From the NCBI GenBank assembly GCA_021790005.1, contig JAJYIP010000001.1, positions 50,623-114,622 on the forward strand: a DNA stretch of 64,000 bases. The letters run 5' to 3'. The stretch comes from a bacterium. Lineage in GTDB: Bacteria > Patescibacteriota > Saccharimonadia > Saccharimonadales > UBA4665. Made by a program: the position numbers and the translations under genes. A model generated the notes under the pieces. That model saw nothing but the letters and a program-made list of their open reading frames with translations, searched no databases and had not been told where the DNA came from. Each line of letters opens with the position of its first letter. Positions within the stretch are counted from its first letter, which is position 1. Below are positions 1-64,000 of the stretch, one piece after another.

Positions 1-3000
1 ACCAAGGCAGCTAAACTCGGCAAGGCCGACTATGTGCACTTGCACAACCATACGCATTTCAGCGTATTAGACGGTTTGAGCAAAATTGGACCGATGGTTG
101 ATCAGGTCAAAGCTATGGGCATGCAAGCTGTTGCCATAACCGATCATGGCACAATGAGCGGTGTGATTGAATTTTATAAGCTAGCCAAAGAGAAAGGTGT
201 TAAGCCGATTATTGGCATGGAAACATACATGGCCGCTCGTAGCCATACGGATAAGGAAGCCACAAAAGACAAGCCTAATTACCACATGACACTTCTAGCC
301 ATGAACAATCAGGGGTATAAAAACCTGATGCGCTTGTCGTCGATCGCTAATTTAGACGGATTTTACTATCGGCCTAGGATAGATTTTGAACTCTTAAGTC
401 AGTACGGCGACGGTCTGATAGTGCTCAGTGGCTGTATTGGCGGTGAAGTGGCCGATGCGCTCAGGAATAACCAGGACGCGGCGGCTGAGAAAATTGCCCA
501 ACGCTACAAAGCAGTCTTTAAGGATCGTTATTACATAGAAATTCAAGATCACGGTCATCCCGAACATCCAAGCAAATGGATTGAACAGGAAAACGTCAAC
601 CACAAGCTGCTTAACTTAGGCAAGAAACTTAATATACCTTGTGTTTTAACATGCGATGCCCACTATTTAAGCCATGATGATAAGGAAGCCCACGAAATCC
701 TACTGTGTGTACAAACCGGAGCCTACTTAAGTGATACAGACAGAATGACTCTGGCGGATTTTGATCTTCACCTAACTGACCCGGATGAAGTAATAAACCG
801 TTGGGGTAAGGATTATCCAGAAGTCATTGCTAATACCAAACGTATAGCCGATCGCTGTGAGGTTGAAATTGAACTTGGCAAAATATTAATTCCGCAGTTT
901 CCCGTACCTGATGGAGGCAATGAAAGAGAGTATTTGGAGAAACTGGTATATAACGGTTTGGCGGTTAAATATGCCGGCGTCAGTCCTGTCGATGCCGATA
1001 AATTAAGTGTGACAAATAGCGCCAAGCTTTTGCCGGAAAACGTTAAAAATCGGGTGCGTTATGAACTGGAAGTCATCAGTACCATGGGTTTTCAGGGCTA
1101 CTTTTTAATTATTCACGATTTTATAACTTGGGGTAGGAGTCAGGGTATCGTCTTTGGTCCCGGACGGGGCAGTGCAGCCGGTTCGATTGTCTCTTACGGA
1201 CTTGGTATTACTCTACTAGACCCGATTAAATATGACCTGCTGTTTGAAAGGTTTCTGAACCCTGATCGCATCAGTATGCCCGATGTAGACATAGATATTA
1301 TGGATACTAGGCGTAATGAAGTGATTGCCTATTGTGCCGAAAAATACGGTCACGACCGGGTGGCTAATATTGTGACTTTTGGTACGATGGCGGCTCGTAA
1401 TGCTGTTCGGGATGTTGCTCGGGTGTTGCAAGTTCCATATTCTGAGGCTGACCGTCTGGCCAAGATGATTCCGCCACCCATCCAAGGCCGACATACGCCT
1501 TTAAAAACCTCGCTAATCGAAGACATTGATTTGAGGCGAGAATACGAGACCAGCCCGATGGCAAAACGGGTATTCGATCTGGCTATTAAGCTTGAAGGCA
1601 CCATTCGGTCACATGGTGTTCATGCTGCCGGAGTAGTGATCGCTCCTGATGAAATTGTCAAGTTTGCTCCTTTAGAAATGGCACAAAAAGGCGTGGTGGC
1701 AACACAATATGCCATGGGTCCAATCGAAGATCTAGGGTTATTAAAAATGGATTTCCTGGGCTTAAGTAATCTAACGATTATTAAGAACACGCTAAGAATA
1801 ATAAAGAAGGTATATGGCGTTGACATAGACATAGATAATTTGCCACTGGATGATCATGAGACTTTCGCACTATTCCAAAAAGGCGATACGACTGGCGTGT
1901 TTCAGTTTGAATCTGCCGGCATGAAACGTTACCTTAAACAGTTGCAGCCGACAGTATTTGAAGACATTATAGCTATGAATGCCCTTTACCGACCGGGTCC
2001 AATGCAGTTCATTGAAGATTTTATACTACGAAAACGTGGTGAGCGTAAAATTGTTTATCCACACGACAGTATGTCCAATGTGCTCGAGAATACCTATGGC
2101 GTACTGTTATACCAGGAACAGGTCATGCAAATCAGCAAAGAAGTTTGCGGCTTTAGTGGCGGTGAAGCCGACACTCTGCGTAAGGCCATAGGCAAAAAGA
2201 AGATAGATATGATGCGCAAGATGCGCCAACGGATGATTGAAGGTGCCAAAAAAGTCTCTGGCATTGAAGAGTCGACGATGCAAAGATTCTGGCAGCAACT
2301 CGAAGATTTTGCGGCCTATTGTTTCAATAAGTCGCACTCAGCTTGTTATGCCATGATTGCCTTTCAGACGGCTTACCTAAAAGCCCATTATCCAGCGGCG
2401 TTCATGGCGGCTTTGATGACATCGGATTATGATGACACGGAACGTCTGGCGATCGAGATCAATGAGTGTCAAAAAATGAATTTGCCGGTGCTACCTCCGG
2501 ATATCAACGAATCATTTAATGAATTTGCCATAATTACCGACAAGCCAAAGACCGCTATAAGGTTTGGATTGACAGCTATTAAGAACGTGGGCAGTAATGC
2601 CGTAGAAGAAATCCTAAGAGCCCGTGATGAGCGCGGACCGTTTATGAGCCTGGAAGACTTTTTAATCCGAGTTGATTATCATGCCGTCAACCGAAAATCA
2701 CTCGAAAGCCTGATTAAGGCTGGTGTCTTTGATCGTTTCCACGACCGCCAGCAACTGCTCGACAGTTTGGATTTGATTATCGCTTTTGCCTCCAAAGCTC
2801 AAAAACAGGCCAGCAGCGGACAGACGGACCTGTTCGGTAATGCCGTCGCTGCTCACGACGTCAGAGTCAATCTGAATTTGCCCCCACTCACCGACGAGCG
2901 GCATATAACCCGTGAACAGTTAATGTGGGAGCGAGAACTGCTAGGCCTTTATTTATCCCAGCATCCACTGAATCTTTATGAGAACATCCTTAGCGAACAA

Positions 3001-3651
3001 ACAGTACCACTCAAAGAGCTTAGCAAGGACCATGATGGGATGAGCGTGCAGGCTGGGGGTATCATCACCGCAGTTAGAGAAATTCTGACTAAAAATGGTC
3101 AAAAAATGGCTTTTGTTAAGATTGAAGACTTAAGTGGCGAATTGGAGCTGATTCTGTTTCCAACCAGCTATCAACAGACCCTAGGTTTGTGGGAAGTCGA
3201 CCGGGTTATATTGACGCGTGGCAAGATATCCTCTAAAGACCGTGACGGTAATCAAGGCGATGAAATTAAAATTATGGTTGATGATGCCAGGGAGATAACC
3301 CCAGAACAGGCAGCCGCCTATCAGCTAACCAACAAGAAGCAAAAAGTACCTAAGCCTCGCAAAAAACCGAATACTGCACTGACTATGCCTGGACCTGGCG
3401 CTAAAGGGGTCGTTGATTTGCCGACAGTTGAACGTCTGTACCTTCGCTTAAACGATTCCAGTGACCAGACACTGCTTATGAACTTAAAACAAACGATTGA
3501 CGCATATACAGGCAGCACGGAAGTTGTCTTAGTGCTTGGTGGTGAAGAAAATCGTCAAATTATAAAATTACCGGCCGGTATAGATACCCAAACTGCTGGT
3601 ATAGAACGACTCAAATCCATTATGGGTAACGACAACGTAGCCATCAGATAA
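1..3651 (+). CDS. dnaE: DNA polymerase III alpha subunit DnaE (5' end probably outside the window)
   Basis: ORF track 34..3651 (1205 aa). PHP-domain N-terminus (Y)VHLHNHTHFSVLDG followed by the polymerase core. The frame stays open back to nt 1 with no start codon before GTG-34, and GTG-34 would cut the conserved aromatic-VHLH motif, so the true start is probably upstream of the window. Confidence 0.95.
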   Translation, partial: TKAAKLGKADYVHLHNHTHFSVLDGLSKIGPMVDQVKAMGMQAVAITDHGTMSGVIEFYKLAKEKGVKPIIGMETYMAARSHTDKEATKDKPNYHMTLLAMNNQGYKNLMRLSSIANLDGFYYRPRIDFELLSQYGDGLIVLSGCIGGEVADALRNNQDAAAEKIAQRYKAVFKDRYYIEIQDHGHPEHPSKWIEQENVNHKLLNLGKKLNIPCVLTCDAHYLSHDDKEAHEILLCVQTGAYLSDTDRMTLADFDLHLTDPDEVINRWGKDYPEVIANTKRIADRCEVEIELGKILIPQFPVPDGGNEREYLEKLVYNGLAVKYAGVSPVDADKLSVTNSAKLLPENVKNRVRYELEVISTMGFQGYFLIIHDFITWGRSQGIVFGPGRGSAAGSIVSYGLGITLLDPIKYDLLFERFLNPDRISMPDVDIDIMDTRRNEVIAYCAEKYGHDRVANIVTFGTMAARNAVRDVARVLQVPYSEADRLAKMIPPPIQGRHTPLKTSLIEDIDLRREYETSPMAKRVFDLAIKLEGTIRSHGVHAAGVVIAPDEIVKFAPLEMAQKGVVATQYAMGPIEDLGLLKMDFLGLSNLTIIKNTLRIIKKVYGVDIDIDNLPLDDHETFALFQKGDTTGVFQFESAGMKRYLKQLQPTVFEDIIAMNALYRPGPMQFIEDFILRKRGERKIVYPHDSMSNVLENTYGVLLYQEQVMQISKEVCGFSGGEADTLRKAIGKKKIDMMRKMRQRMIEGAKKVSGIEESTMQRFWQQLEDFAAYCFNKSHSACYAMIAFQTAYLKAHYPAAFMAALMTSDYDDTERLAIEINECQKMNLPVLPPDINESFNEFAIITDKPKTAIRFGLTAIKNVGSNAVEEILRARDERGPFMSLEDFLIRVDYHAVNRKSLESLIKAGVFDRFHDRQQLLDSLDLIIAFASKAQKQASSGQTDLFGNAVAAHDVRVNLNLPPLTDERHITREQLMWERELLGLYLSQHPLNLYENILSEQTVPLKELSKDHDGMSVQAGGIITAVREILTKNGQKMAFVKIEDLSGELELILFPTSYQQTLGLWEVDRVILTRGKISSKDRDGNQGDEIKIMVDDAREITPEQAAAYQLTNKKQKVPKPRKKPNTALTMPGPGAKGVVDLPTVERLYLRLNDSSDQTLLMNLKQTIDAYTGSTEVVLVLGGEENRQIIKLPAGIDTQTAGIERLKSIMGNDNVAIR

Positions 3652-3662
3652 TAACGCTGCCG
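3582..3662. repeat. Direct repeat copy A (functional 3' end of dnaE plus 11 nt)
   Basis: Aligns by eye with 4577..4658 at about 73 of 82 columns identical. The two share a 27-nt perfect core, atagaacgactcaaatccattatgggt. Confidence 0.85.
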
Positions 3663-3739
3663 CTGCTGGTATTGACGGTTCGGCTGGGTATATTAAGGTC
3701 ATTAATAGCGATCATGCCTGTTCTAATGCCTTAGTCGTT

Positions 3740-3813
3740 TGACTGTTTTTATGATTAAACCTGTTTTTCTATCAATAACCCTTACTATAGCTAAGCTGCC
3801 ATAAAAACAGTCA
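3740..3813. repeat. 13-bp inverted repeat (tgactgtttttat / ataaaaacagtca) separated by 48 nt
   Basis: Read directly from the sequence. 3741-3752 gactgtttttat is the exact reverse complement of 3801-3812 ataaaaacagtc, and the flanking t/a pair extends the match to 13 bp. It lies inside the AT-rich insert downstream of dnaE. Confidence 0.6.
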
Positions 3814-3928
3814 GATAAACTTCAATTGTTTCTCGCTTATGACGTCGGGTCATTGCACCCAATTAAACCAATTAGTCAGCTGCTAGAATAGACTCAGTTA
3901 GTCTGAGTGGAGTGAGACACTTAACTAA

Positions 3929-4192
3929 CTATTTCTTATAAACATCTTTTCTATGCTGAACCAATAAAATCACAATATTATTGCCCTCAATATCGAAAAG
4001 AACTCTATAATTACCTACTCTATATCTATACTGAGCATCAGCTGGTTTTGTCAAAGCCTTCGCATAGATCAAAGGATCTTTCTGGCTCCCGAAGAATTCA
4101 AGTTTTACTTTTAGTCTTTTTTTAATTTGTGGTGTAAGTTGTTGTATTGATTTAACAGCAGGCTTTTTATAAACAAGCTTAAATTTTGCCAT
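3929..4192 (-). CDS. RelE/ParE family type II toxin
   Basis: 87 aa. Typical RelE/ParE layout (KLVYKKPAVKSIQQL..., YRYRVGNYRVLFDIEGNNIVILLVQHRKDVYK). Its start overlaps the antitoxin stop in an ATGA-type junction. Confidence 0.85.
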   Translation of the reverse strand: MAKFKLVYKKPAVKSIQQLTPQIKKRLKVKLEFFGSQKDPLIYAKALTKPADAQYRYRVGNYRVLFDIEGNNIVILLVQHRKDVYKK

Positions 4193-4434
4193 TAAATATC
4201 TCCAAATACCTCGTCATGACTAAAATAGTCTTTACTATAACGGGCTTCCTTTATAGCGCTGAGGTAGGATGGGTCGGCTACGGCTAATAAGTCTTCCAGT
4301 CTATCAAGATCTATGATAGCTCTTTCTTTTTTACCGCGTCGTGTAACAATCAATATTTCATCATGTTCAATAGCATCAAGTGAGTCCGCAAGGTTACCCC
4401 TTAACTCGGATACGGAAAGTGTTTTAGTACCCAT
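4192..4434 (-). CDS. Phd/YefM family type II antitoxin
   Basis: 80 aa. N-terminus TLSVSELRGNLADSLDAIEHDEILIVTRRGK is typical of Phd/YefM. It sits upstream of the toxin and is translationally coupled to it. A GAAAGGA Shine-Dalgarno lies about 8 nt before the ATG. Confidence 0.85.
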   Translation of the reverse strand: MGTKTLSVSELRGNLADSLDAIEHDEILIVTRRGKKERAIIDLDRLEDLLAVADPSYLSAIKEARYSKDYFSHDEVFGDI

Positions 4435-4456
4435 AAACAGATCCTTTCAATAATAT

Positions 4457-4471
4457 TACAATTCAATTGTA
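4457..4471 (-). promoter_or_regulatory. Palindromic candidate operator of the TA operon (TACAATT-c-AATTGTA)
   Basis: Perfect 7+1+7 palindrome 23-37 nt upstream of the antitoxin ATG. Type II TA operons are classically autoregulated through such palindromes. Confidence 0.45.
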
Positions 4472-4576
4472 CACTTAAGACGTATTTCGGCCAAGTACGT
4501 ATATAGTAAATATCTTTAGGATGACAGTCTACTTCTAGATCAAACGCTTGGACTCTAGATAGCACTTTCCCGGGCC

Positions 4577-4658
4577 AGATACTCAAACTGCCGGCATAGA
4601 ACGACTCAAATCCATTATGGGTCACGATTAGCGTAGCTATCAGATAATAACGATGCCG
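4577..4658. repeat. Direct repeat copy B (decayed duplicate of the dnaE 3' end)
   Basis: Reads ...TAGIERLKSIMGHD-stop in the dnaE frame. It has one extra base relative to copy A. It overlaps the 3' end of the convergent membrane-protein gene. Confidence 0.85.
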
Positions 4659-5038
4659 TTATGAGCCAATATCATACCGGCGGTGGCCAATATGATAAGT
4701 GCAATATCCAGAAAAGGATGTTTGGCGGCGAAGTCTTCGCCTTCAACTAAAACCTTACGCCAGGCAAACGCATTTCTGAGTAAGAAGACCGATAGGGCTA
4801 TGGCGCCGATCAAGGATTCCAGTACGACGCCAAAGTAGTTATTGGCAGACAGGCTGATATAACCGGATTGGACGTGATGGTTTTGCCATAATGCATCTAT
4901 CATGAAGCCAGCTCCAACGATACCAACAACCGGTATGTATGGCCAGTAGGTTTTTAAGTAGTTTTTGGAGTGCCGGTGGTGGCCGGCCTTGACTTTCTTT
5001 TGTAATGTTCCCGGTCGGGGTTTAGTAGTTAATGCCAT
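4640..5038 (-). CDS. Hypothetical small membrane protein (about 3 predicted TM segments)
   Basis: 132-aa ORF with a basic N-terminus followed by hydrophobic stretches (IPVVGIVGAGFMIDAL, VLESLIGAIALSVFLL, LDIALIILATAGMILA). I recognise no family. Confidence 0.6.
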   Translation of the reverse strand: MALTTKPRPGTLQKKVKAGHHRHSKNYLKTYWPYIPVVGIVGAGFMIDALWQNHHVQSGYISLSANNYFGVVLESLIGAIALSVFLLRNAFAWRKVLVEGEDFAAKHPFLDIALIILATAGMILAHNGIVII

Positions 5039-5060
5039 ATTTTGTTTTTAAGCTCAAGCA

Positions 5061-5564
5061 TTACTTTAGCATATTTACTAAATAAAACAGAGCCATGCCG
5101 CCGGCTACCGCGACGTTAAAGGATTCTTTGGTGCCTAGCATGGGAATTTCGGCTATCGTGTCAGCGGCACTTAACAGTTCAGAGTTGACGCCTGCAGCTT
5201 CGTTACCGACTATCAAGCAAACCGGTCGGTCTGGCTTAAAACTGGTAAGGCTGATGCTATTGGCAGCTTGCTCAAGTGCCAAGATGCAAGTATTCTGGGC
5301 CTTAAGCTGGTTAACGATTACAAGAGCGTTTGGGTAATAGCTCCAGACTTGACTGGACTCCGCTCCCAAAGCAGTTTTTTTAATCCGCCGATTAACTTTA
5401 GCTGCCAGATGCGGTAGGCGGTGGTCGTTGGGCATTAGAGGATACGGTGTATAGCCGCAAAGATAGACTTCTTTAATGCCGAGTCCCTCAGCCGTTCTAA
5501 GTAGAGAACCGACGTTAAGACTGCTACGGACATTATCTAAGAGTAAGTAAATATCCGGTTTCAT
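5061..5564 (-). CDS. SpoU/TrmH family RNA 2'-O-methyltransferase
   Basis: 167 aa. SPOUT motifs NVGSLLRTAEGLG, LIVGNEAAGV and IPMLGTKESFNVAVAGGMALF. Confidence 0.85.
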   Translation of the reverse strand: MKPDIYLLLDNVRSSLNVGSLLRTAEGLGIKEVYLCGYTPYPLMPNDHRLPHLAAKVNRRIKKTALGAESSQVWSYYPNALVIVNQLKAQNTCILALEQAANSISLTSFKPDRPVCLIVGNEAAGVNSELLSAADTIAEIPMLGTKESFNVAVAGGMALFYLVNMLK

Positions 5565-5594
5565 GTATATATAATATATTACCTAAAGACGCTC

Positions 5595-7223
5595 ATGCTT
5601 TATACTCTAATAAGTATGAGTAATGATCCGCGATTCAACGAAGAACAGGCAACCCAACAAAGAGCCCGTTTACTAGGCTTTGATTATGTCGATACGTCTG
5701 GTATTGACAACAAACAATTATTTAAGCACGTACTGGAAGTTACGGAAATGCGCTCACTGAGAATTGTACCGCTACGCGCTGACAGTCAAAATAACGTGTT
5801 TGGAATTACGACTACCACGCCGCAGTCTTCCATTCGTAGCATTAGCCAGCGTTTTCTTGATCAGCGCAATGCCTTTGTACTGATTTCTGACAGCGGCTTT
5901 AACGAGTATATGCGTTTGTTTGATCCGCCTAAGCCAGTTGTTTACCAGGATATCCAGATTAAGGATACTGGCAGTGCGCAGTTGATCGCTAGTATATCTA
6001 AAATTCTAGGTGAAGTTAGAGCTGATGACATGTTGGCTTATCTAGTCGCTCAGGCTCACCGGCTTAATGCCAGCGATATCCATATTGAGACTCAAGCTGA
6101 AGATATCCGTATCAGATTTAGAATTGACGGAGTACTGCACATCATTGCCCAGATAACCCCGGACAAATACCGGGTGTTAATGTCGGCTATTGCCTCGGCT
6201 GGCAATATATCTACCAGTTCCAAGGAGGCCCAGCAGGGCCATATTGCCCAAAAAGTTACGATGGCGGATAACTCCATAGTTGATGTCAACGTCCGTCTCA
6301 TGACCGTACCGACAATAAACGGGATTGATGTGGTTATGCGTTTATTTAATATGGATGCTGAGCGCTACAGTTTGGACCGTTTGGGCTTATCTGACAAAGA
6401 AAGACAGGTGGTGGATAAGATTATCGCCCAGCCGAGCGGTTTAGTAATGGCTGTCGGTCCGACCGGTTCCGGTAAAACCACGACCCTTTATTCAATCTTA
6501 AATAGTTTAAATAACGAAACCAGAAAAATAATTACAATTGAAGATCCGGTTGAATACCAGATTAAAGGTTTGACCCAGATCAGCGTTAACACTAATGATC
6601 AAGATGACCGGCCGTTATTTGCTGAACAGTTAAGAGCGGTGCTGCGGCTCGATCCGGATATTGTGATGGTTGGCGAGGTGAGAGATAACGATACGGCCAA
6701 AACCGCTTTGCAGGCTTCGCTAACCGGGCATTTAGTCTTAACCACCTTTCATGCCAGCAGTGCGGCCGCTGCCTTGACCAGACTGGCGGATATAATCGGC
6801 CAGAACCCCTTATTTGTTTCATCGGTACGTCTGATCATGGCCCAGCGTCTGGTGCGACGCCTGGACGATAGTCTAAAGCAGGCATATGAGCCGTCGCCAT
6901 CCGAAATGCAACTTATCCAAAAAGTCATAGAAACCATACCCGATCCGGCCCAAAGGCCATCGCTCGAAGGTCTTAAGTTATTTAGTCCTGGCAGTAGCGA
7001 GGCTAATCCTTACGGATTTAGTGGCCAGTTGGCAATCAGGGAGCAGCTGCTAATGACCGATCGGGTAATAGCTGTCATTACTCAGCCCGAGAGAGTTATC
7101 AGTACAGCGGATATTGAAACAGCAGCCGTACAGGACGGAATGGTTAGCATATTGCAAGACGCCATGCTTAAGGTTATCGCTGGTCAGACTACCTTGACAG
7201 AAATTTATCGGGTTTTAGGTTAG
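5595..7223 (+). CDS. GspE/PilB family type II/IV secretion (type IV pilus assembly) ATPase
   Basis: 542 aa. Walker A GPTGSGKTTT, Asp box IITIEDPVEY, Walker B and His box PDIVMVGEVRD...TGHLVLTTFHA. Confidence 0.9.
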   Translation: MLYTLISMSNDPRFNEEQATQQRARLLGFDYVDTSGIDNKQLFKHVLEVTEMRSLRIVPLRADSQNNVFGITTTTPQSSIRSISQRFLDQRNAFVLISDSGFNEYMRLFDPPKPVVYQDIQIKDTGSAQLIASISKILGEVRADDMLAYLVAQAHRLNASDIHIETQAEDIRIRFRIDGVLHIIAQITPDKYRVLMSAIASAGNISTSSKEAQQGHIAQKVTMADNSIVDVNVRLMTVPTINGIDVVMRLFNMDAERYSLDRLGLSDKERQVVDKIIAQPSGLVMAVGPTGSGKTTTLYSILNSLNNETRKIITIEDPVEYQIKGLTQISVNTNDQDDRPLFAEQLRAVLRLDPDIVMVGEVRDNDTAKTALQASLTGHLVLTTFHASSAAAALTRLADIIGQNPLFVSSVRLIMAQRLVRRLDDSLKQAYEPSPSEMQLIQKVIETIPDPAQRPSLEGLKLFSPGSSEANPYGFSGQLAIREQLLMTDRVIAVITQPERVISTADIETAAVQDGMVSILQDAMLKVIAGQTTLTEIYRVLG

Positions 7224-8359
7224 ACGATAATCCGAGCGATAGCGCTAACTAGACGAGGATCGTCAATGGATGGCACTATATTATCAAAATCCGGCTTTTC
7301 AACTAGTGCGGCAATTGTTTCGGCGGCAGCTTGTTTATGCTTTTCACTGATGCGGTTGACGTGATTGTCCAGTGCGCCCCGAAAAATTCCTGGGAAAGCC
7401 AAGGCGTTATTAACTTGGTTTGGATAATCGCTTCGACCAGTGGCTACGACGGCGGCACCGGCTTTTTTAGCTAATTCTGGTTTAATTTCCGGATCAGGAT
7501 TGGCCATGGCAAAAATAATTGCCTGTTTATTCATGGATCTAACCATGTCTTGACTTAGTATGTCAGGACTGGAGACGCCAATAAAAATATCCGCCCCTTT
7601 TATGGCTTCTTTCAGACCACCATTCAACTGGATTGGATCGGACAGTTTGAGCAGGGTCAATTTACTTTCATTTAAGTCCTGGCGTTTATTACTAATAATT
7701 CCCTTAGAATCCACCGCCGTCAATTTAATAGCTGGAGCGTATTCTTTAACTAGTTTAGCGATGGCTACACCGGCCGCTCCCGCACCGACGATTGTTGCCC
7801 GCGATGTGTTTAGATCTCGGCCGGTTACTTTAGCCGCATTGATCAAGCCTGCTAGAGTCACGATGGCTGTCCCGTGTTGGTCGTCGTGCATCACTGGAAT
7901 GGGCAGTTCTTCGATTAAACGGCGCTCGACCTCAAAGCAAATTGGAGCCGCAATATCCTCTAAGTTGATGCCTCCAAAACTCGTTGCAATTGCTTTGACG
8001 GCCGCCACGATTTCGTCAGCGCTATGGACATTTAATACGATTGGTACGGCATTGATCATAGCGAAGTGTCGAAACAGTAGAGCCTTGCCTTCCATGACCG
8101 GCATTGCCCCTTCCGGCCCGATATTACCGAGTCCAAGCACGGCTGAGCCGTCGCTAACCACTGCTACGGTATTTCCAGTCCAGGTGTAGTCCCTTAGTAG
8201 AGCCTTATTGTCAGCTACTTTCATGCTGACGGCAGCGACGCCGGGTGTGTAATATAGTTTTAATTTTTCCAGACTATCCAGCTTGTCATTAAGCTCGATA
8301 TGAATCTTGCCTTTGTTCTGCTTATGTATACTCAATGCTTCGTTAGCGTAATCTACCAT
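7220..8359 (-). CDS. NAD(P)-dependent malic enzyme (short form, no PTA domain)
   Basis: 379 aa. YTPGVA, VVSDGSAVLGLGNIGPEGAMPVMEGKALLF, DDQHGTAIV and a GAGAAG Rossmann motif. Confidence 0.9.
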   Translation of the reverse strand: MVDYANEALSIHKQNKGKIHIELNDKLDSLEKLKLYYTPGVAAVSMKVADNKALLRDYTWTGNTVAVVSDGSAVLGLGNIGPEGAMPVMEGKALLFRHFAMINAVPIVLNVHSADEIVAAVKAIATSFGGINLEDIAAPICFEVERRLIEELPIPVMHDDQHGTAIVTLAGLINAAKVTGRDLNTSRATIVGAGAAGVAIAKLVKEYAPAIKLTAVDSKGIISNKRQDLNESKLTLLKLSDPIQLNGGLKEAIKGADIFIGVSSPDILSQDMVRSMNKQAIIFAMANPDPEIKPELAKKAGAAVVATGRSDYPNQVNNALAFPGIFRGALDNHVNRISEKHKQAAAETIAALVEKPDFDNIVPSIDDPRLVSAIARIIV

Positions 8360-8521
8360 CGATTTAGTATATAACTCTAGGCTTAAAAAATCTTTACATG
8401 CTGGATTGATTATTTAGTTATGTTATTGGCAAGTCGGTACCTAGAGGTACACAACAAAAGAATAATTTATAGCATAAAACTCCTTGCAATAAAGAGTTAA
8501 ATAGGATAGTCTATTACGGAT

Positions 8522-8974
8522 ATGTCAAGGGCTATTGAGGAACTAAACCAGTTGCAAAAAAAAGAACACGTTGTCGATGTTAAAAGCGGCGACACTGTGC
8601 GGGTGCATCAAAAAATCAAAGAAGGCAATAAGGAAAGAGTCCAGATCTTTCAAGGATTAGTTATCCGAACCGATAACAAAGGTGGACATCTCAGCCGTAT
8701 TACCGTCAGGCGTATATCCAGTGGAGTAGGGGTTGAGAAAAGCTTTTTGCTGCATAGTCCGTTGGTTGTCAAAGTTGAAATAACCAAGCGCAGTAAAGTC
8801 AGACGCAATTATTTATCTTACATGCGTGAGCGTACCGGTAAGGCCGCCCGTTTAAGTGGTGTGGATTTTGATCGTCAGGCGGTCAATACCTTGCCCGAAC
8901 CAAAAGCAGTTGTTACTACTACAGCCGAAACTAAAACGAGCGAAGACCAGACCCCGGTTGAAGCTAAAGCTTAA
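8522..8974 (+). CDS. rplS: 50S ribosomal protein L19 (with a C-terminal extension of about 35 aa)
   Basis: 150 aa. GDTVRVHQKIKEGNKERVQIFQGLVI...RRISSGVGVEKSF...SPLV. Confidence 0.95.
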   Translation: MSRAIEELNQLQKKEHVVDVKSGDTVRVHQKIKEGNKERVQIFQGLVIRTDNKGGHLSRITVRRISSGVGVEKSFLLHSPLVVKVEITKRSKVRRNYLSYMRERTGKAARLSGVDFDRQAVNTLPEPKAVVTTTAETKTSEDQTPVEAKA

Positions 8975-8995
8975 ATAAGCAAGGCAGATTATTAA

Positions 8996-9577
8996 GTGAA
9001 CCATTATCCTGACGGGATAATCGGAATTGATGAAGTTGGCAGGGGTTGCTTAGCTGGACCCCTAGTCGTCGGAGCGGTTAAGCTCAATCATCTTATTGAA
9101 GGCCTGACAGACTCTAAGTTATTAAGTCCTAAAAAACGCGAACAGCTAAACGAGCTGATTATTCAACTGTCCGCTTGTGTCGGACTGGGTTGGGCCAGTG
9201 CGCAAGAAATCGATAGGCTGGGATTAAACGGTGCTCTTGGTCTGGCCGGTGAACGGGCGCTTGCTAAGTTTAAGTTGGTGGAGTCAAGGATTATTCTTGA
9301 CGGATCACAAAACTATTTAAGTAAATTCAGTAATGTTGAGACCATTATTAAGGCAGATTTGACGATTCCGGCGGTCAGTGCCGCATCGATTGTTGCCAAA
9401 GTTGCACGTGATCATTACATGCAAGCACTGTCTTTGGAAATAGGCGGTTACGGTTTTGAGCGGAACGTCGGTTATGGCACGATTGAGCACATGAGAGCCA
9501 TCGCCACTCTAGGAATAAGTTCGCAGCATCGTCGTTCGTTTGAGCCGATCAAGTCGATGGTTGCAAATGCAGCTTAA
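8996..9577 (+). CDS. rnhB: Ribonuclease HII
   Basis: 193 aa, GTG start. GIDEVGRGCLAGPLVVGAV and DSKLLSPKKRE motifs. Confidence 0.9.
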   Translation: MNHYPDGIIGIDEVGRGCLAGPLVVGAVKLNHLIEGLTDSKLLSPKKREQLNELIIQLSACVGLGWASAQEIDRLGLNGALGLAGERALAKFKLVESRIILDGSQNYLSKFSNVETIIKADLTIPAVSAASIVAKVARDHYMQALSLEIGGYGFERNVGYGTIEHMRAIATLGISSQHRRSFEPIKSMVANAA

Positions 9578-12120
9578 GCCGTGAAGAATTCAAGCAAGAT
9601 GTTCAGATCACGTTCGCGCCAGGCTGATTGCCATATGATTGTTTCAACTGCCTGATCTTTGCTGCGCTTGAATCCCTGGCTCATGTGTTGGTCGAAGAAT
9701 GCATTAAATTCTTTAAGAAAATCTATCCGGCTGAAGGCACTGGCTACGATGCGCGGCATCATGTAAAAACTCAGTTCGTTACCCAAATTATTATCTAACC
9801 AGTCCCAGTTATCCTTGATCCATTCCCAGGTTGCCAGTTTGGCGTATCGGTTAGACAGACTATAACTAATCCAGTAGGTGGCATCCTGTAAACGCACGTC
9901 CTTAGACTTAATCATGGCCAAGCTTTTAGTGATTAATTCCGGTTGCTTAAAGTTGGTTAAGCCGGCAGCCAATGTAATTTTTTCTTCGCTGTTTATCGTA
10001 GCCTTGTACATTTCTCTAAGTTCATTAAATGTTTTTTCAGCGCCGTGCTTGGCGACGGTCGTATAGACAACTCCCCGGATATCCGCTGGAATGGGTTTAG
10101 TCTGGTGGTCGTTAAAAAGTTTTTGAGCGGTCTTTATAGCAGCCGAATTGTCACTGGCGGTCATGAGACCAAGAATAAGGGGCCTCAGCAGAGTGTCGAA
10201 AATAGATTCATCAGGTTTTTGGTGCCATCCCAGCTTGTGGTATTGATCTTTAGCCAACTCGGCAATAAAAGGGTTCATTTTCGAACGCAGCTTATCATCA
10301 TCCATTACCCGGCGAATTTGACCAACGTTAGTACTTATAACATCCCAGACATACAGGCTATCTTCATGCTCATAGGCCTTGAGCAGGTCGAGGGCGGCCA
10401 AACTGCTGCCATAGCCGGCCTTGGCAGCTTCAAAGCTGTCAGCCAGTAACCCCTGTCGATCGAGGGGGCTTATTTTACCTTTTAAAATCGCTTGTTTTAA
10501 ACGCACGATATACCTATCGTTATAAGCAACTCTCGTAAAACTGCTGCGTCCCTGGTTGATTAATACCAGTTCAGCTTTGGACTTTAAAACAGTCTCGTAG
10601 TTAAGCTTGGTTAGTATATCCGTGCCAATATCTGAAGATGATGATAGGGGAATGGGCCAGATGGTATCGGCCTTAGTTATGGCCGGGTTCAAATAAAATC
10701 TGCTTTGATGCAAGCTGAGCTTACTATCCTCAATATCGGCGTGGATGATCGGATAGCCGGATTGTTTTGTCCATTGGTTCATAAATTGAGCAATTGGTTT
10801 ATTGGCTGCTTTTTCCCAGGCTTGCCATAGATCTTGACTTTCGCTGTTCGAGTAAGCGTGTTGTTTAAGGTATAGTCTAAGTCCGTTTTTGAAATCGGTT
10901 TCGCCTAAATAACGCATCAGCATAAATAGTACGCTGGCGCCTTTTTCATAACTGATACTGTCGAAGATGGTCCTGATTTCGTCGGGATGATGTATGTCGA
11001 CATTAATCGGGTGCGTACTTTCCAGGCTATCCAATCGAAAGGCCGCACTTTGTTCTTCAGTTATAAATTCATTCCAGACATGCCAATCAGGATGCAACTC
11101 GTCAATCGCCCGGTAACTCATCAGACTGGCGAAACTCTCATTTAGCCATAGATCATTCCACCAACGCATGGTAACGAGGTTGCCGAACCACTGGTGAGTC
11201 AGTTCGTGAGCTATAACATTGGCCACGTATTGTTTCATGTTTAGGCTGGTATTGTCATCGTCGACCAGTAAAGCTTGCTCACGGAAAGTAATCAGGCCCC
11301 AGTTTTCCATCGCTCCGGAAGAAAAGTCCGGCAATGCTACTAAATTACAGCTCGGTAGGGGATAATCGATCGCGAAGTATAGGTTATAAAAATCTAGACA
11401 AGCAATAGCTGTCTCCAGCGCGAAAGCAGTTTGCTGGACCAGCTCGGGTGTAGCATATGTTTTCACTACGATGCCGTTTTTAGTTTTGCCCTCTAAGGCG
11501 TCTAGTCTGCCGATTACGAAAGCTAACAAATAGGTGCTCATTTTGGGGGTAGGATAAAAACTGGTTTTGACCCGGTCATCAACTGTTGTCTGAGTAAGAA
11601 TATTGGTGTTGGCCAGGACGGTTTCGGACTTATGAGACATCAGACTTAAGTTAAATATCGCCTTGGCTTCTGGTTCATCAATACATGGGAAAACCTGCCG
11701 AGCGTAGTGACTTTCAAATTGGGTGGCTAAGATAACCTCTTCGTGGCCTTCGTAATCGTAAAAACAAGGATATAGCCCATCCATTGGCTTAGTTATTTTG
11801 CCGCTGAAGTCTATAGCTATGCTGTATTCACCAGGATAGAGCACCTCCGAGCCGTGCAGTCTTAGTTCATCGTAGCGTTTATGAATCGCTATCCGTTCCA
11901 GTTTGATTGTCTGATCGCCGGTTTTTCTATGAGCTGTAATTGTCGCCTGATTGATTCTAAGACCTTTAGCATGCAGGACAAGTCGTTTCGATGGTCGATG
12001 GGTCTTTACGCCACGGATGGTTACATGGCCGTTAAAGTCCATAGTTGCCTTATTTGGATCAATAAACAGTTCGTAGCTATGTGGCTTGAACTGTCTGAAT
12101 AAACGACGTACTGATTTCAT
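9574..12120 (-). CDS. pepN: M1 family aminopeptidase N
   Basis: 848 aa. GAMEN motif (SGAMENWG) and zinc site HELTHQWFGNLVT...WLNESFA. Confidence 0.92.
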   Translation of the reverse strand: MKSVRRLFRQFKPHSYELFIDPNKATMDFNGHVTIRGVKTHRPSKRLVLHAKGLRINQATITAHRKTGDQTIKLERIAIHKRYDELRLHGSEVLYPGEYSIAIDFSGKITKPMDGLYPCFYDYEGHEEVILATQFESHYARQVFPCIDEPEAKAIFNLSLMSHKSETVLANTNILTQTTVDDRVKTSFYPTPKMSTYLLAFVIGRLDALEGKTKNGIVVKTYATPELVQQTAFALETAIACLDFYNLYFAIDYPLPSCNLVALPDFSSGAMENWGLITFREQALLVDDDNTSLNMKQYVANVIAHELTHQWFGNLVTMRWWNDLWLNESFASLMSYRAIDELHPDWHVWNEFITEEQSAAFRLDSLESTHPINVDIHHPDEIRTIFDSISYEKGASVLFMLMRYLGETDFKNGLRLYLKQHAYSNSESQDLWQAWEKAANKPIAQFMNQWTKQSGYPIIHADIEDSKLSLHQSRFYLNPAITKADTIWPIPLSSSSDIGTDILTKLNYETVLKSKAELVLINQGRSSFTRVAYNDRYIVRLKQAILKGKISPLDRQGLLADSFEAAKAGYGSSLAALDLLKAYEHEDSLYVWDVISTNVGQIRRVMDDDKLRSKMNPFIAELAKDQYHKLGWHQKPDESIFDTLLRPLILGLMTASDNSAAIKTAQKLFNDHQTKPIPADIRGVVYTTVAKHGAEKTFNELREMYKATINSEEKITLAAGLTNFKQPELITKSLAMIKSKDVRLQDATYWISYSLSNRYAKLATWEWIKDNWDWLDNNLGNELSFYMMPRIVASAFSRIDFLKEFNAFFDQHMSQGFKRSKDQAVETIIWQSAWRERDLNILLEFFTA

Positions 12121-12198
12121 GACTATCCCTGTAGCTTGAATTAACTTCTAACAAGTTTAGCATGTCGGTTAAATCTTTCGACAATCCAAATAATATTA

Positions 12199-12297
12199 TT
12201 AATTACGTTCCTGATCGTTATCCCGGTTTAAGCGTTTGGCCAGCTCATGCCTGATTTTTTTAATCTCAATATCGCTTAACGGTTTTTTTACGGGCAT
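12199..12297 (-). CDS. Candidate small ORF, 32 aa (MPVKKPLSDIEIKKIRHELAKRLNRDNDQERN)
   Basis: Hand-translated; it falls below the ORF-track size cutoff. ATG at 12297-12295, TAA at 12201-12199, and a GGAG Shine-Dalgarno about 10 nt upstream of the ATG. I recognise no homology. Confidence 0.3.
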   Translation of the reverse strand: MPVKKPLSDIEIKKIRHELAKRLNRDNDQERN

Positions 12298-12379
12298 ATT
12301 TTAGCTTCTCCTAAGTTTTAGTAACCATAATAATGTAGCTTATGTGTCGGCCGCGACCTAGTATCATTTCTTACACAAA

Positions 12380-12409
12380 TTGACATAAAATAGGTTTATC
12401 TGGTAAATT
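12380..12409 (+). promoter_or_regulatory. Candidate sigma70-type promoter of nusA (TTGACA-18-TAAATT)
   Basis: A consensus -35 hexamer at 12380-12385 and an AT-rich -10-like hexamer at 12404-12409. It is the only plus-strand promoter-like element in the divergent spacer. Confidence 0.4.
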
Positions 12410-12420
12410 AAACTCAGATG

Positions 12421-12451
12421 ATCCGGCCGAAACCTTAGGTCGGATTTTTTA
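12421..12451 (+). terminator. Intrinsic-terminator-like hairpin in the nusA leader (candidate attenuator)
   Basis: AUCCGGCC (12421-28) pairs with GGUCGGAU (12438-45), giving 8 bp including one G-U pair, with a 9-nt loop. A run of 6 T follows immediately. It lies 30 nt upstream of the nusA ATG, and there is no upstream plus-strand gene for it to terminate. Confidence 0.5.
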
Positions 12452-12479
12452 GTGAAAAATATTTAAACAAAGGAAAATT

Positions 12480-13667
12480 ATGGATTTTGACTTTAAACAA
12501 CTGAGTGTCGCTATAAGGGCAATAGCTGAAGAAAAAAACTTACCGGAAGAAGCCGTTCAGGAAGTGGTTGAGCAGGCTTTGGCGGCTGCCTACCGTCGCG
12601 ATTACGGTGAGCGTGAGCAGGAAGTGCGCGTTAAAATGAATCTTAATACCGGTGACGTCGATGCTTATGTGTCTAAAGAAATTGTCGAGACTGTCTCTAA
12701 TCCGGCTTACGAAATATCTTTAAGCGAAGCTAAGACCCGTCAGAAAAACGCTGAGCTTGGTGAAACGATTGAAGTGCATGAAAAGGTCGAAAGTTTTGGT
12801 CGGGTCGCTGCCCAGACTGCTAAACAGGTCATTCTGCAGCGCCTAAGAGAAGCCGAGCGCGAGATCATTATGAGTGAGTTCGAAGACAAGATCGGTACGG
12901 TTATTAACGCTACGGTCGGCCGGGTTGAAGGTAGTGTGGTGCGAGTTGATCTGGGTAAAGCGCAAGGCATCATGCCACGCAGTGAACAAATCCAAGGTGA
13001 AAGATATTATCCCGGCCAACGCTTAAAGGTATATCTTAAAGACGTCGAGAGAGGCTTCCGTGGTCCACAGCTTATAGTAAGCCGCGGTAATCATGAATTT
13101 GTTGAATGGCTGTTTAGGAGTGAGGTTCCGGAAATGGAAAACGGAGCGGTTGAAATTAAGGCAATGTCCAGAGAAGCCGGCATCCGCTCCAAAATAGCCG
13201 TCTGGAGTAATGTGCCCGGAGTTGATCCGGTCGGTACTTTTGTCGGTGGACACGGTACGCGGGTCAATGCCGTAATGAGTGAGATTGGTGAACAGGAAAA
13301 GATCGACATTATTGTTTTTAGTGATAACCCGCTCGAATTTATTACCAACGCCTTAAGTCCAACTAAGGTTGCAAGTGTAACGATTGATCAGTCCGCTCAT
13401 AAGGCACAGGTATTGGTTCCGGAAGATCAGCTTAGTATAGCGATTGGCAAGGGCGGACAGAATGTACGTCTGGCCAGTAAGCTGACCGGTTATGAGCTGG
13501 ACATTGCGGCTGAAGCCATCAGTGCCAAACCTGCGGAAGTTAAGCCCGACACTGCTAGCCCTAAAAAAGACGAGCCGGCTACTAAGCCTGTACCGGGCAG
13601 GATTAAACGCAAAACCGAACTTGAATCCAGTCTGATTGAGGCCATCGAAGAGCACGGAGAGCAGTAA
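12480..13667 (+). CDS. nusA: Transcription termination/antitermination factor NusA
   Basis: 395 aa. N-terminal domain, S1 domain and two KH domains (LSIAIGKGGQNVRLASKLTG). AAGGA Shine-Dalgarno. Confidence 0.95.
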   Translation: MDFDFKQLSVAIRAIAEEKNLPEEAVQEVVEQALAAAYRRDYGEREQEVRVKMNLNTGDVDAYVSKEIVETVSNPAYEISLSEAKTRQKNAELGETIEVHEKVESFGRVAAQTAKQVILQRLREAEREIIMSEFEDKIGTVINATVGRVEGSVVRVDLGKAQGIMPRSEQIQGERYYPGQRLKVYLKDVERGFRGPQLIVSRGNHEFVEWLFRSEVPEMENGAVEIKAMSREAGIRSKIAVWSNVPGVDPVGTFVGGHGTRVNAVMSEIGEQEKIDIIVFSDNPLEFITNALSPTKVASVTIDQSAHKAQVLVPEDQLSIAIGKGGQNVRLASKLTGYELDIAAEAISAKPAEVKPDTASPKKDEPATKPVPGRIKRKTELESSLIEAIEEHGEQ

Positions 13668-13694
13668 TTAGCACTCTTGACTCGTGAGTGCCAG
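13668..13694 (+). promoter_or_regulatory. CIRCE-like (HrcA-type) inverted repeat upstream of clpC
   Basis: TTAGCACTC-ttgactcgt-GAGTGCcag matches the CIRCE consensus TTAGCACTC-N9-GAGTGCTAA at 16 of 18 positions with the correct 9-nt spacer. The spacer contains a TTGACT -35 hexamer, and TATCAT lies 18 nt downstream (13701-13706). Confidence 0.65.
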
Positions 13695-13855
13695 TAAGGT
13701 TATCATATTATTAATCTTAGCGTAATTAAAAAACGTTTAAAGATTTTTAAAGCTAAATTTTAGATCATAGAATTAGTTCGTAAATTTATCGTTGCAAAAG
13801 ATGAAAGAGATATATATTACAGCTAAGTATCAAAGAAAGGTGCTATAAAAATAGT

Positions 13856-16333
13856 ATGATGCCAGAGTCACCAGACTTTCAGGAATTTAGAAAGCATTTA
13901 ACCAATAACGCACTGCAAAGTCTACGTCATGCCGATGCAATTGCACGTAGTTTCGGTAGTGCCTATGTGGGGACTGAGCATTTATTGCTTGGCCTATTGG
14001 CTCAGGATACAAGCATGGGCGCTAAATTGCTTGAAAACGTCGGCGTAACACTTGATCGAGCCCGTTTAGTGTTAAACCTGACTCCTAAGGCTATTGTTAT
14101 TAATATGGGCGCAAAGGGTCTTAGCGAGACCGCTAAACTAACCCTTAAAACTGCCTACGATATTGCTCAGGATTATTCACAGGATTTTTGTGGAACCGAA
14201 CATATCCTCTTCAGTATTTTAAATCAGAAGAATTCCCGGGCTTCCAAATTGTTAAAAGACATGAATGTTGACATAGATAGTCTCGGACGAGAACTTGAGC
14301 AATTTTTAAGTCGCCAGCAGTACGAAGAACCCGGTATGTCGGGAGTAACCGGTTCGCGGTCTAAGCGTAATCGTAAAACTGCTTTGGATTACTTCGGAAC
14401 TGACTTAACCGAGCTGGCCAAAAAAGGCAAGCTTGATCCGGTTGTAGGGCGCGAAAATGAAATCGGTCGAGTCATTACGATATTGAACCGGCGTATGAAA
14501 AATAATCCGGTTCTTATTGGTGAACCCGGTGTTGGCAAGACGGCTATTGTCGAAGGTTTGGCTCAACGAATTGTAAGCGAAGAAGTTCCAGACAGTCTGC
14601 TAGATAAGCGCATTGTCATGATAGATTTGGCAGGAATGATCGCCGGAACTAAGTACCGGGGCGAATTTGAAGATCGCCTCAAAAAAGTCATGAATGAATT
14701 GGAATATGATACTAAAATCATCGCTTTTGTTGATGAAATGCACCTGATTGTTGGTGCTGGTGCGGCTGAAGGTGCCATGGACGCCGGTAACATCTTAAAG
14801 CCAGCCTTAGCTAGAGGTAAAATTCGTTTTATAGGTGCCACGACAACGGCGGAATATACCAAGCATATTGAAAAAGATGCGGCCTTGGAGCGACGTTTTC
14901 AACCAGTCCAGGTGCCCGAAACGACAGCGCCGCAAACTCTAGCCATCTTGAAGGGTTTGAGAAAGCACTACGAAGAATTTCACGGTGTTAAAATAACCGA
15001 TGAAGTGCTGGAAGACGCCGTTGCCTTATCCAAGCGCTATATTCAGGATCGTTACCTGCCGGATAAAGCCTTGGATTTACTGGATGAAGCTTCCGCCTAT
15101 ATTCGGGTGCAAAAGATAAAAACCAGTCCGGAAGTTCGTAAGCTGCACAAAGAGCTTAAGCTGGTTAATTTGCGTAAAGATGAAGCCAGCGATAACGAGG
15201 ATTACCAGCTGGCGGCGCACTATAAGACGCGTGCCAGTCAGATCTCTGATGAGCTAAACAAGCTGGAGGCTTCAATTAGAAAAGATAAGGCCATGGTGCT
15301 AAGTAGTGATGATTTGGCTGATGTGGTATCGCGTATAACCGGAGTTCCGGTTAAGAAAGTGATTCGTTCAGAAGCCAAGTATTTGCTGCATCTGGAAAAA
15401 ACACTCGGCAGATATATTGTCGGACAAGATGAAGCCGTTACGGCAGTAGCTAAAGCTATCCGCCGCAACCGTAGTGGTATAGGTAGCGAAAAAAGACCAA
15501 TCGGCTCGTTTATCTTTTTAGGCCCGACGGGTGTCGGTAAGACTGAGTTGGCCCGGGTTTTGGCTCGCGAATTCTTCGGCAGCGAAAACGCTTTGATTAA
15601 GATTGATATGAGCGAATTTGGCGAACATCACAATGTTTCTCGCTTAGTCGGCGCACCGGCTGGTTACGTTGGCTATGACGAAGGTGGACAGCTGACGGAT
15701 AAAATCCGCCGACAACCCTATAGCGTCGTCTTGTTTGACGAGATCGAAAAAGCTCATCCGGATATTTTTCATATACTGTTGCAGATACTTGAGGATGGAG
15801 TTCTAACCGATGCCAAAGGTCGCAAGATAGATTTCACTAATACGGTTGTGATTATGACTAGTAATATTGGAGCCGACAAGCTTCAAAAAGAAGCCTCTCT
15901 CGGTTTCCACGTCAGTAACCTGAGCTCTCAAAAAAGACTTGACGAGATGCATAACGAAAACGAGTCGAAAGTCAGGGATGAATTAAAGAAGATGCTACGG
16001 CCGGAACTGTTAAACCGTATCGATAAAACCATCGTCTTTAATGCTCTAACTAAAAAAGACATCTTGAGGATTGTTGATCTTCAGATAGAAGAACTGAAAA
16101 GTCGTTTACAAAAGAAAGGTATAGGCTTGGTATTGACGCCTAAAGCTAAACAGTACTTGTTGGATCACGGCTACGATGCCCTTAACGGCGTTAGACCGCT
16201 AAGGCGCCTGATTCAGGATACGATTGAAGATCGTATGGCTATGGAAGTTCTCGATGAACACTATTCCAAAGGAGATATTATTCAAGTGGCAACCAAAAAC
16301 GGCGAACTAGCTTATGCCACCCAAAACGAATAG
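13856..16333 (+). CDS. clpC: ATP-dependent Clp protease ATP-binding subunit ClpC
   Basis: 825 aa. Clp_N repeats, two AAA+ modules ([15 protein letters not shown]; [12 protein letters not shown]) and a UVR-like middle motif. Confidence 0.93.
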
Positions 16334-17327
16334 TGTTTTCAATTTAGCGGCCGTTTTTAAGTCATTGGTTGTCATGATTATGGCAATGGTAGCGGTTTCT
16401 GTGGTCTGGATGCTGTTTAATCTTACTACGGTCAGGGATTGGATTATTCTTGCCGGCTATAATCCGCCCAAATCCATCATCGCCATTGCCAATGAGGATC
16501 AGATGACGCCTTATGCCAAAACCTTGTTTTACGTTAATCGACCCGCCATATTAGGTAAAAGCCAATTTGCCCAGCAGTGCCCTAATCGGCTGGAACAGAG
16601 TTATGTTATCGGCTGCTATCATGGTGGCGACAATGGCATATTTTTACTGGATGTTACTGATCCAAGGTTAAACGGTATTATACCGGTCACGGCCGCTTAT
16701 GAAATGTTGCATGCTGGTTACGCTAGATTGAGCGTAGTCCAACGGACCAGTTTGGATGCGTCAATGTGGGCTTATTATGAAAAATACGTTAGTAGTCCGG
16801 AGATTCACCAGCAGATGGCGTCTTATGCTAAAACCGAACCTGGTGCTAAATACGATGAACTATACTCGGTGCTCGGCACTGAAGTTATGAATCTATCCCC
16901 ACAACTTGAGCGCCATTACAAACTATACTTTACTAACCGGCAGACAATCGTTAAGACTTATTTGGGTTATGAAGCGGAATTTACGCAGCGACAACAGCAA
17001 ATCGCCAGTGATGATCTTCAACTTAACAATTTAAAATACCAAATAACGGCCGATCAAACAAAACTCACAAGCTGGCAAGTGTTTATCAACACGCAAGCCG
17101 GACAAATGAAAGCTTTATTAAATAGTGGCGATTATAACGCCTACAACTCATTGATACCGGTCTACAATAATCAGGTTAACGCCTACAACCAACTACTGGC
17201 TCAAACCAAATCCTTAATCACTCAGTATAATAATCTGGTTAATACGAGAAACTCCCTAGCTTTGGAGGAGCAGCAGCTGGTACAATCGCTCAACTCCTCG
17301 TCTTTGCCGGCGTTAACGACTAAATAG
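16314..17327 (+). CDS. Hypothetical membrane-anchored protein with a Q/N-rich coiled-coil C-terminus
   Basis: 337-aa ORF that overlaps the clpC stop by 20 nt. N-terminal TM segment (VVMIMAMVAVSVVWMLF). I recognise no family. Confidence 0.6.
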   Translation: MPPKTNSVFNLAAVFKSLVVMIMAMVAVSVVWMLFNLTTVRDWIILAGYNPPKSIIAIANEDQMTPYAKTLFYVNRPAILGKSQFAQQCPNRLEQSYVIGCYHGGDNGIFLLDVTDPRLNGIIPVTAAYEMLHAGYARLSVVQRTSLDASMWAYYEKYVSSPEIHQQMASYAKTEPGAKYDELYSVLGTEVMNLSPQLERHYKLYFTNRQTIVKTYLGYEAEFTQRQQQIASDDLQLNNLKYQITADQTKLTSWQVFINTQAGQMKALLNSGDYNAYNSLIPVYNNQVNAYNQLLAQTKSLITQYNNLVNTRNSLALEEQQLVQSLNSSSLPALTTK

Positions 17328-17346
17328 AGTAATATATGGGTAAGAT

Positions 17347-18687
17347 ATGGTGAAAGCGAGTAAAGTTGCGAATTATGTATGTAGCGCCTGTGGAACGAGC
17401 TATTCCACTTGGTCGGGCCGCTGTGGTGCCTGTGGTGAGTGGAATACGATTGAACTTAATATGGCCAGTCCAGAACACAATCGTAGGGGTGGTAGTTTAT
17501 CTGTCCAGTCACTGGAAGACGGCTTAAAAATAAACGATCAGCGCATGGTGACCAGCATGAGTGGAGTCGATCAGGTATTCGGTGGCGGTGTGGTTAAGGG
17601 CAGTGTTAATTTAATTAGTGGTGAGCCCGGTATGGGCAAAAGCACGTTGCTGCTGCAGTTGGCTGCTGGCATAGCCAAACATGAGGAAGTGTTATACGTT
17701 AGCGGTGAGGAATCGCTTAATCAGGTAGCCATGCGAGCCCGACGCCTACAGCTAGCATCAGATAATTTAAAACTAGCGGCCACTAACTCAACGGATGAAA
17801 TTAAAGACGCCATCCATAGCGGCAAATACAAATTGGTGATCGTCGATTCCATTCAGACTGTCCGGACAGAAGAAGTCGGTTCATCGGCCGGTAGCATCAC
17901 TCAGGTTACTAATAGTGCGCGGCTGTTATCTAATGCTGCCAAGAGTAGTAATACAGCTATCTTTCTCGTCGGCCATGTGACCAAAGAGGGCAGTTTAGCC
18001 GGGCCAAGGCTGCTTGAACATATCGTCGATGTAGTTTTAAGCCTTGAAGGCGATAATAGTGGCGGGCTTAAATTACTGAGAGTGTCTAAAAACCGTTTTG
18101 GGTCAATCAGTGAAACGGCCATCTTTGAAATGAAATCTAACGGTTTAATGCAAGTGGATAATCCTTCTAAGGTACTGCTGGCTGAGCGTAAGGTGACTGA
18201 TGGATCTATCGTCTTGGCGACCATTGAAGGCAGCCGACCAATCTTGGTAGAAGTTCAGGCCCTGGTTAATCCAACTGGCTATGGGTATCCGAAACGTGCG
18301 GTCAGTGGCTTTGATCTATCCAGACTTAATCTGCTAGTTGCCATGATGGAAAAAAGAACGTCGTTAAAACTCAACGATCAAGATATCTACGTCAATATTG
18401 TCGGCGGACTTAAAATTACCGAACCGGCGGCTGATCTGGCGATAGTTATGGCCATAGCTTCGGCCGCCAGGGGCAAAAAACTTAAAGCCAATGCCGTGGT
18501 TTTTGGCGAAGTCGGTTTATCTGGCGAAATTCGCCATGTTTCCTTTATAGATCGAAGGATTGATGAAGCTAAAGCCTTGGGTTTCGATTACGCAATCGGG
18601 CCTAAAATACCAGCTAGATCCGACCAGCCTTCATTTTTAAAAACCGCAGCGGATGTTAAAAAGGCTCTCAATAGCTTTTTAAGTTAA
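17347..18687 (+). CDS. radA: DNA repair protein RadA/Sms
   Basis: 446 aa. N-terminal zinc finger CSACGTSYSTWSGRCGACGEWNT, Walker A GEPGMGKST, KNRFG motif and a Lon-like C-terminal domain. Confidence 0.95.
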   Translation: MVKASKVANYVCSACGTSYSTWSGRCGACGEWNTIELNMASPEHNRRGGSLSVQSLEDGLKINDQRMVTSMSGVDQVFGGGVVKGSVNLISGEPGMGKSTLLLQLAAGIAKHEEVLYVSGEESLNQVAMRARRLQLASDNLKLAATNSTDEIKDAIHSGKYKLVIVDSIQTVRTEEVGSSAGSITQVTNSARLLSNAAKSSNTAIFLVGHVTKEGSLAGPRLLEHIVDVVLSLEGDNSGGLKLLRVSKNRFGSISETAIFEMKSNGLMQVDNPSKVLLAERKVTDGSIVLATIEGSRPILVEVQALVNPTGYGYPKRAVSGFDLSRLNLLVAMMEKRTSLKLNDQDIYVNIVGGLKITEPAADLAIVMAIASAARGKKLKANAVVFGEVGLSGEIRHVSFIDRRIDEAKALGFDYAIGPKIPARSDQPSFLKTAADVKKALNSFLS

Positions 18688-18690
18688 GCT

Positions 18691-21600
18691 CTAGGGATTT
18701 GACGTTGTAGCGGGTGTGGTTGTGCTTTGGTTGGGCGATGGATTGGTCGTTCCGGGAGGGTTAGTAGCAGTTGGTTGTGTGGGTTGGGGAACATAGGTGT
18801 CTTGCATCTGGGTTGTCTGCGAGGCTTGGTAAAGCACGCTGTCCGTTACGGTAGCCGTCACATCAATCGTTCCGGACGTGGCCGGCACATAGTGCAAGGT
18901 AACGGTTGACGGTGATGATACCACCGGGAAAGATTTAACTACACTACCCCCGATACTAATGTCTATCGTGCCACCAAAATTACTACCCCCGAGCGGATGG
19001 GTGCCCTGCGTCGCCGTCGCGACAATCACGCAACCCTGGCCGTTATTATCCAGACTGGAACAGGTTTGTGGCGTCGTCAAGGTTATAGTTGGCGGTTGAT
19101 CGCTACACTGGTGGATGGTGTCATAGGCATTAACTTGTTTTTGCTGGGTGTTAATTGTCTGGTTGGGAGGATAGAAGATGTCGATTGACCAGTTATTGGA
19201 ATCGGCGCCAGTAACAGTCTCCTTGGCGTCTGCTGGCGTACAACTTGTCGCCAAGTCGCCGGAAACTTTATCTAAGACTTGGGTACCGGTATTGGAACCG
19301 CTGCCCGTATACCAACTTGGAAAAATTTCTTTAGTTGGTCCCGGCTCCTCGGAGCCGATGCCCACATGGGTACGCTGGACAAAAGCTGGTAAGACTTTAA
19401 TATCTGCCGGCTGAACCCAGTTGACCGGTTTGGTTTTAATAGTCGACAGCGCCTGTTCAATTAAGGTTCTAGTTAATGGTTCGGTAATGTACTCCATCTG
19501 ACCCTCAACTAATGGTTTGTTGCGGGTGTGGTAGCCAACCCAGCTAACGACTGCATATTGTGTCGTCCAAGCCGTCATTAAACCTTCGAAGTTATAGTTG
19601 GTCGTACCGGTCTTTATGGCTATATCCCAGCCGTTGTAGCGGTGGAACTTATAACCACCGGCCGATAACGGTGAACAATTAAGAGCTGTGCAATATCCGG
19701 GCAAATACGACGCTCTCGGATCGGACAATATATTATCGATGATGTAGGCAGCGTCTGGTTTAACGGCTTGAGTGCCAGCGGGCTGCTTCCATTGGTAGAC
19801 GGTATGACCGGACGCGTCCGTGATATTTAAAATATATGTCTGGGGTAGTGTTTTGCCTAATCTGGCCAAAGTTGCATCACCGTTAACCTGGTGATCGATT
19901 GATATGTAGGCGCCATCACCGATACCGGCTGAGGCATAGCACTGGGTTTCCTGGTTGACTGAAGCTGTTTCAACATTAACACCGGGAACATAACACTTGT
20001 AGGCGTTTTTATAACCAGTCATGGCATCAACGGTATCGACGAACTTTTGTACCGATTTAACATGATCCGGACTAGTGTCGCCGGGAATTTCTTCCATGAC
20101 TGATTTAAGAGCTGGCACATTTCTTGAGCCGCCCAGAGCGTAGCGAATCGTTTCAGCCCCGGGATATCTAAAGTCATAGTCTTCGGCACAGTTGCCGCCG
20201 TTAAGTGGCGTATTGTGGTTAGTGCAAGGATAGCCTGGAATGGGCGACTGCGAATCATATAATACGCTACCGGCGCCGACATTATTATGATTATTTACTA
20301 GGGTCACATAGTTAAATGGTTTAATGCTTGAACCTGGTGAAATATTTATATCGGCATAGTTTATTTGGCCGTATTGCGGGTTATTGAAATTGGTGCCACC
20401 AACCAGAGCTTCGACTTGTCCGGTCTGAACATCTTCCAGTACGGTGGCCTCTTCGTCGGCCCTAGCTCGTTCGATAGTTGGAATATTGTTTTGAATATCT
20501 TGTTCGGCATAATTTTGCAGAGTCGTATTAAGCGTCGTGATAACTTTCCAACCACCGCGGTTGACAGTACTGGCGCCGTACATGCGCTCTAGTTGTTGTT
20601 TAGCTACCATGACGAAATAAGGAGCCTGAATATTTTGGTATTTACCTTGCAGTGGAAACACCTGGCTTAAAATATTCGTATTGATAGCCTGGTATTCCTG
20701 AGCCTGGGTGATATAGCCTTGCTGGTGCATGAGCATTAAGATGTAATCCATGCGACCAATTAACGCTCCTTTACTAAATGAGTTACCGGCTTCAGGATTA
20801 AATTGCGTACTGCCATAGGGAGAATAATAACTCGGTGATTGTGGTATTGCCGCCAGCATAGCGGACTGAGCCAGCGTTAAATTACTGGCATTGGTATGAA
20901 AGTAATCTTCGGCCGCCGCCTGAACACCATACTCGATACCTCCGTACGGTGCCATATTCAAATAACCGGTTAGAATTTGATCCTTAGAGTATTCCCGATT
21001 AATTTCAATCGATAAAATTAACTCCTTAATTTTTCTGGTAATAGTCCGGTTGTCCGTCCAGCCTTCGTTGAGTTTGACTAGCTGTTGGGTAATAGTCGAA
21101 CCGCCTTGCAGCCCGGCACCGACATGCAGGACGTCGTGAAAGGCTGCCCGGAAAATACCGCGGATATCAATTGCACCTTCCGTATAAAAACCCTTATCTT
21201 CTATCGCTACAGTTGCTTCTTTCATGTACGGAGATATCTGATTGCTTGGCACGGGCATGCGTTTGACGGCGTTATAGTCCTGCCAGAGTAGGATTTTGCC
21301 GGTACGATCGTAGTAGCTGATACTGCCGCCCAGGTTTTGGCCGGATATATTCTTGAGTGCAGGTAGATCCTTGCGGTAGTAGGCGAACAGACCAATCGTG
21401 CCGAAGAAGCTGAGTACTATAAAGACACCAATGACCTTCAGGCCCATAATGACGCCTTCTTTTGAAAACCAGTATTCAAGCAAATGCTTTGGCTTTAAGC
21501 GCACCGCCCAGCGTTTCCAGCGTTCCTTAGGTAAACTGGCTAAATACTCGGCTTTGGCGGCATTTCTAGCGGCGTGTTTTTCTTGGCGTCGATTGGTCAG

Positions 21601-21693
21601 GCTGGTGTTTAATTTCATCGACTTGGCACTACGATTACGACCAGTACGGTTGGAATTGGCGCGACGTCTGCCACTACTGTTGTTTCTGTTCAC
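18691..21693 (-). CDS. Class A penicillin-binding protein (glycosyltransferase plus transpeptidase) with long terminal extensions
   Basis: 1000 aa, GTG start with a GAGGGG Shine-Dalgarno. GT51 motifs (EDKGFYTEGAIDIRG, GGSTITQQLVK) and SxxK (SPGSSIKPF). A C-terminal extension of about 300 aa ends in a Pro/Thr-rich tail. Confidence 0.9.
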   Translation of the reverse strand: MNRNNSSGRRRANSNRTGRNRSAKSMKLNTSLTNRRQEKHAARNAAKAEYLASLPKERWKRWAVRLKPKHLLEYWFSKEGVIMGLKVIGVFIVLSFFGTIGLFAYYRKDLPALKNISGQNLGGSISYYDRTGKILLWQDYNAVKRMPVPSNQISPYMKEATVAIEDKGFYTEGAIDIRGIFRAAFHDVLHVGAGLQGGSTITQQLVKLNEGWTDNRTITRKIKELILSIEINREYSKDQILTGYLNMAPYGGIEYGVQAAAEDYFHTNASNLTLAQSAMLAAIPQSPSYYSPYGSTQFNPEAGNSFSKGALIGRMDYILMLMHQQGYITQAQEYQAINTNILSQVFPLQGKYQNIQAPYFVMVAKQQLERMYGASTVNRGGWKVITTLNTTLQNYAEQDIQNNIPTIERARADEEATVLEDVQTGQVEALVGGTNFNNPQYGQINYADINISPGSSIKPFNYVTLVNNHNNVGAGSVLYDSQSPIPGYPCTNHNTPLNGGNCAEDYDFRYPGAETIRYALGGSRNVPALKSVMEEIPGDTSPDHVKSVQKFVDTVDAMTGYKNAYKCYVPGVNVETASVNQETQCYASAGIGDGAYISIDHQVNGDATLARLGKTLPQTYILNITDASGHTVYQWKQPAGTQAVKPDAAYIIDNILSDPRASYLPGYCTALNCSPLSAGGYKFHRYNGWDIAIKTGTTNYNFEGLMTAWTTQYAVVSWVGYHTRNKPLVEGQMEYITEPLTRTLIEQALSTIKTKPVNWVQPADIKVLPAFVQRTHVGIGSEEPGPTKEIFPSWYTGSGSNTGTQVLDKVSGDLATSCTPADAKETVTGADSNNWSIDIFYPPNQTINTQQKQVNAYDTIHQCSDQPPTITLTTPQTCSSLDNNGQGCVIVATATQGTHPLGGSNFGGTIDISIGGSVVKSFPVVSSPSTVTLHYVPATSGTIDVTATVTDSVLYQASQTTQMQDTYVPQPTQPTATNPPGTTNPSPNQSTTTPATTSNP

Positions 21694-21855
21694 TAAGTAC
21701 CCCTCTATTTAGTATCTAAGTATAAGAATTAGGGGACGGCTTGGCAATAAAATCCCTTAACTTTATTTTTATATGCGACGAATACCTACGTTATAAATCT
21801 AAGCTATGCAATAATTAAGACTAATTGGTAAAATATAAGCAGTAACAGGAATATT

Positions 21856-23100
21856 ATGACTTTATCTGATGAGCTGAAGTGGCGGGGTTTTGTTAACCAG
21901 ACGACGCTGGATGATGTTAAGCGGTTGGATGCGCAGAAGTTCACTTTTTATTGGGGTGTAGATCCGAGTGCCGATTCCATGACGGTAGGACATCTGGCAA
22001 TGGCGATGATGGCCAAGCACTTTATTAAGCACGGCCACCAGGCGGTATTGTTGGTCGGTGGTGCTACCGGAATGATCGGCGACCCCGATGGTAAAGCCGA
22101 AGAGCGTACACTGCAAACCCTTGATCAAATTACGAATAATAAAAACGCCATCGCTCGGCAATACAAACAGTTATTTTCCGGACTGCCGTTTAAGTTGGTT
22201 GACAACTATGACTGGTTTAAGAACATGCATTATCTTGAATTTTTAAGAGACGTAGGTAAGCATGTGCCGATGCGCCAAATGCTGGGACGGGAATTTGTGC
22301 AATCCAGGCTGGGAGATAACGGTAGCGGCATAAGCTATGCCGAGTTCAGCTACGTCCTGATTCAGGCCTATGATTTTCTTTATATGCATAGGACTATGGG
22401 CGTCGACCTGCAAATCTGCGGTTCCGACCAATGGGGTAACAGTATTGCCGGCATCGATTTAATCCGGCGTGAAACCGGCGATGAAACCCATGTCTGGTCC
22501 GGTCCACTAATAATTAATCCGCAAACCGGTCGCAAATTCGGTAAGACCGAAGCCGGAGCGGTTTGGCTGGACTTCGCCAAAACGTCAGTAACCGACTTTT
22601 ATCAGTTCTGGGTGAATAGTGACGATGCGGCCGTGGAGCACTACCTAAAAATTTACACCGAACTTACTCAAGATGACATCAGCTCAATTATGCAAGCCCA
22701 AAACGCCGATCCGTCTAAGCGGGTGGCGCAGTTTAAACTGGCCGATGAAGTCACGCAGTTGGTACACGGCGCCAAAGCCATGTTGCTGGCCAAAAACATA
22801 ACATCTTATTTAAATGGTTCGCTAGCTATTGCCCGTGCTAGCAGTGCGGAAATCAAGCAACTGCGCGCTGAAATCCCGTACGTAAAGGTTAAAACGGGAG
22901 ATTCAATGATTGACATTTTGGTTGCCAGCGGACTAGCGAGCAGCAAAACTAATGCCCGCCAGTTACTGGACAGTGGCTCCATCTACCTGAATGGGACCAA
23001 GACTAACCAGTTGGTCTTAAGTGCAACCGACTTGACCGAAAAACGAGCTTTAATCCGGCGGGGCAAAGCCTTTAAAGACAGTGCTCTGATTGAAACTTAA
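21856..23100 (+). CDS. tyrS: Tyrosine--tRNA ligase
   Basis: 414 aa. HIGH-type motif (SMTVGHL), KMSKS-type motif (KFGKT) and a C-terminal S4-like domain. Confidence 0.93.
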   Translation: MTLSDELKWRGFVNQTTLDDVKRLDAQKFTFYWGVDPSADSMTVGHLAMAMMAKHFIKHGHQAVLLVGGATGMIGDPDGKAEERTLQTLDQITNNKNAIARQYKQLFSGLPFKLVDNYDWFKNMHYLEFLRDVGKHVPMRQMLGREFVQSRLGDNGSGISYAEFSYVLIQAYDFLYMHRTMGVDLQICGSDQWGNSIAGIDLIRRETGDETHVWSGPLIINPQTGRKFGKTEAGAVWLDFAKTSVTDFYQFWVNSDDAAVEHYLKIYTELTQDDISSIMQAQNADPSKRVAQFKLADEVTQLVHGAKAMLLAKNITSYLNGSLAIARASSAEIKQLRAEIPYVKVKTGDSMIDILVASGLASSKTNARQLLDSGSIYLNGTKTNQLVLSATDLTEKRALIRRGKAFKDSALIET

Positions 23101-23124
23101 ACAGGTTAAACGGTTGAACTGGTC

Positions 23125-25158
23125 ATGAAACTGACGGACCCGATCGATTCCTTACCTGGCGTTGGCGTAAAGCTTAGTACGGCTTTTGCCCTCAAGGGTA
23201 TCACGACGCTGCAAGATCTGTTGTTTTATCTTCCCAGACGTCACGACGACTACAGTCACATTACACCGCTTTACAAAATAAGACCCGGACCGGTCAGTTT
23301 GCAGGGGCGTATCAATAACCTGAAAACCCGGCGTATCCGGCGTAATTTAGCCATTACTGAGGGCATCGCGACCGATGGGACCGATAGCGTCAAACTGGTG
23401 TGGTTCAATCAGCCGTATCGCCAAGGTGCCATTAAGAGCGACCAGGACTACTTTATCTCCGGACAGTATAAATTATCCAATCACCACTACTCGATTATTA
23501 ATCCGAGCGTTGAGCTGGTCAGTGATTTGCCGGTACAGAGCGCCCGCATTTTACCCATATATCCGGAATCTAAAAGCCTGAAATCCACCCAGATCCGTCG
23601 TTTAATGACGAATGTCTTGACCTTGACTGCAACTGTTAAGGAATTTATGCCAGAGTATGTCAGTGACGAATTGAACCTGATGAGCTACGCTGACGCTCTG
23701 GCTACGCTACATTACCCACCCAGCATGGCTAAGCTGGAAGAGGCCAAGCTCAGGCTTAACTTTAATGAATTGTTCCCGCTCATGCTGGCTAACGAACTGT
23801 CGATGCAAGACATGAACCGGCTAAACGCTACTCCAATAGCCTTTAAAGTTCAACTGGCCAAGTCGTTTGTAGACAAGCTGCCTTTTCGCCTAACGGATGA
23901 TCAACGGCGGGTTATCTGGCAAATTTATCAGGATATGGAATCAGACAAACCAATGAACCGCTTAGTCGAAGGCGATGTCGGTAGCGGCAAAACCGTGGTG
24001 GCGGTCATGGCGGCTGTCATGGCTATGGACGAAGGGTATAAGGTGGCGTTTATGGCCCCAACCGAACTGTTGGCTAAACAACACGCCAACACGATCGCCA
24101 AACTACTCAAGCCACTGGGACTAGGTGAGCGTTTGGTACTTCTGACTGGTAGTATGACCAAAGCTAAAAAAAAGCTGGCGATCGATCAGGCGAATCATAC
24201 TCCCGGCAGTTTGATCATCGGCACGCACAGCCTGCTTAGTAGCGGCGTCGATTGGCATGATCTGGCTTTACTGATCATTGACGAACAGCACCGTTTTGGC
24301 GTAGATCAAAGAATGGAAATCCAAAAACAAGCCAGTCATGTGCCACATTTTCTAAGCATTACTGCCACACCAATACCTCGCTCGTTAGCTTTAACGGTAT
24401 TGTCCGATCTTAAATTGTCGCAACTAAAAACCAAGCCGGACCGTCGACAGGAAATAATTACGTCTTTGGTTGCCCCGTCAGGCTTTGATCGTTTTCTGGC
24501 AAAACTAAAAGACGAGCTGACGGCTGGTCATCAGGCTTACATTGTCTGTCCGTACATTAAAGCCAATGACAACCATGACGGTCTCGACCTTGAGAGTTTA
24601 GCGCAGCGTTATGCTAAGCTGTTGCCGCAATTTGACCAAGGAGTACTGCATGGCCAAATGCCGCCAGAAGAACAAACTGCCGTCATGCAGGATTTTTTAA
24701 GTGGTAAGCTCAATTTGCTTATCGCCACAACCGTTATTGAAGTGGGGGTTGACGTGCCCAATGCTACGCTCATGGGTATTTACGGGCCGGAACGTTTCGG
24801 ACTGGCTCAGCTACATCAATTGAGGGGAAGAGTAGGGCGTAGTCATGTTCAAAGCTTCTGTTACTTAATTCAAGCAGATGACAGTGAGCCGCTGCCCCGG
24901 CTTAGAGAATTTGTCCGACTGACTGACGGTTTCGCTTTAAGTGAACTGGATCTTAAATTAAGGGGTCCAGGCGCTATATATGGCAAGCTGCAACACGGCC
25001 AGGCCGGCTTTAATCTAACCACGCTTGATGATGCTAGACTGGTCGGATTGGTCAAGCAAGCCGTGGATCTATTCTTCAAAAGACGGCTTAATCTGGTAAA
25101 CTATAAGTATCTATCGCAACTTGTTAAAAGCGCGCAGCATATAACCTATTTGAATTAA
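23125..25158 (+). CDS. recG: ATP-dependent DNA helicase RecG
   Basis: 677 aa. Wedge domain followed by SF2 helicase motifs (GDVGSGKT, DEQHRFG, TATPIPR, QLHQLRGRVGR). Confidence 0.93.
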   Translation: MKLTDPIDSLPGVGVKLSTAFALKGITTLQDLLFYLPRRHDDYSHITPLYKIRPGPVSLQGRINNLKTRRIRRNLAITEGIATDGTDSVKLVWFNQPYRQGAIKSDQDYFISGQYKLSNHHYSIINPSVELVSDLPVQSARILPIYPESKSLKSTQIRRLMTNVLTLTATVKEFMPEYVSDELNLMSYADALATLHYPPSMAKLEEAKLRLNFNELFPLMLANELSMQDMNRLNATPIAFKVQLAKSFVDKLPFRLTDDQRRVIWQIYQDMESDKPMNRLVEGDVGSGKTVVAVMAAVMAMDEGYKVAFMAPTELLAKQHANTIAKLLKPLGLGERLVLLTGSMTKAKKKLAIDQANHTPGSLIIGTHSLLSSGVDWHDLALLIIDEQHRFGVDQRMEIQKQASHVPHFLSITATPIPRSLALTVLSDLKLSQLKTKPDRRQEIITSLVAPSGFDRFLAKLKDELTAGHQAYIVCPYIKANDNHDGLDLESLAQRYAKLLPQFDQGVLHGQMPPEEQTAVMQDFLSGKLNLLIATTVIEVGVDVPNATLMGIYGPERFGLAQLHQLRGRVGRSHVQSFCYLIQADDSEPLPRLREFVRLTDGFALSELDLKLRGPGAIYGKLQHGQAGFNLTTLDDARLVGLVKQAVDLFFKRRLNLVNYKYLSQLVKSAQHITYLN

Positions 25159-25162
25159 TTAG

Positions 25163-25978
25163 ATGTATTCAGGATCAACACTAACTAAAGCATCCGGTCG
25201 AATCATGGGTGCACATCAGAAAATTGACCGACTGGCCGCCAAGCAACTGAAAAAGTTGCTGAACGATCGGCCGAATAATTTTCCACGCACCAACTACGTT
25301 ATTTTATTTGAAGGCAATAACGGTCCGGATGCCATTAAAAGGAAGAGTCCGTTCGCCAAAGACGAACCCTGGCACTTTATTCAGCCTGATGATGATACGG
25401 ATATTGAACTACTGGCAATTATTAAATACCACTATGACCAGCTGGTCTTAAGTATTCGTGCCAATGATGAAGTTAGAGCTGGTTTTGAGGCGGCTTGGCT
25501 GGCCCATGCCATGGTTGATGGTTTAACACCGGCCCATCATTTTCCTTATGGGGATAAGGTCAGTGAATTGCTCGGAGGGATTAGAATGGATGAACGCGAA
25601 GGTGTCAAAGACAGAATATTAATGTCTGGCGCCAGCGTATCTAAAATGTTGGTTAATAACTGGCGTTTTTGGGGGCCAAAAGGTGTTTTTACAACTCATG
25701 CGGCTTTTGAGCTTGGTATAGCTACGATCCTGAAACCAATCCAATACCCCCAGAATATATGCGATGGCCACCATATGGCTTACGTCGATAGCTCGAATAT
25801 CCGGCAGTGGTATCGCCAGACTGCCAAGTCAGTCAACGAATATGATTTTTACGATCGCTTTTATAAAGACGGCTGGACGAGAAGTTTGGCCAGTGATGTT
25901 AGAAAACAGCTTATACCTGTGCTAGTTAGGGCAGTGGCGTTGGCTTGGTACGGCGCTGCTATTGAAGCTGAGTCTTAA
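25163..25978 (+). CDS. Hypothetical protein (His-rich possible metal site HAMVDGLTPAHH)
   Basis: 271-aa ORF packed between recG (4-nt gap) and rsmD (5-nt gap). I cannot assign a family with confidence. Confidence 0.55.
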   Translation: MYSGSTLTKASGRIMGAHQKIDRLAAKQLKKLLNDRPNNFPRTNYVILFEGNNGPDAIKRKSPFAKDEPWHFIQPDDDTDIELLAIIKYHYDQLVLSIRANDEVRAGFEAAWLAHAMVDGLTPAHHFPYGDKVSELLGGIRMDEREGVKDRILMSGASVSKMLVNNWRFWGPKGVFTTHAAFELGIATILKPIQYPQNICDGHHMAYVDSSNIRQWYRQTAKSVNEYDFYDRFYKDGWTRSLASDVRKQLIPVLVRAVALAWYGAAIEAES

Positions 25979-25983
25979 CTAGT

Positions 25984-26523
25984 ATGCGTGTTATTGGCGG
26001 CAAGTATAAAGGCAGGCTTATTACTTCGCCCAAAACGGTTACGACTCATCCGATGAGTGAAAAGTTGCGCGGAGCAATCTTTGCCACACTGGGAGATATA
26101 GACGGATTGAGTGTGCTGGATGCTTATGCCGGTAGTGGGGCGATAGCCTTTGAGGCCTTAAGCCGTGGCGCCAAAAACGTTCTGGCAATCGAGCCGGACC
26201 GCCTAGCTGCAGTTGCAATTAAAACTAATGCCGACAGACTGAAGCCTAAAAGCCAAGAATTTAAAACGGTTCAAGCATCGATTGAAGGTTGGCTTAATAC
26301 GAGCACGGACCAATTTGATCTAATTATTGCCGATCCACCTTATGATCAGGTGAAAGATCGGGTTTTGCTTAGATTGGCCGAGCGTCTTAAACCTGACGGT
26401 TTGTTGGTTGTGTCATTGCCCGTGCGTCATGACGTTATTTGGCTGAATCGTGACCTGCAAATCCTCAAAGTCAAACAATACGGTGATGCTCAACTGCTAT
26501 TTACGAAGAGCCGACCCGCCTAA
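25984..26523 (+). CDS. rsmD: 16S rRNA (guanine966-N2)-methyltransferase RsmD
   Basis: 179 aa. SAM-binding VLDAYAGSGA and catalytic DPPY (IIADPPYD). Confidence 0.88.
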   Translation: MRVIGGKYKGRLITSPKTVTTHPMSEKLRGAIFATLGDIDGLSVLDAYAGSGAIAFEALSRGAKNVLAIEPDRLAAVAIKTNADRLKPKSQEFKTVQASIEGWLNTSTDQFDLIIADPPYDQVKDRVLLRLAERLKPDGLLVVSLPVRHDVIWLNRDLQILKVKQYGDAQLLFTKSRPA

Positions 26524-26531
26524 CAATAAAT

Positions 26532-27257
26532 TCAAACCTTATTGGTTGGTGTATTTTTAAAGCTGACGATTTGATGGTAGAGAATAGCCGGCATGAACGC
26601 GGTTACATATGAGAGCGTGCTTAAAAATATTACGCCAAAAGTTAGTGACGAAAACAAAATATCCAGCACAATTAAGATTAACAAGGTGAGTAGATAGACG
26701 TTCCAGATATCTTCAAAGTATGGTTTAGTAGCAGTTAAAGACATTTTAAATATTTCAGCTAAACTAAGGTTGGGATTGTCAGCTGCGAAGTACGGCATGA
26801 GAATCAGGCGCGGGAAGAAGACAATGAAAGGCACGATTAGCGCCAGTATGGACAAAATTAGTCCTATGTAACTAACAGCGGCGCTTAACAGGATCTTGCT
26901 ATACTTTTGCTTGCCGATTCTATAGCATTCAGCTAGAGTTGGCGGCGTACGTTTTTTGGCGGACTCGTTGAAAAAATAAATTGCCGGGCTATAGTTAATT
27001 ATCTGCCAGATAGTACCCAGTACTATCAAGCTAATGCCTAAGTACAAATTATTATCTAGTACATGATCCTTGGTATAATTAATCGCTCCACTATGAAAAT
27101 ACAATGAGCCTAAAGCTGTCACTAATGATGGCAGTAAAAGCATAATGCCGATTTGCTCATATCCCTTTAGGCATAGGGAATAACTCTGCATCAGTATATC
27201 TAGACTTGGCATGAGTTTGTGTTTGTTGGGCATCGTGGAATTTTGAGTTGACTTCAT
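26532..27257 (-). CDS. Hypothetical polytopic membrane protein
   Basis: 241-aa ORF with about 5-6 hydrophobic segments. I recognise no family. Confidence 0.6.
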   Translation of the reverse strand: MKSTQNSTMPNKHKLMPSLDILMQSYSLCLKGYEQIGIMLLLPSLVTALGSLYFHSGAINYTKDHVLDNNLYLGISLIVLGTIWQIINYSPAIYFFNESAKKRTPPTLAECYRIGKQKYSKILLSAAVSYIGLILSILALIVPFIVFFPRLILMPYFAADNPNLSLAEIFKMSLTATKPYFEDIWNVYLLTLLILIVLDILFSSLTFGVIFLSTLSYVTAFMPAILYHQIVSFKNTPTNKV

Positions 27258-27389
27258 CTACTGAAGCTTAGCATATTTTCTTATGCGCTCACTAAATAAA
27301 TGTATTAAGCTAACAGGCGATGGTTTTGTGTTATGCTTTATCTGTTAAGTAGGATAAAATACTTAAATTAAGCCAATTATACAGTGTAC

Positions 27390-27473
27390 GCGCGGGTGGC
27401 GAAACGGTAGACGCACTAGCCTTAGGAGCTAGCGGGGCAACCCATGGAGGTTCAAGTCCTCTCCCGCGCACCA
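27390..27473 (+). tRNA. tRNA-Leu (anticodon UAG), class II long variable arm, CCA encoded
   Basis: Folded by hand. Acceptor GCGCGGG/CCCGCGC, anticodon stem CTAGC/GCTAG with loop CTTAGGA (anticodon TAG), 13-nt variable arm, T arm GGAGG-TTCAAGT-CCTCT, discriminator A plus CCA. 84 nt in total. Confidence 0.92.
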
Positions 27474-27511
27474 GATATATAACTACTAACAAACCATAGG
27501 CAACTCTAAGT

Positions 27512-28807
27512 ATGAAACTTCCAACAGCGCCCTACAAAGGAGCGCGTGATTTTTATCCGGAGGATAAACGCCGCCAGGACTATATGTTCGGCGTGCTCAG
27601 GCGTGTCGTCAAAAGTTACGGCTATGAAGAGTATGACGCCCCTATTCTAGAGGCGTTAGATCTATACAAGGCTAAAAGCGGCCAGGAAATTGTTAGTGAG
27701 CAAACCTATAGTTTTGTCGATCGAGGCGGGCGCGAAGTGGCAATTCGTCCGGAAATGACGCCGACAGTCAGCCGCATGGTGGCGGCCAAACGTCAAGAAC
27801 TCGCGTATCCGCTGCGTTGGTTTTCAATTCCCAACCTTTGGCGTTACGAACGACCCCAGCGCGGTCGATTGCGCGAGCACTGGCAACTTAACGTGGATAT
27901 TTTCGGTGTGGCCAATACTAACGCTGAGTTGGAACTTATCTTTGTGGCCGACGACATTTTCCAGTCCTTTCATGCCACCCGTGAGATGTACCAGATTAAA
28001 ATAAACCACCGTCAGCTAACCGACTACATCCTGAGTGATTATTTACAGCTAACTCATGAGCAAGGTTACGCTTTAATTAAGCTGATTGATCGTAAATCTA
28101 AAATGGAACCGTTTCGTTTCATTGAACAATTGGACGCAATACTGACCCCTGAACAAAAACAAAACTCGCTGAGCGAAAAACTGCTTGACGTGCTTGACGC
28201 CAAAGATATCCAAGGCCTACCAAAAGAATTGTTAAATTGCCCACCGGCGTTGGAGTTAAGCGCTATGATCCAGTCGTTAGTCGCCCACGGACTGACTAAC
28301 GTTATATTCGACCCGACAATAATGCGCGGCTTTGACTATTACAGCGGCATCGTGTTTGAGGTTTTTGATACCCATCCGGATAATAACCGCTCCATGATGG
28401 GCGGCGGACGTTATGACGGCCTGGTTGGTATGTTCGGAGTTGATCCGGTTCCGACCGCCGGGTTTGGTCTAGGCGACGCCACACTGGCTAACTTCATAGA
28501 ACTACACAACCTGATGCCTAAGTTAGCCAATGAAACCGTACTCTACATCGCCGTCTTACTTGATGAAATTGAGGCGGGCTTAGCTATTGCCAGACGTTTT
28601 AGGCAAGCAGGTATTAATTGCGCCATTGACGTTAGCGGACGCAAACTCGGCGATCAACTTAAAACCGCTCAAAAAAAGCAAATCAATAACGTCCTGATCA
28701 TCGGACCGGATGAGATCAAGGCCAACAAGTATACTCTTAAAAATATGGATAGCTCTAAGGAAGTAAAACTCACACTCGATCAGGTTGTATTAAAGCTAAC
28801 CAAATAA
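27512..28807 (+). CDS. hisS: Histidine--tRNA ligase
   Basis: 431 aa. Class II motifs (RPEMTPT, WRYERPQRGRLREHWQ, GGGRYD) and a C-terminal anticodon-binding domain. Confidence 0.92.
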   Translation: MKLPTAPYKGARDFYPEDKRRQDYMFGVLRRVVKSYGYEEYDAPILEALDLYKAKSGQEIVSEQTYSFVDRGGREVAIRPEMTPTVSRMVAAKRQELAYPLRWFSIPNLWRYERPQRGRLREHWQLNVDIFGVANTNAELELIFVADDIFQSFHATREMYQIKINHRQLTDYILSDYLQLTHEQGYALIKLIDRKSKMEPFRFIEQLDAILTPEQKQNSLSEKLLDVLDAKDIQGLPKELLNCPPALELSAMIQSLVAHGLTNVIFDPTIMRGFDYYSGIVFEVFDTHPDNNRSMMGGGRYDGLVGMFGVDPVPTAGFGLGDATLANFIELHNLMPKLANETVLYIAVLLDEIEAGLAIARRFRQAGINCAIDVSGRKLGDQLKTAQKKQINNVLIIGPDEIKANKYTLKNMDSSKEVKLTLDQVVLKLTK

Positions 28808-28903
28808 ACCTAATCAGTTCCTAATAATTTTGTTCTGTATTCTTTCTATCCCGCTTGTGCTATATTACAAATAATTCCCTAGCCTATTATGTGAGGGGTA
28901 AAG

Positions 28904-31900
28904 TTGCGAGATATACACACACAAAGCAAACATGGAGTGAAAGATTTTCGAAACTTAGATAGAAAATCCTATGAGAATAGTGACTTAAACCTGTCCGGAA
29001 TGACTCATGCCAGGTGCTTGAGCCAACCGCAAAAGCTGACTAAACAACTAATAGACACGCACGCTAAAGTTCACAATAATGTACACTGCCGGGCAATAAG
29101 ACGCTTTCTGTCTAAACACAAGCCAACCAGGCGGATCATCAAGCAATACTTTCACTCCAAGCTGATCATCAAGCACTGGCTTAAACGTTTGTTTCCGCCT
29201 ATCAAGCGAGCCAAAGATGCTATTAGGTATGTGGTTTACGCAGTCGTTATCCTGAGCGTCAGTCTAAGTCCGCTGATTGTCTACGTGCACGGTTCAGGAC
29301 CTAAAACCTTATCTTATCAAGCTGGCTTGTTGCTTAACAAACCCGACATGAAATTATTTAACGGCACCAGACTTGATCTAGCCAAGAATGATTATGTAGT
29401 CAATGAAAGTGGTCTAGGAGCCGTTAGTCGCTTGCCACAAAACGTTTTGGTCGGTCAGCCCGGTACTGGGATTTACAGCGCCAGGATCCCGGTCGATTTA
29501 AGTAAGGGTATTTCCATAACTGATGACATTAATAATCTAAGCTTCGGTTTAACGCCTGACTTTACAACTTCCACCGTCAATAAAACGTCAAGCGGTCACT
29601 TCGTTTACAACCTTGGCAACGGCGCCGTCCAAGCCGTTTACACCCCTCAAAAAACTCAATTGGCTGAGGATATAGTAGTTAATCATAACGTCGGTAATGT
29701 TTTAGAGTTTCCATATACTCTCAATCTGCCTAAAGGTTTTAAAGCCTTTAGTATTGCTGGTGGCAGCATTGGTATTGAAGGTGCCGGCAATGTTGATTTC
29801 AGCCTGACAGCTCCTGTTATAAAACAAAGCAACGCTCAGACCATAAAATCTTCAACCACCAAACTAATCCTCAAGAAAAACAAAGTCTATCTCTTAGCCG
29901 TAGGACTTAAACAGCTATCTTATCCAATATCTATTGACCCTAGTATTACCATTAACACCCAAACCAATTTCAACGCCGGCAACAACGAAGGCGACATCAA
30001 CGCCACTAATAGCCAGTTCAGTGAAGGGCAGGCAACAGGTGGAGCGCTTGATCCTTGCGGAGCCAATTGGGCTCAGGGAATACCCGGTTGGTGTTACAGC
30101 GGCAATGCCACCACCAGCCTGCCGGCCGCCACCGAATATGCCACCTCCGTTGTCTACAACGGCTATGTCTATGAGATCGGAGGATGGAACGGGTCTGCCG
30201 GTGTTACCACCGTCGATTACGCACCGATCTACGCCGACGGTGCGCTTGGCACCTGGACCGCCACTACTAGCCTTCCGGCCGCCACCGACGGTGCCACTTC
30301 CGTCGTCTACAACGGCTATGTTTATGAGATAGGAGGATATACTACGGCCGCCCTTGCCACCGTCGACTACGCCCCGATTAATTCTAATGGTACGCTGGGC
30401 ACATGGACCGCCACCACCAGTTTGCCGGCCGCCAACGATAGTGCCACCTCCGTCGTCTATAACGGCTATGTCTATCAGATAGGGGGAGGTAACGGGTCTG
30501 CCTATCTCGCCACCGTCGACTATGCTCCAATAAACTCTAACGGCACGCTTGGCACCTGGACCGCCACTACCAGTTTGCTGGCAGCCACTGAATACGCCAC
30601 CTCCGTCGTCTATAACGGCTATGTCTATGAGATCGGAGGATGGAACGGGTCTGTCGTCGTTACCACCGTCGATTATGCCCCGATCAACGCCAACGGCACG
30701 CTCGGTACCTGGACCGCCACCACCAGCCTGCCTGCCACCACCGAATATGCCACTTCCGTCGTCTACAACGGCTATGTCTATGAGATTGGAGGATATACTA
30801 CGGCCGCCCTTGCCACCGTAGACTACGCCCCAATAAACGCCAACGGCACGCTCGGCACATGGACCGCCACCACCAGCCTGCCGGCCGCTACCGATAGTGC
30901 CACCTCCGTCGTCTATAACGGCTATGTCTATGAGATAGGAGGGGTCACTACGGTCGTCGTTGCTACCGTCGACTACGCCCCGATCAACGCCAACGGCGCG
31001 CTGGGCACATGGACTGCCACCAACAGCCTGCCGGCCACCACCGAAGACGCCACCTCCGTCGTATATAATGGCTACGTCTACGAGATAGGGGGATATAATG
31101 GTTCTGCCTATCTCGCCACCGTCGACTATGCTCCAATAAACTCTAACGGCACGCTTGGTGCATGGACTGCCACCACCAGCCTACCGGCCACCACCATCTT
31201 CGCCACCTCCGTTGTCTACAACGGCTATGTCTACGAGATCGGAGGATGGAACGGGTCTGCCGGTGTTACCACCGTCGACTACGCTCCAATAAACTCTAAT
31301 GGCACAATCGGTGCATGGACCGCCACCAACAGCCTGCCGGCCACCACCGAAGACGCCACCTCCGTCGTCTACAACGGCTACGTCTACGAGATAGGGGGAG
31401 ATAATGGAACTGCCGCCGTTGCCACCGTCGTCCTGGTTAGTATATTTCCAGCAGGTTATATAGGTAACCCAACCGGTTCAGGTCAAAATGGGTGGGGATC
31501 AACAACCGGATTACCGGCTACCAAATCGAAAGGGCAGTCTTATTACCCGTACGACGCCACCTCCGTCGTCTATAACGGCTATGTTTATGAGATAGGGGGA
31601 GTTGATTCTGGTGCCACTGCCACCGTCGACTACGCACCAATAAACGCCAACGGCACGCTCGGTGCATGGACCGCCACTACCAGTTTGCTGGCCGCTACCC
31701 AAGACGCCACTTCCGTCGTCTATAACGGCTATGTTTATGAGATTGGAGGATATAATGGAACTGCCGCCGTTGCCACCGTCGACTACGCACCAATCAACTC
31801 TAACGGCACGCTCGGTGCATGGACCGCCACTACCAGCCTGCTGGCCGCTACCCAACAAGCCACCTCCGTCGTCTATAGCGGCTATGTTTATGAGATTGGA

Positions 31901-33799
31901 GGATATAATGGAACTGCCGCCGTTGCCACCGTCGACTACGCACCAATCAACTCTAACGGCACGCTCGGTGCATGGACCGCCACTACCAGTTTGCTGGCCG
32001 TCACCGAATATGCCACTTCCGTCGTCTATAACGGCTATGTCTATGAGATAGGGGGAGATAACGGGTCTGCAACCCTCGCTACCGTCGACTACGCCCCGAT
32101 CAACGCCAACGGCACGCTGGGCACATGGACCGCCACCACCAGCCTGCCGGACGCCAATTACCAGGCCACCTCCGTCGTATATAATGGCTACATTTATGAG
32201 ATCGGGGGTTGGAGATATACTACCGCTCTCTCTGCCACCGTCGACTATGCCCCGATCAACGCCAACGGCACGCTGGGCACATGGACCGCCACCACCAGCC
32301 TGCCGTCCGCCACCTACGCTGCCACTTCCGTCGTATATAACGGCTACGTCTACGAGATCGGAGGATGGAACGGGTCTGCCGGTGTTACCAACGTCGACTA
32401 TGGGTTTATCAACAACGGAGGACCAGGAACTACAGGTTCTTATACTACCACCACCAGTTTGCCCGGCGCCGCCTATGATGTCACCTCCGTTATCTACAAC
32501 GGCTATGTCTATGAGATTGGGGGATATACCGGTTCTGCCAATCTAGCCTTTGTCGACTACGCCCCAATAAATTCTAATGGCACACTTGGCGCGTGGACCG
32601 CTGCCACTAGCCTGCCGACTGCCACCAATGATGCCACCTCCGTCGCCTACAACGGCTATGTCTATGAGATCGGAGGGAATACCAGCTCTGGTATTGTTTC
32701 CACCGTCGATTACGCCCCAATAAATTCTGACGGCACGCTTGGGTCGTGGACCGCTACCACCAGCCTGCCGGTTACCACTGATCTAGCCACCTCCGTCGCC
32801 TACAACGGCTATGTCTATGAGATCGGAGGATATAACGGTTCTGCCATCACCGCCACCGTCGATTACGCCCCAATTAATGCCAACGGCACGCTTGGGTCGT
32901 GGACCGCTACCACCAGCCTGCCGGTTACCACTGATCTAGCCACCTCCGTCGCCTACAACGGCTATGTCTATGAGATCGGAGGATATAACGGTTCTGCCAT
33001 CACCGCCACCATCGACTACGCCCCAATAAATTCTGACGGCACGCTTGGGTCGTGGACCGCTACCACCAGCCTGTCGGTCGGCACTGATCAAGCCACCTCC
33101 GTCGCCTACAACGGCTATGTCTATGAGATCGGAGGGGCTACCGCCACCGTCGATTACGCCCCAATAAATTCTGACGGCACGCTTGGGTCGTGGACCGCTA
33201 CCACCAGCCTGCCAGCTGCCATATCTAGTGCCACCTCCGTCGTTTACAACGGCTATGTCTATGAGATCGGGGGATATACCAGTGCTCCCGTTGCCACCAT
33301 CGACTACGCCCCACTGAATGTCATTCCCAGAATTGGTTACTACTCTATGCTGGTTAATGTAGGCTATGGTGTTGATGTAACACCGGTTTCTATTCTGGTA
33401 AACGGTAGCAATACAGGCAATCCTGGCATAGGAGGATTAGCCGGTGTTGGTTCAGGTGGTATGCAAATAACATATAGCAATGCGTCGACGACGTGTACTA
33501 CGCTCAGTCCGGAAAAATACGTTAACCTGATCGATAATGAACTGACCAATCCTTTCGCTATGCCCTTAACTAATGACGGGTGCGGTAATACTACGGCGGT
33601 GGGAGATGATGTTTTTGTCAGGTTTACGCTTGATGACAGTCAGACAGCGACCTTCCCAGATATTAACGGCAACCATACCACCATTACAGGTTTTAATATC
33701 TTTTACCATCCAGCCAGCAGTATGAGACTCAGGGGAGGTGCTACTTTCAGCAACGGTTCATTGCAGAGTCTGGATGCGCCACCTACGCCCGTACAGTAG
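28904..33799 (+). CDS. Giant membrane-anchored surface protein with 21 tandem Kelch-like repeats
   Basis: 1631 aa. TTG start with a GAGGGG Shine-Dalgarno 6 nt upstream (alternative ATG at 28932). Basic N-terminal region of about 105 aa, one TM segment (YVVYAVVILSVSLSPLIVYV), a non-repetitive region of about 270 aa, 21 units matching the Kelch pattern (VDYAPIN.NGTLG.WTATTSLP....ATSVVYNGYVYEIGG), then a unique C-terminal domain of about 190 aa. Confidence 0.85.
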   Translation: MRDIHTQSKHGVKDFRNLDRKSYENSDLNLSGMTHARCLSQPQKLTKQLIDTHAKVHNNVHCRAIRRFLSKHKPTRRIIKQYFHSKLIIKHWLKRLFPPIKRAKDAIRYVVYAVVILSVSLSPLIVYVHGSGPKTLSYQAGLLLNKPDMKLFNGTRLDLAKNDYVVNESGLGAVSRLPQNVLVGQPGTGIYSARIPVDLSKGISITDDINNLSFGLTPDFTTSTVNKTSSGHFVYNLGNGAVQAVYTPQKTQLAEDIVVNHNVGNVLEFPYTLNLPKGFKAFSIAGGSIGIEGAGNVDFSLTAPVIKQSNAQTIKSSTTKLILKKNKVYLLAVGLKQLSYPISIDPSITINTQTNFNAGNNEGDINATNSQFSEGQATGGALDPCGANWAQGIPGWCYSGNATTSLPAATEYATSVVYNGYVYEIGGWNGSAGVTTVDYAPIYADGALGTWTATTSLPAATDGATSVVYNGYVYEIGGYTTAALATVDYAPINSNGTLGTWTATTSLPAANDSATSVVYNGYVYQIGGGNGSAYLATVDYAPINSNGTLGTWTATTSLLAATEYATSVVYNGYVYEIGGWNGSVVVTTVDYAPINANGTLGTWTATTSLPATTEYATSVVYNGYVYEIGGYTTAALATVDYAPINANGTLGTWTATTSLPAATDSATSVVYNGYVYEIGGVTTVVVATVDYAPINANGALGTWTATNSLPATTEDATSVVYNGYVYEIGGYNGSAYLATVDYAPINSNGTLGAWTATTSLPATTIFATSVVYNGYVYEIGGWNGSAGVTTVDYAPINSNGTIGAWTATNSLPATTEDATSVVYNGYVYEIGGDNGTAAVATVVLVSIFPAGYIGNPTGSGQNGWGSTTGLPATKSKGQSYYPYDATSVVYNGYVYEIGGVDSGATATVDYAPINANGTLGAWTATTSLLAATQDATSVVYNGYVYEIGGYNGTAAVATVDYAPINSNGTLGAWTATTSLLAATQQATSVVYSGYVYEIGGYNGTAAVATVDYAPINSNGTLGAWTATTSLLAVTEYATSVVYNGYVYEIGGDNGSATLATVDYAPINANGTLGTWTATTSLPDANYQATSVVYNGYIYEIGGWRYTTALSATVDYAPINANGTLGTWTATTSLPSATYAATSVVYNGYVYEIGGWNGSAGVTNVDYGFINNGGPGTTGSYTTTTSLPGAAYDVTSVIYNGYVYEIGGYTGSANLAFVDYAPINSNGTLGAWTAATSLPTATNDATSVAYNGYVYEIGGNTSSGIVSTVDYAPINSDGTLGSWTATTSLPVTTDLATSVAYNGYVYEIGGYNGSAITATVDYAPINANGTLGSWTATTSLPVTTDLATSVAYNGYVYEIGGYNGSAITATIDYAPINSDGTLGSWTATTSLSVGTDQATSVAYNGYVYEIGGATATVDYAPINSDGTLGSWTATTSLPAAISSATSVVYNGYVYEIGGYTSAPVATIDYAPLNVIPRIGYYSMLVNVGYGVDVTPVSILVNGSNTGNPGIGGLAGVGSGGMQITYSNASTTCTTLSPEKYVNLIDNELTNPFAMPLTNDGCGNTTAVGDDVFVRFTLDDSQTATFPDINGNHTTITGFNIFYHPASSMRLRGGATFSNGSLQSLDAPPTPVQ
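30107..33318 (+). repeat. In-frame tandem repeat array, 21 units, mostly 153 bp (138-200 bp range)
   Basis: Counted from 21 occurrences of Y(N/S)GY(V/I)Y(E/Q)IGG in the translation. Successive TGG (Trp) landmarks at 32747, 32900 and 33053 are exactly 153 nt apart. Confidence 0.9.
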
Positions 33800-33873
33800 T
33801 TAATTATATTTTTGCCTTAATTTGGTATCGGATCTATGCAAATTCGCCCTCTGATGCTAGACTATGTCTTTGT

Positions 33874-35160
33874 ATGAAAATAACCTCTGAAGCCATTAAT
33901 AAGACCAAAGTTAAACTTGACATACAGGCGGACTTAAGCGAGCTAGCTCTTGCTAAGAAACAGGCGCTAACTAACCTAGCTCGTAACGTCAGAGTGCCGG
34001 GGTTTAGAGCCGGCAGTGCTCCGGCAGCAATGGTTGAAAAGCAACTTGACCCGAATGTTTTAGCTGAAGAGACGCTCAATCTTGCTCTTAATGCCATCTA
34101 CTCGACGGCTTTAATTCAAGAGAAACTAAGAGCAGTCAATAATCCGGAAATAAGCGTTACTGTCTACGTGCCATATACCCAGTTAGAGTTTAGCGCTACG
34201 CTAGATATTGTCGGTAAGCTTAGCTTAGGCCAATACAAAGACTTAAACGTAGCCAAGGATATGGTTAATGTCTCTAGTAAAGAAGTCAACCAAGTTATCG
34301 AGAGACTAAGAAATCAACTGGCAATGAAAAATGAAGTCGATCGGGCAGCCAAAAACGGTGATGAAGTAGTATTGGATTTTAAGGGCGTAGACACTAAAAC
34401 TAAAGAGCCTATCTCAGGAGCTGACGGCAAAGATTATCCGCTGATTCTTGGCAGTAATAGTTTTATTCCCGGATTTGAAGATCAGTTGATCGGACTTAAG
34501 AAAGATGAGACTAAGGATTTTGACATTACTTTTCCCGAAGATTACGGGGCTACTAATCTAAGAAAAAAGCAAGTCAGCTTTAATGTAAGCATCAAAAGCG
34601 TCAACGAGCGCTCTTTGCCAACGGTGGATGATGCCATGGCTAAACTCGTCGGACCGTTTACCACCCTAAGTGAACTTAAAGCCGACATTAAAAAAGAGCT
34701 GAGCACAAATGCTGAACGTGAAGCGGCCTCCAAGCAGCAGAATGAATTACTAGAAAAAATTGTCTCAGCGTCTAACGTAGACATACCAGAAGCTTTAATC
34801 GATGAAGAAACCGATCGATTGGAGCGTGAGCAAAGACAAAACGCCACTTATGGTGGACTGACTTGGAAAGAGTATTTAGAGCGTGACAATTTAGATGAGA
34901 CCTCTTTTAAAGAGCTGGCAAAACAACAAGCGCTCATCCGTATCAAGACGGGCCTGATTCTTGGCGAGATTGCCGCTCAAGAAAATATTACGGTCACTGA
35001 AGCTGAGCTGGATGCTAAGATGGATGAACTCAAGTCGACCTATACCGGTGATCAAGCGATGCAAACTGAACTTAAGAAGCCAGAGAACCGTCAGGACATT
35101 AAAAACCGGCTGATGGTTGAAAAGACTATCGAGTACTTGGTCTCCGTTAACAAAAAGTAG
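33874..35160 (+). CDS. tig: Trigger factor
   Basis: 428 aa. Ribosome-binding N-domain (GFRAGSAP signature), FKBP-type PPIase middle domain and C-terminal arm domain. Confidence 0.92.
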   Translation: MKITSEAINKTKVKLDIQADLSELALAKKQALTNLARNVRVPGFRAGSAPAAMVEKQLDPNVLAEETLNLALNAIYSTALIQEKLRAVNNPEISVTVYVPYTQLEFSATLDIVGKLSLGQYKDLNVAKDMVNVSSKEVNQVIERLRNQLAMKNEVDRAAKNGDEVVLDFKGVDTKTKEPISGADGKDYPLILGSNSFIPGFEDQLIGLKKDETKDFDITFPEDYGATNLRKKQVSFNVSIKSVNERSLPTVDDAMAKLVGPFTTLSELKADIKKELSTNAEREAASKQQNELLEKIVSASNVDIPEALIDEETDRLEREQRQNATYGGLTWKEYLERDNLDETSFKELAKQQALIRIKTGLILGEIAAQENITVTEAELDAKMDELKSTYTGDQAMQTELKKPENRQDIKNRLMVEKTIEYLVSVNKK

Positions 35161-35177
35161 ACAAGCTAGGTTACTTA

Positions 35178-35204
35178 TTGGCACTCTTGACTTGTGAGTG
35201 CCAA
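35178..35204 (+). promoter_or_regulatory. CIRCE-like (HrcA-type) inverted repeat upstream of clpP
   Basis: TTGGCACTC-ttgacttgt-GAGTGCCAA is a perfect 9+9 inverted repeat with a 9-nt spacer and matches the CIRCE consensus at 16 of 18 positions. The spacer again contains TTGACT (35187-92), with TATTCT 18 nt downstream (35211-16). The clpP ATG is at 35226. Confidence 0.7.
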
Positions 35205-35225
35205 GAGATGTATTCTAGATAAACT

Positions 35226-35843
35226 ATGAATCCATACAGCAAATTTTCGTCTCAGGTATTAGTCCCAACTGTCGTTGAGCAAGACGGCCGGTTTGAACGA
35301 GCTTACGATATCTACTCTCGTCTGTTAAAAGAACGCATCATATTTTTAGGTACGGACATTAACGAAGCAAGTTCCAATATAGTGGTAGCGCAACTATTGT
35401 TTTTACAGGCTGAAGATCCCAAAAAAGATATTTACCTGTATATCAACAGCCCTGGCGGGTCGGTGTATGACGCTCTGGCAATTTATGACACCATGCAATA
35501 CGTGCAAAACGACATCCAGACCGTTGGAATTGGCGTACAAGCTTCCGCCGCCGCCTTTATTCTAAGCAGTGGTACGCCAGGTAAGCGCTTTTTACTGCCC
35601 AGCGCTACTGTCATGATTCATCAGCCGTCCAGTGGCACGCAAGGCAAGCTAACCGATCAGGAAATCTCTTTAAAAGAGGGCTTAAGACTTAAGAAACTAC
35701 TGGAGAGCATTATGGCTAAAAACACCGGTCAGTCTTTAGCTAAGATCCATGAAGACATGGAACGCGACAAATGGCTTAGCGCCGAAGAAGCCAAAAAGTA
35801 TGGTATCGTCGACGATATCTTCAAATCCAATAAAATTAAGTAA
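35226..35843 (+). CDS. clpP: ATP-dependent Clp protease proteolytic subunit ClpP
   Basis: 205 aa. ERIIFLG, catalytic Ser context ([14 protein letters not shown]) and His context (MIHQP). Confidence 0.95.
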
Positions 35844-36065
35844 TCCATCTACAAAATTACATCACTGGTCTATTGACTCTTGCTGGTAATGTGTCAAACT
35901 TTAATGTAAGAAGCAGTGTAAGATGGGGAATTTGTATGCTAAGCATAACTAAAGATTTCCCTTTATCTTAGGTACCTTCGTCGTCTAAAATCTCTAAATT
36001 ATCTAACAAATAAAAGATCGATTAATTTACCAAGGCTAAATTATAAGGGGGCGTATTAAGAGCGT

Positions 36066-39000
36066 ATGGCGAAGACTAGTGCCTATATTGTAAACAAAAA
36101 AACTGACAGAGTATATTTTACAAAACAAAACGACGCAGTTGAACTGCCGAATCTAATCGACCACCAGAACCGTTCATTTAAGTGGTTTGTTGAAGAGGGT
36201 TTGGGTGAGTTGCTATCGGAAATCAGCCCGATCGATGATTATACCCAAGGAAAACTTTCCTTAAGTTTTAAAGATTATCATTTTGACGCCCCGAAACTTA
36301 GCGAAAGCGAAGCCAGAGAAAATAATGTCAGCTTTGAAGCGCCCCTAAAGGCGACGGTCGTACTAACCAACAAGGTTACCGGCGAAGTAAAAGAACAGGA
36401 AATTTATTTAGGCGATTATCCTTGGATGACCAGCCGCGGAACGTTTGTTATCAACGGAGCAGAGCGAGTGGTTGTCAGTCAGTTAATCCGTTCGGCTGGT
36501 GTATTCTTTACCCGCGAACAACATGCGGCCAGCTATTGCTACGGTGCTAAGGTCATACCCGGGCGTGGTGCCTGGCTGGAGTTTGAAACTGCCGCCAATG
36601 GTGCTATTTATGTAAAAATTGACCGTAAGCGTAAGCTTGCTGTCACCACCCTATTTAGGGCGCTTGGTATGACCGAGACAAGTATGCGCGAAGCCTTTGC
36701 TCATGTTGACAGCGGTAAGTTCAGCTATCTAGAAGCGACTCTGGAAAAAGATCCAACCAAGGGTCAAAACGATGCCTTAATTGAAGTCTATAGGCGACTA
36801 AGACCGGGCGATTTGGCAACCGTAGACAACGCCAAAAGCTTGATCGAGAACATGTTTTACAACTTTAAACGTTTTGACTTTTCCCGTGTCGGTCGTTATA
36901 AGATCAACAAACGTTTAAACCTTGATGTGCCTAATACCACTGAGAATCGTGTACTTAGATTGGAAGATCTGAAGGCTATAGTGGCTGAGATAATTCGTCT
37001 GAATAACACACAAGAGCCGGCTGACGATATTGACAGCTTGGCTAACCGTCGCATTAAATTAGTCGGCGAATTGGTCCAACGTCAATTTAGAATTGGCCTA
37101 CTTAGAATGGATCGTAACACTAAGGATCGTATGAGCATGAGCGAAATTGAATCAGTTCAACCGGCTCAACTCATCAATGCCCGTCCGGTCGTGGCTGCCG
37201 TTCGCGAATTCTTTGCCTCCAGTCAGTTAAGTCAGTTCATGGATCAGATTAACCCGTTAAGCGAACTGGCCCATAAGCGCCGCTTAAGTTCAATGGGACC
37301 TGGTGGTTTAAGCCGCGAAAGAGCCGGCTTTGAAGTCCGTGACGCCCATGCCACGCATTATGGTCGAATTTGTGCCGTCGAAACGCCAGAAGGTGCCAAC
37401 ATCGGCCTAGTTCTTAACCTGGCTAACTATGCCCGGGTTAACGACTACGGGTTTATAGAAACAGCCTATCGCAGGGTTATTAACTCTGCCACCACTAAGG
37501 ATATTGTCGGACATATTGCCGCCGTGGATTACGAAGACGAGAATGGTAAGGTTATTGTACAAGCCGGAAAAACCATCACGGCCGCCGACGCCGCCAAATT
37601 AGCGAAAATTAAAAACCAGCTAACCTGGCCGGTTAAAGCCAAAGTCACAAAAGATGTGGTCTATTTAGATGCCAGTGAAGAAGAGTCGGCGGTGATTGCC
37701 GGTGCCGGTAACTTAACTGATGATAACGGTTACTTTATTGAGGACCGCGTCAGTGCTCGTAGTTACTTAAATTCCGGCGAAGTTGACGCCAATGAAGTTA
37801 ACTACATGGACGCCGCTCGCAATCAAATCGTTGGTAGCAGCGCCGGACTGATTCCTTTCATTGAGAAGAACTACGTTTACCGTTCTCTAATGGGTAGTAA
37901 CCAACAAAGACAGGCTGTACCTCTAATCCAACCATCCGCTCCAATAGTCGGTACGGGTCTGGAAGGACCAGCCGCACTTAATACCGGCCAGGTAATTCTT
38001 GCAGAAGACGACGGTGAGGTTATTAAGGCTACCGCTAATGAGATAACCGTCAAGTACAAGGGCGGAACTGTTAATTACGAACCTCTACATTTCATCCGTT
38101 CCAACGAAGGGACGTCAATTAACCAAAAAGTCGTTGTTAATACCGGCGATAAGGTTAAAAAAGGTGAAGTTATGGCTGAAGGCATGTCAATCGCAAACGG
38201 CGAACTGGCCCTTGGTAAAGACCTAGTTGTCGCATTTATGCCCTGGAGTGGCTATAATTTTGAAGACGCTATAATTATTTCTAGGAAACTGGTCGAAGAT
38301 GATACTTTAACCTCAGTTCATATTGTCGATTTCATGACAGAAGTTCGAGAAACCAAACTTGGGCCAGAGATAGTCACGCGGGATATTCCGAACGTGTCCG
38401 AAGAGTCGCTCAGACACTTGGATGATGACGGTATTGTCAGGATCGGTGCTGAAGTCCATCCAGGAGATATTCTGGTCGGGAAAATTACACCCAAAGGCGA
38501 ACAGGAACTAAGTTCTGAGGAACGGTTATTGCGCGCCATTTTCGGTGAGAAAGCCAAAGAAGTTAGAGATACGTCGCAGCGCATGAGTAATGGCAAGCAT
38601 GGTAAGGTCGTAGGTGTAAAGATCTTCAGCCGTGACAACGGCCATGAACTCAAGGCCGGAGTCATTATGCAGATTCAGGTTTTCGTCGCTCAAATGCGAA
38701 AAATATCTGTCGGTGACAAATTAGGCGGCCGACACGGTAACAAGGGTGTCATAGCTCGTATTCTACCGATTGAAGACATGCCGTTTATGGAAGATGGTAC
38801 TCCTGTGGATATCATATTGAACCCGCTAGGTGTGCCTTCTAGAATGAATATTGGCCAGCTGTTTGAAACACATCTCGGCATGGCAGCCAGAGCGCTGGGC
38901 ATTCGTGTCGCTAGTCCCTCATTTAATGGTGTACCAAAAGAGAAGATTGAAGATTTACTGAAGGACGCCGGTTTACCAATTGACGGTAAGCAACAACTTT

Positions 39001-39632
39001 ACGACGGTCGCAACGGTGAAGCATTCCAGGAGCGTACCACGGTCGGTAATATGTATATTATTAAGCTCAACCACATGGTGGCCGATAAGATTCATGCCCG
39101 ATCCACCGGTCCTTACACTATGGTTACGCAACAGCCTTTGGGTGGTAAAGCCCAAAACGGTGGCCAACGCTTCGGCGAAATGGAAGTATGGGCACTGGAG
39201 GCTTATGGTGCCGCATCAACTCTTCAAGAGATGCTTACCATTAAGTCAGATGACGTTTACGGACGTTCCAAAGCCTACGAATCCATCATCAAACGTACTG
39301 AAATTGTCGGACCAAAAGTACCTGAAAGCTTCAACGTGTTAGTTAAGGAACTGCAAGGTCTAGGTTTGAAAGTTGAGTTAGTTAAAGAATCCAGTATCTT
39401 GGACGCCGAAAGCGTCTTGGCGACAAACATCCACGAAGAAGCCACACACCCAAGCATTGTAGAGGTGCCTGTAGAGGCAATAGCCGATATAGATGTAACC
39501 GAAGAAACCATCGGTGACGACTTTGAAGTGGTTGACATTGATGGCGATTCAGAAAACACCATGCCGGTCAGCGCTATCCAGAATGACGACAATCAACAAG
39601 CTACAGAAGACGATCAAGAGGAGGAGGACTAA
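36066..39632 (+). CDS. rpoB: DNA-directed RNA polymerase beta subunit
   Basis: 1188 aa. Conserved beta motifs (GRHGNKGV, NIGQ, FGEMEVWALEAYGA). Acidic C-terminal tail. Confidence 0.97.
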   Translation: MAKTSAYIVNKKTDRVYFTKQNDAVELPNLIDHQNRSFKWFVEEGLGELLSEISPIDDYTQGKLSLSFKDYHFDAPKLSESEARENNVSFEAPLKATVVLTNKVTGEVKEQEIYLGDYPWMTSRGTFVINGAERVVVSQLIRSAGVFFTREQHAASYCYGAKVIPGRGAWLEFETAANGAIYVKIDRKRKLAVTTLFRALGMTETSMREAFAHVDSGKFSYLEATLEKDPTKGQNDALIEVYRRLRPGDLATVDNAKSLIENMFYNFKRFDFSRVGRYKINKRLNLDVPNTTENRVLRLEDLKAIVAEIIRLNNTQEPADDIDSLANRRIKLVGELVQRQFRIGLLRMDRNTKDRMSMSEIESVQPAQLINARPVVAAVREFFASSQLSQFMDQINPLSELAHKRRLSSMGPGGLSRERAGFEVRDAHATHYGRICAVETPEGANIGLVLNLANYARVNDYGFIETAYRRVINSATTKDIVGHIAAVDYEDENGKVIVQAGKTITAADAAKLAKIKNQLTWPVKAKVTKDVVYLDASEEESAVIAGAGNLTDDNGYFIEDRVSARSYLNSGEVDANEVNYMDAARNQIVGSSAGLIPFIEKNYVYRSLMGSNQQRQAVPLIQPSAPIVGTGLEGPAALNTGQVILAEDDGEVIKATANEITVKYKGGTVNYEPLHFIRSNEGTSINQKVVVNTGDKVKKGEVMAEGMSIANGELALGKDLVVAFMPWSGYNFEDAIIISRKLVEDDTLTSVHIVDFMTEVRETKLGPEIVTRDIPNVSEESLRHLDDDGIVRIGAEVHPGDILVGKITPKGEQELSSEERLLRAIFGEKAKEVRDTSQRMSNGKHGKVVGVKIFSRDNGHELKAGVIMQIQVFVAQMRKISVGDKLGGRHGNKGVIARILPIEDMPFMEDGTPVDIILNPLGVPSRMNIGQLFETHLGMAARALGIRVASPSFNGVPKEKIEDLLKDAGLPIDGKQQLYDGRNGEAFQERTTVGNMYIIKLNHMVADKIHARSTGPYTMVTQQPLGGKAQNGGQRFGEMEVWALEAYGAASTLQEMLTIKSDDVYGRSKAYESIIKRTEIVGPKVPESFNVLVKELQGLGLKVELVKESSILDAESVLATNIHEEATHPSIVEVPVEAIADIDVTEETIGDDFEVVDIDGDSENTMPVSAIQNDDNQQATEDDQEEED

Positions 39633-39635
39633 TTT

Positions 39636-42600
39636 ATGGCACAAAACTATAATTACGGAACGGATATAGCAGATTTTGATGCCGTTAGATTGGCAATAGC
39701 CAGTCCAGCAGACATTCTCGATTGGAGCTATGGTGAAGTCACTAAACCGGAAACTATCAACTACCGAACGCAGAAACCCGAACGTGACGGTTTGTTCTGT
39801 GAGCGTATTTTCGGTCCCGTCAAAGACATTAATCCGCACGACGCCAAATATAAGGGAGTGCGCAGCCGTGAAGCCGCCGTCGATAAAAACGGCGAACTGG
39901 TTACTAAAAGTATTGTCCGGCGAGAGCGTATGGGACACATTAACCTGGCCGTACCGGTAGCCCATATCTGGTTTTTGCGTGGTACGCCAAGTGCTATGGG
40001 ACTAATGCTCGGTACAACCGTTAAGAATCTTGAGCGTGTAGCATATTTTGCCAGCTTCATCATTATAAGTGTTGACGATACTAGACGCGACCAGCTACTG
40101 GCGGATAAAGAAGCTGAATTTAATGCTGCTAAGGAAGCCATTAAATTGCGCTTTGAAAAAGAAGCTGCTGACAATCCAGACAGTAATGTCAAAGCCTTAG
40201 CTGAAATGCAAACCAAGGAGTTGGAAGCAGTCAGCAAAGACTTCGAGATTCTCAAGAACCAGCTAACCAATTTAGTAAGAATGAATTTGATTAGCGAAAC
40301 CGAATTTCGCGCACTGCCGGATGAACTAAGATCACTCGTTAAAGTCGGCATGGGCGGATCGGCTCTTAAAGAGTTGCTTGATCAGGTTGACCTAGGCAAA
40401 CTAATTGGCGAACTTAACAAAGAAGCTGAAGAATCTAAAGGCCAGCGCCGTAAACGAGTCATGAAACGGTTGCGCTTGATAGAAAGTATCGATCGTGCCG
40501 GTATTAAGCCAAGCAGTATGTGTGTATCGGTTTTACCGGTTATTCCACCCGATTTAAGACCGATGGTACAACTGACAGGAGGACGTTTCGCAACTTCCGA
40601 TCTCAATGATTTGTATCGTCGTGTAATTAATCGTAACAATCGGCTTAAGAAGTTGATCGAATTAAACGCGCCTGAAGTGATTCGTCGCAATGAACAACGC
40701 ATGCTTCAAGAAGCAATTGACGCTTTAATTGATAATTCAGCCACTAGAAGTGGTCGCGCGGTCGCGGCTACTGGACAGCGGCGACGTCTTAAGTCGCTGA
40801 GCGATATGCTAAAAGGTAAGCAGGGTCGGTTCCGTCAAAATCTGCTCGGTAAGAGAGTTGATTACTCCGGACGTTCTGTCATTGTCGCCGGTCCCGAGCT
40901 TAAAATAAATCAATGCGGTCTTCCAAAAATGATGGCCTTGGAGTTGTTTAAACCATTTGTAATCGGTGAGTTGATAGCTAATGAGCATGCCCACAATATC
41001 CGCAGTGCCACCCGTTTAATTGAACTTGGTGAAACGGTTGTTTGGGATGCACTAGATGAAGTCATTAAAGGTAAGTATGTGCTACTTAACCGTGCTCCTA
41101 GCCTGCACCGTCTAAGTATTCAAGCTTTTCAGCCGGTGCTAATTGAAGGACGGGCTATACAATTACACCCGTTAGTTTGTCGTGGCTTTAATGCTGACTT
41201 TGACGGCGACCAAATGGCAGTTCATCTGCCGTTAAGCGATAAAGCGCAAGAGGAAGCTCGTGAAATCATGGCCGCTAACCGCAACCTGTTAAAGCCTGCG
41301 GACGGCTCGCCGATACTGCACATTGAGCAGGATATAGTGCTCGGTTGCTACTACTTGACCTACGAGCGGCCCGGCATCTCAAATAAGGTTTATCCATTCT
41401 CATCGATTGACGAAGTTATTTTAGCGTTAGACAACGGTAAGATCAGACTACAAAACAAGGTTCATACGTATTTTCGGAATGAATTGAGGACCACGACGGC
41501 CGGTCGTCTGTTGTTTAATGAAACTTTTCCGGACGATTTTCCTTTCCAGGATGAACCGATGACAAAAAAGAAACTTCAGGCAGTTATGGCTGAAGTCTAT
41601 AACAAGTATGGACAGGAAAAAACCGCAGAAATTGCTGACAACCTTAAGGATTTGGGCTTTAGTTATGCGACAATGTCCGGAATCAGTATGGGAATGAGCG
41701 ATTTCGTTAAAATCGAAGGCATGGATGACCTGATTAAAGACGGAGAAGTAAAATCTGCCGCTATTTCTGAGCAGTTTGAACAAGGTTTTATAACCAACAC
41801 CGAACGCTCTAGGCTAGTGATAGATAACTGGTCCAAAATAGAAAATCAGGTTCAGGATTTGCTCAGTGAGCAAGTGGTTAATATAGACTCGTCTATGTCG
41901 ATCGCCATAACGTCCGGTGCTAGGGGTAATATTACGCAGATGAAAAACTCAGTCGGTATGCTTGGTATCCTGCAAGACGCGGCTGGTCGTGTTATCGAAC
42001 TGCCTATCAAATCAAACTACATCACCGGTCTTGATCCCCTGGAGTACTTTACTGGTACTCGTGGCACCCGTAAGGCATTAATAGATATCGCGCTCAAAAC
42101 CGCCGATGCCGGTTATTTGACCAGGCGATTGGTAGACGTGTCTCAGGACGTTTTCACGGTAGACGAAGATGTGGAAGATCCAGGTATCGCAATGTGGCGA
42201 ATTGACGCTGAGGATATAGGTGTTAGTTACGCACATAGATTAAGTGGACGTTACGCTGCCGAAAATGTCGGTAAGTACGTCAAGCAAGGTGAACTAATCA
42301 CTCAGGAAATCGCTGCATCCATTGAAGCTGATGTCAAACTTGACGGCGTAAGAATCATGAGCGTATTAAGTTGTACTAATGTGCGCGGTGTATCTCGCAA
42401 ATCCTATGGTATCGATCCGGCGACTGGAAAATTAGTCAACAATCATCATCCGATTGGAGTTATAGCAGCGCAAAGTATCGGCGAACCCGGTACGCAGCTA
42501 AGCCTCGACTCTAAACACCGATCCGGTGCGGTTGTCGCCGATGACTCGGCACAGGGTCTCAGTCGTATTGAAGAGTTATTTGAAGTCCGTTCACCTAAAG

Positions 42601-43475
42601 GTGTAGCGTACCTAAGCGATATTAACGGGACGGTTCATGCTTGGGAGGAAGGCGATCACTATATTGTTCAAGTAACAGCTGAAGATAAAGAAAGTGTCAG
42701 TTTTGACATTAATGAGCGAAAAATTCATTTGGCAAGCGGTTCCGATGTAGCGGTTGGCGATGTGATTGCTGCCATGGAAGACGGCAGTGAACCGGTGATT
42801 TCTCCGATGGCCGGAAAAGTCAATATTACGGATATAGCCATCGTCATTACCCCTACCGGACAAAGTGTTGTTCGCTATGAGATCCCCGGATTTAAACAAT
42901 TGCTCGTTAAAGACGGTGATAGAGTTATGGCTGGAGAGAAACTTACCAGTGGATCAATCAACCTACATGATCTAATGCGACTTCAGGGAGTTGAATCAAC
43001 TCAGCGCTACATAATGAATGAAATCCTCAGAATATTTGTTGGACAAGGTCAGACTATCAGCGACAAGCACCTAGAGATTATCGTACGCCAGATGTTCAGT
43101 CGGGTACAGATAGAGGATTCTGGTGACAGTGAGTTTGTGACTGGTGATATAGCGTCCAAAATGTCTGTCAGTGAAGCCAACGAACAACTCATCGAACAGG
43201 GTAAGAATCCAGCTCAGTCAGTTCAGCTACTGCTTGGTATTACCAAAGCTTCATTAGCAACTGATTCGTTCTTGAGTGCAGCGTCGTTTCAGGATACGAC
43301 AAGAGTCTTGATTGGTGCGGCCACGTCTGGAAAAGTTGATCACTTATTTGGACTCAAGGAAAACGTCATTCTCGGTCGTAAAATACCGGTTGGCACTGGC
43401 TATGAAGAGGAAGCTGAAACCACTGAAGAAGGGCTTCCGACCGACAATATGAGCGAAGAATCCTTCGTTAGTTGA
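39636..43475 (+). CDS. rpoC: DNA-directed RNA polymerase beta' subunit
   Basis: 1279 aa. Catalytic NADFDGDQMAVH motif. It starts 4 nt after rpoB ends. Confidence 0.97.
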   Translation: MAQNYNYGTDIADFDAVRLAIASPADILDWSYGEVTKPETINYRTQKPERDGLFCERIFGPVKDINPHDAKYKGVRSREAAVDKNGELVTKSIVRRERMGHINLAVPVAHIWFLRGTPSAMGLMLGTTVKNLERVAYFASFIIISVDDTRRDQLLADKEAEFNAAKEAIKLRFEKEAADNPDSNVKALAEMQTKELEAVSKDFEILKNQLTNLVRMNLISETEFRALPDELRSLVKVGMGGSALKELLDQVDLGKLIGELNKEAEESKGQRRKRVMKRLRLIESIDRAGIKPSSMCVSVLPVIPPDLRPMVQLTGGRFATSDLNDLYRRVINRNNRLKKLIELNAPEVIRRNEQRMLQEAIDALIDNSATRSGRAVAATGQRRRLKSLSDMLKGKQGRFRQNLLGKRVDYSGRSVIVAGPELKINQCGLPKMMALELFKPFVIGELIANEHAHNIRSATRLIELGETVVWDALDEVIKGKYVLLNRAPSLHRLSIQAFQPVLIEGRAIQLHPLVCRGFNADFDGDQMAVHLPLSDKAQEEAREIMAANRNLLKPADGSPILHIEQDIVLGCYYLTYERPGISNKVYPFSSIDEVILALDNGKIRLQNKVHTYFRNELRTTTAGRLLFNETFPDDFPFQDEPMTKKKLQAVMAEVYNKYGQEKTAEIADNLKDLGFSYATMSGISMGMSDFVKIEGMDDLIKDGEVKSAAISEQFEQGFITNTERSRLVIDNWSKIENQVQDLLSEQVVNIDSSMSIAITSGARGNITQMKNSVGMLGILQDAAGRVIELPIKSNYITGLDPLEYFTGTRGTRKALIDIALKTADAGYLTRRLVDVSQDVFTVDEDVEDPGIAMWRIDAEDIGVSYAHRLSGRYAAENVGKYVKQGELITQEIAASIEADVKLDGVRIMSVLSCTNVRGVSRKSYGIDPATGKLVNNHHPIGVIAAQSIGEPGTQLSLDSKHRSGAVVADDSAQGLSRIEELFEVRSPKGVAYLSDINGTVHAWEEGDHYIVQVTAEDKESVSFDINERKIHLASGSDVAVGDVIAAMEDGSEPVISPMAGKVNITDIAIVITPTGQSVVRYEIPGFKQLLVKDGDRVMAGEKLTSGSINLHDLMRLQGVESTQRYIMNEILRIFVGQGQTISDKHLEIIVRQMFSRVQIEDSGDSEFVTGDIASKMSVSEANEQLIEQGKNPAQSVQLLLGITKASLATDSFLSAASFQDTTRVLIGAATSGKVDHLFGLKENVILGRKIPVGTGYEEEAETTEEGLPTDNMSEESFVS

Positions 43476-43588
43476 TATACTGTCATACATCTGGTAAAAT
43501 TAACAACCGAACTTAAGATAAGTTAAATTAAGGGATCGGCATTCGTCTGATTGACTCCGAGCCGGCGATAAAGTTCATTTAGCTCAAG

Positions 43589-43616
43589 TTGGCAATCGAG
43601 TTAAGTGGAGTATAAG
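43589..43616 (+). promoter_or_regulatory. Candidate promoter of rpsL (TTGGCA-16-TATAAG)
   Basis: Hexamers read from the sequence in the 199-bp rpoC-rpsL spacer. Confidence 0.3.
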
Positions 43617-43674
43617 CTGCAGCAGTATAGACCAGTCAGGATTGTTTTGAATCCAAAGGAGAAGAAAGTAGATA

Positions 43675-44082
43675 ATGCCAACAATTAACCAATTGGTGCG
43701 CAAGCCCCGTAAGAAGGTGCTTACTAAAAGTAAGTCGCCCGCTATGCAAAGAGTTGTCAACAACTTAAAAACCAGTAACTACGAGAAACCGGCGCCGTTT
43801 AAGCGCGGTGTTTGTGTTAAAGTTACGACCAAAACACCTAAGAAACCAAACTCTGCACTTAGAAAAGTGGCCCGTGTACGTCTAACTAACGGCTATGAGG
43901 TCTGGGCATATATTGGCGGTGAAGGACATAATCTGCAGGAACACGCTGTAGTGCTGGTCAGAGGCGGAAGAGTTAAAGACTTGCCAGGCGTGCGTTATCA
44001 TATTGTACGCGGCAGCCTCGATCTACAAGGAGTCAATAATCGCAAACAAGGGCGCAGCAAGTATGGCGCCAAGAAAGCGTAG
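43675..44082 (+). CDS. rpsL: 30S ribosomal protein S12
   Basis: 135 aa. PTINQL..., [14 protein letters not shown] Shine-Dalgarno. Confidence 0.97.
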
Positions 44083-44091
44083 GTTAAATAT

Positions 44092-44571
44092 ATGCCAAGA
44101 AAGAAAACTAAATCGCTAGTTAGAGCTATTGAACCGGATCGCGTCTATAATTCAGTTCAAGTACAAAAACTTATTAACCGCGTCATGTTAAACGGCAAGA
44201 AACAATTGGCTGAAAATCTGGTTTACTCAGGCATGCAAAAAGCCGCAGCTAAACTTAAAGTCGATAATCCATTAGAAGTCTTCGAGCAAGCTTATAGAAA
44301 CATACAACCACAAGTTGAGACTCGCTCAAGACGTGTTGGAGGTGCTAATTTTCAAATACCGTTTGAGGTTAAAGGACAACGTCAAGGTCATTTGACTACC
44401 ATGTGGCTGGTTCAGGCTACCCGGTCACGTCGTGGAATGAGCATGGCGGATCGATTGGCTGCCGAACTGGTAGATGCATATAACAACCAGGGCGCAGCGG
44501 TAAAGAAACGCGAAGACACGCATAAGATGGCCGAAGCTAACCGGGCTTTTGCGCATTTTGCCCGCGGATAA
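44092..44571 (+). CDS. rpsG: 30S ribosomal protein S7
   Basis: 159 aa. Typical S7 sequence (PDRVYNS..., MAEANRAFAHFR). Confidence 0.97.
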   Translation: MPRKKTKSLVRAIEPDRVYNSVQVQKLINRVMLNGKKQLAENLVYSGMQKAAAKLKVDNPLEVFEQAYRNIQPQVETRSRRVGGANFQIPFEVKGQRQGHLTTMWLVQATRSRRGMSMADRLAAELVDAYNNQGAAVKKREDTHKMAEANRAFAHFARG

Positions 44572-44608
44572 AATTTAGATTGAAACTAATAAAATTTAAG
44601 GAAATTTG

Positions 44609-46699
44609 ATGGCCAACAAACAGTACGCTATAGATAAACTCCGCAACATTGGCATTATTGCCCATATTGATGCCGGTAAAACCACAACTACAGAGGGTAT
44701 TTTGTACAGGACGGGCTTAAAGCACAAGATCGGTGCCGTACATGAAGGCGAAACAACTACAGACTGGATGGCGCAAGAACGAGAACGTGGCATAACCATC
44801 GTTTCAGCTGCTGTGACTTGCTACTGGAAAGGCCATCAAATTAACATCATAGACACCCCAGGTCACATCGATTTCACCGTCGAGGTTGAGCGCAGTCTGC
44901 GCGTGCTTGACGGTGCAGTAGTAGTATTTGACGGTAAAATGGGCGTAGAAAGTCAGAGTGAAACTGTCTGGCGTCAGGCGGACAAGTATAACGTACCAAG
45001 AGTCTGTTTTATTAATAAAATAAACCAAACCGGCGGCGATTATCACAAATCACTGGAATCTATCCACCACCGCTTAAACAAAGCCGCCTTTCCGATTCAT
45101 TTACCGATTGGATTTGAACAGAGCATCAATGGTGTCATCGATCTCGTATCAATGAAAGCCTATACCTACAAGGATTTTACAGATCATGAATTGGTCGAAG
45201 GAGATATACCGGCCGATATGATTGAAGAAGCCAAACGCTATCGCTCACTTTTAATTGAAAATGCTGTGGCTGAAGATGAAGCTATGCTGGAAAAGTACCT
45301 GGAAGTCGGCGAAGATGGTTTGAGTGAAATCGAAATCAAGCGAGCTATTAGGACTGCAACCCTGTCTGGTAAGTTTTTTCCTGTGACTGGTGGTGACGGA
45401 CGCGGCGTGATCGTAGAGAAAGTATTGGATTTGGTAACCGAATTTTTACCAAGTCCGTTGGATCGTGGTAGTACTTGGGGTCATCATCCAAAAAGTGGTG
45501 ACGAAATAGAGCGACAGCCAAATCTCGAACAACCGTTCGCAGCTTTAGCTTTTAAAATTGCCACCGATCCTTTTGTGGGCAAGCTGGCATATTTTAGAGT
45601 TTATTCCGGCAAACTCGATTCCGGCAGCTATATATTAAACAGTTCTACAAATGAAAAAGAGCGGGTCGGACGGATTGTGCGTATGCAAGCCGACAAACGC
45701 GAAGATGTTGATTCGGTTTCTGCCGGGGACATTGCTGCCATTGTCGGACTTAAAGGTACTACGACCGGCAATACTTTATGTGATATTAATAATCCAATAA
45801 TTTTAGAAAGTATTACTTTCCCCGAACCGCCGGTGTCGATTGCAATTGAGCCAAAGACGAAAGCCGATCAAGAGAAAATGGGCATCGCCCTGCAACGACT
45901 AGCTGAAGAAGATCCCACATTCAGGATTAGAGTTGATGAAGAAACCGGTCAAACTATTATATCCGGTATGGGAGAGCTGCACCTTGAGATCATTGTCGAC
46001 CGCATGAAGCGCGAGTTTAACGTTGAAGCGAATGTTGGTCAACCACAGGTTGCATACCGTGAAACAATTCGCAAGGATGGTGTCGAGATTCAAGGAAAAT
46101 TCGTACGTCAAAGTGGTGGCCGTGGTCAGTATGGTGACGTTTGGCTGAGGTTGTCACAAAACGAGGCCGGAGCTGGTTTTGAGTTCATTAACTCGATCAA
46201 GGGCGGCGTCGTACCAAGCGAATATATTCCGGCAGTCAGAAAAGGCATCGAGGAAGCTATGTCCAACGGTGTTATAGCCGGCTACCCGGTCGTAGATTTA
46301 AAAGCTGAACTGTATGATGGAAGCTATCACGAAGTCGACTCATCTGAAATGGCGTTTTCGATTGCCGGTTCAATGGCCTTGCAAGATGGTGTTAAAAAAG
46401 CAAGTCCGGTACTTCTCGAACCAGTCATGAAAATCGTAGTTGTTACGCCAGAAGAATTCATGGGTGATGTGATTGGTGACTTAAATTCTAAGCGGGGGCG
46501 AATTGAAAGCATGGAAGATTTATCATCCGGAATTAAGGAGATCACTTCTTTCGTACCCTTAGGTGAAATGTTCGGGTATACTACCAATCTAAGGTCAATG
46601 ACTCAAGGTAGGGCAGCTTCGACGATGGAACTCGATCACTACGCTGACGTGCCAAATAACGTCACCGAAGCTATTATTGCCAAGAATGCTAAGCGCTAA
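44609..46699 (+). CDS. fusA: Elongation factor G
   Basis: About 696 aa. G1 motif AHIDAGKTT, plus DTPGH and NKID motifs. I prefer ATG 44609 over the TTG at 44606 given in the ORF track (AAGGAAA Shine-Dalgarno). Confidence 0.96.
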
Positions 46700-46711
46700 A
46701 CCGCTACTTGT

Positions 46712-47434
46712 CTACATTAAAACTTTGATCGGCCCGATGAGCGAATCCGATTTATCTTTCGGCTCGTAAATCGTACCTATGCTGTCTCTTAAAAATGTGG
46801 CTAAATCTAACGCCTCATGCTGCCTATCTGCATTTTTAAAAAGCCAATCAAAGTAATTATTAATTGCCGAGCTGCCGATCAACATATCTTGCAGTTGTTC
46901 CTTATTGACTTCAACTTTATGGATTATGCGATCACTATTGATTGGAATAATTAAAGAAAATGCTAGACTAAGACCACTTCCAAAAGACCCTTGCTTATTA
47001 TCTTGACATTTTTTAATGGTAAGCTTTGGTTCGCCGTCAACTACACCGCATATAAAATAATTTTTAGGGTCAAAAATTACGGCAGAACCCTCTATCAGTG
47101 ATAAATATTGGAACGTGGCTATATCTATATCGTCTTCAATACCAATATCTTCCGCGACGGAGTGCTCAAGTGCGGCATAGGTTATGAACCTCTCTTTATC
47201 CGGGAGTTCTAGTTGAAGAAATCTTTCGCGTGCTTCTAAGCTCTTGGTTAATTGGGTAAAAAGTAGTTCGGACTTTTGGTCATTAATATCTTTGGGTAAG
47301 TCGCAGGTAGGCATGGAGTCAATTTCTTCGATTTTCGTTTTAATTTCATTGAGTTGAACAATCGCATCATATACTAAGTCAATCTGCTCAATTCCTAGTA
47401 TTCTGCCAGGGGACAAATCTGGATAGGATTCCAT
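46712..47434 (-). CDS. Orphan hypothetical protein, antisense to the str operon
   Basis: 240-aa ORF with no motif I recognise. There is no Shine-Dalgarno. An extended -10 (TGcTAATAT) lies 9-10 nt upstream of the ATG, which suggests a leaderless or near-leaderless mRNA. Confidence 0.6.
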   Translation of the reverse strand: MESYPDLSPGRILGIEQIDLVYDAIVQLNEIKTKIEEIDSMPTCDLPKDINDQKSELLFTQLTKSLEARERFLQLELPDKERFITYAALEHSVAEDIGIEDDIDIATFQYLSLIEGSAVIFDPKNYFICGVVDGEPKLTIKKCQDNKQGSFGSGLSLAFSLIIPINSDRIIHKVEVNKEQLQDMLIGSSAINNYFDWLFKNADRQHEALDLATFLRDSIGTIYEPKDKSDSLIGPIKVLM

Positions 47435-47710
47435 AAGAAGCTATATTAGCACAAATATACTGTTATGGCGATTTCCGCCAATAGATGGCTGAACTGAATT
47501 TATGAGACTACATATTTTAAATTTTACTGACCTAGCGCTGCTAATATCAATAAAGCAGCACAATAGCCAGAACTGTTCAATACTAACGCCAAGTGTCTTT
47601 TAGGTTTAGTTTACCAAGGACAAATTAAGATAGATGTTTGTCGTATAGATACGTTGTTTCATACGAGCTTTATTCAAGCCTTAATTAAACAACTCTAAAA
47701 AAAAGTTACT

Positions 47711-47739
47711 TTAGCAGCAATACGTGCAAATGATATAAT
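47711..47739 (+). promoter_or_regulatory. Candidate tuf promoter P1 (TTAGCA-17-TATAAT with TG extension)
   Basis: Hexamers read from the sequence. -10 TATAAT at 47734-39, preceded by TGa. Confidence 0.5.
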
Positions 47740-47768
47740 TTCATTAATCATCCGAGACTCATAAAAGC

Positions 47769-47797
47769 TTTACAAGCAAGTGGTTTTTATCTATACT
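47769..47797 (+). promoter_or_regulatory. Candidate tuf promoter P2 (TTTACA-17-TATACT)
   Basis: Hexamers read from the sequence, about 85 nt upstream of the tuf ATG. Confidence 0.5.
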
Positions 47798-47881
47798 AAC
47801 CCTGTTATAGAGCGTTGCCCTTGTTGGCTTATGCGCTTTTAAAACTTTCAAAGAGTCGATTAATAACTAAAGGAGCAATTA

Positions 47882-49063
47882 ATGGCAGTATTCGACCGTA
47901 CTAAACCACATGTCAACGTCGGTACTATGGGTCACGTTGACCACGGCAAGACATCATTAACCGCTGCGATTACCGCAGTATTAGCTAAAAGGTTACCTAG
48001 CGACGTTAACAAAGCGGTCGCTTACGACCAGATCGATAACGCACCTGAGGAAAGACAGCGTGGTATTACTATCGCTACCTCCCACCAGGAATATGAAAGC
48101 GAGAAGAGGCACTACGCACACGTAGATATGCCTGGACACGCCGACTACGTCAAGAACATGATTACTGGTGCTGCCCAAATCGACGGAGCTATTCTAGTAG
48201 TTAGTGCCGCCGATGGTCCAATGCCGCAAACACGCGAACACGTTGTTTTGGCTCGCCAGGTTGGCGTACCAAGTGTCCTGGTGTTCCTCAATAAGATGGA
48301 CCTGGCTGATCCAGAGCTCGTCGACCTTGTCGAAGAAGAAGTTCGTGATCTGCTTGCTAAATACGACTTTGACCGTAATTGCCCAATCATCCGAGGCTCA
48401 GCCACTAAAGCGCTTGAAGGCGACAAAGATAGTGAAGATGCGATTTTGGAACTTGTTAAGGCAATGGATGACTTCATTCCAGAGCCTGTCCGTGAACTAG
48501 ACAAGCCGTTTCTCATGCCTATTGAAGACGTCTTTTCAATTAAGGGCCGTGGAACGGTTGCTACTGGTAGAATCGAGTCTGGTATCATTAAAATGAACGA
48601 GGAAGTTGAAATTGTCGGAATCAGGGCAACACAAAAGTCGGTTGTCACCGGTATTGAAGCTTTCAAGAAGCAACTCGATCAAGGTCAGGCTGGCGACAAC
48701 GCCGGTATACTACTAAGGGGCATTGAACGCGAGGACATCGAACGCGGTCAGGTTTTGGCTAAGCCCGGAACAATTACTCCTCATACCGAGTTTGAAAGCG
48801 AAGTCTATATCCTAACTAAAGAAGAAGGAGGACGACATACGCCATTCTTTAAGGGATATAAGCCACAGTTCTACTTTAGAACTACAGACGTAACCGGAGA
48901 AGTTGAACTTCCGGCTGACAAAGAAATGGTCATGCCTGGCGACACGATTACTTTTAAAGTTAAACTGTTAGCTCCAATCGCTATGGATCAAGGCTTACGC
49001 TTTGCTATTCGTGAAGGTGGACGTACAGTCGGTGCTGGTGTCGTTACTAAGGTTATCAAGTAA
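47882..49063 (+). CDS. tuf: Elongation factor Tu
   Basis: 393 aa. [16 protein letters not shown] and NKMD motifs. AAGGAG Shine-Dalgarno. Confidence 0.98.
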
Positions 49064-49083
49064 TAATCCTTAGCCAATCATGT

Positions 49084-49118
49084 AAAAAGCCTGTCTTAAT
49101 TGATAGGCTTTTTATTTT
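49084..49118 (+). terminator. Rho-independent terminator of tuf
   Basis: AAAAAGCCTGTC-ttaatt-GATAGGCTTTTT hairpin (one G-U pair) followed by a TTTTTATTTT tract, 20 nt after the tuf stop. Confidence 0.8.
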
Positions 49119-49204
49119 AGCTTAAACAGTGACCATTAATAATCTAAAGTAAATAATTTATAATCATCATTGTTTAGTAGTTGAGAGTAGCAATGACTGA
49201 CAAT

Positions 49205-50300
49205 CAGCTAGATTCCAGCTGGAAATGCACCACTAGCTTTTAGGACTTGATCTGGTGTTTTGTAGCCTAGTCGTTTCCTTGGCCTAGTATTGAGCTGCTT
49301 GACGGCAAGGTCAAGCATTTTCTGGGTAATACTTTCAAACCTCATCTGTTTCGGAAAGTAAAAGCGTAATAGCCCATTGGTATTCTCGTTAGTACCGCGT
49401 TCCCATGAATGGTAGGGTTGAGCAAAGTAGATATCTAGCCCAGTAGACTTCTCGATTCCTTCGTAATTACTCATTTCGCTGCCATTATCTAGAGTTAAGG
49501 TTTTACGGTACCCCTCCGGTATTGCAGTAAAGCTACGCTTAGCAGCTAACTCAAACTTCTTGGCAGTCCCACGGTTTAGTTTTACCGCCATAAGATAACC
49601 ACTCTTACGCTCCACGAAGGTGGCTATACAACCACTGTGTCCTTTACCAACAACCATATCTCCTTCCCAGTGACCATAACGACTACGTTTTTGTATATGA
49701 GCTGGTCTAGCCGTAATCTTACGATATGCCTTTTGTTTATCTCTAAAAGCTTTTCGAAGAGTATTCTCTCTAGTTCTACGGTATTTGCCTTTACGGCAGT
49801 GCAAGTGATTGAGGAGATGACGAGCGGAGCAATATATCCAGTCATAGATTGTCTGAGCGCAAACCCGAACCTCCTGTTTCGTTTCTAGCATCCAGCCAGC
49901 TATTTGCTGGGGTGAGTCGTTACGAATTAGTCTTCTAGTTACGATAGCCGCTAAAGCCTCATCTACCGATAATTTACGCTTGTGTTGGTTGGCAAGTAAT
50001 CTGGTATGCTTCAACTGGAGACGGGCTTGCGTAGCATTATACCCAGATGGATTATGCCAGGTGTGCCTTCTTAACTCTCGGCTAACGGTACTGTGATGGC
50101 AGCCAACCTGCTTGCCAATCTCTCTATATCTCATACCAGACCGATACAGTACAGCTATCTCTATACGGTTAGTTTGTGTAAGCTGATGGTAGGACATCGC
50201 TATTCTCCTTTGTAGTTAATTGTTAGTGGTAACAACTAGTCTACATTGAGAACCAACGGTGTCCTTATTGGTTATGGTGCGATTCCAGTTAGATTCCAAG
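49205..50300 (-). mobile_element. IS30-family insertion sequence (about 1.1 kb, apparently intact)
   Basis: Contains the transposase ORF. Imperfect terminal inverted repeats at 49209-49231 (ctagattccagctggaaatgcacc region) and 50276-50298 (ggtgcgattccagttagattcca) match at about 17 of 23 positions by eye. The exact termini and target-site duplication are not resolved. Confidence 0.8.
49208..50197 (-). CDS. IS30 family transposase
   Basis: 329 aa. N-terminal HTH (RYREIGKQVGCHHSTVSRELRR) and DDE triad contexts HWEGDMV, LTLDNGSEM and HSWERGTNENTNGLLR. Confidence 0.92.
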   Translation of the reverse strand: MSYHQLTQTNRIEIAVLYRSGMRYREIGKQVGCHHSTVSRELRRHTWHNPSGYNATQARLQLKHTRLLANQHKRKLSVDEALAAIVTRRLIRNDSPQQIAGWMLETKQEVRVCAQTIYDWIYCSARHLLNHLHCRKGKYRRTRENTLRKAFRDKQKAYRKITARPAHIQKRSRYGHWEGDMVVGKGHSGCIATFVERKSGYLMAVKLNRGTAKKFELAAKRSFTAIPEGYRKTLTLDNGSEMSNYEGIEKSTGLDIYFAQPYHSWERGTNENTNGLLRFYFPKQMRFESITQKMLDLAVKQLNTRPRKRLGYKTPDQVLKASGAFPAGI

Positions 50301-50345
50301 TCATAATACTTGACTAATAGCATTAGTTATAGTATTGTATGTTTT

Positions 50346-50975
50346 ATGATTAAACCTGAAATTACAAGTAATCGACATAGCTTTAGAGGTGTACTAATCG
50401 GAACAACACTTCTTGCTGGCGGAATTGCATCCCTCGCCGGCTACGACTTATCCTCAAATAAGACAAACAATAATGAAATTACCCAAGTAGTAAAACATAC
50501 TTATCCCAAAGTAGATCGAAATCCTTATATCACATTAGATAATACTCCCTTTATAAATTCATATCCTAATCCTGTTGGGACCAACTCGACAGCTATTAGC
50601 GTTGCCGAAAATAACCTCAGTAAGGAGATCGGATCTAACACGCCTGTCGATTTTGAGAACAATATTTGGGTTAATGTTAACGGCGAAACTATTTTTGATC
50701 CTGTAGTTTATGGTCCATATATTGGAGCCATTTTAGATAAGGGAGGTCCAAGCGGACCGGATGTAGTGCTATATCCTATAAGTGAAGCTCACTTGTATTC
50801 CAATAGTAAAACTTTGTCATCTAACGATAATGAAAATCTAAGCCAAGTCGTTTTCGCGCCCGGTAACGGCCAGCCCTGGAATATAAACGATCCGTTTAAC
50901 CCTAATACTGGATCGAGTATAGTCGATCAATACGGCCGCACTCCAGTAATAGGCTCTGAAGTTAGTAAATCTTGA
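50346..50975 (+). CDS. Orphan small membrane-anchored or secreted protein (N/S/P-rich)
   Basis: The ORF track gives 50310..50975 with a TTG start. I prefer ATG 50346 (MIKPEITSNRHSFRGVLIGTTLLAGGIASLAG gives an N-terminal signal or anchor). The TTGACT at 50310 looks like a -35 hexamer (17 nt to TATTGT). Confidence 0.55.
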   Translation: MIKPEITSNRHSFRGVLIGTTLLAGGIASLAGYDLSSNKTNNNEITQVVKHTYPKVDRNPYITLDNTPFINSYPNPVGTNSTAISVAENNLSKEIGSNTPVDFENNIWVNVNGETIFDPVVYGPYIGAILDKGGPSGPDVVLYPISEAHLYSNSKTLSSNDNENLSQVVFAPGNGQPWNINDPFNPNTGSSIVDQYGRTPVIGSEVSKS

Positions 50976-50999
50976 ATTCTTTTGTAGATAAGATATAAT
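50972..50999 (+). promoter_or_regulatory. Candidate S10-operon promoter (TTGAAT-16-TATAAT)
   Basis: Hexamers read from the sequence, about 95 nt upstream of rpsJ. Confidence 0.45.
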
Positions 51000-51019
51000 A
51001 CTGCTTTGTAATAATATCT

Positions 51020-51067
51020 CAGCGAGAACTCGTCCGGTCACTCATCACTCCGGAAGAGGTTACGCTG
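51020..51067 (+). promoter_or_regulatory. Extended stem-loop in the rpsJ 5' leader
   Basis: CAGCG (51020-24) pairs with CGCTG (51063-67). That helix encloses CTC-g-TCCGG (51029-37) paired with CCGGA-a-GAG (51050-58), with a 12-nt loop. Confidence 0.4.
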
Positions 51068-51093
51068 ACGAAGTAAAGTTATAGGAGATAATA

Positions 51094-51420
51094 ATGGCTC
51101 AAGCTAACGGCGACAGCAAACAGCGGATACGCATCCGCTTAAAAGCCTATGATCACAAGGTCATAGATCAGGCCGCTAAACAAATTGTAGATACTGCGCT
51201 CAGAACCGGTGCGACTTTAGCCGGACCAATACCTTTGCCAACTCGCAAATCCGTGTTTACCGTCATTAAAAGCCCGCACGTCTACAAGAAAAGTCGTGAG
51301 CAGTTTGAAATGCGTGTACATAAGCGACTGATTGATGTTTTTGAACCGACTCCTAAAACTATCGATAGCCTGATGAATTTATCCCTTCCAGCCGGTTGCG
51401 ACGTTGAAATTAAAATGTAA
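51094..51420 (+). CDS. rpsJ: 30S ribosomal protein S10
   Basis: 108 aa. [16 protein letters not shown]... is typical of S10. Confidence 0.97.
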
Positions 51421-51445
51421 TTGTTAAAGTATTATTTGCAACATA

Positions 51446-51474
51446 TTGACAGGTAATAATTTAGTTGTTAATCT
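51446..51474 (+). promoter_or_regulatory. Candidate internal promoter between rpsJ and rplC (TTGACA-17-TAATCT)
   Basis: Consensus -35 hexamer with 17-nt spacing, read from the sequence inside an unusual 207-bp rpsJ-rplC spacer. Confidence 0.4.
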
Positions 51475-51627
51475 ATGATGGTATCTAAAGACGTTAACTT
51501 GGTGACCAGCGCAGGTCTTAACTGCTAAAACAGATTAGGAAACCACCCGGTACCAAGCATTTTAATGTTTAGTCCACTTAATATCAGGTGGTAGGTCAAA
51601 ATAGTAATAATGTAAACAAAGGTTGCC

Positions 51628-52239
51628 ATGAAGGCTCTAATTACGCGAAAACTTGGAATGACATCGGTTATTAGCGAGGACGGTAGCGTTCAAGCGATAA
51701 CCTTGCTGAGCGTGGATAAAAATATTGTAATTGGCAAGCGTACTGAAGCAATTGACGGATATTCGGCAGATATTATTGGCGCCGGCGATACTAAAAAAAT
51801 CAATAAGCCACTAAGTGGTAAACTTAAGGCCAGCAAAGCAACCCCGAAAATTATTAAAGAACTTCGTGACAAGAGTAATGACTCAACACTTAACGTCGGC
51901 GACACAATCAAGGCCGACGTTTTTAATGTTGGCGACAGTGTGTCGGTTACCGGCACATCCAAAGGTAAAGGTTGGGCTGGTACTATCAAGCGTCACAATT
52001 TTCACCGTGGTCGTAAAACACATGGTGGACGGAGCTATCGTCGGGTCGGTTCGATCGGATCAATGTATCCACAGCATATTCTAAAAGGTAAACGGATGGC
52101 TGGACGGATGGGTCACGAACAAGTTACTACCCACGGCCTTAAAGTCGCCTTGATTAACCCAGAGACGAACGTTATCGGCGTAGCCGGATCAGTGCCAGGG
52201 CCACGCAAATCCATGGTTATAGTTAAGGAGGCCAAATAA
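51628..52239 (+). CDS. rplC: 50S ribosomal protein L3
   Basis: 203 aa. ITRKLGMTSV..., GTSKGKGWAG. Confidence 0.96.
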   Translation: MKALITRKLGMTSVISEDGSVQAITLLSVDKNIVIGKRTEAIDGYSADIIGAGDTKKINKPLSGKLKASKATPKIIKELRDKSNDSTLNVGDTIKADVFNVGDSVSVTGTSKGKGWAGTIKRHNFHRGRKTHGGRSYRRVGSIGSMYPQHILKGKRMAGRMGHEQVTTHGLKVALINPETNVIGVAGSVPGPRKSMVIVKEAK

Positions 52240-52892
52240 TGGCTGTGCCTACATATACAACAGCTGGCGCAAAAGCTACTACTGCAGCTAAACTAAACCA
52301 ATCCATTTTTGGAATTTCGGATATAAATTACGAGCTGCTCAGGCAGGCGTATGAAGCTTATTTGGCTAATGGCAGACTGAACCTCGCAGTCACAAAGACG
52401 AGAGGACTGGTAAGTGGTGGCGGCAAGAAACCATGGCGCCAAAAAGGTACCGGCCGAGCCCGAGTCGGCTCCAGCCGTACGCCACTATGGCGTGGTGGTG
52501 GTATTGTTTTTGGTCCAACTGGATTTGAGAATTATTCCAAGAAGATAAACCTTAAAGCTAAGCGTAACGCCATTAGACAGGCTTTAAGCATAGCTGCCAC
52601 TGAAAACCGCATCAAGGTTATTGATAAATTAGAGCTTAAAGAAGGCAAAACTCAAGAACTAGTCAAACTATTGACTAAAATCGATGCCAAGGGCAATACC
52701 CTGGTAGTTGTCGATACAATCGGTGACAAACTTAAACGCGCCGCATCCAATATAAGTGACGTTAAGGTTATCCAGCCTAAATACTTAAATGTTGCCCGGA
52801 TACTAGACGCCGATTGTTTGATTATAGGCTCTCAAGCTATCGCAACGATTGAAGATTGGCTGGACGTACCAGCAAAAAAGGAGGCTAAATAA
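52239..52892 (+). CDS. rplD: 50S ribosomal protein L4
   Basis: 217 aa. KPWRQKGTGRARVGS motif. Confidence 0.96.
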   Translation: MAVPTYTTAGAKATTAAKLNQSIFGISDINYELLRQAYEAYLANGRLNLAVTKTRGLVSGGGKKPWRQKGTGRARVGSSRTPLWRGGGIVFGPTGFENYSKKINLKAKRNAIRQALSIAATENRIKVIDKLELKEGKTQELVKLLTKIDAKGNTLVVVDTIGDKLKRAASNISDVKVIQPKYLNVARILDADCLIIGSQAIATIEDWLDVPAKKEAK

Positions 52893-53320
52893 TGGAACTC
52901 AAGCATATGATTCTAAAGCCTCGCTTAAGTGAAAAATCGTATAAACTAAGCAATTCGCGAGTTTACGTTATTGATGTACCAACTAACGCTAACAAATTAA
53001 GCGTCAAACAGGCAATTGAATTGCAGTATGGCGTTAAGGTGATCAAAATCAACACCGCCAATATTGCCGGCAAAGCCAAACGAACGATCGTTAAAAATGG
53101 ACGTCGTGTCTACAAAGGTCACAACAACGACTTTTCTAAAGTGTATGTAACGTTAGCGGAAAATAACAGTTTACCTTTCTTTGAAGCCATTGAAGAAGAA
53201 GAGCAGCAAGCAGCTAAATTACAAGAAGAGGTTGAAAAACAGCAGGCTAAAGAAACCAAGGATGACAAGCCGAAGCGCCGGATTGGACGACGTGCTAAGA
53301 CCGACAAGGAGACTGCATAA
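52892..53320 (+). CDS. rplW: 50S ribosomal protein L23 (with a charged C-terminal tail of about 45 aa)
   Basis: 142 aa. L23 core (KPRLSEKSY..., V.V..N) followed by an E/Q/K-rich tail. Confidence 0.93.
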   Translation: MELKHMILKPRLSEKSYKLSNSRVYVIDVPTNANKLSVKQAIELQYGVKVIKINTANIAGKAKRTIVKNGRRVYKGHNNDFSKVYVTLAENNSLPFFEAIEEEEQQAAKLQEEVEKQQAKETKDDKPKRRIGRRAKTDKETA

Positions 53321-54156
53321 TGGCACTTACTACTTACAATCCAACTACTAACGGTCAACGCGGTATGATGAGCCAGGATAATTCCATGCTAACGACTAAA
53401 AGGTCGGTACCCGGACTTACCAAAGCGGTCAAGCGTAACAAAGGCCGTAACAACACCGGCCGGATTACTACCAGGCATAAAGGTGGCGGTAGTCGTAAAC
53501 TATACCGCAACATTAGTTTTTCCTTACCTGAAAATTTCAGCGGTATTATCGAGCACGTTGAATATGATCCTTTTCGTAGTGCTCGCATAGCCCGGGTCAA
53601 GGGAAGTGATGGCAAATATTGCTACGTCATTGCCGCACAGGGCATGAGCCAGGGTCAAACCATTCGTAACGGTGTAGAAATAGCAGTCGAAAACGGAAAC
53701 CGTATGCCACTAAAAAGTATTCCGGTAGGCAGTACGATCCACGCCATAGAGATAACCCCCGGCCGTGGAGCGCAATTAGTGCGTAGTGCCGGAGCTTCAG
53801 CCCAGCTGGTAGCAAAGGATGAAGTCAACGCTCAAATCAAATTACCTAGCGGCGAAGTTCGCTTTGTACGTTTAGACTGTAGTGCCAGCTTAGGTGCCAT
53901 CGGCAACGAACAACATCAAAATGTTTCAATCGGTAAGGCCGGACGCAATCGTCACCGTGGCATTCGACCGTCTGTCCGAGGTGTTGTTATGAATGCAGTC
54001 GATCACCCGCACGGTGGTGGAGACGGTGGTAGACACAGAATGGCCAAAGCTCCGAGAACTCCTTGGGGTCAGAAGACGCTTGGTTTGAAAACCAGACATA
54101 ATAAATCGACGGATAAGTATATTGTACGTAGTCGTCATGTCAGCAAGAGGAAATAA
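53320..54156 (+). CDS. rplB: 50S ribosomal protein L2
   Basis: 278 aa. MNAVDHPHGGG motif. Confidence 0.97.
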   Translation: MALTTYNPTTNGQRGMMSQDNSMLTTKRSVPGLTKAVKRNKGRNNTGRITTRHKGGGSRKLYRNISFSLPENFSGIIEHVEYDPFRSARIARVKGSDGKYCYVIAAQGMSQGQTIRNGVEIAVENGNRMPLKSIPVGSTIHAIEITPGRGAQLVRSAGASAQLVAKDEVNAQIKLPSGEVRFVRLDCSASLGAIGNEQHQNVSIGKAGRNRHRGIRPSVRGVVMNAVDHPHGGGDGGRHRMAKAPRTPWGQKTLGLKTRHNKSTDKYIVRSRHVSKRK

Positions 54157-54220
54157 TATGAGCATAGCAAATCAAGTAGCAGTAACATTAAATTACCACG
54201 TGACAACGGAGGCTAAGTAA

Positions 54221-54499
54221 ATGAGTCGCTCTCTTAAGAAAGGACCGTTTATAGATTTTAAGCTGTCCAAGAAACTAAATGCTCTAAGTGCGGATGATAG
54301 AACTATTGTTAAAACCTGGGCTAGGGCTAGTACAATTGCACCTGAATTTGTAGGACGCACGATTGCCGTCCATAACGGCCGTGTTCATGTACCGGTTTTT
54401 ATTACAGAAAACATGGTTGGACATAAGTTGGGTGAATTTAGTCCAACTAGGAAATTTAAGAATCACGGCGGTAAGTTAGCTAAGGCGGCAAGGAATTAA
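54221..54499 (+). CDS. rpsS: 30S ribosomal protein S19
   Basis: 92 aa. SRSLKKGPF..., HNGR. Confidence 0.97.
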
Positions 54500-54503
54500 G
54501 ATT

Positions 54504-54902
54504 ATGTCAGTACAAGCAATCGCTAAAGGCGTAAAAATTAGTCCGCGTAAAATTAGTGTCGTAGCAGCACTTGTACGTGGTCGTAGCGTCGATGATGCAA
54601 TTACTATTCTCGAACACACGCCTAGACGCAGTGCTTTGGCTGTTAAAAAAGCTATTATGAGTGCCCGGGCTAATGCAGACTATAACCACAATTACAAACC
54701 ATCCTCATTAAGAATAGTTGAGATCAGTATTACGCCTGGCCCGCGTCTAAAGCGATTCCGCCCGGCCGCTCGTGGCAGTGCTTTACCGTTTGAGAAAAAG
54801 AGCTCACATATTCGGGTGGTGGTTGACGGCGAACAAAGACCGGCTAAGACCACATCTAAAGCAGTTACCAAAAAAACTAATGAAGTGAAGGAGACCGCAT
54901 AA
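54504..54902 (+). CDS. rplV: 50S ribosomal protein L22
   Basis: 132 aa. ISPRK...VRG..V..A..IL pattern. Confidence 0.95.
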   Translation: MSVQAIAKGVKISPRKISVVAALVRGRSVDDAITILEHTPRRSALAVKKAIMSARANADYNHNYKPSSLRIVEISITPGPRLKRFRPAARGSALPFEKKSSHIRVVVDGEQRPAKTTSKAVTKKTNEVKETA

Positions 54903-55531
54903 TGGGTCAAAAAGTAAATCCTATCAGTATGCGCCTTCAGGTGAATAAAGCGTGGTCCAGTCGATGGTTTGCAGGCAAGCGCTCATACGCCGCTTATCTT
55001 GAGGATGACATAAAAGTCAGGCGTTTAATTCAAAACAAATTAGGCGGTCGGGCGGCAATCAACCGAGTCGAAATCAGTCGGACGCCAAATCTGGTGACGG
55101 TTACTATTAATACCGCTAAAGCTGGCGTAGTGATTGGTCGGGGTGGTACTGGTGCTCAGGAATTAAAAGACGATATTGAAAAAATTTATAAAACACCTAC
55201 CCGCGTTAATATTGAAGAAATAAAGAAACCTGAACTTTACGCTAAACTGGTAGCCGAGAACATCGCTCACCAACTTGAAAGACGCATGAGCTTCAGACGG
55301 GCCATAAAATCAGCCAGCGCTGCAACTATGCGAGCCGGCGCCAAAGGAATAAGAATACAAGTGTCCGGACGTCTCAATGGCGCGGAAATGAGCCGTCGCG
55401 AAAAAGAAGTGGCCGGATCCGTACCTCTGCATACCATACGGGCAGATATTGATTACGCTTACGTCGCAGCTCATACCGCCGCTGGCATTATTGGTGTTAA
55501 AGTCTGGGTTTACAAAGGCGAGGTAGTCTAA
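54902..55531 (+). CDS. rpsC: 30S ribosomal protein S3
   Basis: 209 aa. MGQKVNP..., KH domain, GRLNGAE. Confidence 0.97.
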
Positions 55532-55532
55532 A

Positions 55533-55946
55533 ATGCTGATCCCCTCTAGAACTAAGTTCCGTAAGGTACGCAAAGGACGCATTAAAGGCGTTGCGACGGG
55601 CGGTAATTATATAGCTTATGGCGATTTTGCCTTACAGGCACAGGGCCATGAAAGAATTACTTCAAGACAAATTGAAGCATCCCGGCAGGCAATGACTAGA
55701 TACATTAAACGTGGTGGTAAAATCTGGATCAGAATTTTTCCGCATACCCCAGTTACCAGAAAACCTCAAGACGTAAAGATGGGCAGTGGTAAGGGCAATC
55801 CAGAATTTTTTGTCGCTAAGGTTAAGCCAGGCACTGTGTTATTTGAAATGCAAGGTGTCAGTGAAGAAACGGCCCGAGAAGCCATGCGTTTAGCAGCCCA
55901 TAAACTACCTGTTAAGACAAAATTCCTAGTTAGGGAGGAAGCATAG
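55533..55946 (+). CDS. rplP: 50S ribosomal protein L16
   Basis: 137 aa. [11 protein letters not shown]... Confidence 0.97.
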
Positions 55947-55947
55947 T

Positions 55948-56148
55948 ATGAAGCTGTCTGATGTCCGGAAGCTATCTACCATCGATTTGACCAAAGAAAG
56001 CGTCAAGTTACGCGACGAGATAGTAGAGTTGAAAAGAAGTACGATCATGGGTGAAAACCATAATGTTCGTCAAGTAAGAAATAAGCGCAAAGATCTGGCT
56101 AGGGTACTAACTGTCCTGAGCGAGCAACTAGCAAAGGAGAAACTGTAA
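55948..56148 (+). CDS. rpmC: 50S ribosomal protein L29
   Basis: 66 aa, in the conserved position between rplP and rpsQ. Confidence 0.92.
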   Translation: MKLSDVRKLSTIDLTKESVKLRDEIVELKRSTIMGENHNVRQVRNKRKDLARVLTVLSEQLAKEKL

Positions 56149-56462
56149 TGCCCAAGACTATTACTGGTACCGTAAGTTCTAATGCCAGCGACAAGACAAT
56201 CACAGTCAAGGTTGAAAGGCGTAAAACCCATCCAATTTATCGCAAACAGTATAAGGAAACTTCTAAATTTATGGCTCATGATGAAAAAAATGAAGCCAAA
56301 GTTGGCGACAAGGTTGAAATTGTAGAATGTCGTCCTCTAAGCGCTCGTAAGCGTTTTAAACTAAGTAAAATTTTGGAAAAACCGGCTCTGCGTGAAGAAG
56401 ATTTATCTCACCTTAAAGCAGAGGAACCAGCTGCTAAAATTACCGAGGAGAAGTCCGAATGA
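56148..56462 (+). CDS. rpsQ: 30S ribosomal protein S17
   Basis: 104 aa. [27 protein letters not shown]. Confidence 0.95.
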
Positions 56463-56827
56463 TTCAGCAAGAAACCAGATTAGGTATAGCTGACAACAGC
56501 GGTGCTAAAGAAATTCTTTGCATCCGTGTGCTTGGTGGTACCAGACGACGTTATGCGCGAGTTGGCGATATTATAGTTGCAACCGTAAAAGATGCCAATC
56601 CAAACGGCACGGTCAAGAAAAAAAGTGTCGTTAAGGCCGTAATTGTGCGTACCAAGTCACAAATTCGTCGTAAAGACGGCTCAACTATAAAATTTGATGA
56701 TAACGCCGCAGTTTTAATTGCCGATGATAAAACTCCAAGGGCTACCCGTATATTCGGTCCAGTTCCAAGAGAATTGCGCGACATGGGTTACGCCAGAATT
56801 ATAAGCTTGGCGCCGGAGGTACTCTAA
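56459..56827 (+). CDS. rplN: 50S ribosomal protein L14
   Basis: 122 aa. [18 protein letters not shown]. Confidence 0.97.
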
Positions 56828-56829
56828 CT

Positions 56830-57159
56830 ATGAATAAGATGTTTAAGATTAAACTAGCTAAAGGTGATACTGTTATCGTTAGAAGCGGTAAGTATAAAGG
56901 TAAAACCGGTAAGATAGTCACCACCTCGCCAATCAACAATACTGTTACGGTAGAAGGTATAAATATAGTTAAGAAACACCAAAAACCCAATAATCAACAT
57001 CCTCAGGGTGGCATTATTGAAATTACTAAACCTATTAATATATCCAAAGTCGGTATTTATGATCCTTCAACCAAACGAGCCAGCCGTATCAAAATCAAAT
57101 CTAATGCCGATGGCGGCAAAGTGAGATTGTTTGCTAAAAGCGGCAAGGAGATTAAGTGA
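56830..57159 (+). CDS. rplX: 50S ribosomal protein L24
   Basis: 109 aa. KGDTVIVRSGKYKGKTGKI (KOW motif). Confidence 0.95.
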   Translation: MNKMFKIKLAKGDTVIVRSGKYKGKTGKIVTTSPINNTVTVEGINIVKKHQKPNNQHPQGGIIEITKPINISKVGIYDPSTKRASRIKIKSNADGGKVRLFAKSGKEIK

Positions 57160-57740
57160 TGGCTACTAAACCTAAGACACCCGTGATCACCAAGGCCCGC
57201 TTAAGCGAATTGTATAGAGCTAAGCTAGTTGACGAATTAGAGAAAGAGCTTCAACTTAAGAACGTTAACATGGTACCTAAATTAGAAAAAATTGTAGTTA
57301 ATATTGGCCTGGGTAAAGCTAAGGACGATAAACGGCTTATGGAAGTAGCCGCTAATACCCTGCGTAAGATAACAGGCCAACAGCCTATCGAAACTACTGC
57401 CCGCATGTCAATTGCCAGCTTTAAGCTTCGTGAAGGTAATAAGATTGGCTTAAAGGTGACTCTACGTAACGAGCGGATGTATGAATTCATGGACCGTGTC
57501 ATCAACATCATATTGCCACGTCTTCGAGATTTTCATGGTGTCAGCAATAAAGCTTTTGATCAGCAGGGTAACTATTCTCTAGGTTTTACTGACCAAAGCG
57601 TATTTCCCGAGTTAAGTTTTGAAGAAACCACCACAGCCCACGGGCTTCAGATAAATTTCATAATTAAAGCGGTTAAGCCGGAACATGCTAAAGCATTACT
57701 CACAAAATTCGGCATGCCGTTTGCCAAGGAGAATAAGTAA
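57156..57740 (+). CDS. rplE: 50S ribosomal protein L5
   Basis: 194 aa. [14 protein letters not shown]... Confidence 0.96.
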
Positions 57741-58009
57741 TGGCTAAAAAATCAATAGTTGTTCGCGACGACAAACGTCGCCAAATGATTGAGCGTTACG
57801 CAGCAAAACGCGCCGAGCTAAAACAACTTGGCGACTATGAAGGACTGGCTAAATTACCACGTAACAGTTCCAGGACCAGGCTAAAGAACCGCTGTTTTGA
57901 AACCCATCGACCGAGAGGCTATATGCGTCAGTTCGGTCTAAGCCGTATAAGTTTTCGTGAGCATGCCAGCCGGGGCGAAATACCGGGCGTAACTAAGTCG
58001 AGCTGGTAG
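57740..58009 (+). CDS. rpsN: 30S ribosomal protein S14 (long, Cys-free form)
   Basis: 89 aa. It ends ...[11 protein letters not shown] and has no CxxC pairs. Confidence 0.95.
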
Positions 58010-58025
58010 AAAGGATATCCAATAT

Positions 58026-58427
58026 ATGAGTATAGTTTCCACTGATCCGATCGCCGATATGCTGACACGTATCCGCAATGCCATTGCCGTAAATAAATAC
58101 GAAGTGTATTTACCACACTCCAATGCTAAAGAAGCGGTAGCTAAGATACTGGTCGAAGCCGAATTTATTAACGGCGTAGACATAGATAAATCGGATGACA
58201 AAAAAACCCTACGCCTGACATTGGCTCAAGAAGGTCAAAATGCCCGCATAACTGAAATTGTCAGACTTAGCCGACCTGGTCGTCGTACCTATGTCAAGTC
58301 GAAAGAAATTCCGGTAGTTAAACGTGGGCGAGGAATCGTCATAATTAGCACATCTAAAGGAATCATGAGTGGTAATGAAGCTAAAAAGAGCCAAATTGGC
58401 GGCGAATTAATTTGTAAAGTTTATTAA
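58026..58427 (+). CDS. rpsH: 30S ribosomal protein S8
   Basis: 133 aa. DPIADMLTRIRNA. Confidence 0.97.
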   Translation: MSIVSTDPIADMLTRIRNAIAVNKYEVYLPHSNAKEAVAKILVEAEFINGVDIDKSDDKKTLRLTLAQEGQNARITEIVRLSRPGRRTYVKSKEIPVVKRGRGIVIISTSKGIMSGNEAKKSQIGGELICKVY

Positions 58428-58438
58428 GGATAAGAGCC

Positions 58439-58978
58439 ATGAGTCGAGTCGGTAAATCACCAATTTTAATACCATCAGGAGTCACTGTAAATATCACAGA
58501 CAGTGAAGTAGTTGTTAATGGTAACAAAGGCAGTCTTAAGCAGCCGATTCTGAAAGGAATCAATATTAAGCAGGAGGATAACCTGCTGGTAGTATCACGT
58601 ATCGATGACGAACAGATTCATCGTGCTAACCACGGTCTAATGCGTACGCTTATCTTTAACATGGTTACTGGTGTCAGCCAAGGTTTTAGTAAGAAACTGG
58701 AAGTCAATGGAGTTGGGTATCGTGTCCAATTGCAAGGCAATGGCTTAAAATTTAATCTCGGTTATTCTCACGATATTAACTTCAGCTTGCCAGAAGGAAT
58801 CACAGCTAACGTAGAACAAAATATTATTACCATTTCCGGGTTTGACAAGCAACGGGTTGGTCAGGTCGCCAGCGACATCCGGGAACTAAGAAAACCCGAA
58901 CCTTACAAAGGTAAGGGTATAAAATACGAAGGCGAATATATAATCCGCAAGAGTGGTAAGAGTGGTAAGGAAAAATAG
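58439..58978 (+). CDS. rplF: 50S ribosomal protein L6
   Basis: 179 aa. MSRVGKSPI..., EPYKGKGI. Confidence 0.97.
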   Translation: MSRVGKSPILIPSGVTVNITDSEVVVNGNKGSLKQPILKGINIKQEDNLLVVSRIDDEQIHRANHGLMRTLIFNMVTGVSQGFSKKLEVNGVGYRVQLQGNGLKFNLGYSHDINFSLPEGITANVEQNIITISGFDKQRVGQVASDIRELRKPEPYKGKGIKYEGEYIIRKSGKSGKEK

Positions 58979-58979
58979 T

Positions 58980-59333
58980 ATGAACAGACTTGAACGCGCC
59001 AAAAAGAATATGTTACAGCGAAAAGCACGTGTTAGATCCGTAATTAAAGGCACCAATGAACGACCAAGACTGAGCATTCATATATCCAATAGCCATATTA
59101 CCGCTCAAATAATTAATGACCAAACTGGTAAAACTTTAGTTTACGTATCAACGATTGGTCGCAAAAGCGAAGGATCGATGACGGATAAGGCCGTATTAAT
59201 AGGCAAAGAAATTGCCAAAAAGGCTCAAGCTGCCAAAATTAACCAAGTAGTCTTAGACCGTGGCTCAAAACTTTATCATGGCCGAATTAAAAAATTAGCC
59301 GAAACAGCAAGACAAGAAGGATTGGAGTTCTAA
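58980..59333 (+). CDS. rplR: 50S ribosomal protein L18
   Basis: The ORF track begins at GTG 58953, inside rplF. I prefer ATG 58980 (MNRLERAKK...), which has an AAGGA Shine-Dalgarno. Confidence 0.93.
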   Translation: MNRLERAKKNMLQRKARVRSVIKGTNERPRLSIHISNSHITAQIINDQTGKTLVYVSTIGRKSEGSMTDKAVLIGKEIAKKAQAAKINQVVLDRGSKLYHGRIKKLAETARQEGLEF

Positions 59334-59875
59334 TGACTAATTCAATTAAAAGTGAACCTGCAACATTACGACCAAGACGTGGTGAGTTAGTTGAAGAAAA
59401 ACAATTTGACGAACGCACGCTGAATATAGACCGAGTCGCTAGGGTAGTTAAGGGCGGTCGACGCTTCCGTTTTCGAGCCTTAGTTGCCGTCGGTGACCAC
59501 AAGGGAAAAGTAGGCATCGGCATCGCAAAGGGTGCTGACGTTACAGCAGCAGTTACAAAAGCTAATGAAGTTGCCAAGAAGAATATGATTAAAGTAGCCA
59601 TGTATAAAGGCACTATTCCGCATGATGTCGAAGCCAAAGTTGGTGGCGTTAAGTTGCTGCTTATGCCTGCCAGTCAGGGAACGGGTTTAATTGCCGGCGG
59701 AGTTGTACGTAGCATTTTAGAAGTTGCCGGTATCAGCAATGTCTTAAGTAAGTCCATGGGTTCTTCTAATAAAACCAATACCGCTTACACTACAATCGCA
59801 GCGCTTAATCAGTTAAAACCAGCTAAGGAATGGATTACCACTCTAGCCTTAGCAAAGGTCAAGAAGGTTAAATAA
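59333..59875 (+). CDS. rpsE: 30S ribosomal protein S5
   Basis: 180 aa. VKGGRRFRFRALVAVGD. Confidence 0.97.
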   Translation: MTNSIKSEPATLRPRRGELVEEKQFDERTLNIDRVARVVKGGRRFRFRALVAVGDHKGKVGIGIAKGADVTAAVTKANEVAKKNMIKVAMYKGTIPHDVEAKVGGVKLLLMPASQGTGLIAGGVVRSILEVAGISNVLSKSMGSSNKTNTAYTTIAALNQLKPAKEWITTLALAKVKKVK

Positions 59876-59876
59876 T

Positions 59877-60356
59877 ATGAAGTTTAATGAACTGAACATT
59901 GCTAGACAAAAAACTGCCAAACGAGTAGGACGAGGCATATCAGCTGGACAGGGTAAAACTGCCGGACGTGGTACTAAAGGTCAAAAAGCACGAGCCGGAT
60001 CAACCAAACGACCGGGTTTTCTAGGTGGCCAAAATCCATTAATGCAACAACTGCCGAAACTGCCGGGTTTTAGAAGTTATAAAGTTAGTCCGGAAAACGT
60101 ATTTACAGACCAGCTTGCCAAACTTAACCATACCGAAATTACAGCCGTTGAACTAAGTGAATCCAAGCTAATAAGTAACCAGCACGTTAGCGTTAAGCTG
60201 CTATATCGGGGCGACCTTGCTAAGAAAGTTAATGTCAGTTTGCCAAAAGCCTCAAAAAAAGCGGTTGAAGCTATTCAAAAAGCCGGTGGCAGTTTTACAA
60301 CCGTCAATATTATTGCTCGGACAGCTAAGCCAAACTTAGATAAAAACCACAAGTAA
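59877..60356 (+). CDS. rplO: 50S ribosomal protein L15
   Basis: 159 aa. GRGISAGQGKTAGRGTKGQKAR. It starts 1 nt after the rpsE stop, so no L30 gene can lie between them. Confidence 0.96.
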   Translation: MKFNELNIARQKTAKRVGRGISAGQGKTAGRGTKGQKARAGSTKRPGFLGGQNPLMQQLPKLPGFRSYKVSPENVFTDQLAKLNHTEITAVELSESKLISNQHVSVKLLYRGDLAKKVNVSLPKASKKAVEAIQKAGGSFTTVNIIARTAKPNLDKNHK

Positions 60357-60480
60357 AAATTATCCTGAAAGACCGTTGGCATACAAGCCAAGCTATGTAA
60401 TACTTAAACCTGTTATATAAATCTTTGTAAGATTTAGGGAATTAAACCTAGGTGAGAGACAAACTTAAGAAAAAGTTAGA

Positions 60481-62001
60481 ATGAACTGGAAAATTATTTG
60501 GCAATCATTAGGCCACAAGGATATGCGCAAGCGTATTCTGGCTGTACTGGGAATTATATTAGTATTCCGTATATTAATTAACGTGCCAGTGCCATTGGGC
60601 AATGCCTCCACTCTTCACCAGATTATAAATAATCTATTCACGTCACCAAACGCACCGCAACTGCTAAGTTTCATGAATGTAATTTCAGGTGGTGCGCTGG
60701 CCAACTTTTCAATCATGCTGGCTGGTCTAGGCCCTTACATTAACGCCTCAATTATTATGCAGCTGCTGACCAAAGCCATACCGCAACTTGAAACTTTACA
60801 AAAGGAAGGCGATTTCGGACAAAAGAAGATTAACCAATACACTCGTATTTTGACCTTTCCTCTTGCTATCGTCCAGTCAATCGGCTTAATTTATCTTATT
60901 CGTCAGGCTGCCCAAAGTATTGGCGGCGTTGGAAACATTACGGCTAACGCTTCACTGCTGCAATGGGTCATCATGGTCGGAGCATTGACCGGGGGCTCAA
61001 TGTTGCTAATGTGGCTAGGTGAAATTGTTACTGAACAGAGTGTCGGAAACGGTATCTCTTTAATTATCACAGTTGGCATCGTCAGCCGCTTACCGGCTAA
61101 TATATATCAGCTAATGAGTTCGGTTCTTGGTACTAAAGATAGGTGGAAGATTTTCGGCCACACCTTACCGATAGACAACAAGTCTTTCCTTTATCTTTTG
61201 GCAATCATAGCCGTAACTGTTTTGCTGACTTGGATTGTAGTTATGTTGAACGAAGCCGCCAGAAATCTGACTATAAATTATGCTAAGAGAGTGCAGGGCA
61301 ACCGAGCGTACGGAGGAGTGACGACAATTCTACCCGTTAAACTTATAACTGCCGGCGTCGTACCGATCATATTTGCAGTTGCTTTTCTTAGCGTGCCTAG
61401 TTTTGGTGGACAGTTAATGAGCGCATCAAAAGATCATACCATTGCCTCAATCGGTTCAAATTTAGTGACATGGTTCCAAACCCCGTCCGCCACTACCTTT
61501 GCCACCGAAGCCTGGAAAGCCTATATCTACCCGATTACCTATTTCTTGCTCGTATTTGTTTTTACGTATTTTTATACCAGTATCACCTTTAACTCTAAAG
61601 ATATTGCCGAGAATCTACAAAAACAAGGTGGCTTTTTAGAAGGTATTAGAAGCGGCAATCAGACTGAAATATATTTGCGCAAAACCGTTAATAAGTTAAC
61701 CTTTTTCGGTGCCATCAGCTTAGGCATTTTAGCTATCCTACCGATAATTGCCCAGATTTTCATTAATCAGAACATTACTATCGGCGGTACTTCAATCCTA
61801 ATCCTCGTGTCCGTATCGCTGCAGACCCTTCGAGCAGTCGAATCTAGAGCCCTTATGGTAACCTATGATCAATATGAGCAACCAGACTTCTACTACGACA
61901 CCCCGACGGCTCTAGATGCCGCTACAGGAGCGCGTCGCTTAAGGTTTTTGCGCCTTCCTAAGCGCAATAATAAAACCACCACCAAACTTAAAAATAAATA
62001 A
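60481..62001 (+). CDS. secY: Preprotein translocase subunit SecY (with a C-terminal extension of about 50 aa)
   Basis: 506 aa with 10 hydrophobic segments. ISGGALANFSIMLAGLGPYINASIIMQLL. Confidence 0.95.
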   Translation: MNWKIIWQSLGHKDMRKRILAVLGIILVFRILINVPVPLGNASTLHQIINNLFTSPNAPQLLSFMNVISGGALANFSIMLAGLGPYINASIIMQLLTKAIPQLETLQKEGDFGQKKINQYTRILTFPLAIVQSIGLIYLIRQAAQSIGGVGNITANASLLQWVIMVGALTGGSMLLMWLGEIVTEQSVGNGISLIITVGIVSRLPANIYQLMSSVLGTKDRWKIFGHTLPIDNKSFLYLLAIIAVTVLLTWIVVMLNEAARNLTINYAKRVQGNRAYGGVTTILPVKLITAGVVPIIFAVAFLSVPSFGGQLMSASKDHTIASIGSNLVTWFQTPSATTFATEAWKAYIYPITYFLLVFVFTYFYTSITFNSKDIAENLQKQGGFLEGIRSGNQTEIYLRKTVNKLTFFGAISLGILAILPIIAQIFINQNITIGGTSILILVSVSLQTLRAVESRALMVTYDQYEQPDFYYDTPTALDAATGARRLRFLRLPKRNNKTTTKLKNK

Positions 62002-62218
62002 CCAAGAAACTTAGTATTTTTATTTACCTATTAACACCGTACGGTATTAGCTTGCTAAAAAACCTTAAATTCGATCAGATTCGTTATTTTTGCATGCCAA
62101 GACATGTGCACTAGCGAAAGATCACGACTTTTAATAGGATAAGTTAGTCATTGCTGATATAATTAAAGTGTAATTTAAGCGGTAAATATATACCGCAGTA
62201 ATATTTTTGTAAAAACCC

Positions 62219-62248
62219 TTTACAAAGACCAGGTGTTATTGATATAAT
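62219..62248 (+). promoter_or_regulatory. Candidate infA promoter (TTTACA-18-TATAAT with TG extension)
   Basis: Hexamers read from the sequence. A second TGaTATAAT element lies about 90 nt upstream (about 62152-62160). Confidence 0.45.
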
Positions 62249-62266
62249 TCACCTCTAGTTATAGGT

Positions 62267-62485
62267 ATGGCTGCCAATAAAGAAGTTATTGAGTTAAACG
62301 GAACTATTATAGAAACCCTTCCGGGTACGCAGTTTCGTGTTGAACTCGAAAACGGCCATCAAATTATAGCTCACGTTGCCGGGAAGATGCGTAAACATTT
62401 TATCCGCATCGTACCAGGTGACAGCGTTACGGTTGAGTTGACCCCATATGATCTCACAAAGGGCAGAATCACCTATCGCAAATAA
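62267..62485 (+). CDS. infA: Translation initiation factor IF-1
   Basis: 72 aa. S1-like fold sequence ([43 protein letters not shown]). Confidence 0.96.
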
Positions 62486-62529
62486 TATTAAGCAGAGTGT
62501 CATTTCGGCCTAAGGAGGCGTTGATCCGC

Positions 62530-62646
62530 ATGAAAGTGCGTGCAAGTGTCAAAAAAATCAGTCCAGACGACATTATTGTCAGACGCAAAGGTCGAGTCTA
62601 TGTTATTAATAAACGTAAACCACGCCACAAGCAGAGACAGGGTTAA
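62530..62646 (+). CDS. rpmJ: 50S ribosomal protein L36 (cysteine-free variant)
   Basis: Hand-translated 38 aa: [38 protein letters not shown]. It falls below the ORF-track cutoff. It occupies the canonical position between infA and rpsM. Confidence 0.9.
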
Positions 62647-62653
62647 TTAAAGT

Positions 62654-63040
62654 ATGGCAAGAATATCTGGAGTAACTATTCCTAATGAAAAACTAATTTG
62701 GGTTTCATTGACATATGTTTATGGTATTGGACCTAAAACAAGTTATGAAATACTAAAACAAGCTGGTGTTGAAACAACTATCCGTACGAAAGATTTAACG
62801 GATGCTGAGATATCGCGTATTCAAGAAGTAATTAGCAGTAACTACACTGTCGAAGGTGAGTTACAACGCGTTGTCAGCGGCAATATTAAACGTCTTAAAG
62901 ACATAAAAAGCTACCGTGGCATCCGACATGGATTGAATTTACCTACCCGCGGGCAACGTACAAAAACCAACGCCAGAACCAGACGAGGTAAAAAGGTTAC
63001 AGTATCGGGAACGGCTAAGAAAGTAGCGGCTAAGACCTAG
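62654..63040 (+). CDS. rpsM: 30S ribosomal protein S13
   Basis: 128 aa. MARISGV.IP..K....LTYVYGIG. Confidence 0.97.
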   Translation: MARISGVTIPNEKLIWVSLTYVYGIGPKTSYEILKQAGVETTIRTKDLTDAEISRIQEVISSNYTVEGELQRVVSGNIKRLKDIKSYRGIRHGLNLPTRGQRTKTNARTRRGKKVTVSGTAKKVAAKT

Positions 63041-63049
63041 ATTATAACT

Positions 63050-63475
63050 ATGACTGAACAAACTATCCAACCCCAAACCAGTGAGACCAAAGAGCAGACC
63101 ACCGCTAAGAAGAAGTCTAAGCGCAGTGTCAATAAGGGCCAAGTTCATATTTTGGCTACTTTTAATAACACAATAGTTAGCTTTAGCGATCCCTCTGGCG
63201 CAATCCTGTCTACCTCAAGCGCCGGAGCATGCGGATTCCGTGGATCTAAAAAAGGTACAGCTTACGCCGCTCAAGTTGCATCGGAACGAGCCGGGCAAAA
63301 TGCTAAACAACAATACGGTTTTAAAAGTGCGGACGTATACATCAAAGGTATTGGCTTAGGCAGAGATGCTGCTGTCAGAGCGTTAGCCAACTTAGATATT
63401 CAAGTTGAATCAATCCAAGACCTAACCGGCGTGCCACACGGCGGCGTTAGACCGAGAAAGGCTAGAAGGGTGTAA
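63050..63475 (+). CDS. rpsK: 30S ribosomal protein S11 (with an N-terminal extension)
   Basis: 141 aa. GQVHILATFNNTIVSFSD..G...STSSAG..GFRGSKK. Confidence 0.96.
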   Translation: MTEQTIQPQTSETKEQTTAKKKSKRSVNKGQVHILATFNNTIVSFSDPSGAILSTSSAGACGFRGSKKGTAYAAQVASERAGQNAKQQYGFKSADVYIKGIGLGRDAAVRALANLDIQVESIQDLTGVPHGGVRPRKARRV

Positions 63476-63479
63476 TCCT

Positions 63480-64000
63480 ATGGCAAGAGATACTCAATCA
63501 ATTGTAAAAATGAGCCGACGTGAAGGCTATGCTCTACATCCTAAAGCCTATAAAGCTTTAGTCAAACGATCTTCTACTCCCGGGCAACACGGTAACGGTG
63601 GTGGGCGACCATCAAAACCAAGTCAGTATGCGCTACAGTTACGCGAGAAACAAAAAGTTAAACGACTCTACGGCTTATTGGAAAGACAATTCTCAAACTT
63701 AATGAAAGAGGCTAATCGTCGGCAAGGTCAATCTGGCGAAATATTACTACAAATGCTTGAAATTAGAGCTGACAACACAGTTTATCGTGCAGGTTTTGCT
63801 CCTTCGAGACGAGCCGCAAGACAACTTTTAACTCACGGCCACTTCCTGCTAAACGGAGTACGCATCGACATCCCTTCAATAAGACTGAAAGTTGGAGACA
63901 ACTTAAAGGTTAGAAACCATAGTTTAATGACCGAATACTTTAAGCAACTTGATAATGTCAGCCCAGCTCCGACCACCGTACCGGGATGGATCAAAGTTAA
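63480..64000 (+). CDS. rpsD: 30S ribosomal protein S4 (3' end outside the window)
   Basis: Hand-translated MARDTQSIVKMSRREGYALHPKAYK...QYALQLREKQKVKRLYGLLERQF. The frame is open to the end of the window. Confidence 0.93.
   Translation, partial: MARDTQSIVKMSRREGYALHPKAYKALVKRSSTPGQHGNGGGRPSKPSQYALQLREKQKVKRLYGLLERQFSNLMKEANRRQGQSGEILLQMLEIRADNTVYRAGFAPSRRAARQLLTHGHFLLNGVRIDIPSIRLKVGDNLKVRNHSLMTEYFKQLDNVSPAPTTVPGWIKV

Follow-up and report, generated by a model that had tools for sequence, protein, structure and literature searches.

The open reading frame (ORF) at positions 28904-33799 (+ strand) of the 64,000-nucleotide stretch analysed here (the window) is a real gene, and its 1631-aa product (the kelch protein) is membrane-anchored with three Kelch beta-propeller segments, predicted to lie outside the cell. 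We regard this architecture and topology, taken together, as highly likely. The sequence is best explained as that of a single-pass membrane protein of type II (N-in, C-out), presumably exposed at the surface, from a Saccharibacteria-type bacterium, a placement based on homolog names and synteny. Of its possible functions we favor, at slightly better than even confidence, that of a diversifying surface binding protein, for which we infer binding, a ligand and a role toward a host.

The gene and its locus

The ORF, the longest of the window, begins with TTG, and GAGGGG sits 5 nt upstream. Its first ATG encodes M33; in the syntenic ortholog L027 the residues ahead of M33 are kept in frame and there is no ATG at the matching position. 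An earlier reading made from the sequence alone had proposed the TTG start, singled out the gene for its size and placed it between hisS (27512-28807) and tig (33874-35160), all of which is confirmed. The gene order tyrS-recG-...-hisS-X-tig-clpP-rpoB, where X is the kelch gene, is conserved in three genomes. Scanned for promoters and terminators, the sequence gave counts close to those of shuffled controls or within ~2 standard deviations of them, with no site at either boundary of the gene. The five-part layout of the sequence-only reading was recovered in full, except that the C-terminal domain measures 174 aa and not about 190. The features, all on the same strand, are:

28893..28898, +, Shine-Dalgarno-like GAGGGG, 5 nt 5' of the TTG, read from sequence
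28904..29218, +, basic His-rich tail, aa 1-105, predicted cytoplasmic from its charge count
29219..29293, +, single transmembrane (TM) segment, aa 106-130, predicted signal anchor N-in/C-out from Kyte-Doolittle hydrophobicity and charge pattern
29294..30031, +, family-specific all-beta ectodomain next to the membrane (N-ecto), then a linker of low confidence, aa 131-376, from homologs and AlphaFold2 (AF2)
30032..31399, +, Kelch units 1-9, first propeller segment, aa 377-832, from anchors; three units above the family norm
31400..32365, +, Kelch units 10-15, second propeller, aa 833-1154, from anchors, segmentation and AF2
32366..33274, +, Kelch units 16-21, third propeller, aa 1155-1457, from anchors, segmentation and AF2
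33275..33796, +, extra C strand (IDYAPLN) and C-terminal beta domain, aa 1458-1631, from homologs and AF2

Membrane topology and flanking domains

The N-terminal 105 aa comprise 25 K/R, 9 H and 7 D/E residues, and the net charge ahead of the TM segment is +19. This segment is the sole strong hydrophobic stretch of the protein (aa ~107-130), with a 19-residue Kyte-Doolittle mean reaching 2.37; a second candidate at aa 835-853 was rejected, being less hydrophobic and a beta strand in the AF2 model. The tails of 169 relatives have a median charge of +11, and in 91% of these proteins positive charge is greater on the N-terminal side of the TM segment than on the C-terminal side. According to the positive-inside rule, such a distribution places the propellers outside the cell. 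The charge pattern of the protein and its relatives therefore upholds the N-terminal anchor with external repeats proposed earlier and does not put the repeats in the cytoplasm. Cysteines in the ectodomain part are paired (385/397 and 1531/1560). Sortase anchoring was rejected, since there is no LPxTG motif and the C-terminus is hydrophilic (...SLDAPPTPVQ).

The tail, about 105-109 aa with 9 His, exceeds the family medians of 47 aa and 2 His. Such an unusually long tail (109 aa, net +19) would suit a transmembrane sensor in which ligand binding by the propellers is relayed via the TM helix to the basic cytoplasmic tail, and a surface beta-propeller sensor, EsrA, has been described in hosts of Saccharibacteria (PMC13622651). 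We nevertheless judge a sensor very unlikely, as the tail contains no recognisable Pfam domain, varies in length across the family and is conserved solely among close orthologs, past which no sequence relatives were found; with L027 its in-frame conservation extends from about aa 20 onward. Nor is there a signalling partner among the genes neighbouring the kelch gene.

Directly behind the TM segment lies N-ecto, which together with the linker spans 246 aa and is modelled by AF2 with ~18 strands at a pLDDT of about 77-88 over aa 141-350. A phmmer search with the kelch protein as query found N-ecto in 95 of 120 homologs. An N-ecto profile gathered 1035 clusters at 50% identity, and in 150 of 150 matches listed the start of the domain falls among the first ~240 residues. 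In alignment A4, the kelch protein is 33-52% identical to the other 20 members. At the other end, the C-terminal domain exhibits two invariant cysteines (1531 and 1560) and the motif TLDDSQTATFPD..GNHTTIT..YHPA...RLRGG.TF.NGSLQSLDAPP. The kelch protein thus possesses the basic tail with a single TM segment, the adjoining N-ecto and, with the two invariant cysteines, the DDS..FPD / RLRGG..F...LD motif at the very C-terminus by which members are recognised.

Judging by sequence, the two flanking domains define a family of ~1000 clusters at 50% identity. All relatives whose record names a taxon are from Saccharibacteria or Patescibacteria; the family is apparently restricted to this lineage. L018 contains tandem paralogs, and more than one copy is present in several genomes. 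Searches of Pfam, NCBIfam and PDB with the tail, N-ecto and C-terminal domain, as single sequences, as profiles and member-wise, returned nothing above noise. Foldseek with both multi-domain models yielded Kelch or propeller matches only among the best 50 listed, and a profile of the C-terminal domain retrieved short family fragments alone, none with a new architecture. In the literature library covered, full-text searching for Kelch or propeller in combination with Saccharibacteria or Patescibacteria turned up no account of the family.

Kelch propellers and blade number

The protein contains 21 anchors of the form Y[NS]GY[VI]Y[EQ]IGG, spaced 50-53 aa apart except at unit 10 (67 aa) and unit 21 (46 aa). 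The units (46-67 aa) bear the GG doublet and the conserved Y and W at set spacing that characterise Kelch, with the consensus xxNGSAxxATVDYAPINSNGTLGxWTATTSLPAATxxATSVVYNGYVYEIGG. At the DNA level, TRF detected arrays with a 153-nt period (scores 1410-1670) and a 456-nt, three-unit period at 30106-31404. Pfam Kelch_1 (PF01344) scores 138 bits against a gathering cut-off of 20.1 (E=6.2e-41, 16 stretches), and sequence matches in the PDB include KLHL2/3/12, Keap1 and SAKe6. Two AF2 models (pLDDT 85.3 and 84.3) display a four-strand pattern in each unit according to DSSP, with pLDDT mostly >90 for the second propeller. Foldseek aligns them to six-bladed Kelch domains at TM 0.80-0.86 and rmsd 2.8-3.1, for example 6n3h_A (TMt 0.80, rmsd 2.9) and 5yy8 (TMt 0.86, rmsd 2.8). 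Four-stranded blades in a closed beta-propeller are consequently predicted, tentatively so for units 1-9. The Kelch identity assigned from the bare sequence withstood both the profile search, in which PF01344 lies far above its cut-off, and structure prediction (pLDDT 84-85), in which six-bladed Kelch propellers come out as the closest structures (TM 0.80-0.86).

Unit 1 begins at a D strand and an extra C strand, IDYAPLN, follows the last GG; the latter (aa 1466-1472) is a strand in the AF2 model, would close propeller 3 and precedes five further strands (pLDDT 43-84). From this we infer a '1+3' closure, in which the D strand opening each propeller would pair with the closing A, B and C strands of that propeller, and the chain would then pass to the next propeller through a divergent C-D loop, first the 'PAG' loop of unit 10 with its 16-aa insert, then the 'NNGGPGT' (NNGG) loop of unit 16. 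This closure register differs from the one described for Keap1.

Three tandem or stacked propellers had been suggested earlier. The three segments hold; the number of blades per propeller does not, and stacking is not supported. A 7+7+7 layout was rejected, since the family plan is 6+6+6 (35 of the 57 relatives that could be segmented) and the kelch protein is 9+6+6, the sole such case among these 57. Three complete genes of the family from longer contigs, one of them on a 764-kb chromosome, have 18 blades. The kelch protein carries the PAG and NNGG loops at units 10 and 16, while its first segment has nine blades. This departure from the six-blade rule was counted against the best explanation.

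Comparing repeat number across relatives, as had been advised, raises the question of whether the count of 21 is an assembly error, the gene itself being real and the true count 18 or 24. The 9+6+6 plan is unique among the segmented relatives. Database pairs differ by whole blades (18/16, 17/15, 13/10/8), which suggests that short-read assemblies of family members often collapse repeats. P0002 and P0064 have first segments with 12 blades, and the exact protein is present on one contig only, in a cluster with a single member; an exact search for it in the contig collection gave no match. Yet the closest pairs within units 1-9 (2/5, 3/6 and 4/8) reach just 85-89% DNA identity, and no pair anywhere in the gene is above 92%. 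Exact internal repeats reach at most 128 nt, the copies lying at 32730 and 32883 in the third propeller (units 18-20), outside the nine-blade segment, and the reading frame is unbroken across all blade junctions. We therefore consider a miscounted array quite improbable, and an assembly artefact unlikely for the gene as a whole.

The predicted six-bladed ring (TM 0.77-0.86) and the GG/Y/W signature are shared with the BTB-Kelch adaptors (Keap1, KLHL2/3/12/17/20, NS1-BP, LZTR1). Unlike these, the kelch protein is bacterial, membrane-anchored and predicted to be extracytoplasmic, with three propellers of nearly identical blades per chain. Membership was rejected, as Pfam detects neither BTB nor BACK and the N-terminus consists of the basic tail, the TM segment and an unrelated beta domain. 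The symmetric designer propellers SAKe6, among the best PDB sequence and structure matches, have the same near-perfect blade repetition, but SAKe proteins are artificial, soluble, single propellers. In the YWTD propeller strings of LRP2/megalin (8jx8_A, 9qaw_A), Foldseek aligns the whole model at a TM of just 0.14-0.17; the repeat family is different and the likeness is limited to overall layout.

Many relatives are labelled 'N-acetylneuraminic acid mutarotase' by JGI, and the kelch protein weakly matches PF24996 NANM and TIGR03548. NanM and the cyclically permuted mutarotases likewise have a Kelch fold, are bacterial and reside outside the cytoplasm. Galactose oxidase, an extracellular enzyme composed of a beta-sandwich, a Kelch propeller and a second beta-sandwich, also resembles the kelch protein in setting a propeller between beta-rich domains. 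A Kelch-fold enzyme of either kind, a NanM-type sialic acid mutarotase or a galactose-oxidase-like oxidase, is nonetheless extremely improbable. The matches fall far below curated cut-offs (25.1 vs 45 bits for PF24996, 21.9 vs 243.2 bits for TIGR03548), by which NanM/mutarotase membership is effectively refuted, and near-identical blades leave no unique active site. NanM, moreover, is soluble and consists of one propeller bearing a catalytic site, and galactose oxidase is a single seven-bladed propeller with a copper site. The latter assignment was rejected because the flanks gave no DUF1929 or F5/8-C match in Pfam at E<=10 and the best structures are six-bladed; no other catalytic domain was matched in Pfam.

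Divergence of the blade array and proposed role

Between the kelch protein and its syntenic ortholog L027, identity is 79% for N-ecto and 77% for the C-terminal domain, level with the neighbouring RecG (79%) and HisS (76%), but the blade arrays (1376 aa in L027, 1081 aa here) are just 41% identical. By these comparisons the propellers change much more rapidly in evolution than the other parts of the protein. Blades differ from one another only in two loops, B-C (positions 1-8 of the unit) and D-A (positions 32-37), which in Keap1 build the ligand pocket (PMC12314335). The invariant residues of the blades are encoded by varied synonymous codons, pointing to purifying selection on the scaffold. 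Blades of the same protein resemble each other more (76.8%) than blades of different proteins (69.5% and 73.9%), and position-matched blades of different proteins are no closer than others. Unequal recombination and gene conversion between blades would explain the uniform scaffold; the same recombination would change blade number and diversify the B-C and D-A loops rapidly. In ortholog P0013 conspicuous inserts are located in the C-D loops, on the face opposite to B-C/D-A, which makes the binding face uncertain.

A hypervariable array between conserved domains lends indirect support to an adhesin or host-recognition role, which is plausible; taken by itself, a binding or adhesin role falls just short of an even call. 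Basic tail and TM helix would anchor the protein in the membrane, and the beta-rich ectodomain, three Kelch propellers in series and, distally, the Cys-containing beta domain would follow outside the cell. The propellers could then form a multivalent binding module for something extracellular, most likely a repetitive surface polymer or a protein of a host or partner cell, with the conserved end domains serving as anchor, spacer and cap; the roles given to N-ecto and the C-terminal domain are guesses. A precedent for a saccharibacterial beta-propeller in host binding, with no homology claimed, is PilX2 of Nanosynbacter lyticus TM7x, a minor pilin of type IV pili that carries a seven-bladed RCC1 propeller (PMC11623550). 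It differs in its RCC1 repeats, its single propeller and its location on a pilus instead of a TM anchor.

The housekeeping synteny and conserved end domains mean that a constitutive envelope role fits as well as an adhesin. The protein could be an S-layer-like coat, a spacer or a wall-membrane scaffold making homotypic or cell-wall contacts, with no foreign recognition. Its large size and single-pass anchor, the fixed 6+6+6 plan of a large family, the gene's position amid housekeeping genes in three genomes and end domains as conserved as RecG and HisS would all suit such a structural protein. Lattice contacts are normally conserved, though, and here the blade array has been replaced or has diverged between close relatives. 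In addition, paralogs are located in unrelated genomic contexts and no SLH, LysM or LPxTG was found in the kelch protein. A purely structural role therefore seems somewhat unlikely. Instead of ligand tracking, hypervariability could also result from the pressure that phages or host defence exert on a structural protein exposed at the surface.

Taking the surface binding protein further, the family might be a principal outward recognition device of environmental Saccharibacteria, its conserved anchor and cap domains carrying an exchangeable blade cassette; this broader proposal, including what it says of the three surplus blades, is unlikely as it stands. Recombination, both among blades and from gene to gene, would remodel the cassette of idealised Kelch blades through changes in blade number, loop diversification and possibly whole-array replacement. 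Remodelling would allow it to track host or partner surfaces, or to evade host sensors and phages. The three surplus blades of the present protein might enlarge the first propeller to a nine-bladed ring; alternatively, those of two molecules might join into an intermolecular six-bladed propeller, making the protein a dimer.

The family is a natural instance of repeated, nearly ideal Kelch blades that build three propellers per chain, including a variant that breaks the six-blade rule (9+6+6), and the widespread automatic annotation of relatives as 'N-acetylneuraminic acid mutarotase' is corrected. Type IV pili are the sole well-studied device by which Saccharibacteria and Patescibacteria recognise and hold other cells (PMC11623550). 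Being large, apparently lineage-restricted, predicted to be surface-exposed and equipped with a fast-changing propeller array, the family described here is a candidate device of environmental members of this lineage for recognising partners or building the envelope.

The gene and its neighbourhood

The window's longest ORF starts with TTG at 28904 and ends with a stop codon at 33799. It codes for 1631 aa, its start, end and length being those that the sequence-only reading had claimed; the NCBI protein for the contig consists of the same 1631 residues. The TTG start is credible, since GAGGGG lies 5 nt upstream, the NCBI protein is identical and, in the syntenic ortholog at locus L027, the residues matching the part of the window tail that precedes the first ATG show in-frame conservation, in a stretch without ATG. 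At L027, positions 7459-8000, which precede the annotated start codon of its family protein P0013, encode a basic tail and TM segment in frame with no ATG. Judged by its locus, the database protein P0013 is N-terminally truncated, and non-ATG starts seem to be used across the Kelch family.

Annotation of the neighbours places the gene between hisS and tig, as had been proposed, within the order tyrS-recG-?-rsmD-(membrane protein)-tRNA-Leu-hisS-X-tig-clpP-rpoB, where X is the Kelch gene. Other ORFs near or over the gene are as follows.

25163-25978, +, 271-aa gene, no Pfam match; position kept in L027 (89% identity)
26532-27257, -, 241-aa protein, no Pfam match, long hydrophobic stretches in the translation; position kept in L027 (51% identity)
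29934-30332, +, Pro/Ser-rich ORF in another frame over the repeat array
30549-30821, +, as preceding
31511-31858, -, as preceding
31662-32051, +, as preceding
32184-32546, +, as preceding

The five Pro/Ser-rich ORFs (90-132 aa) were rejected as genes and are shadows of the repeats. A 272-aa gene without Pfam match also sits between recG and rsmD at locus L004. Elsewhere in the window, 18691-21693 (-) encodes a 1000-aa protein whose sole Pfam match is a transglycosylase domain (aa 141-296), with ~700 residues beyond it.

Predicted Kelch propellers between two conserved domains

A motif search revealed 21 copies of Y[NS]GY[VI]Y[EQ]IGG, matching the 21 consecutive units of ~51 aa counted earlier; they are spaced by 50-53 aa except for unit 10 (67 aa) and unit 21 (46 aa). 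Tandem Repeats Finder reported 153-nt-period arrays (scores 1410-1670) and a 456-nt, three-unit period across 30106-31404. The units are Kelch blades, as suspected: the protein scores 138 bits against Pfam Kelch_1 (cut-off 20.1), and phmmer matches in the PDB comprise KLHL2/3/12/17/20, Keap1 and the symmetric designer Kelch proteins SAKe6. Two AlphaFold2 models built from a 50-sequence family alignment (aa 833-1631, mean pLDDT 85.3; aa 131-1309, mean pLDDT 84.3) predict a four-strand pattern in every Kelch unit. Stretches of ~300 residues of these models superpose in Foldseek on six-bladed Kelch domains, including 6n3h_A (TMt 0.80-0.81, rmsd 2.9-3.1), 5yy8 (TMt 0.86, rmsd 2.8) and LZTR1 (TMt 0.77). 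Pfam, PDB, AlphaFold2 and Foldseek results thus all indicate Kelch propellers, which argues against a structure lacking them. Membership of an enzyme family (NanM, TIGR03548) is effectively excluded, the scores being far below cut-offs; many relatives are mis-labelled as mutarotases.

The MAFFT consensus of 50 relatives contains 18 blades, with divergent C-D loops at fixed places in blade 7 ('...I.PAG...') and blade 13 ('...INNGG.GT.G...'). We segmented family proteins at these two landmark loops and kept the 57 that had a single copy of each loop and a complete blade count. The arrangement was 6+6+6 in 35 of them, and the remainder were mostly one blade short or multiples of six (e.g., 6+6+12, 12+6+6). 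Eighteen blades were also counted in three complete genes from longer contigs (21 kb, 33 kb and, for a chromosome, 764 kb), and this number fits the 1400-1599 aa range in which proteins of the wider family are most frequent. Both landmarks are present in the window protein, in units 10 and 16, making it 9+6+6, an arrangement found in no other protein of the segmented sample. The earlier estimate of about three propellers therefore stands as to the three segments, but not as to the seven blades each that it implied; nothing in the results shows the propellers to be stacked. Unit 1 begins at the D strand and one extra C strand follows the last GG (aa 1466-1472, a strand in the AlphaFold2 model). 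Given this register, the crossover between successive propellers would lie within the landmark C-D loops, and each propeller would close in a 1+3 manner.

The 246-aa region after the TM segment (N-ecto) and the 174-aa C-terminal region are, on sequence comparison, conserved domains. N-ecto was found in 95 of 120 first-round homologs and the C-terminal domain was clearly detectable in 51, more distant members keeping a divergent form of its motif DDS...FPD...T.Y...RLRGG..F....LD. Neither had a match in Pfam or among PDB sequences with single-sequence or profile queries. An exhaustive N-ecto profile search gave 1035 clusters at 50% identity (393 at E<=1e-30), N-ecto starting within the first ~240 residues among the matches listed; the C-terminal domain was found by profile search in this Kelch family only. 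All homologs and loci with a taxon in the record are assigned to Saccharibacteria, Saccharimonadales or 'Patescibacteria group', and some genomes hold at least two copies. Saccharibacteria contig L018 carries two family genes in tandem.

3951-8486, first gene, 1511 aa (same length as family protein P0065); C-terminal domain match, 16 blades counted and a 189-aa gap
8615-12850, second gene; scanned, with N-ecto, ~18 blades and C-terminal domain

The hairpin VDYAALxSIPRVGxYSMLVN normally opens the C-terminal domain. In the four-segment variants P0005 (24 blades; aa ~1119-1500) and P0006 (20 counted; aa ~1169-1472) it is followed by 5-6 more blades and then by the real C-terminal domain; since it precedes the extra blades, a fourth propeller would have been inserted after it. 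In family protein P0002, a 262-aa non-Kelch insert (aa 892-1153) lies between two propellers; the relative has 30 blades in 2519 aa (12+6+6+6). At L001 6581-11366 and L002 6398-11057, family protein P0007 adjoins a COX2-COX1-COX3-COX4 and UbiA cluster, a terminal oxidase module, and the contig's Kelch protein is of the Saccharibacteria type.

Evolution of the blade array

Variation among the 18 canonical blades is limited to two loops, B-C (the eight residues that follow GG) and D-A (the six preceding ATSVVY); the Keap1 ligand pocket is formed by B-C and D-A loops (PMC12314335). The constancy of the scaffold reflects selection and not recent copying, because its invariant residues use mixed synonymous codons (e.g., Tyr TAC 11 / TAT 10; Ile ATC 10 / ATA 7 / ATT 4). 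Blade identity is 76.8% within one protein versus 69.5% and 73.9% between two proteins, and pairing blades by position gives no higher similarity than random pairing, which indicates homogenisation by recombination.

Identity between the syntenic L027 locus (family protein P0013) and the window, the clearest of the evolutionary results
RecG: 79%
HisS: 76%
N-ecto: 79%
C-terminal domain: 77%
Blade array: 41% (1376 aa vs 1081 aa)

The P0013 blades carry many Cys-bracketed inserts, and the window array is closer to arrays of non-syntenic relatives (66-70% identity). Synonymous codon usage in the array differs from that of its surroundings: GC3 is 0.61-0.67 in the array (30032-33274), with C3 ~0.5 (GCC 76%, GTC 74%, ACC 67%), and 0.42-0.51 in the rest of the gene (28904-30031, 33275-33796) and in hisS, tig, clpP and rpoBC. 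The shift also occurs in relatives at L004, L013 and L003, is weaker at L001 and L017 and is absent at L027. The shift might stem from GC-biased gene conversion, founder codons or cassette replacement.

In the nine-blade segment, units 2/5, 3/6 and 4/8 are mutual best matches (85-89% DNA identity), which points to a putative old three-blade duplication. An assembly collapse or expansion there is unlikely, as any two units of the gene share at most 92% identity and the longest exact internal repeat (128 nt) falls in units 18-20, outside the segment. A second assembly of the gene was not found by exact look-up in the contig collection or by protein cluster membership. Among relatives, P0008/P0010 (18/16 blades), P0020/P0042 (17/15), P0040/P0050 (18/16) and P0025/P0036/P0031 (13/10/8) share N-termini and most unit spacings within each set and differ by whole blades, through either short-read repeat collapse or real copy-number variation; this suggests that whole-blade artefacts may be common among database relatives. 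In the predicted model, units 6 and 7 stand out by the unusual length of their C and D strands. Natural propellers with 4 to 12 blades exist (PMC8458387). Propellers made of designer repeats can vary in their number of blades (bioRxiv 10.1101/2021.04.12.439409), and such repeats from separate molecules can jointly close a ring (PMC7337062). The nine blades of the window protein may make up a single nine-bladed ring or a 6+3 arrangement, or may take part in 3+3 dimerisation.

Topology and likely role

The first 105 residues are basic and His-rich, as described earlier (25 K/R, 9 H, 7 D/E), and the single TM segment corresponds to the sole strong hydrophobic stretch (aa ~107-130). Net charge is +19 in the tail before this segment and +3 in the 30 residues after it. 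In the 169 relatives whose N-terminal part carries a hydrophobic segment, the tail has a median charge of +11, medians are +5 in the last 20 residues before the segment versus +1 in the 30 after, and 91% are more positive before than after. This concentration of charge places the propellers outside the cell by the positive-inside rule, so that the outward display proposed earlier is also the predicted one. Cysteines of the ecto-part are paired (385/397 and 1531/1560, the latter invariant in the family) and relatives carry Cys-bracketed loop insertions, which fits, without proving, an extracytoplasmic location. The window protein lacks both an LPxTG motif and a hydrophobic stretch at its C-terminus.

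A type II anchor would display three propellers outward between conserved domains, and the fast-changing array varies on what is canonically the ligand face of Kelch propellers. Such an anchor, the outward propellers, the variation on the ligand face, paralog expansion and apparent lineage restriction are best read as those of a multivalent surface binding protein, tentatively an adhesin or a lectin-like receptor that recognises the surface of a partner cell; cultivated members of the lineage live attached to other bacteria (PMC11623550). The main rival is a structural envelope protein whose diversification would be driven by phages or host sensors; it draws on the conserved housekeeping gene context and the very conserved end domains, and we consider it rather unlikely. 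There is little support for a sensor role.

A full-text search of the literature library found no paper on Kelch proteins of these bacteria. The Kelch fold itself is ordinary. The architecture of a TM anchor, a new ectodomain, three six-bladed Kelch propellers joined via C-D loops and a new C-terminal domain appears undescribed, as do the family's size and apparent lineage restriction and the cassette-like behaviour of its blade array. The window protein, whose one oddity is its nine-blade segment, is a good and testable candidate in Saccharibacteria surface biology.
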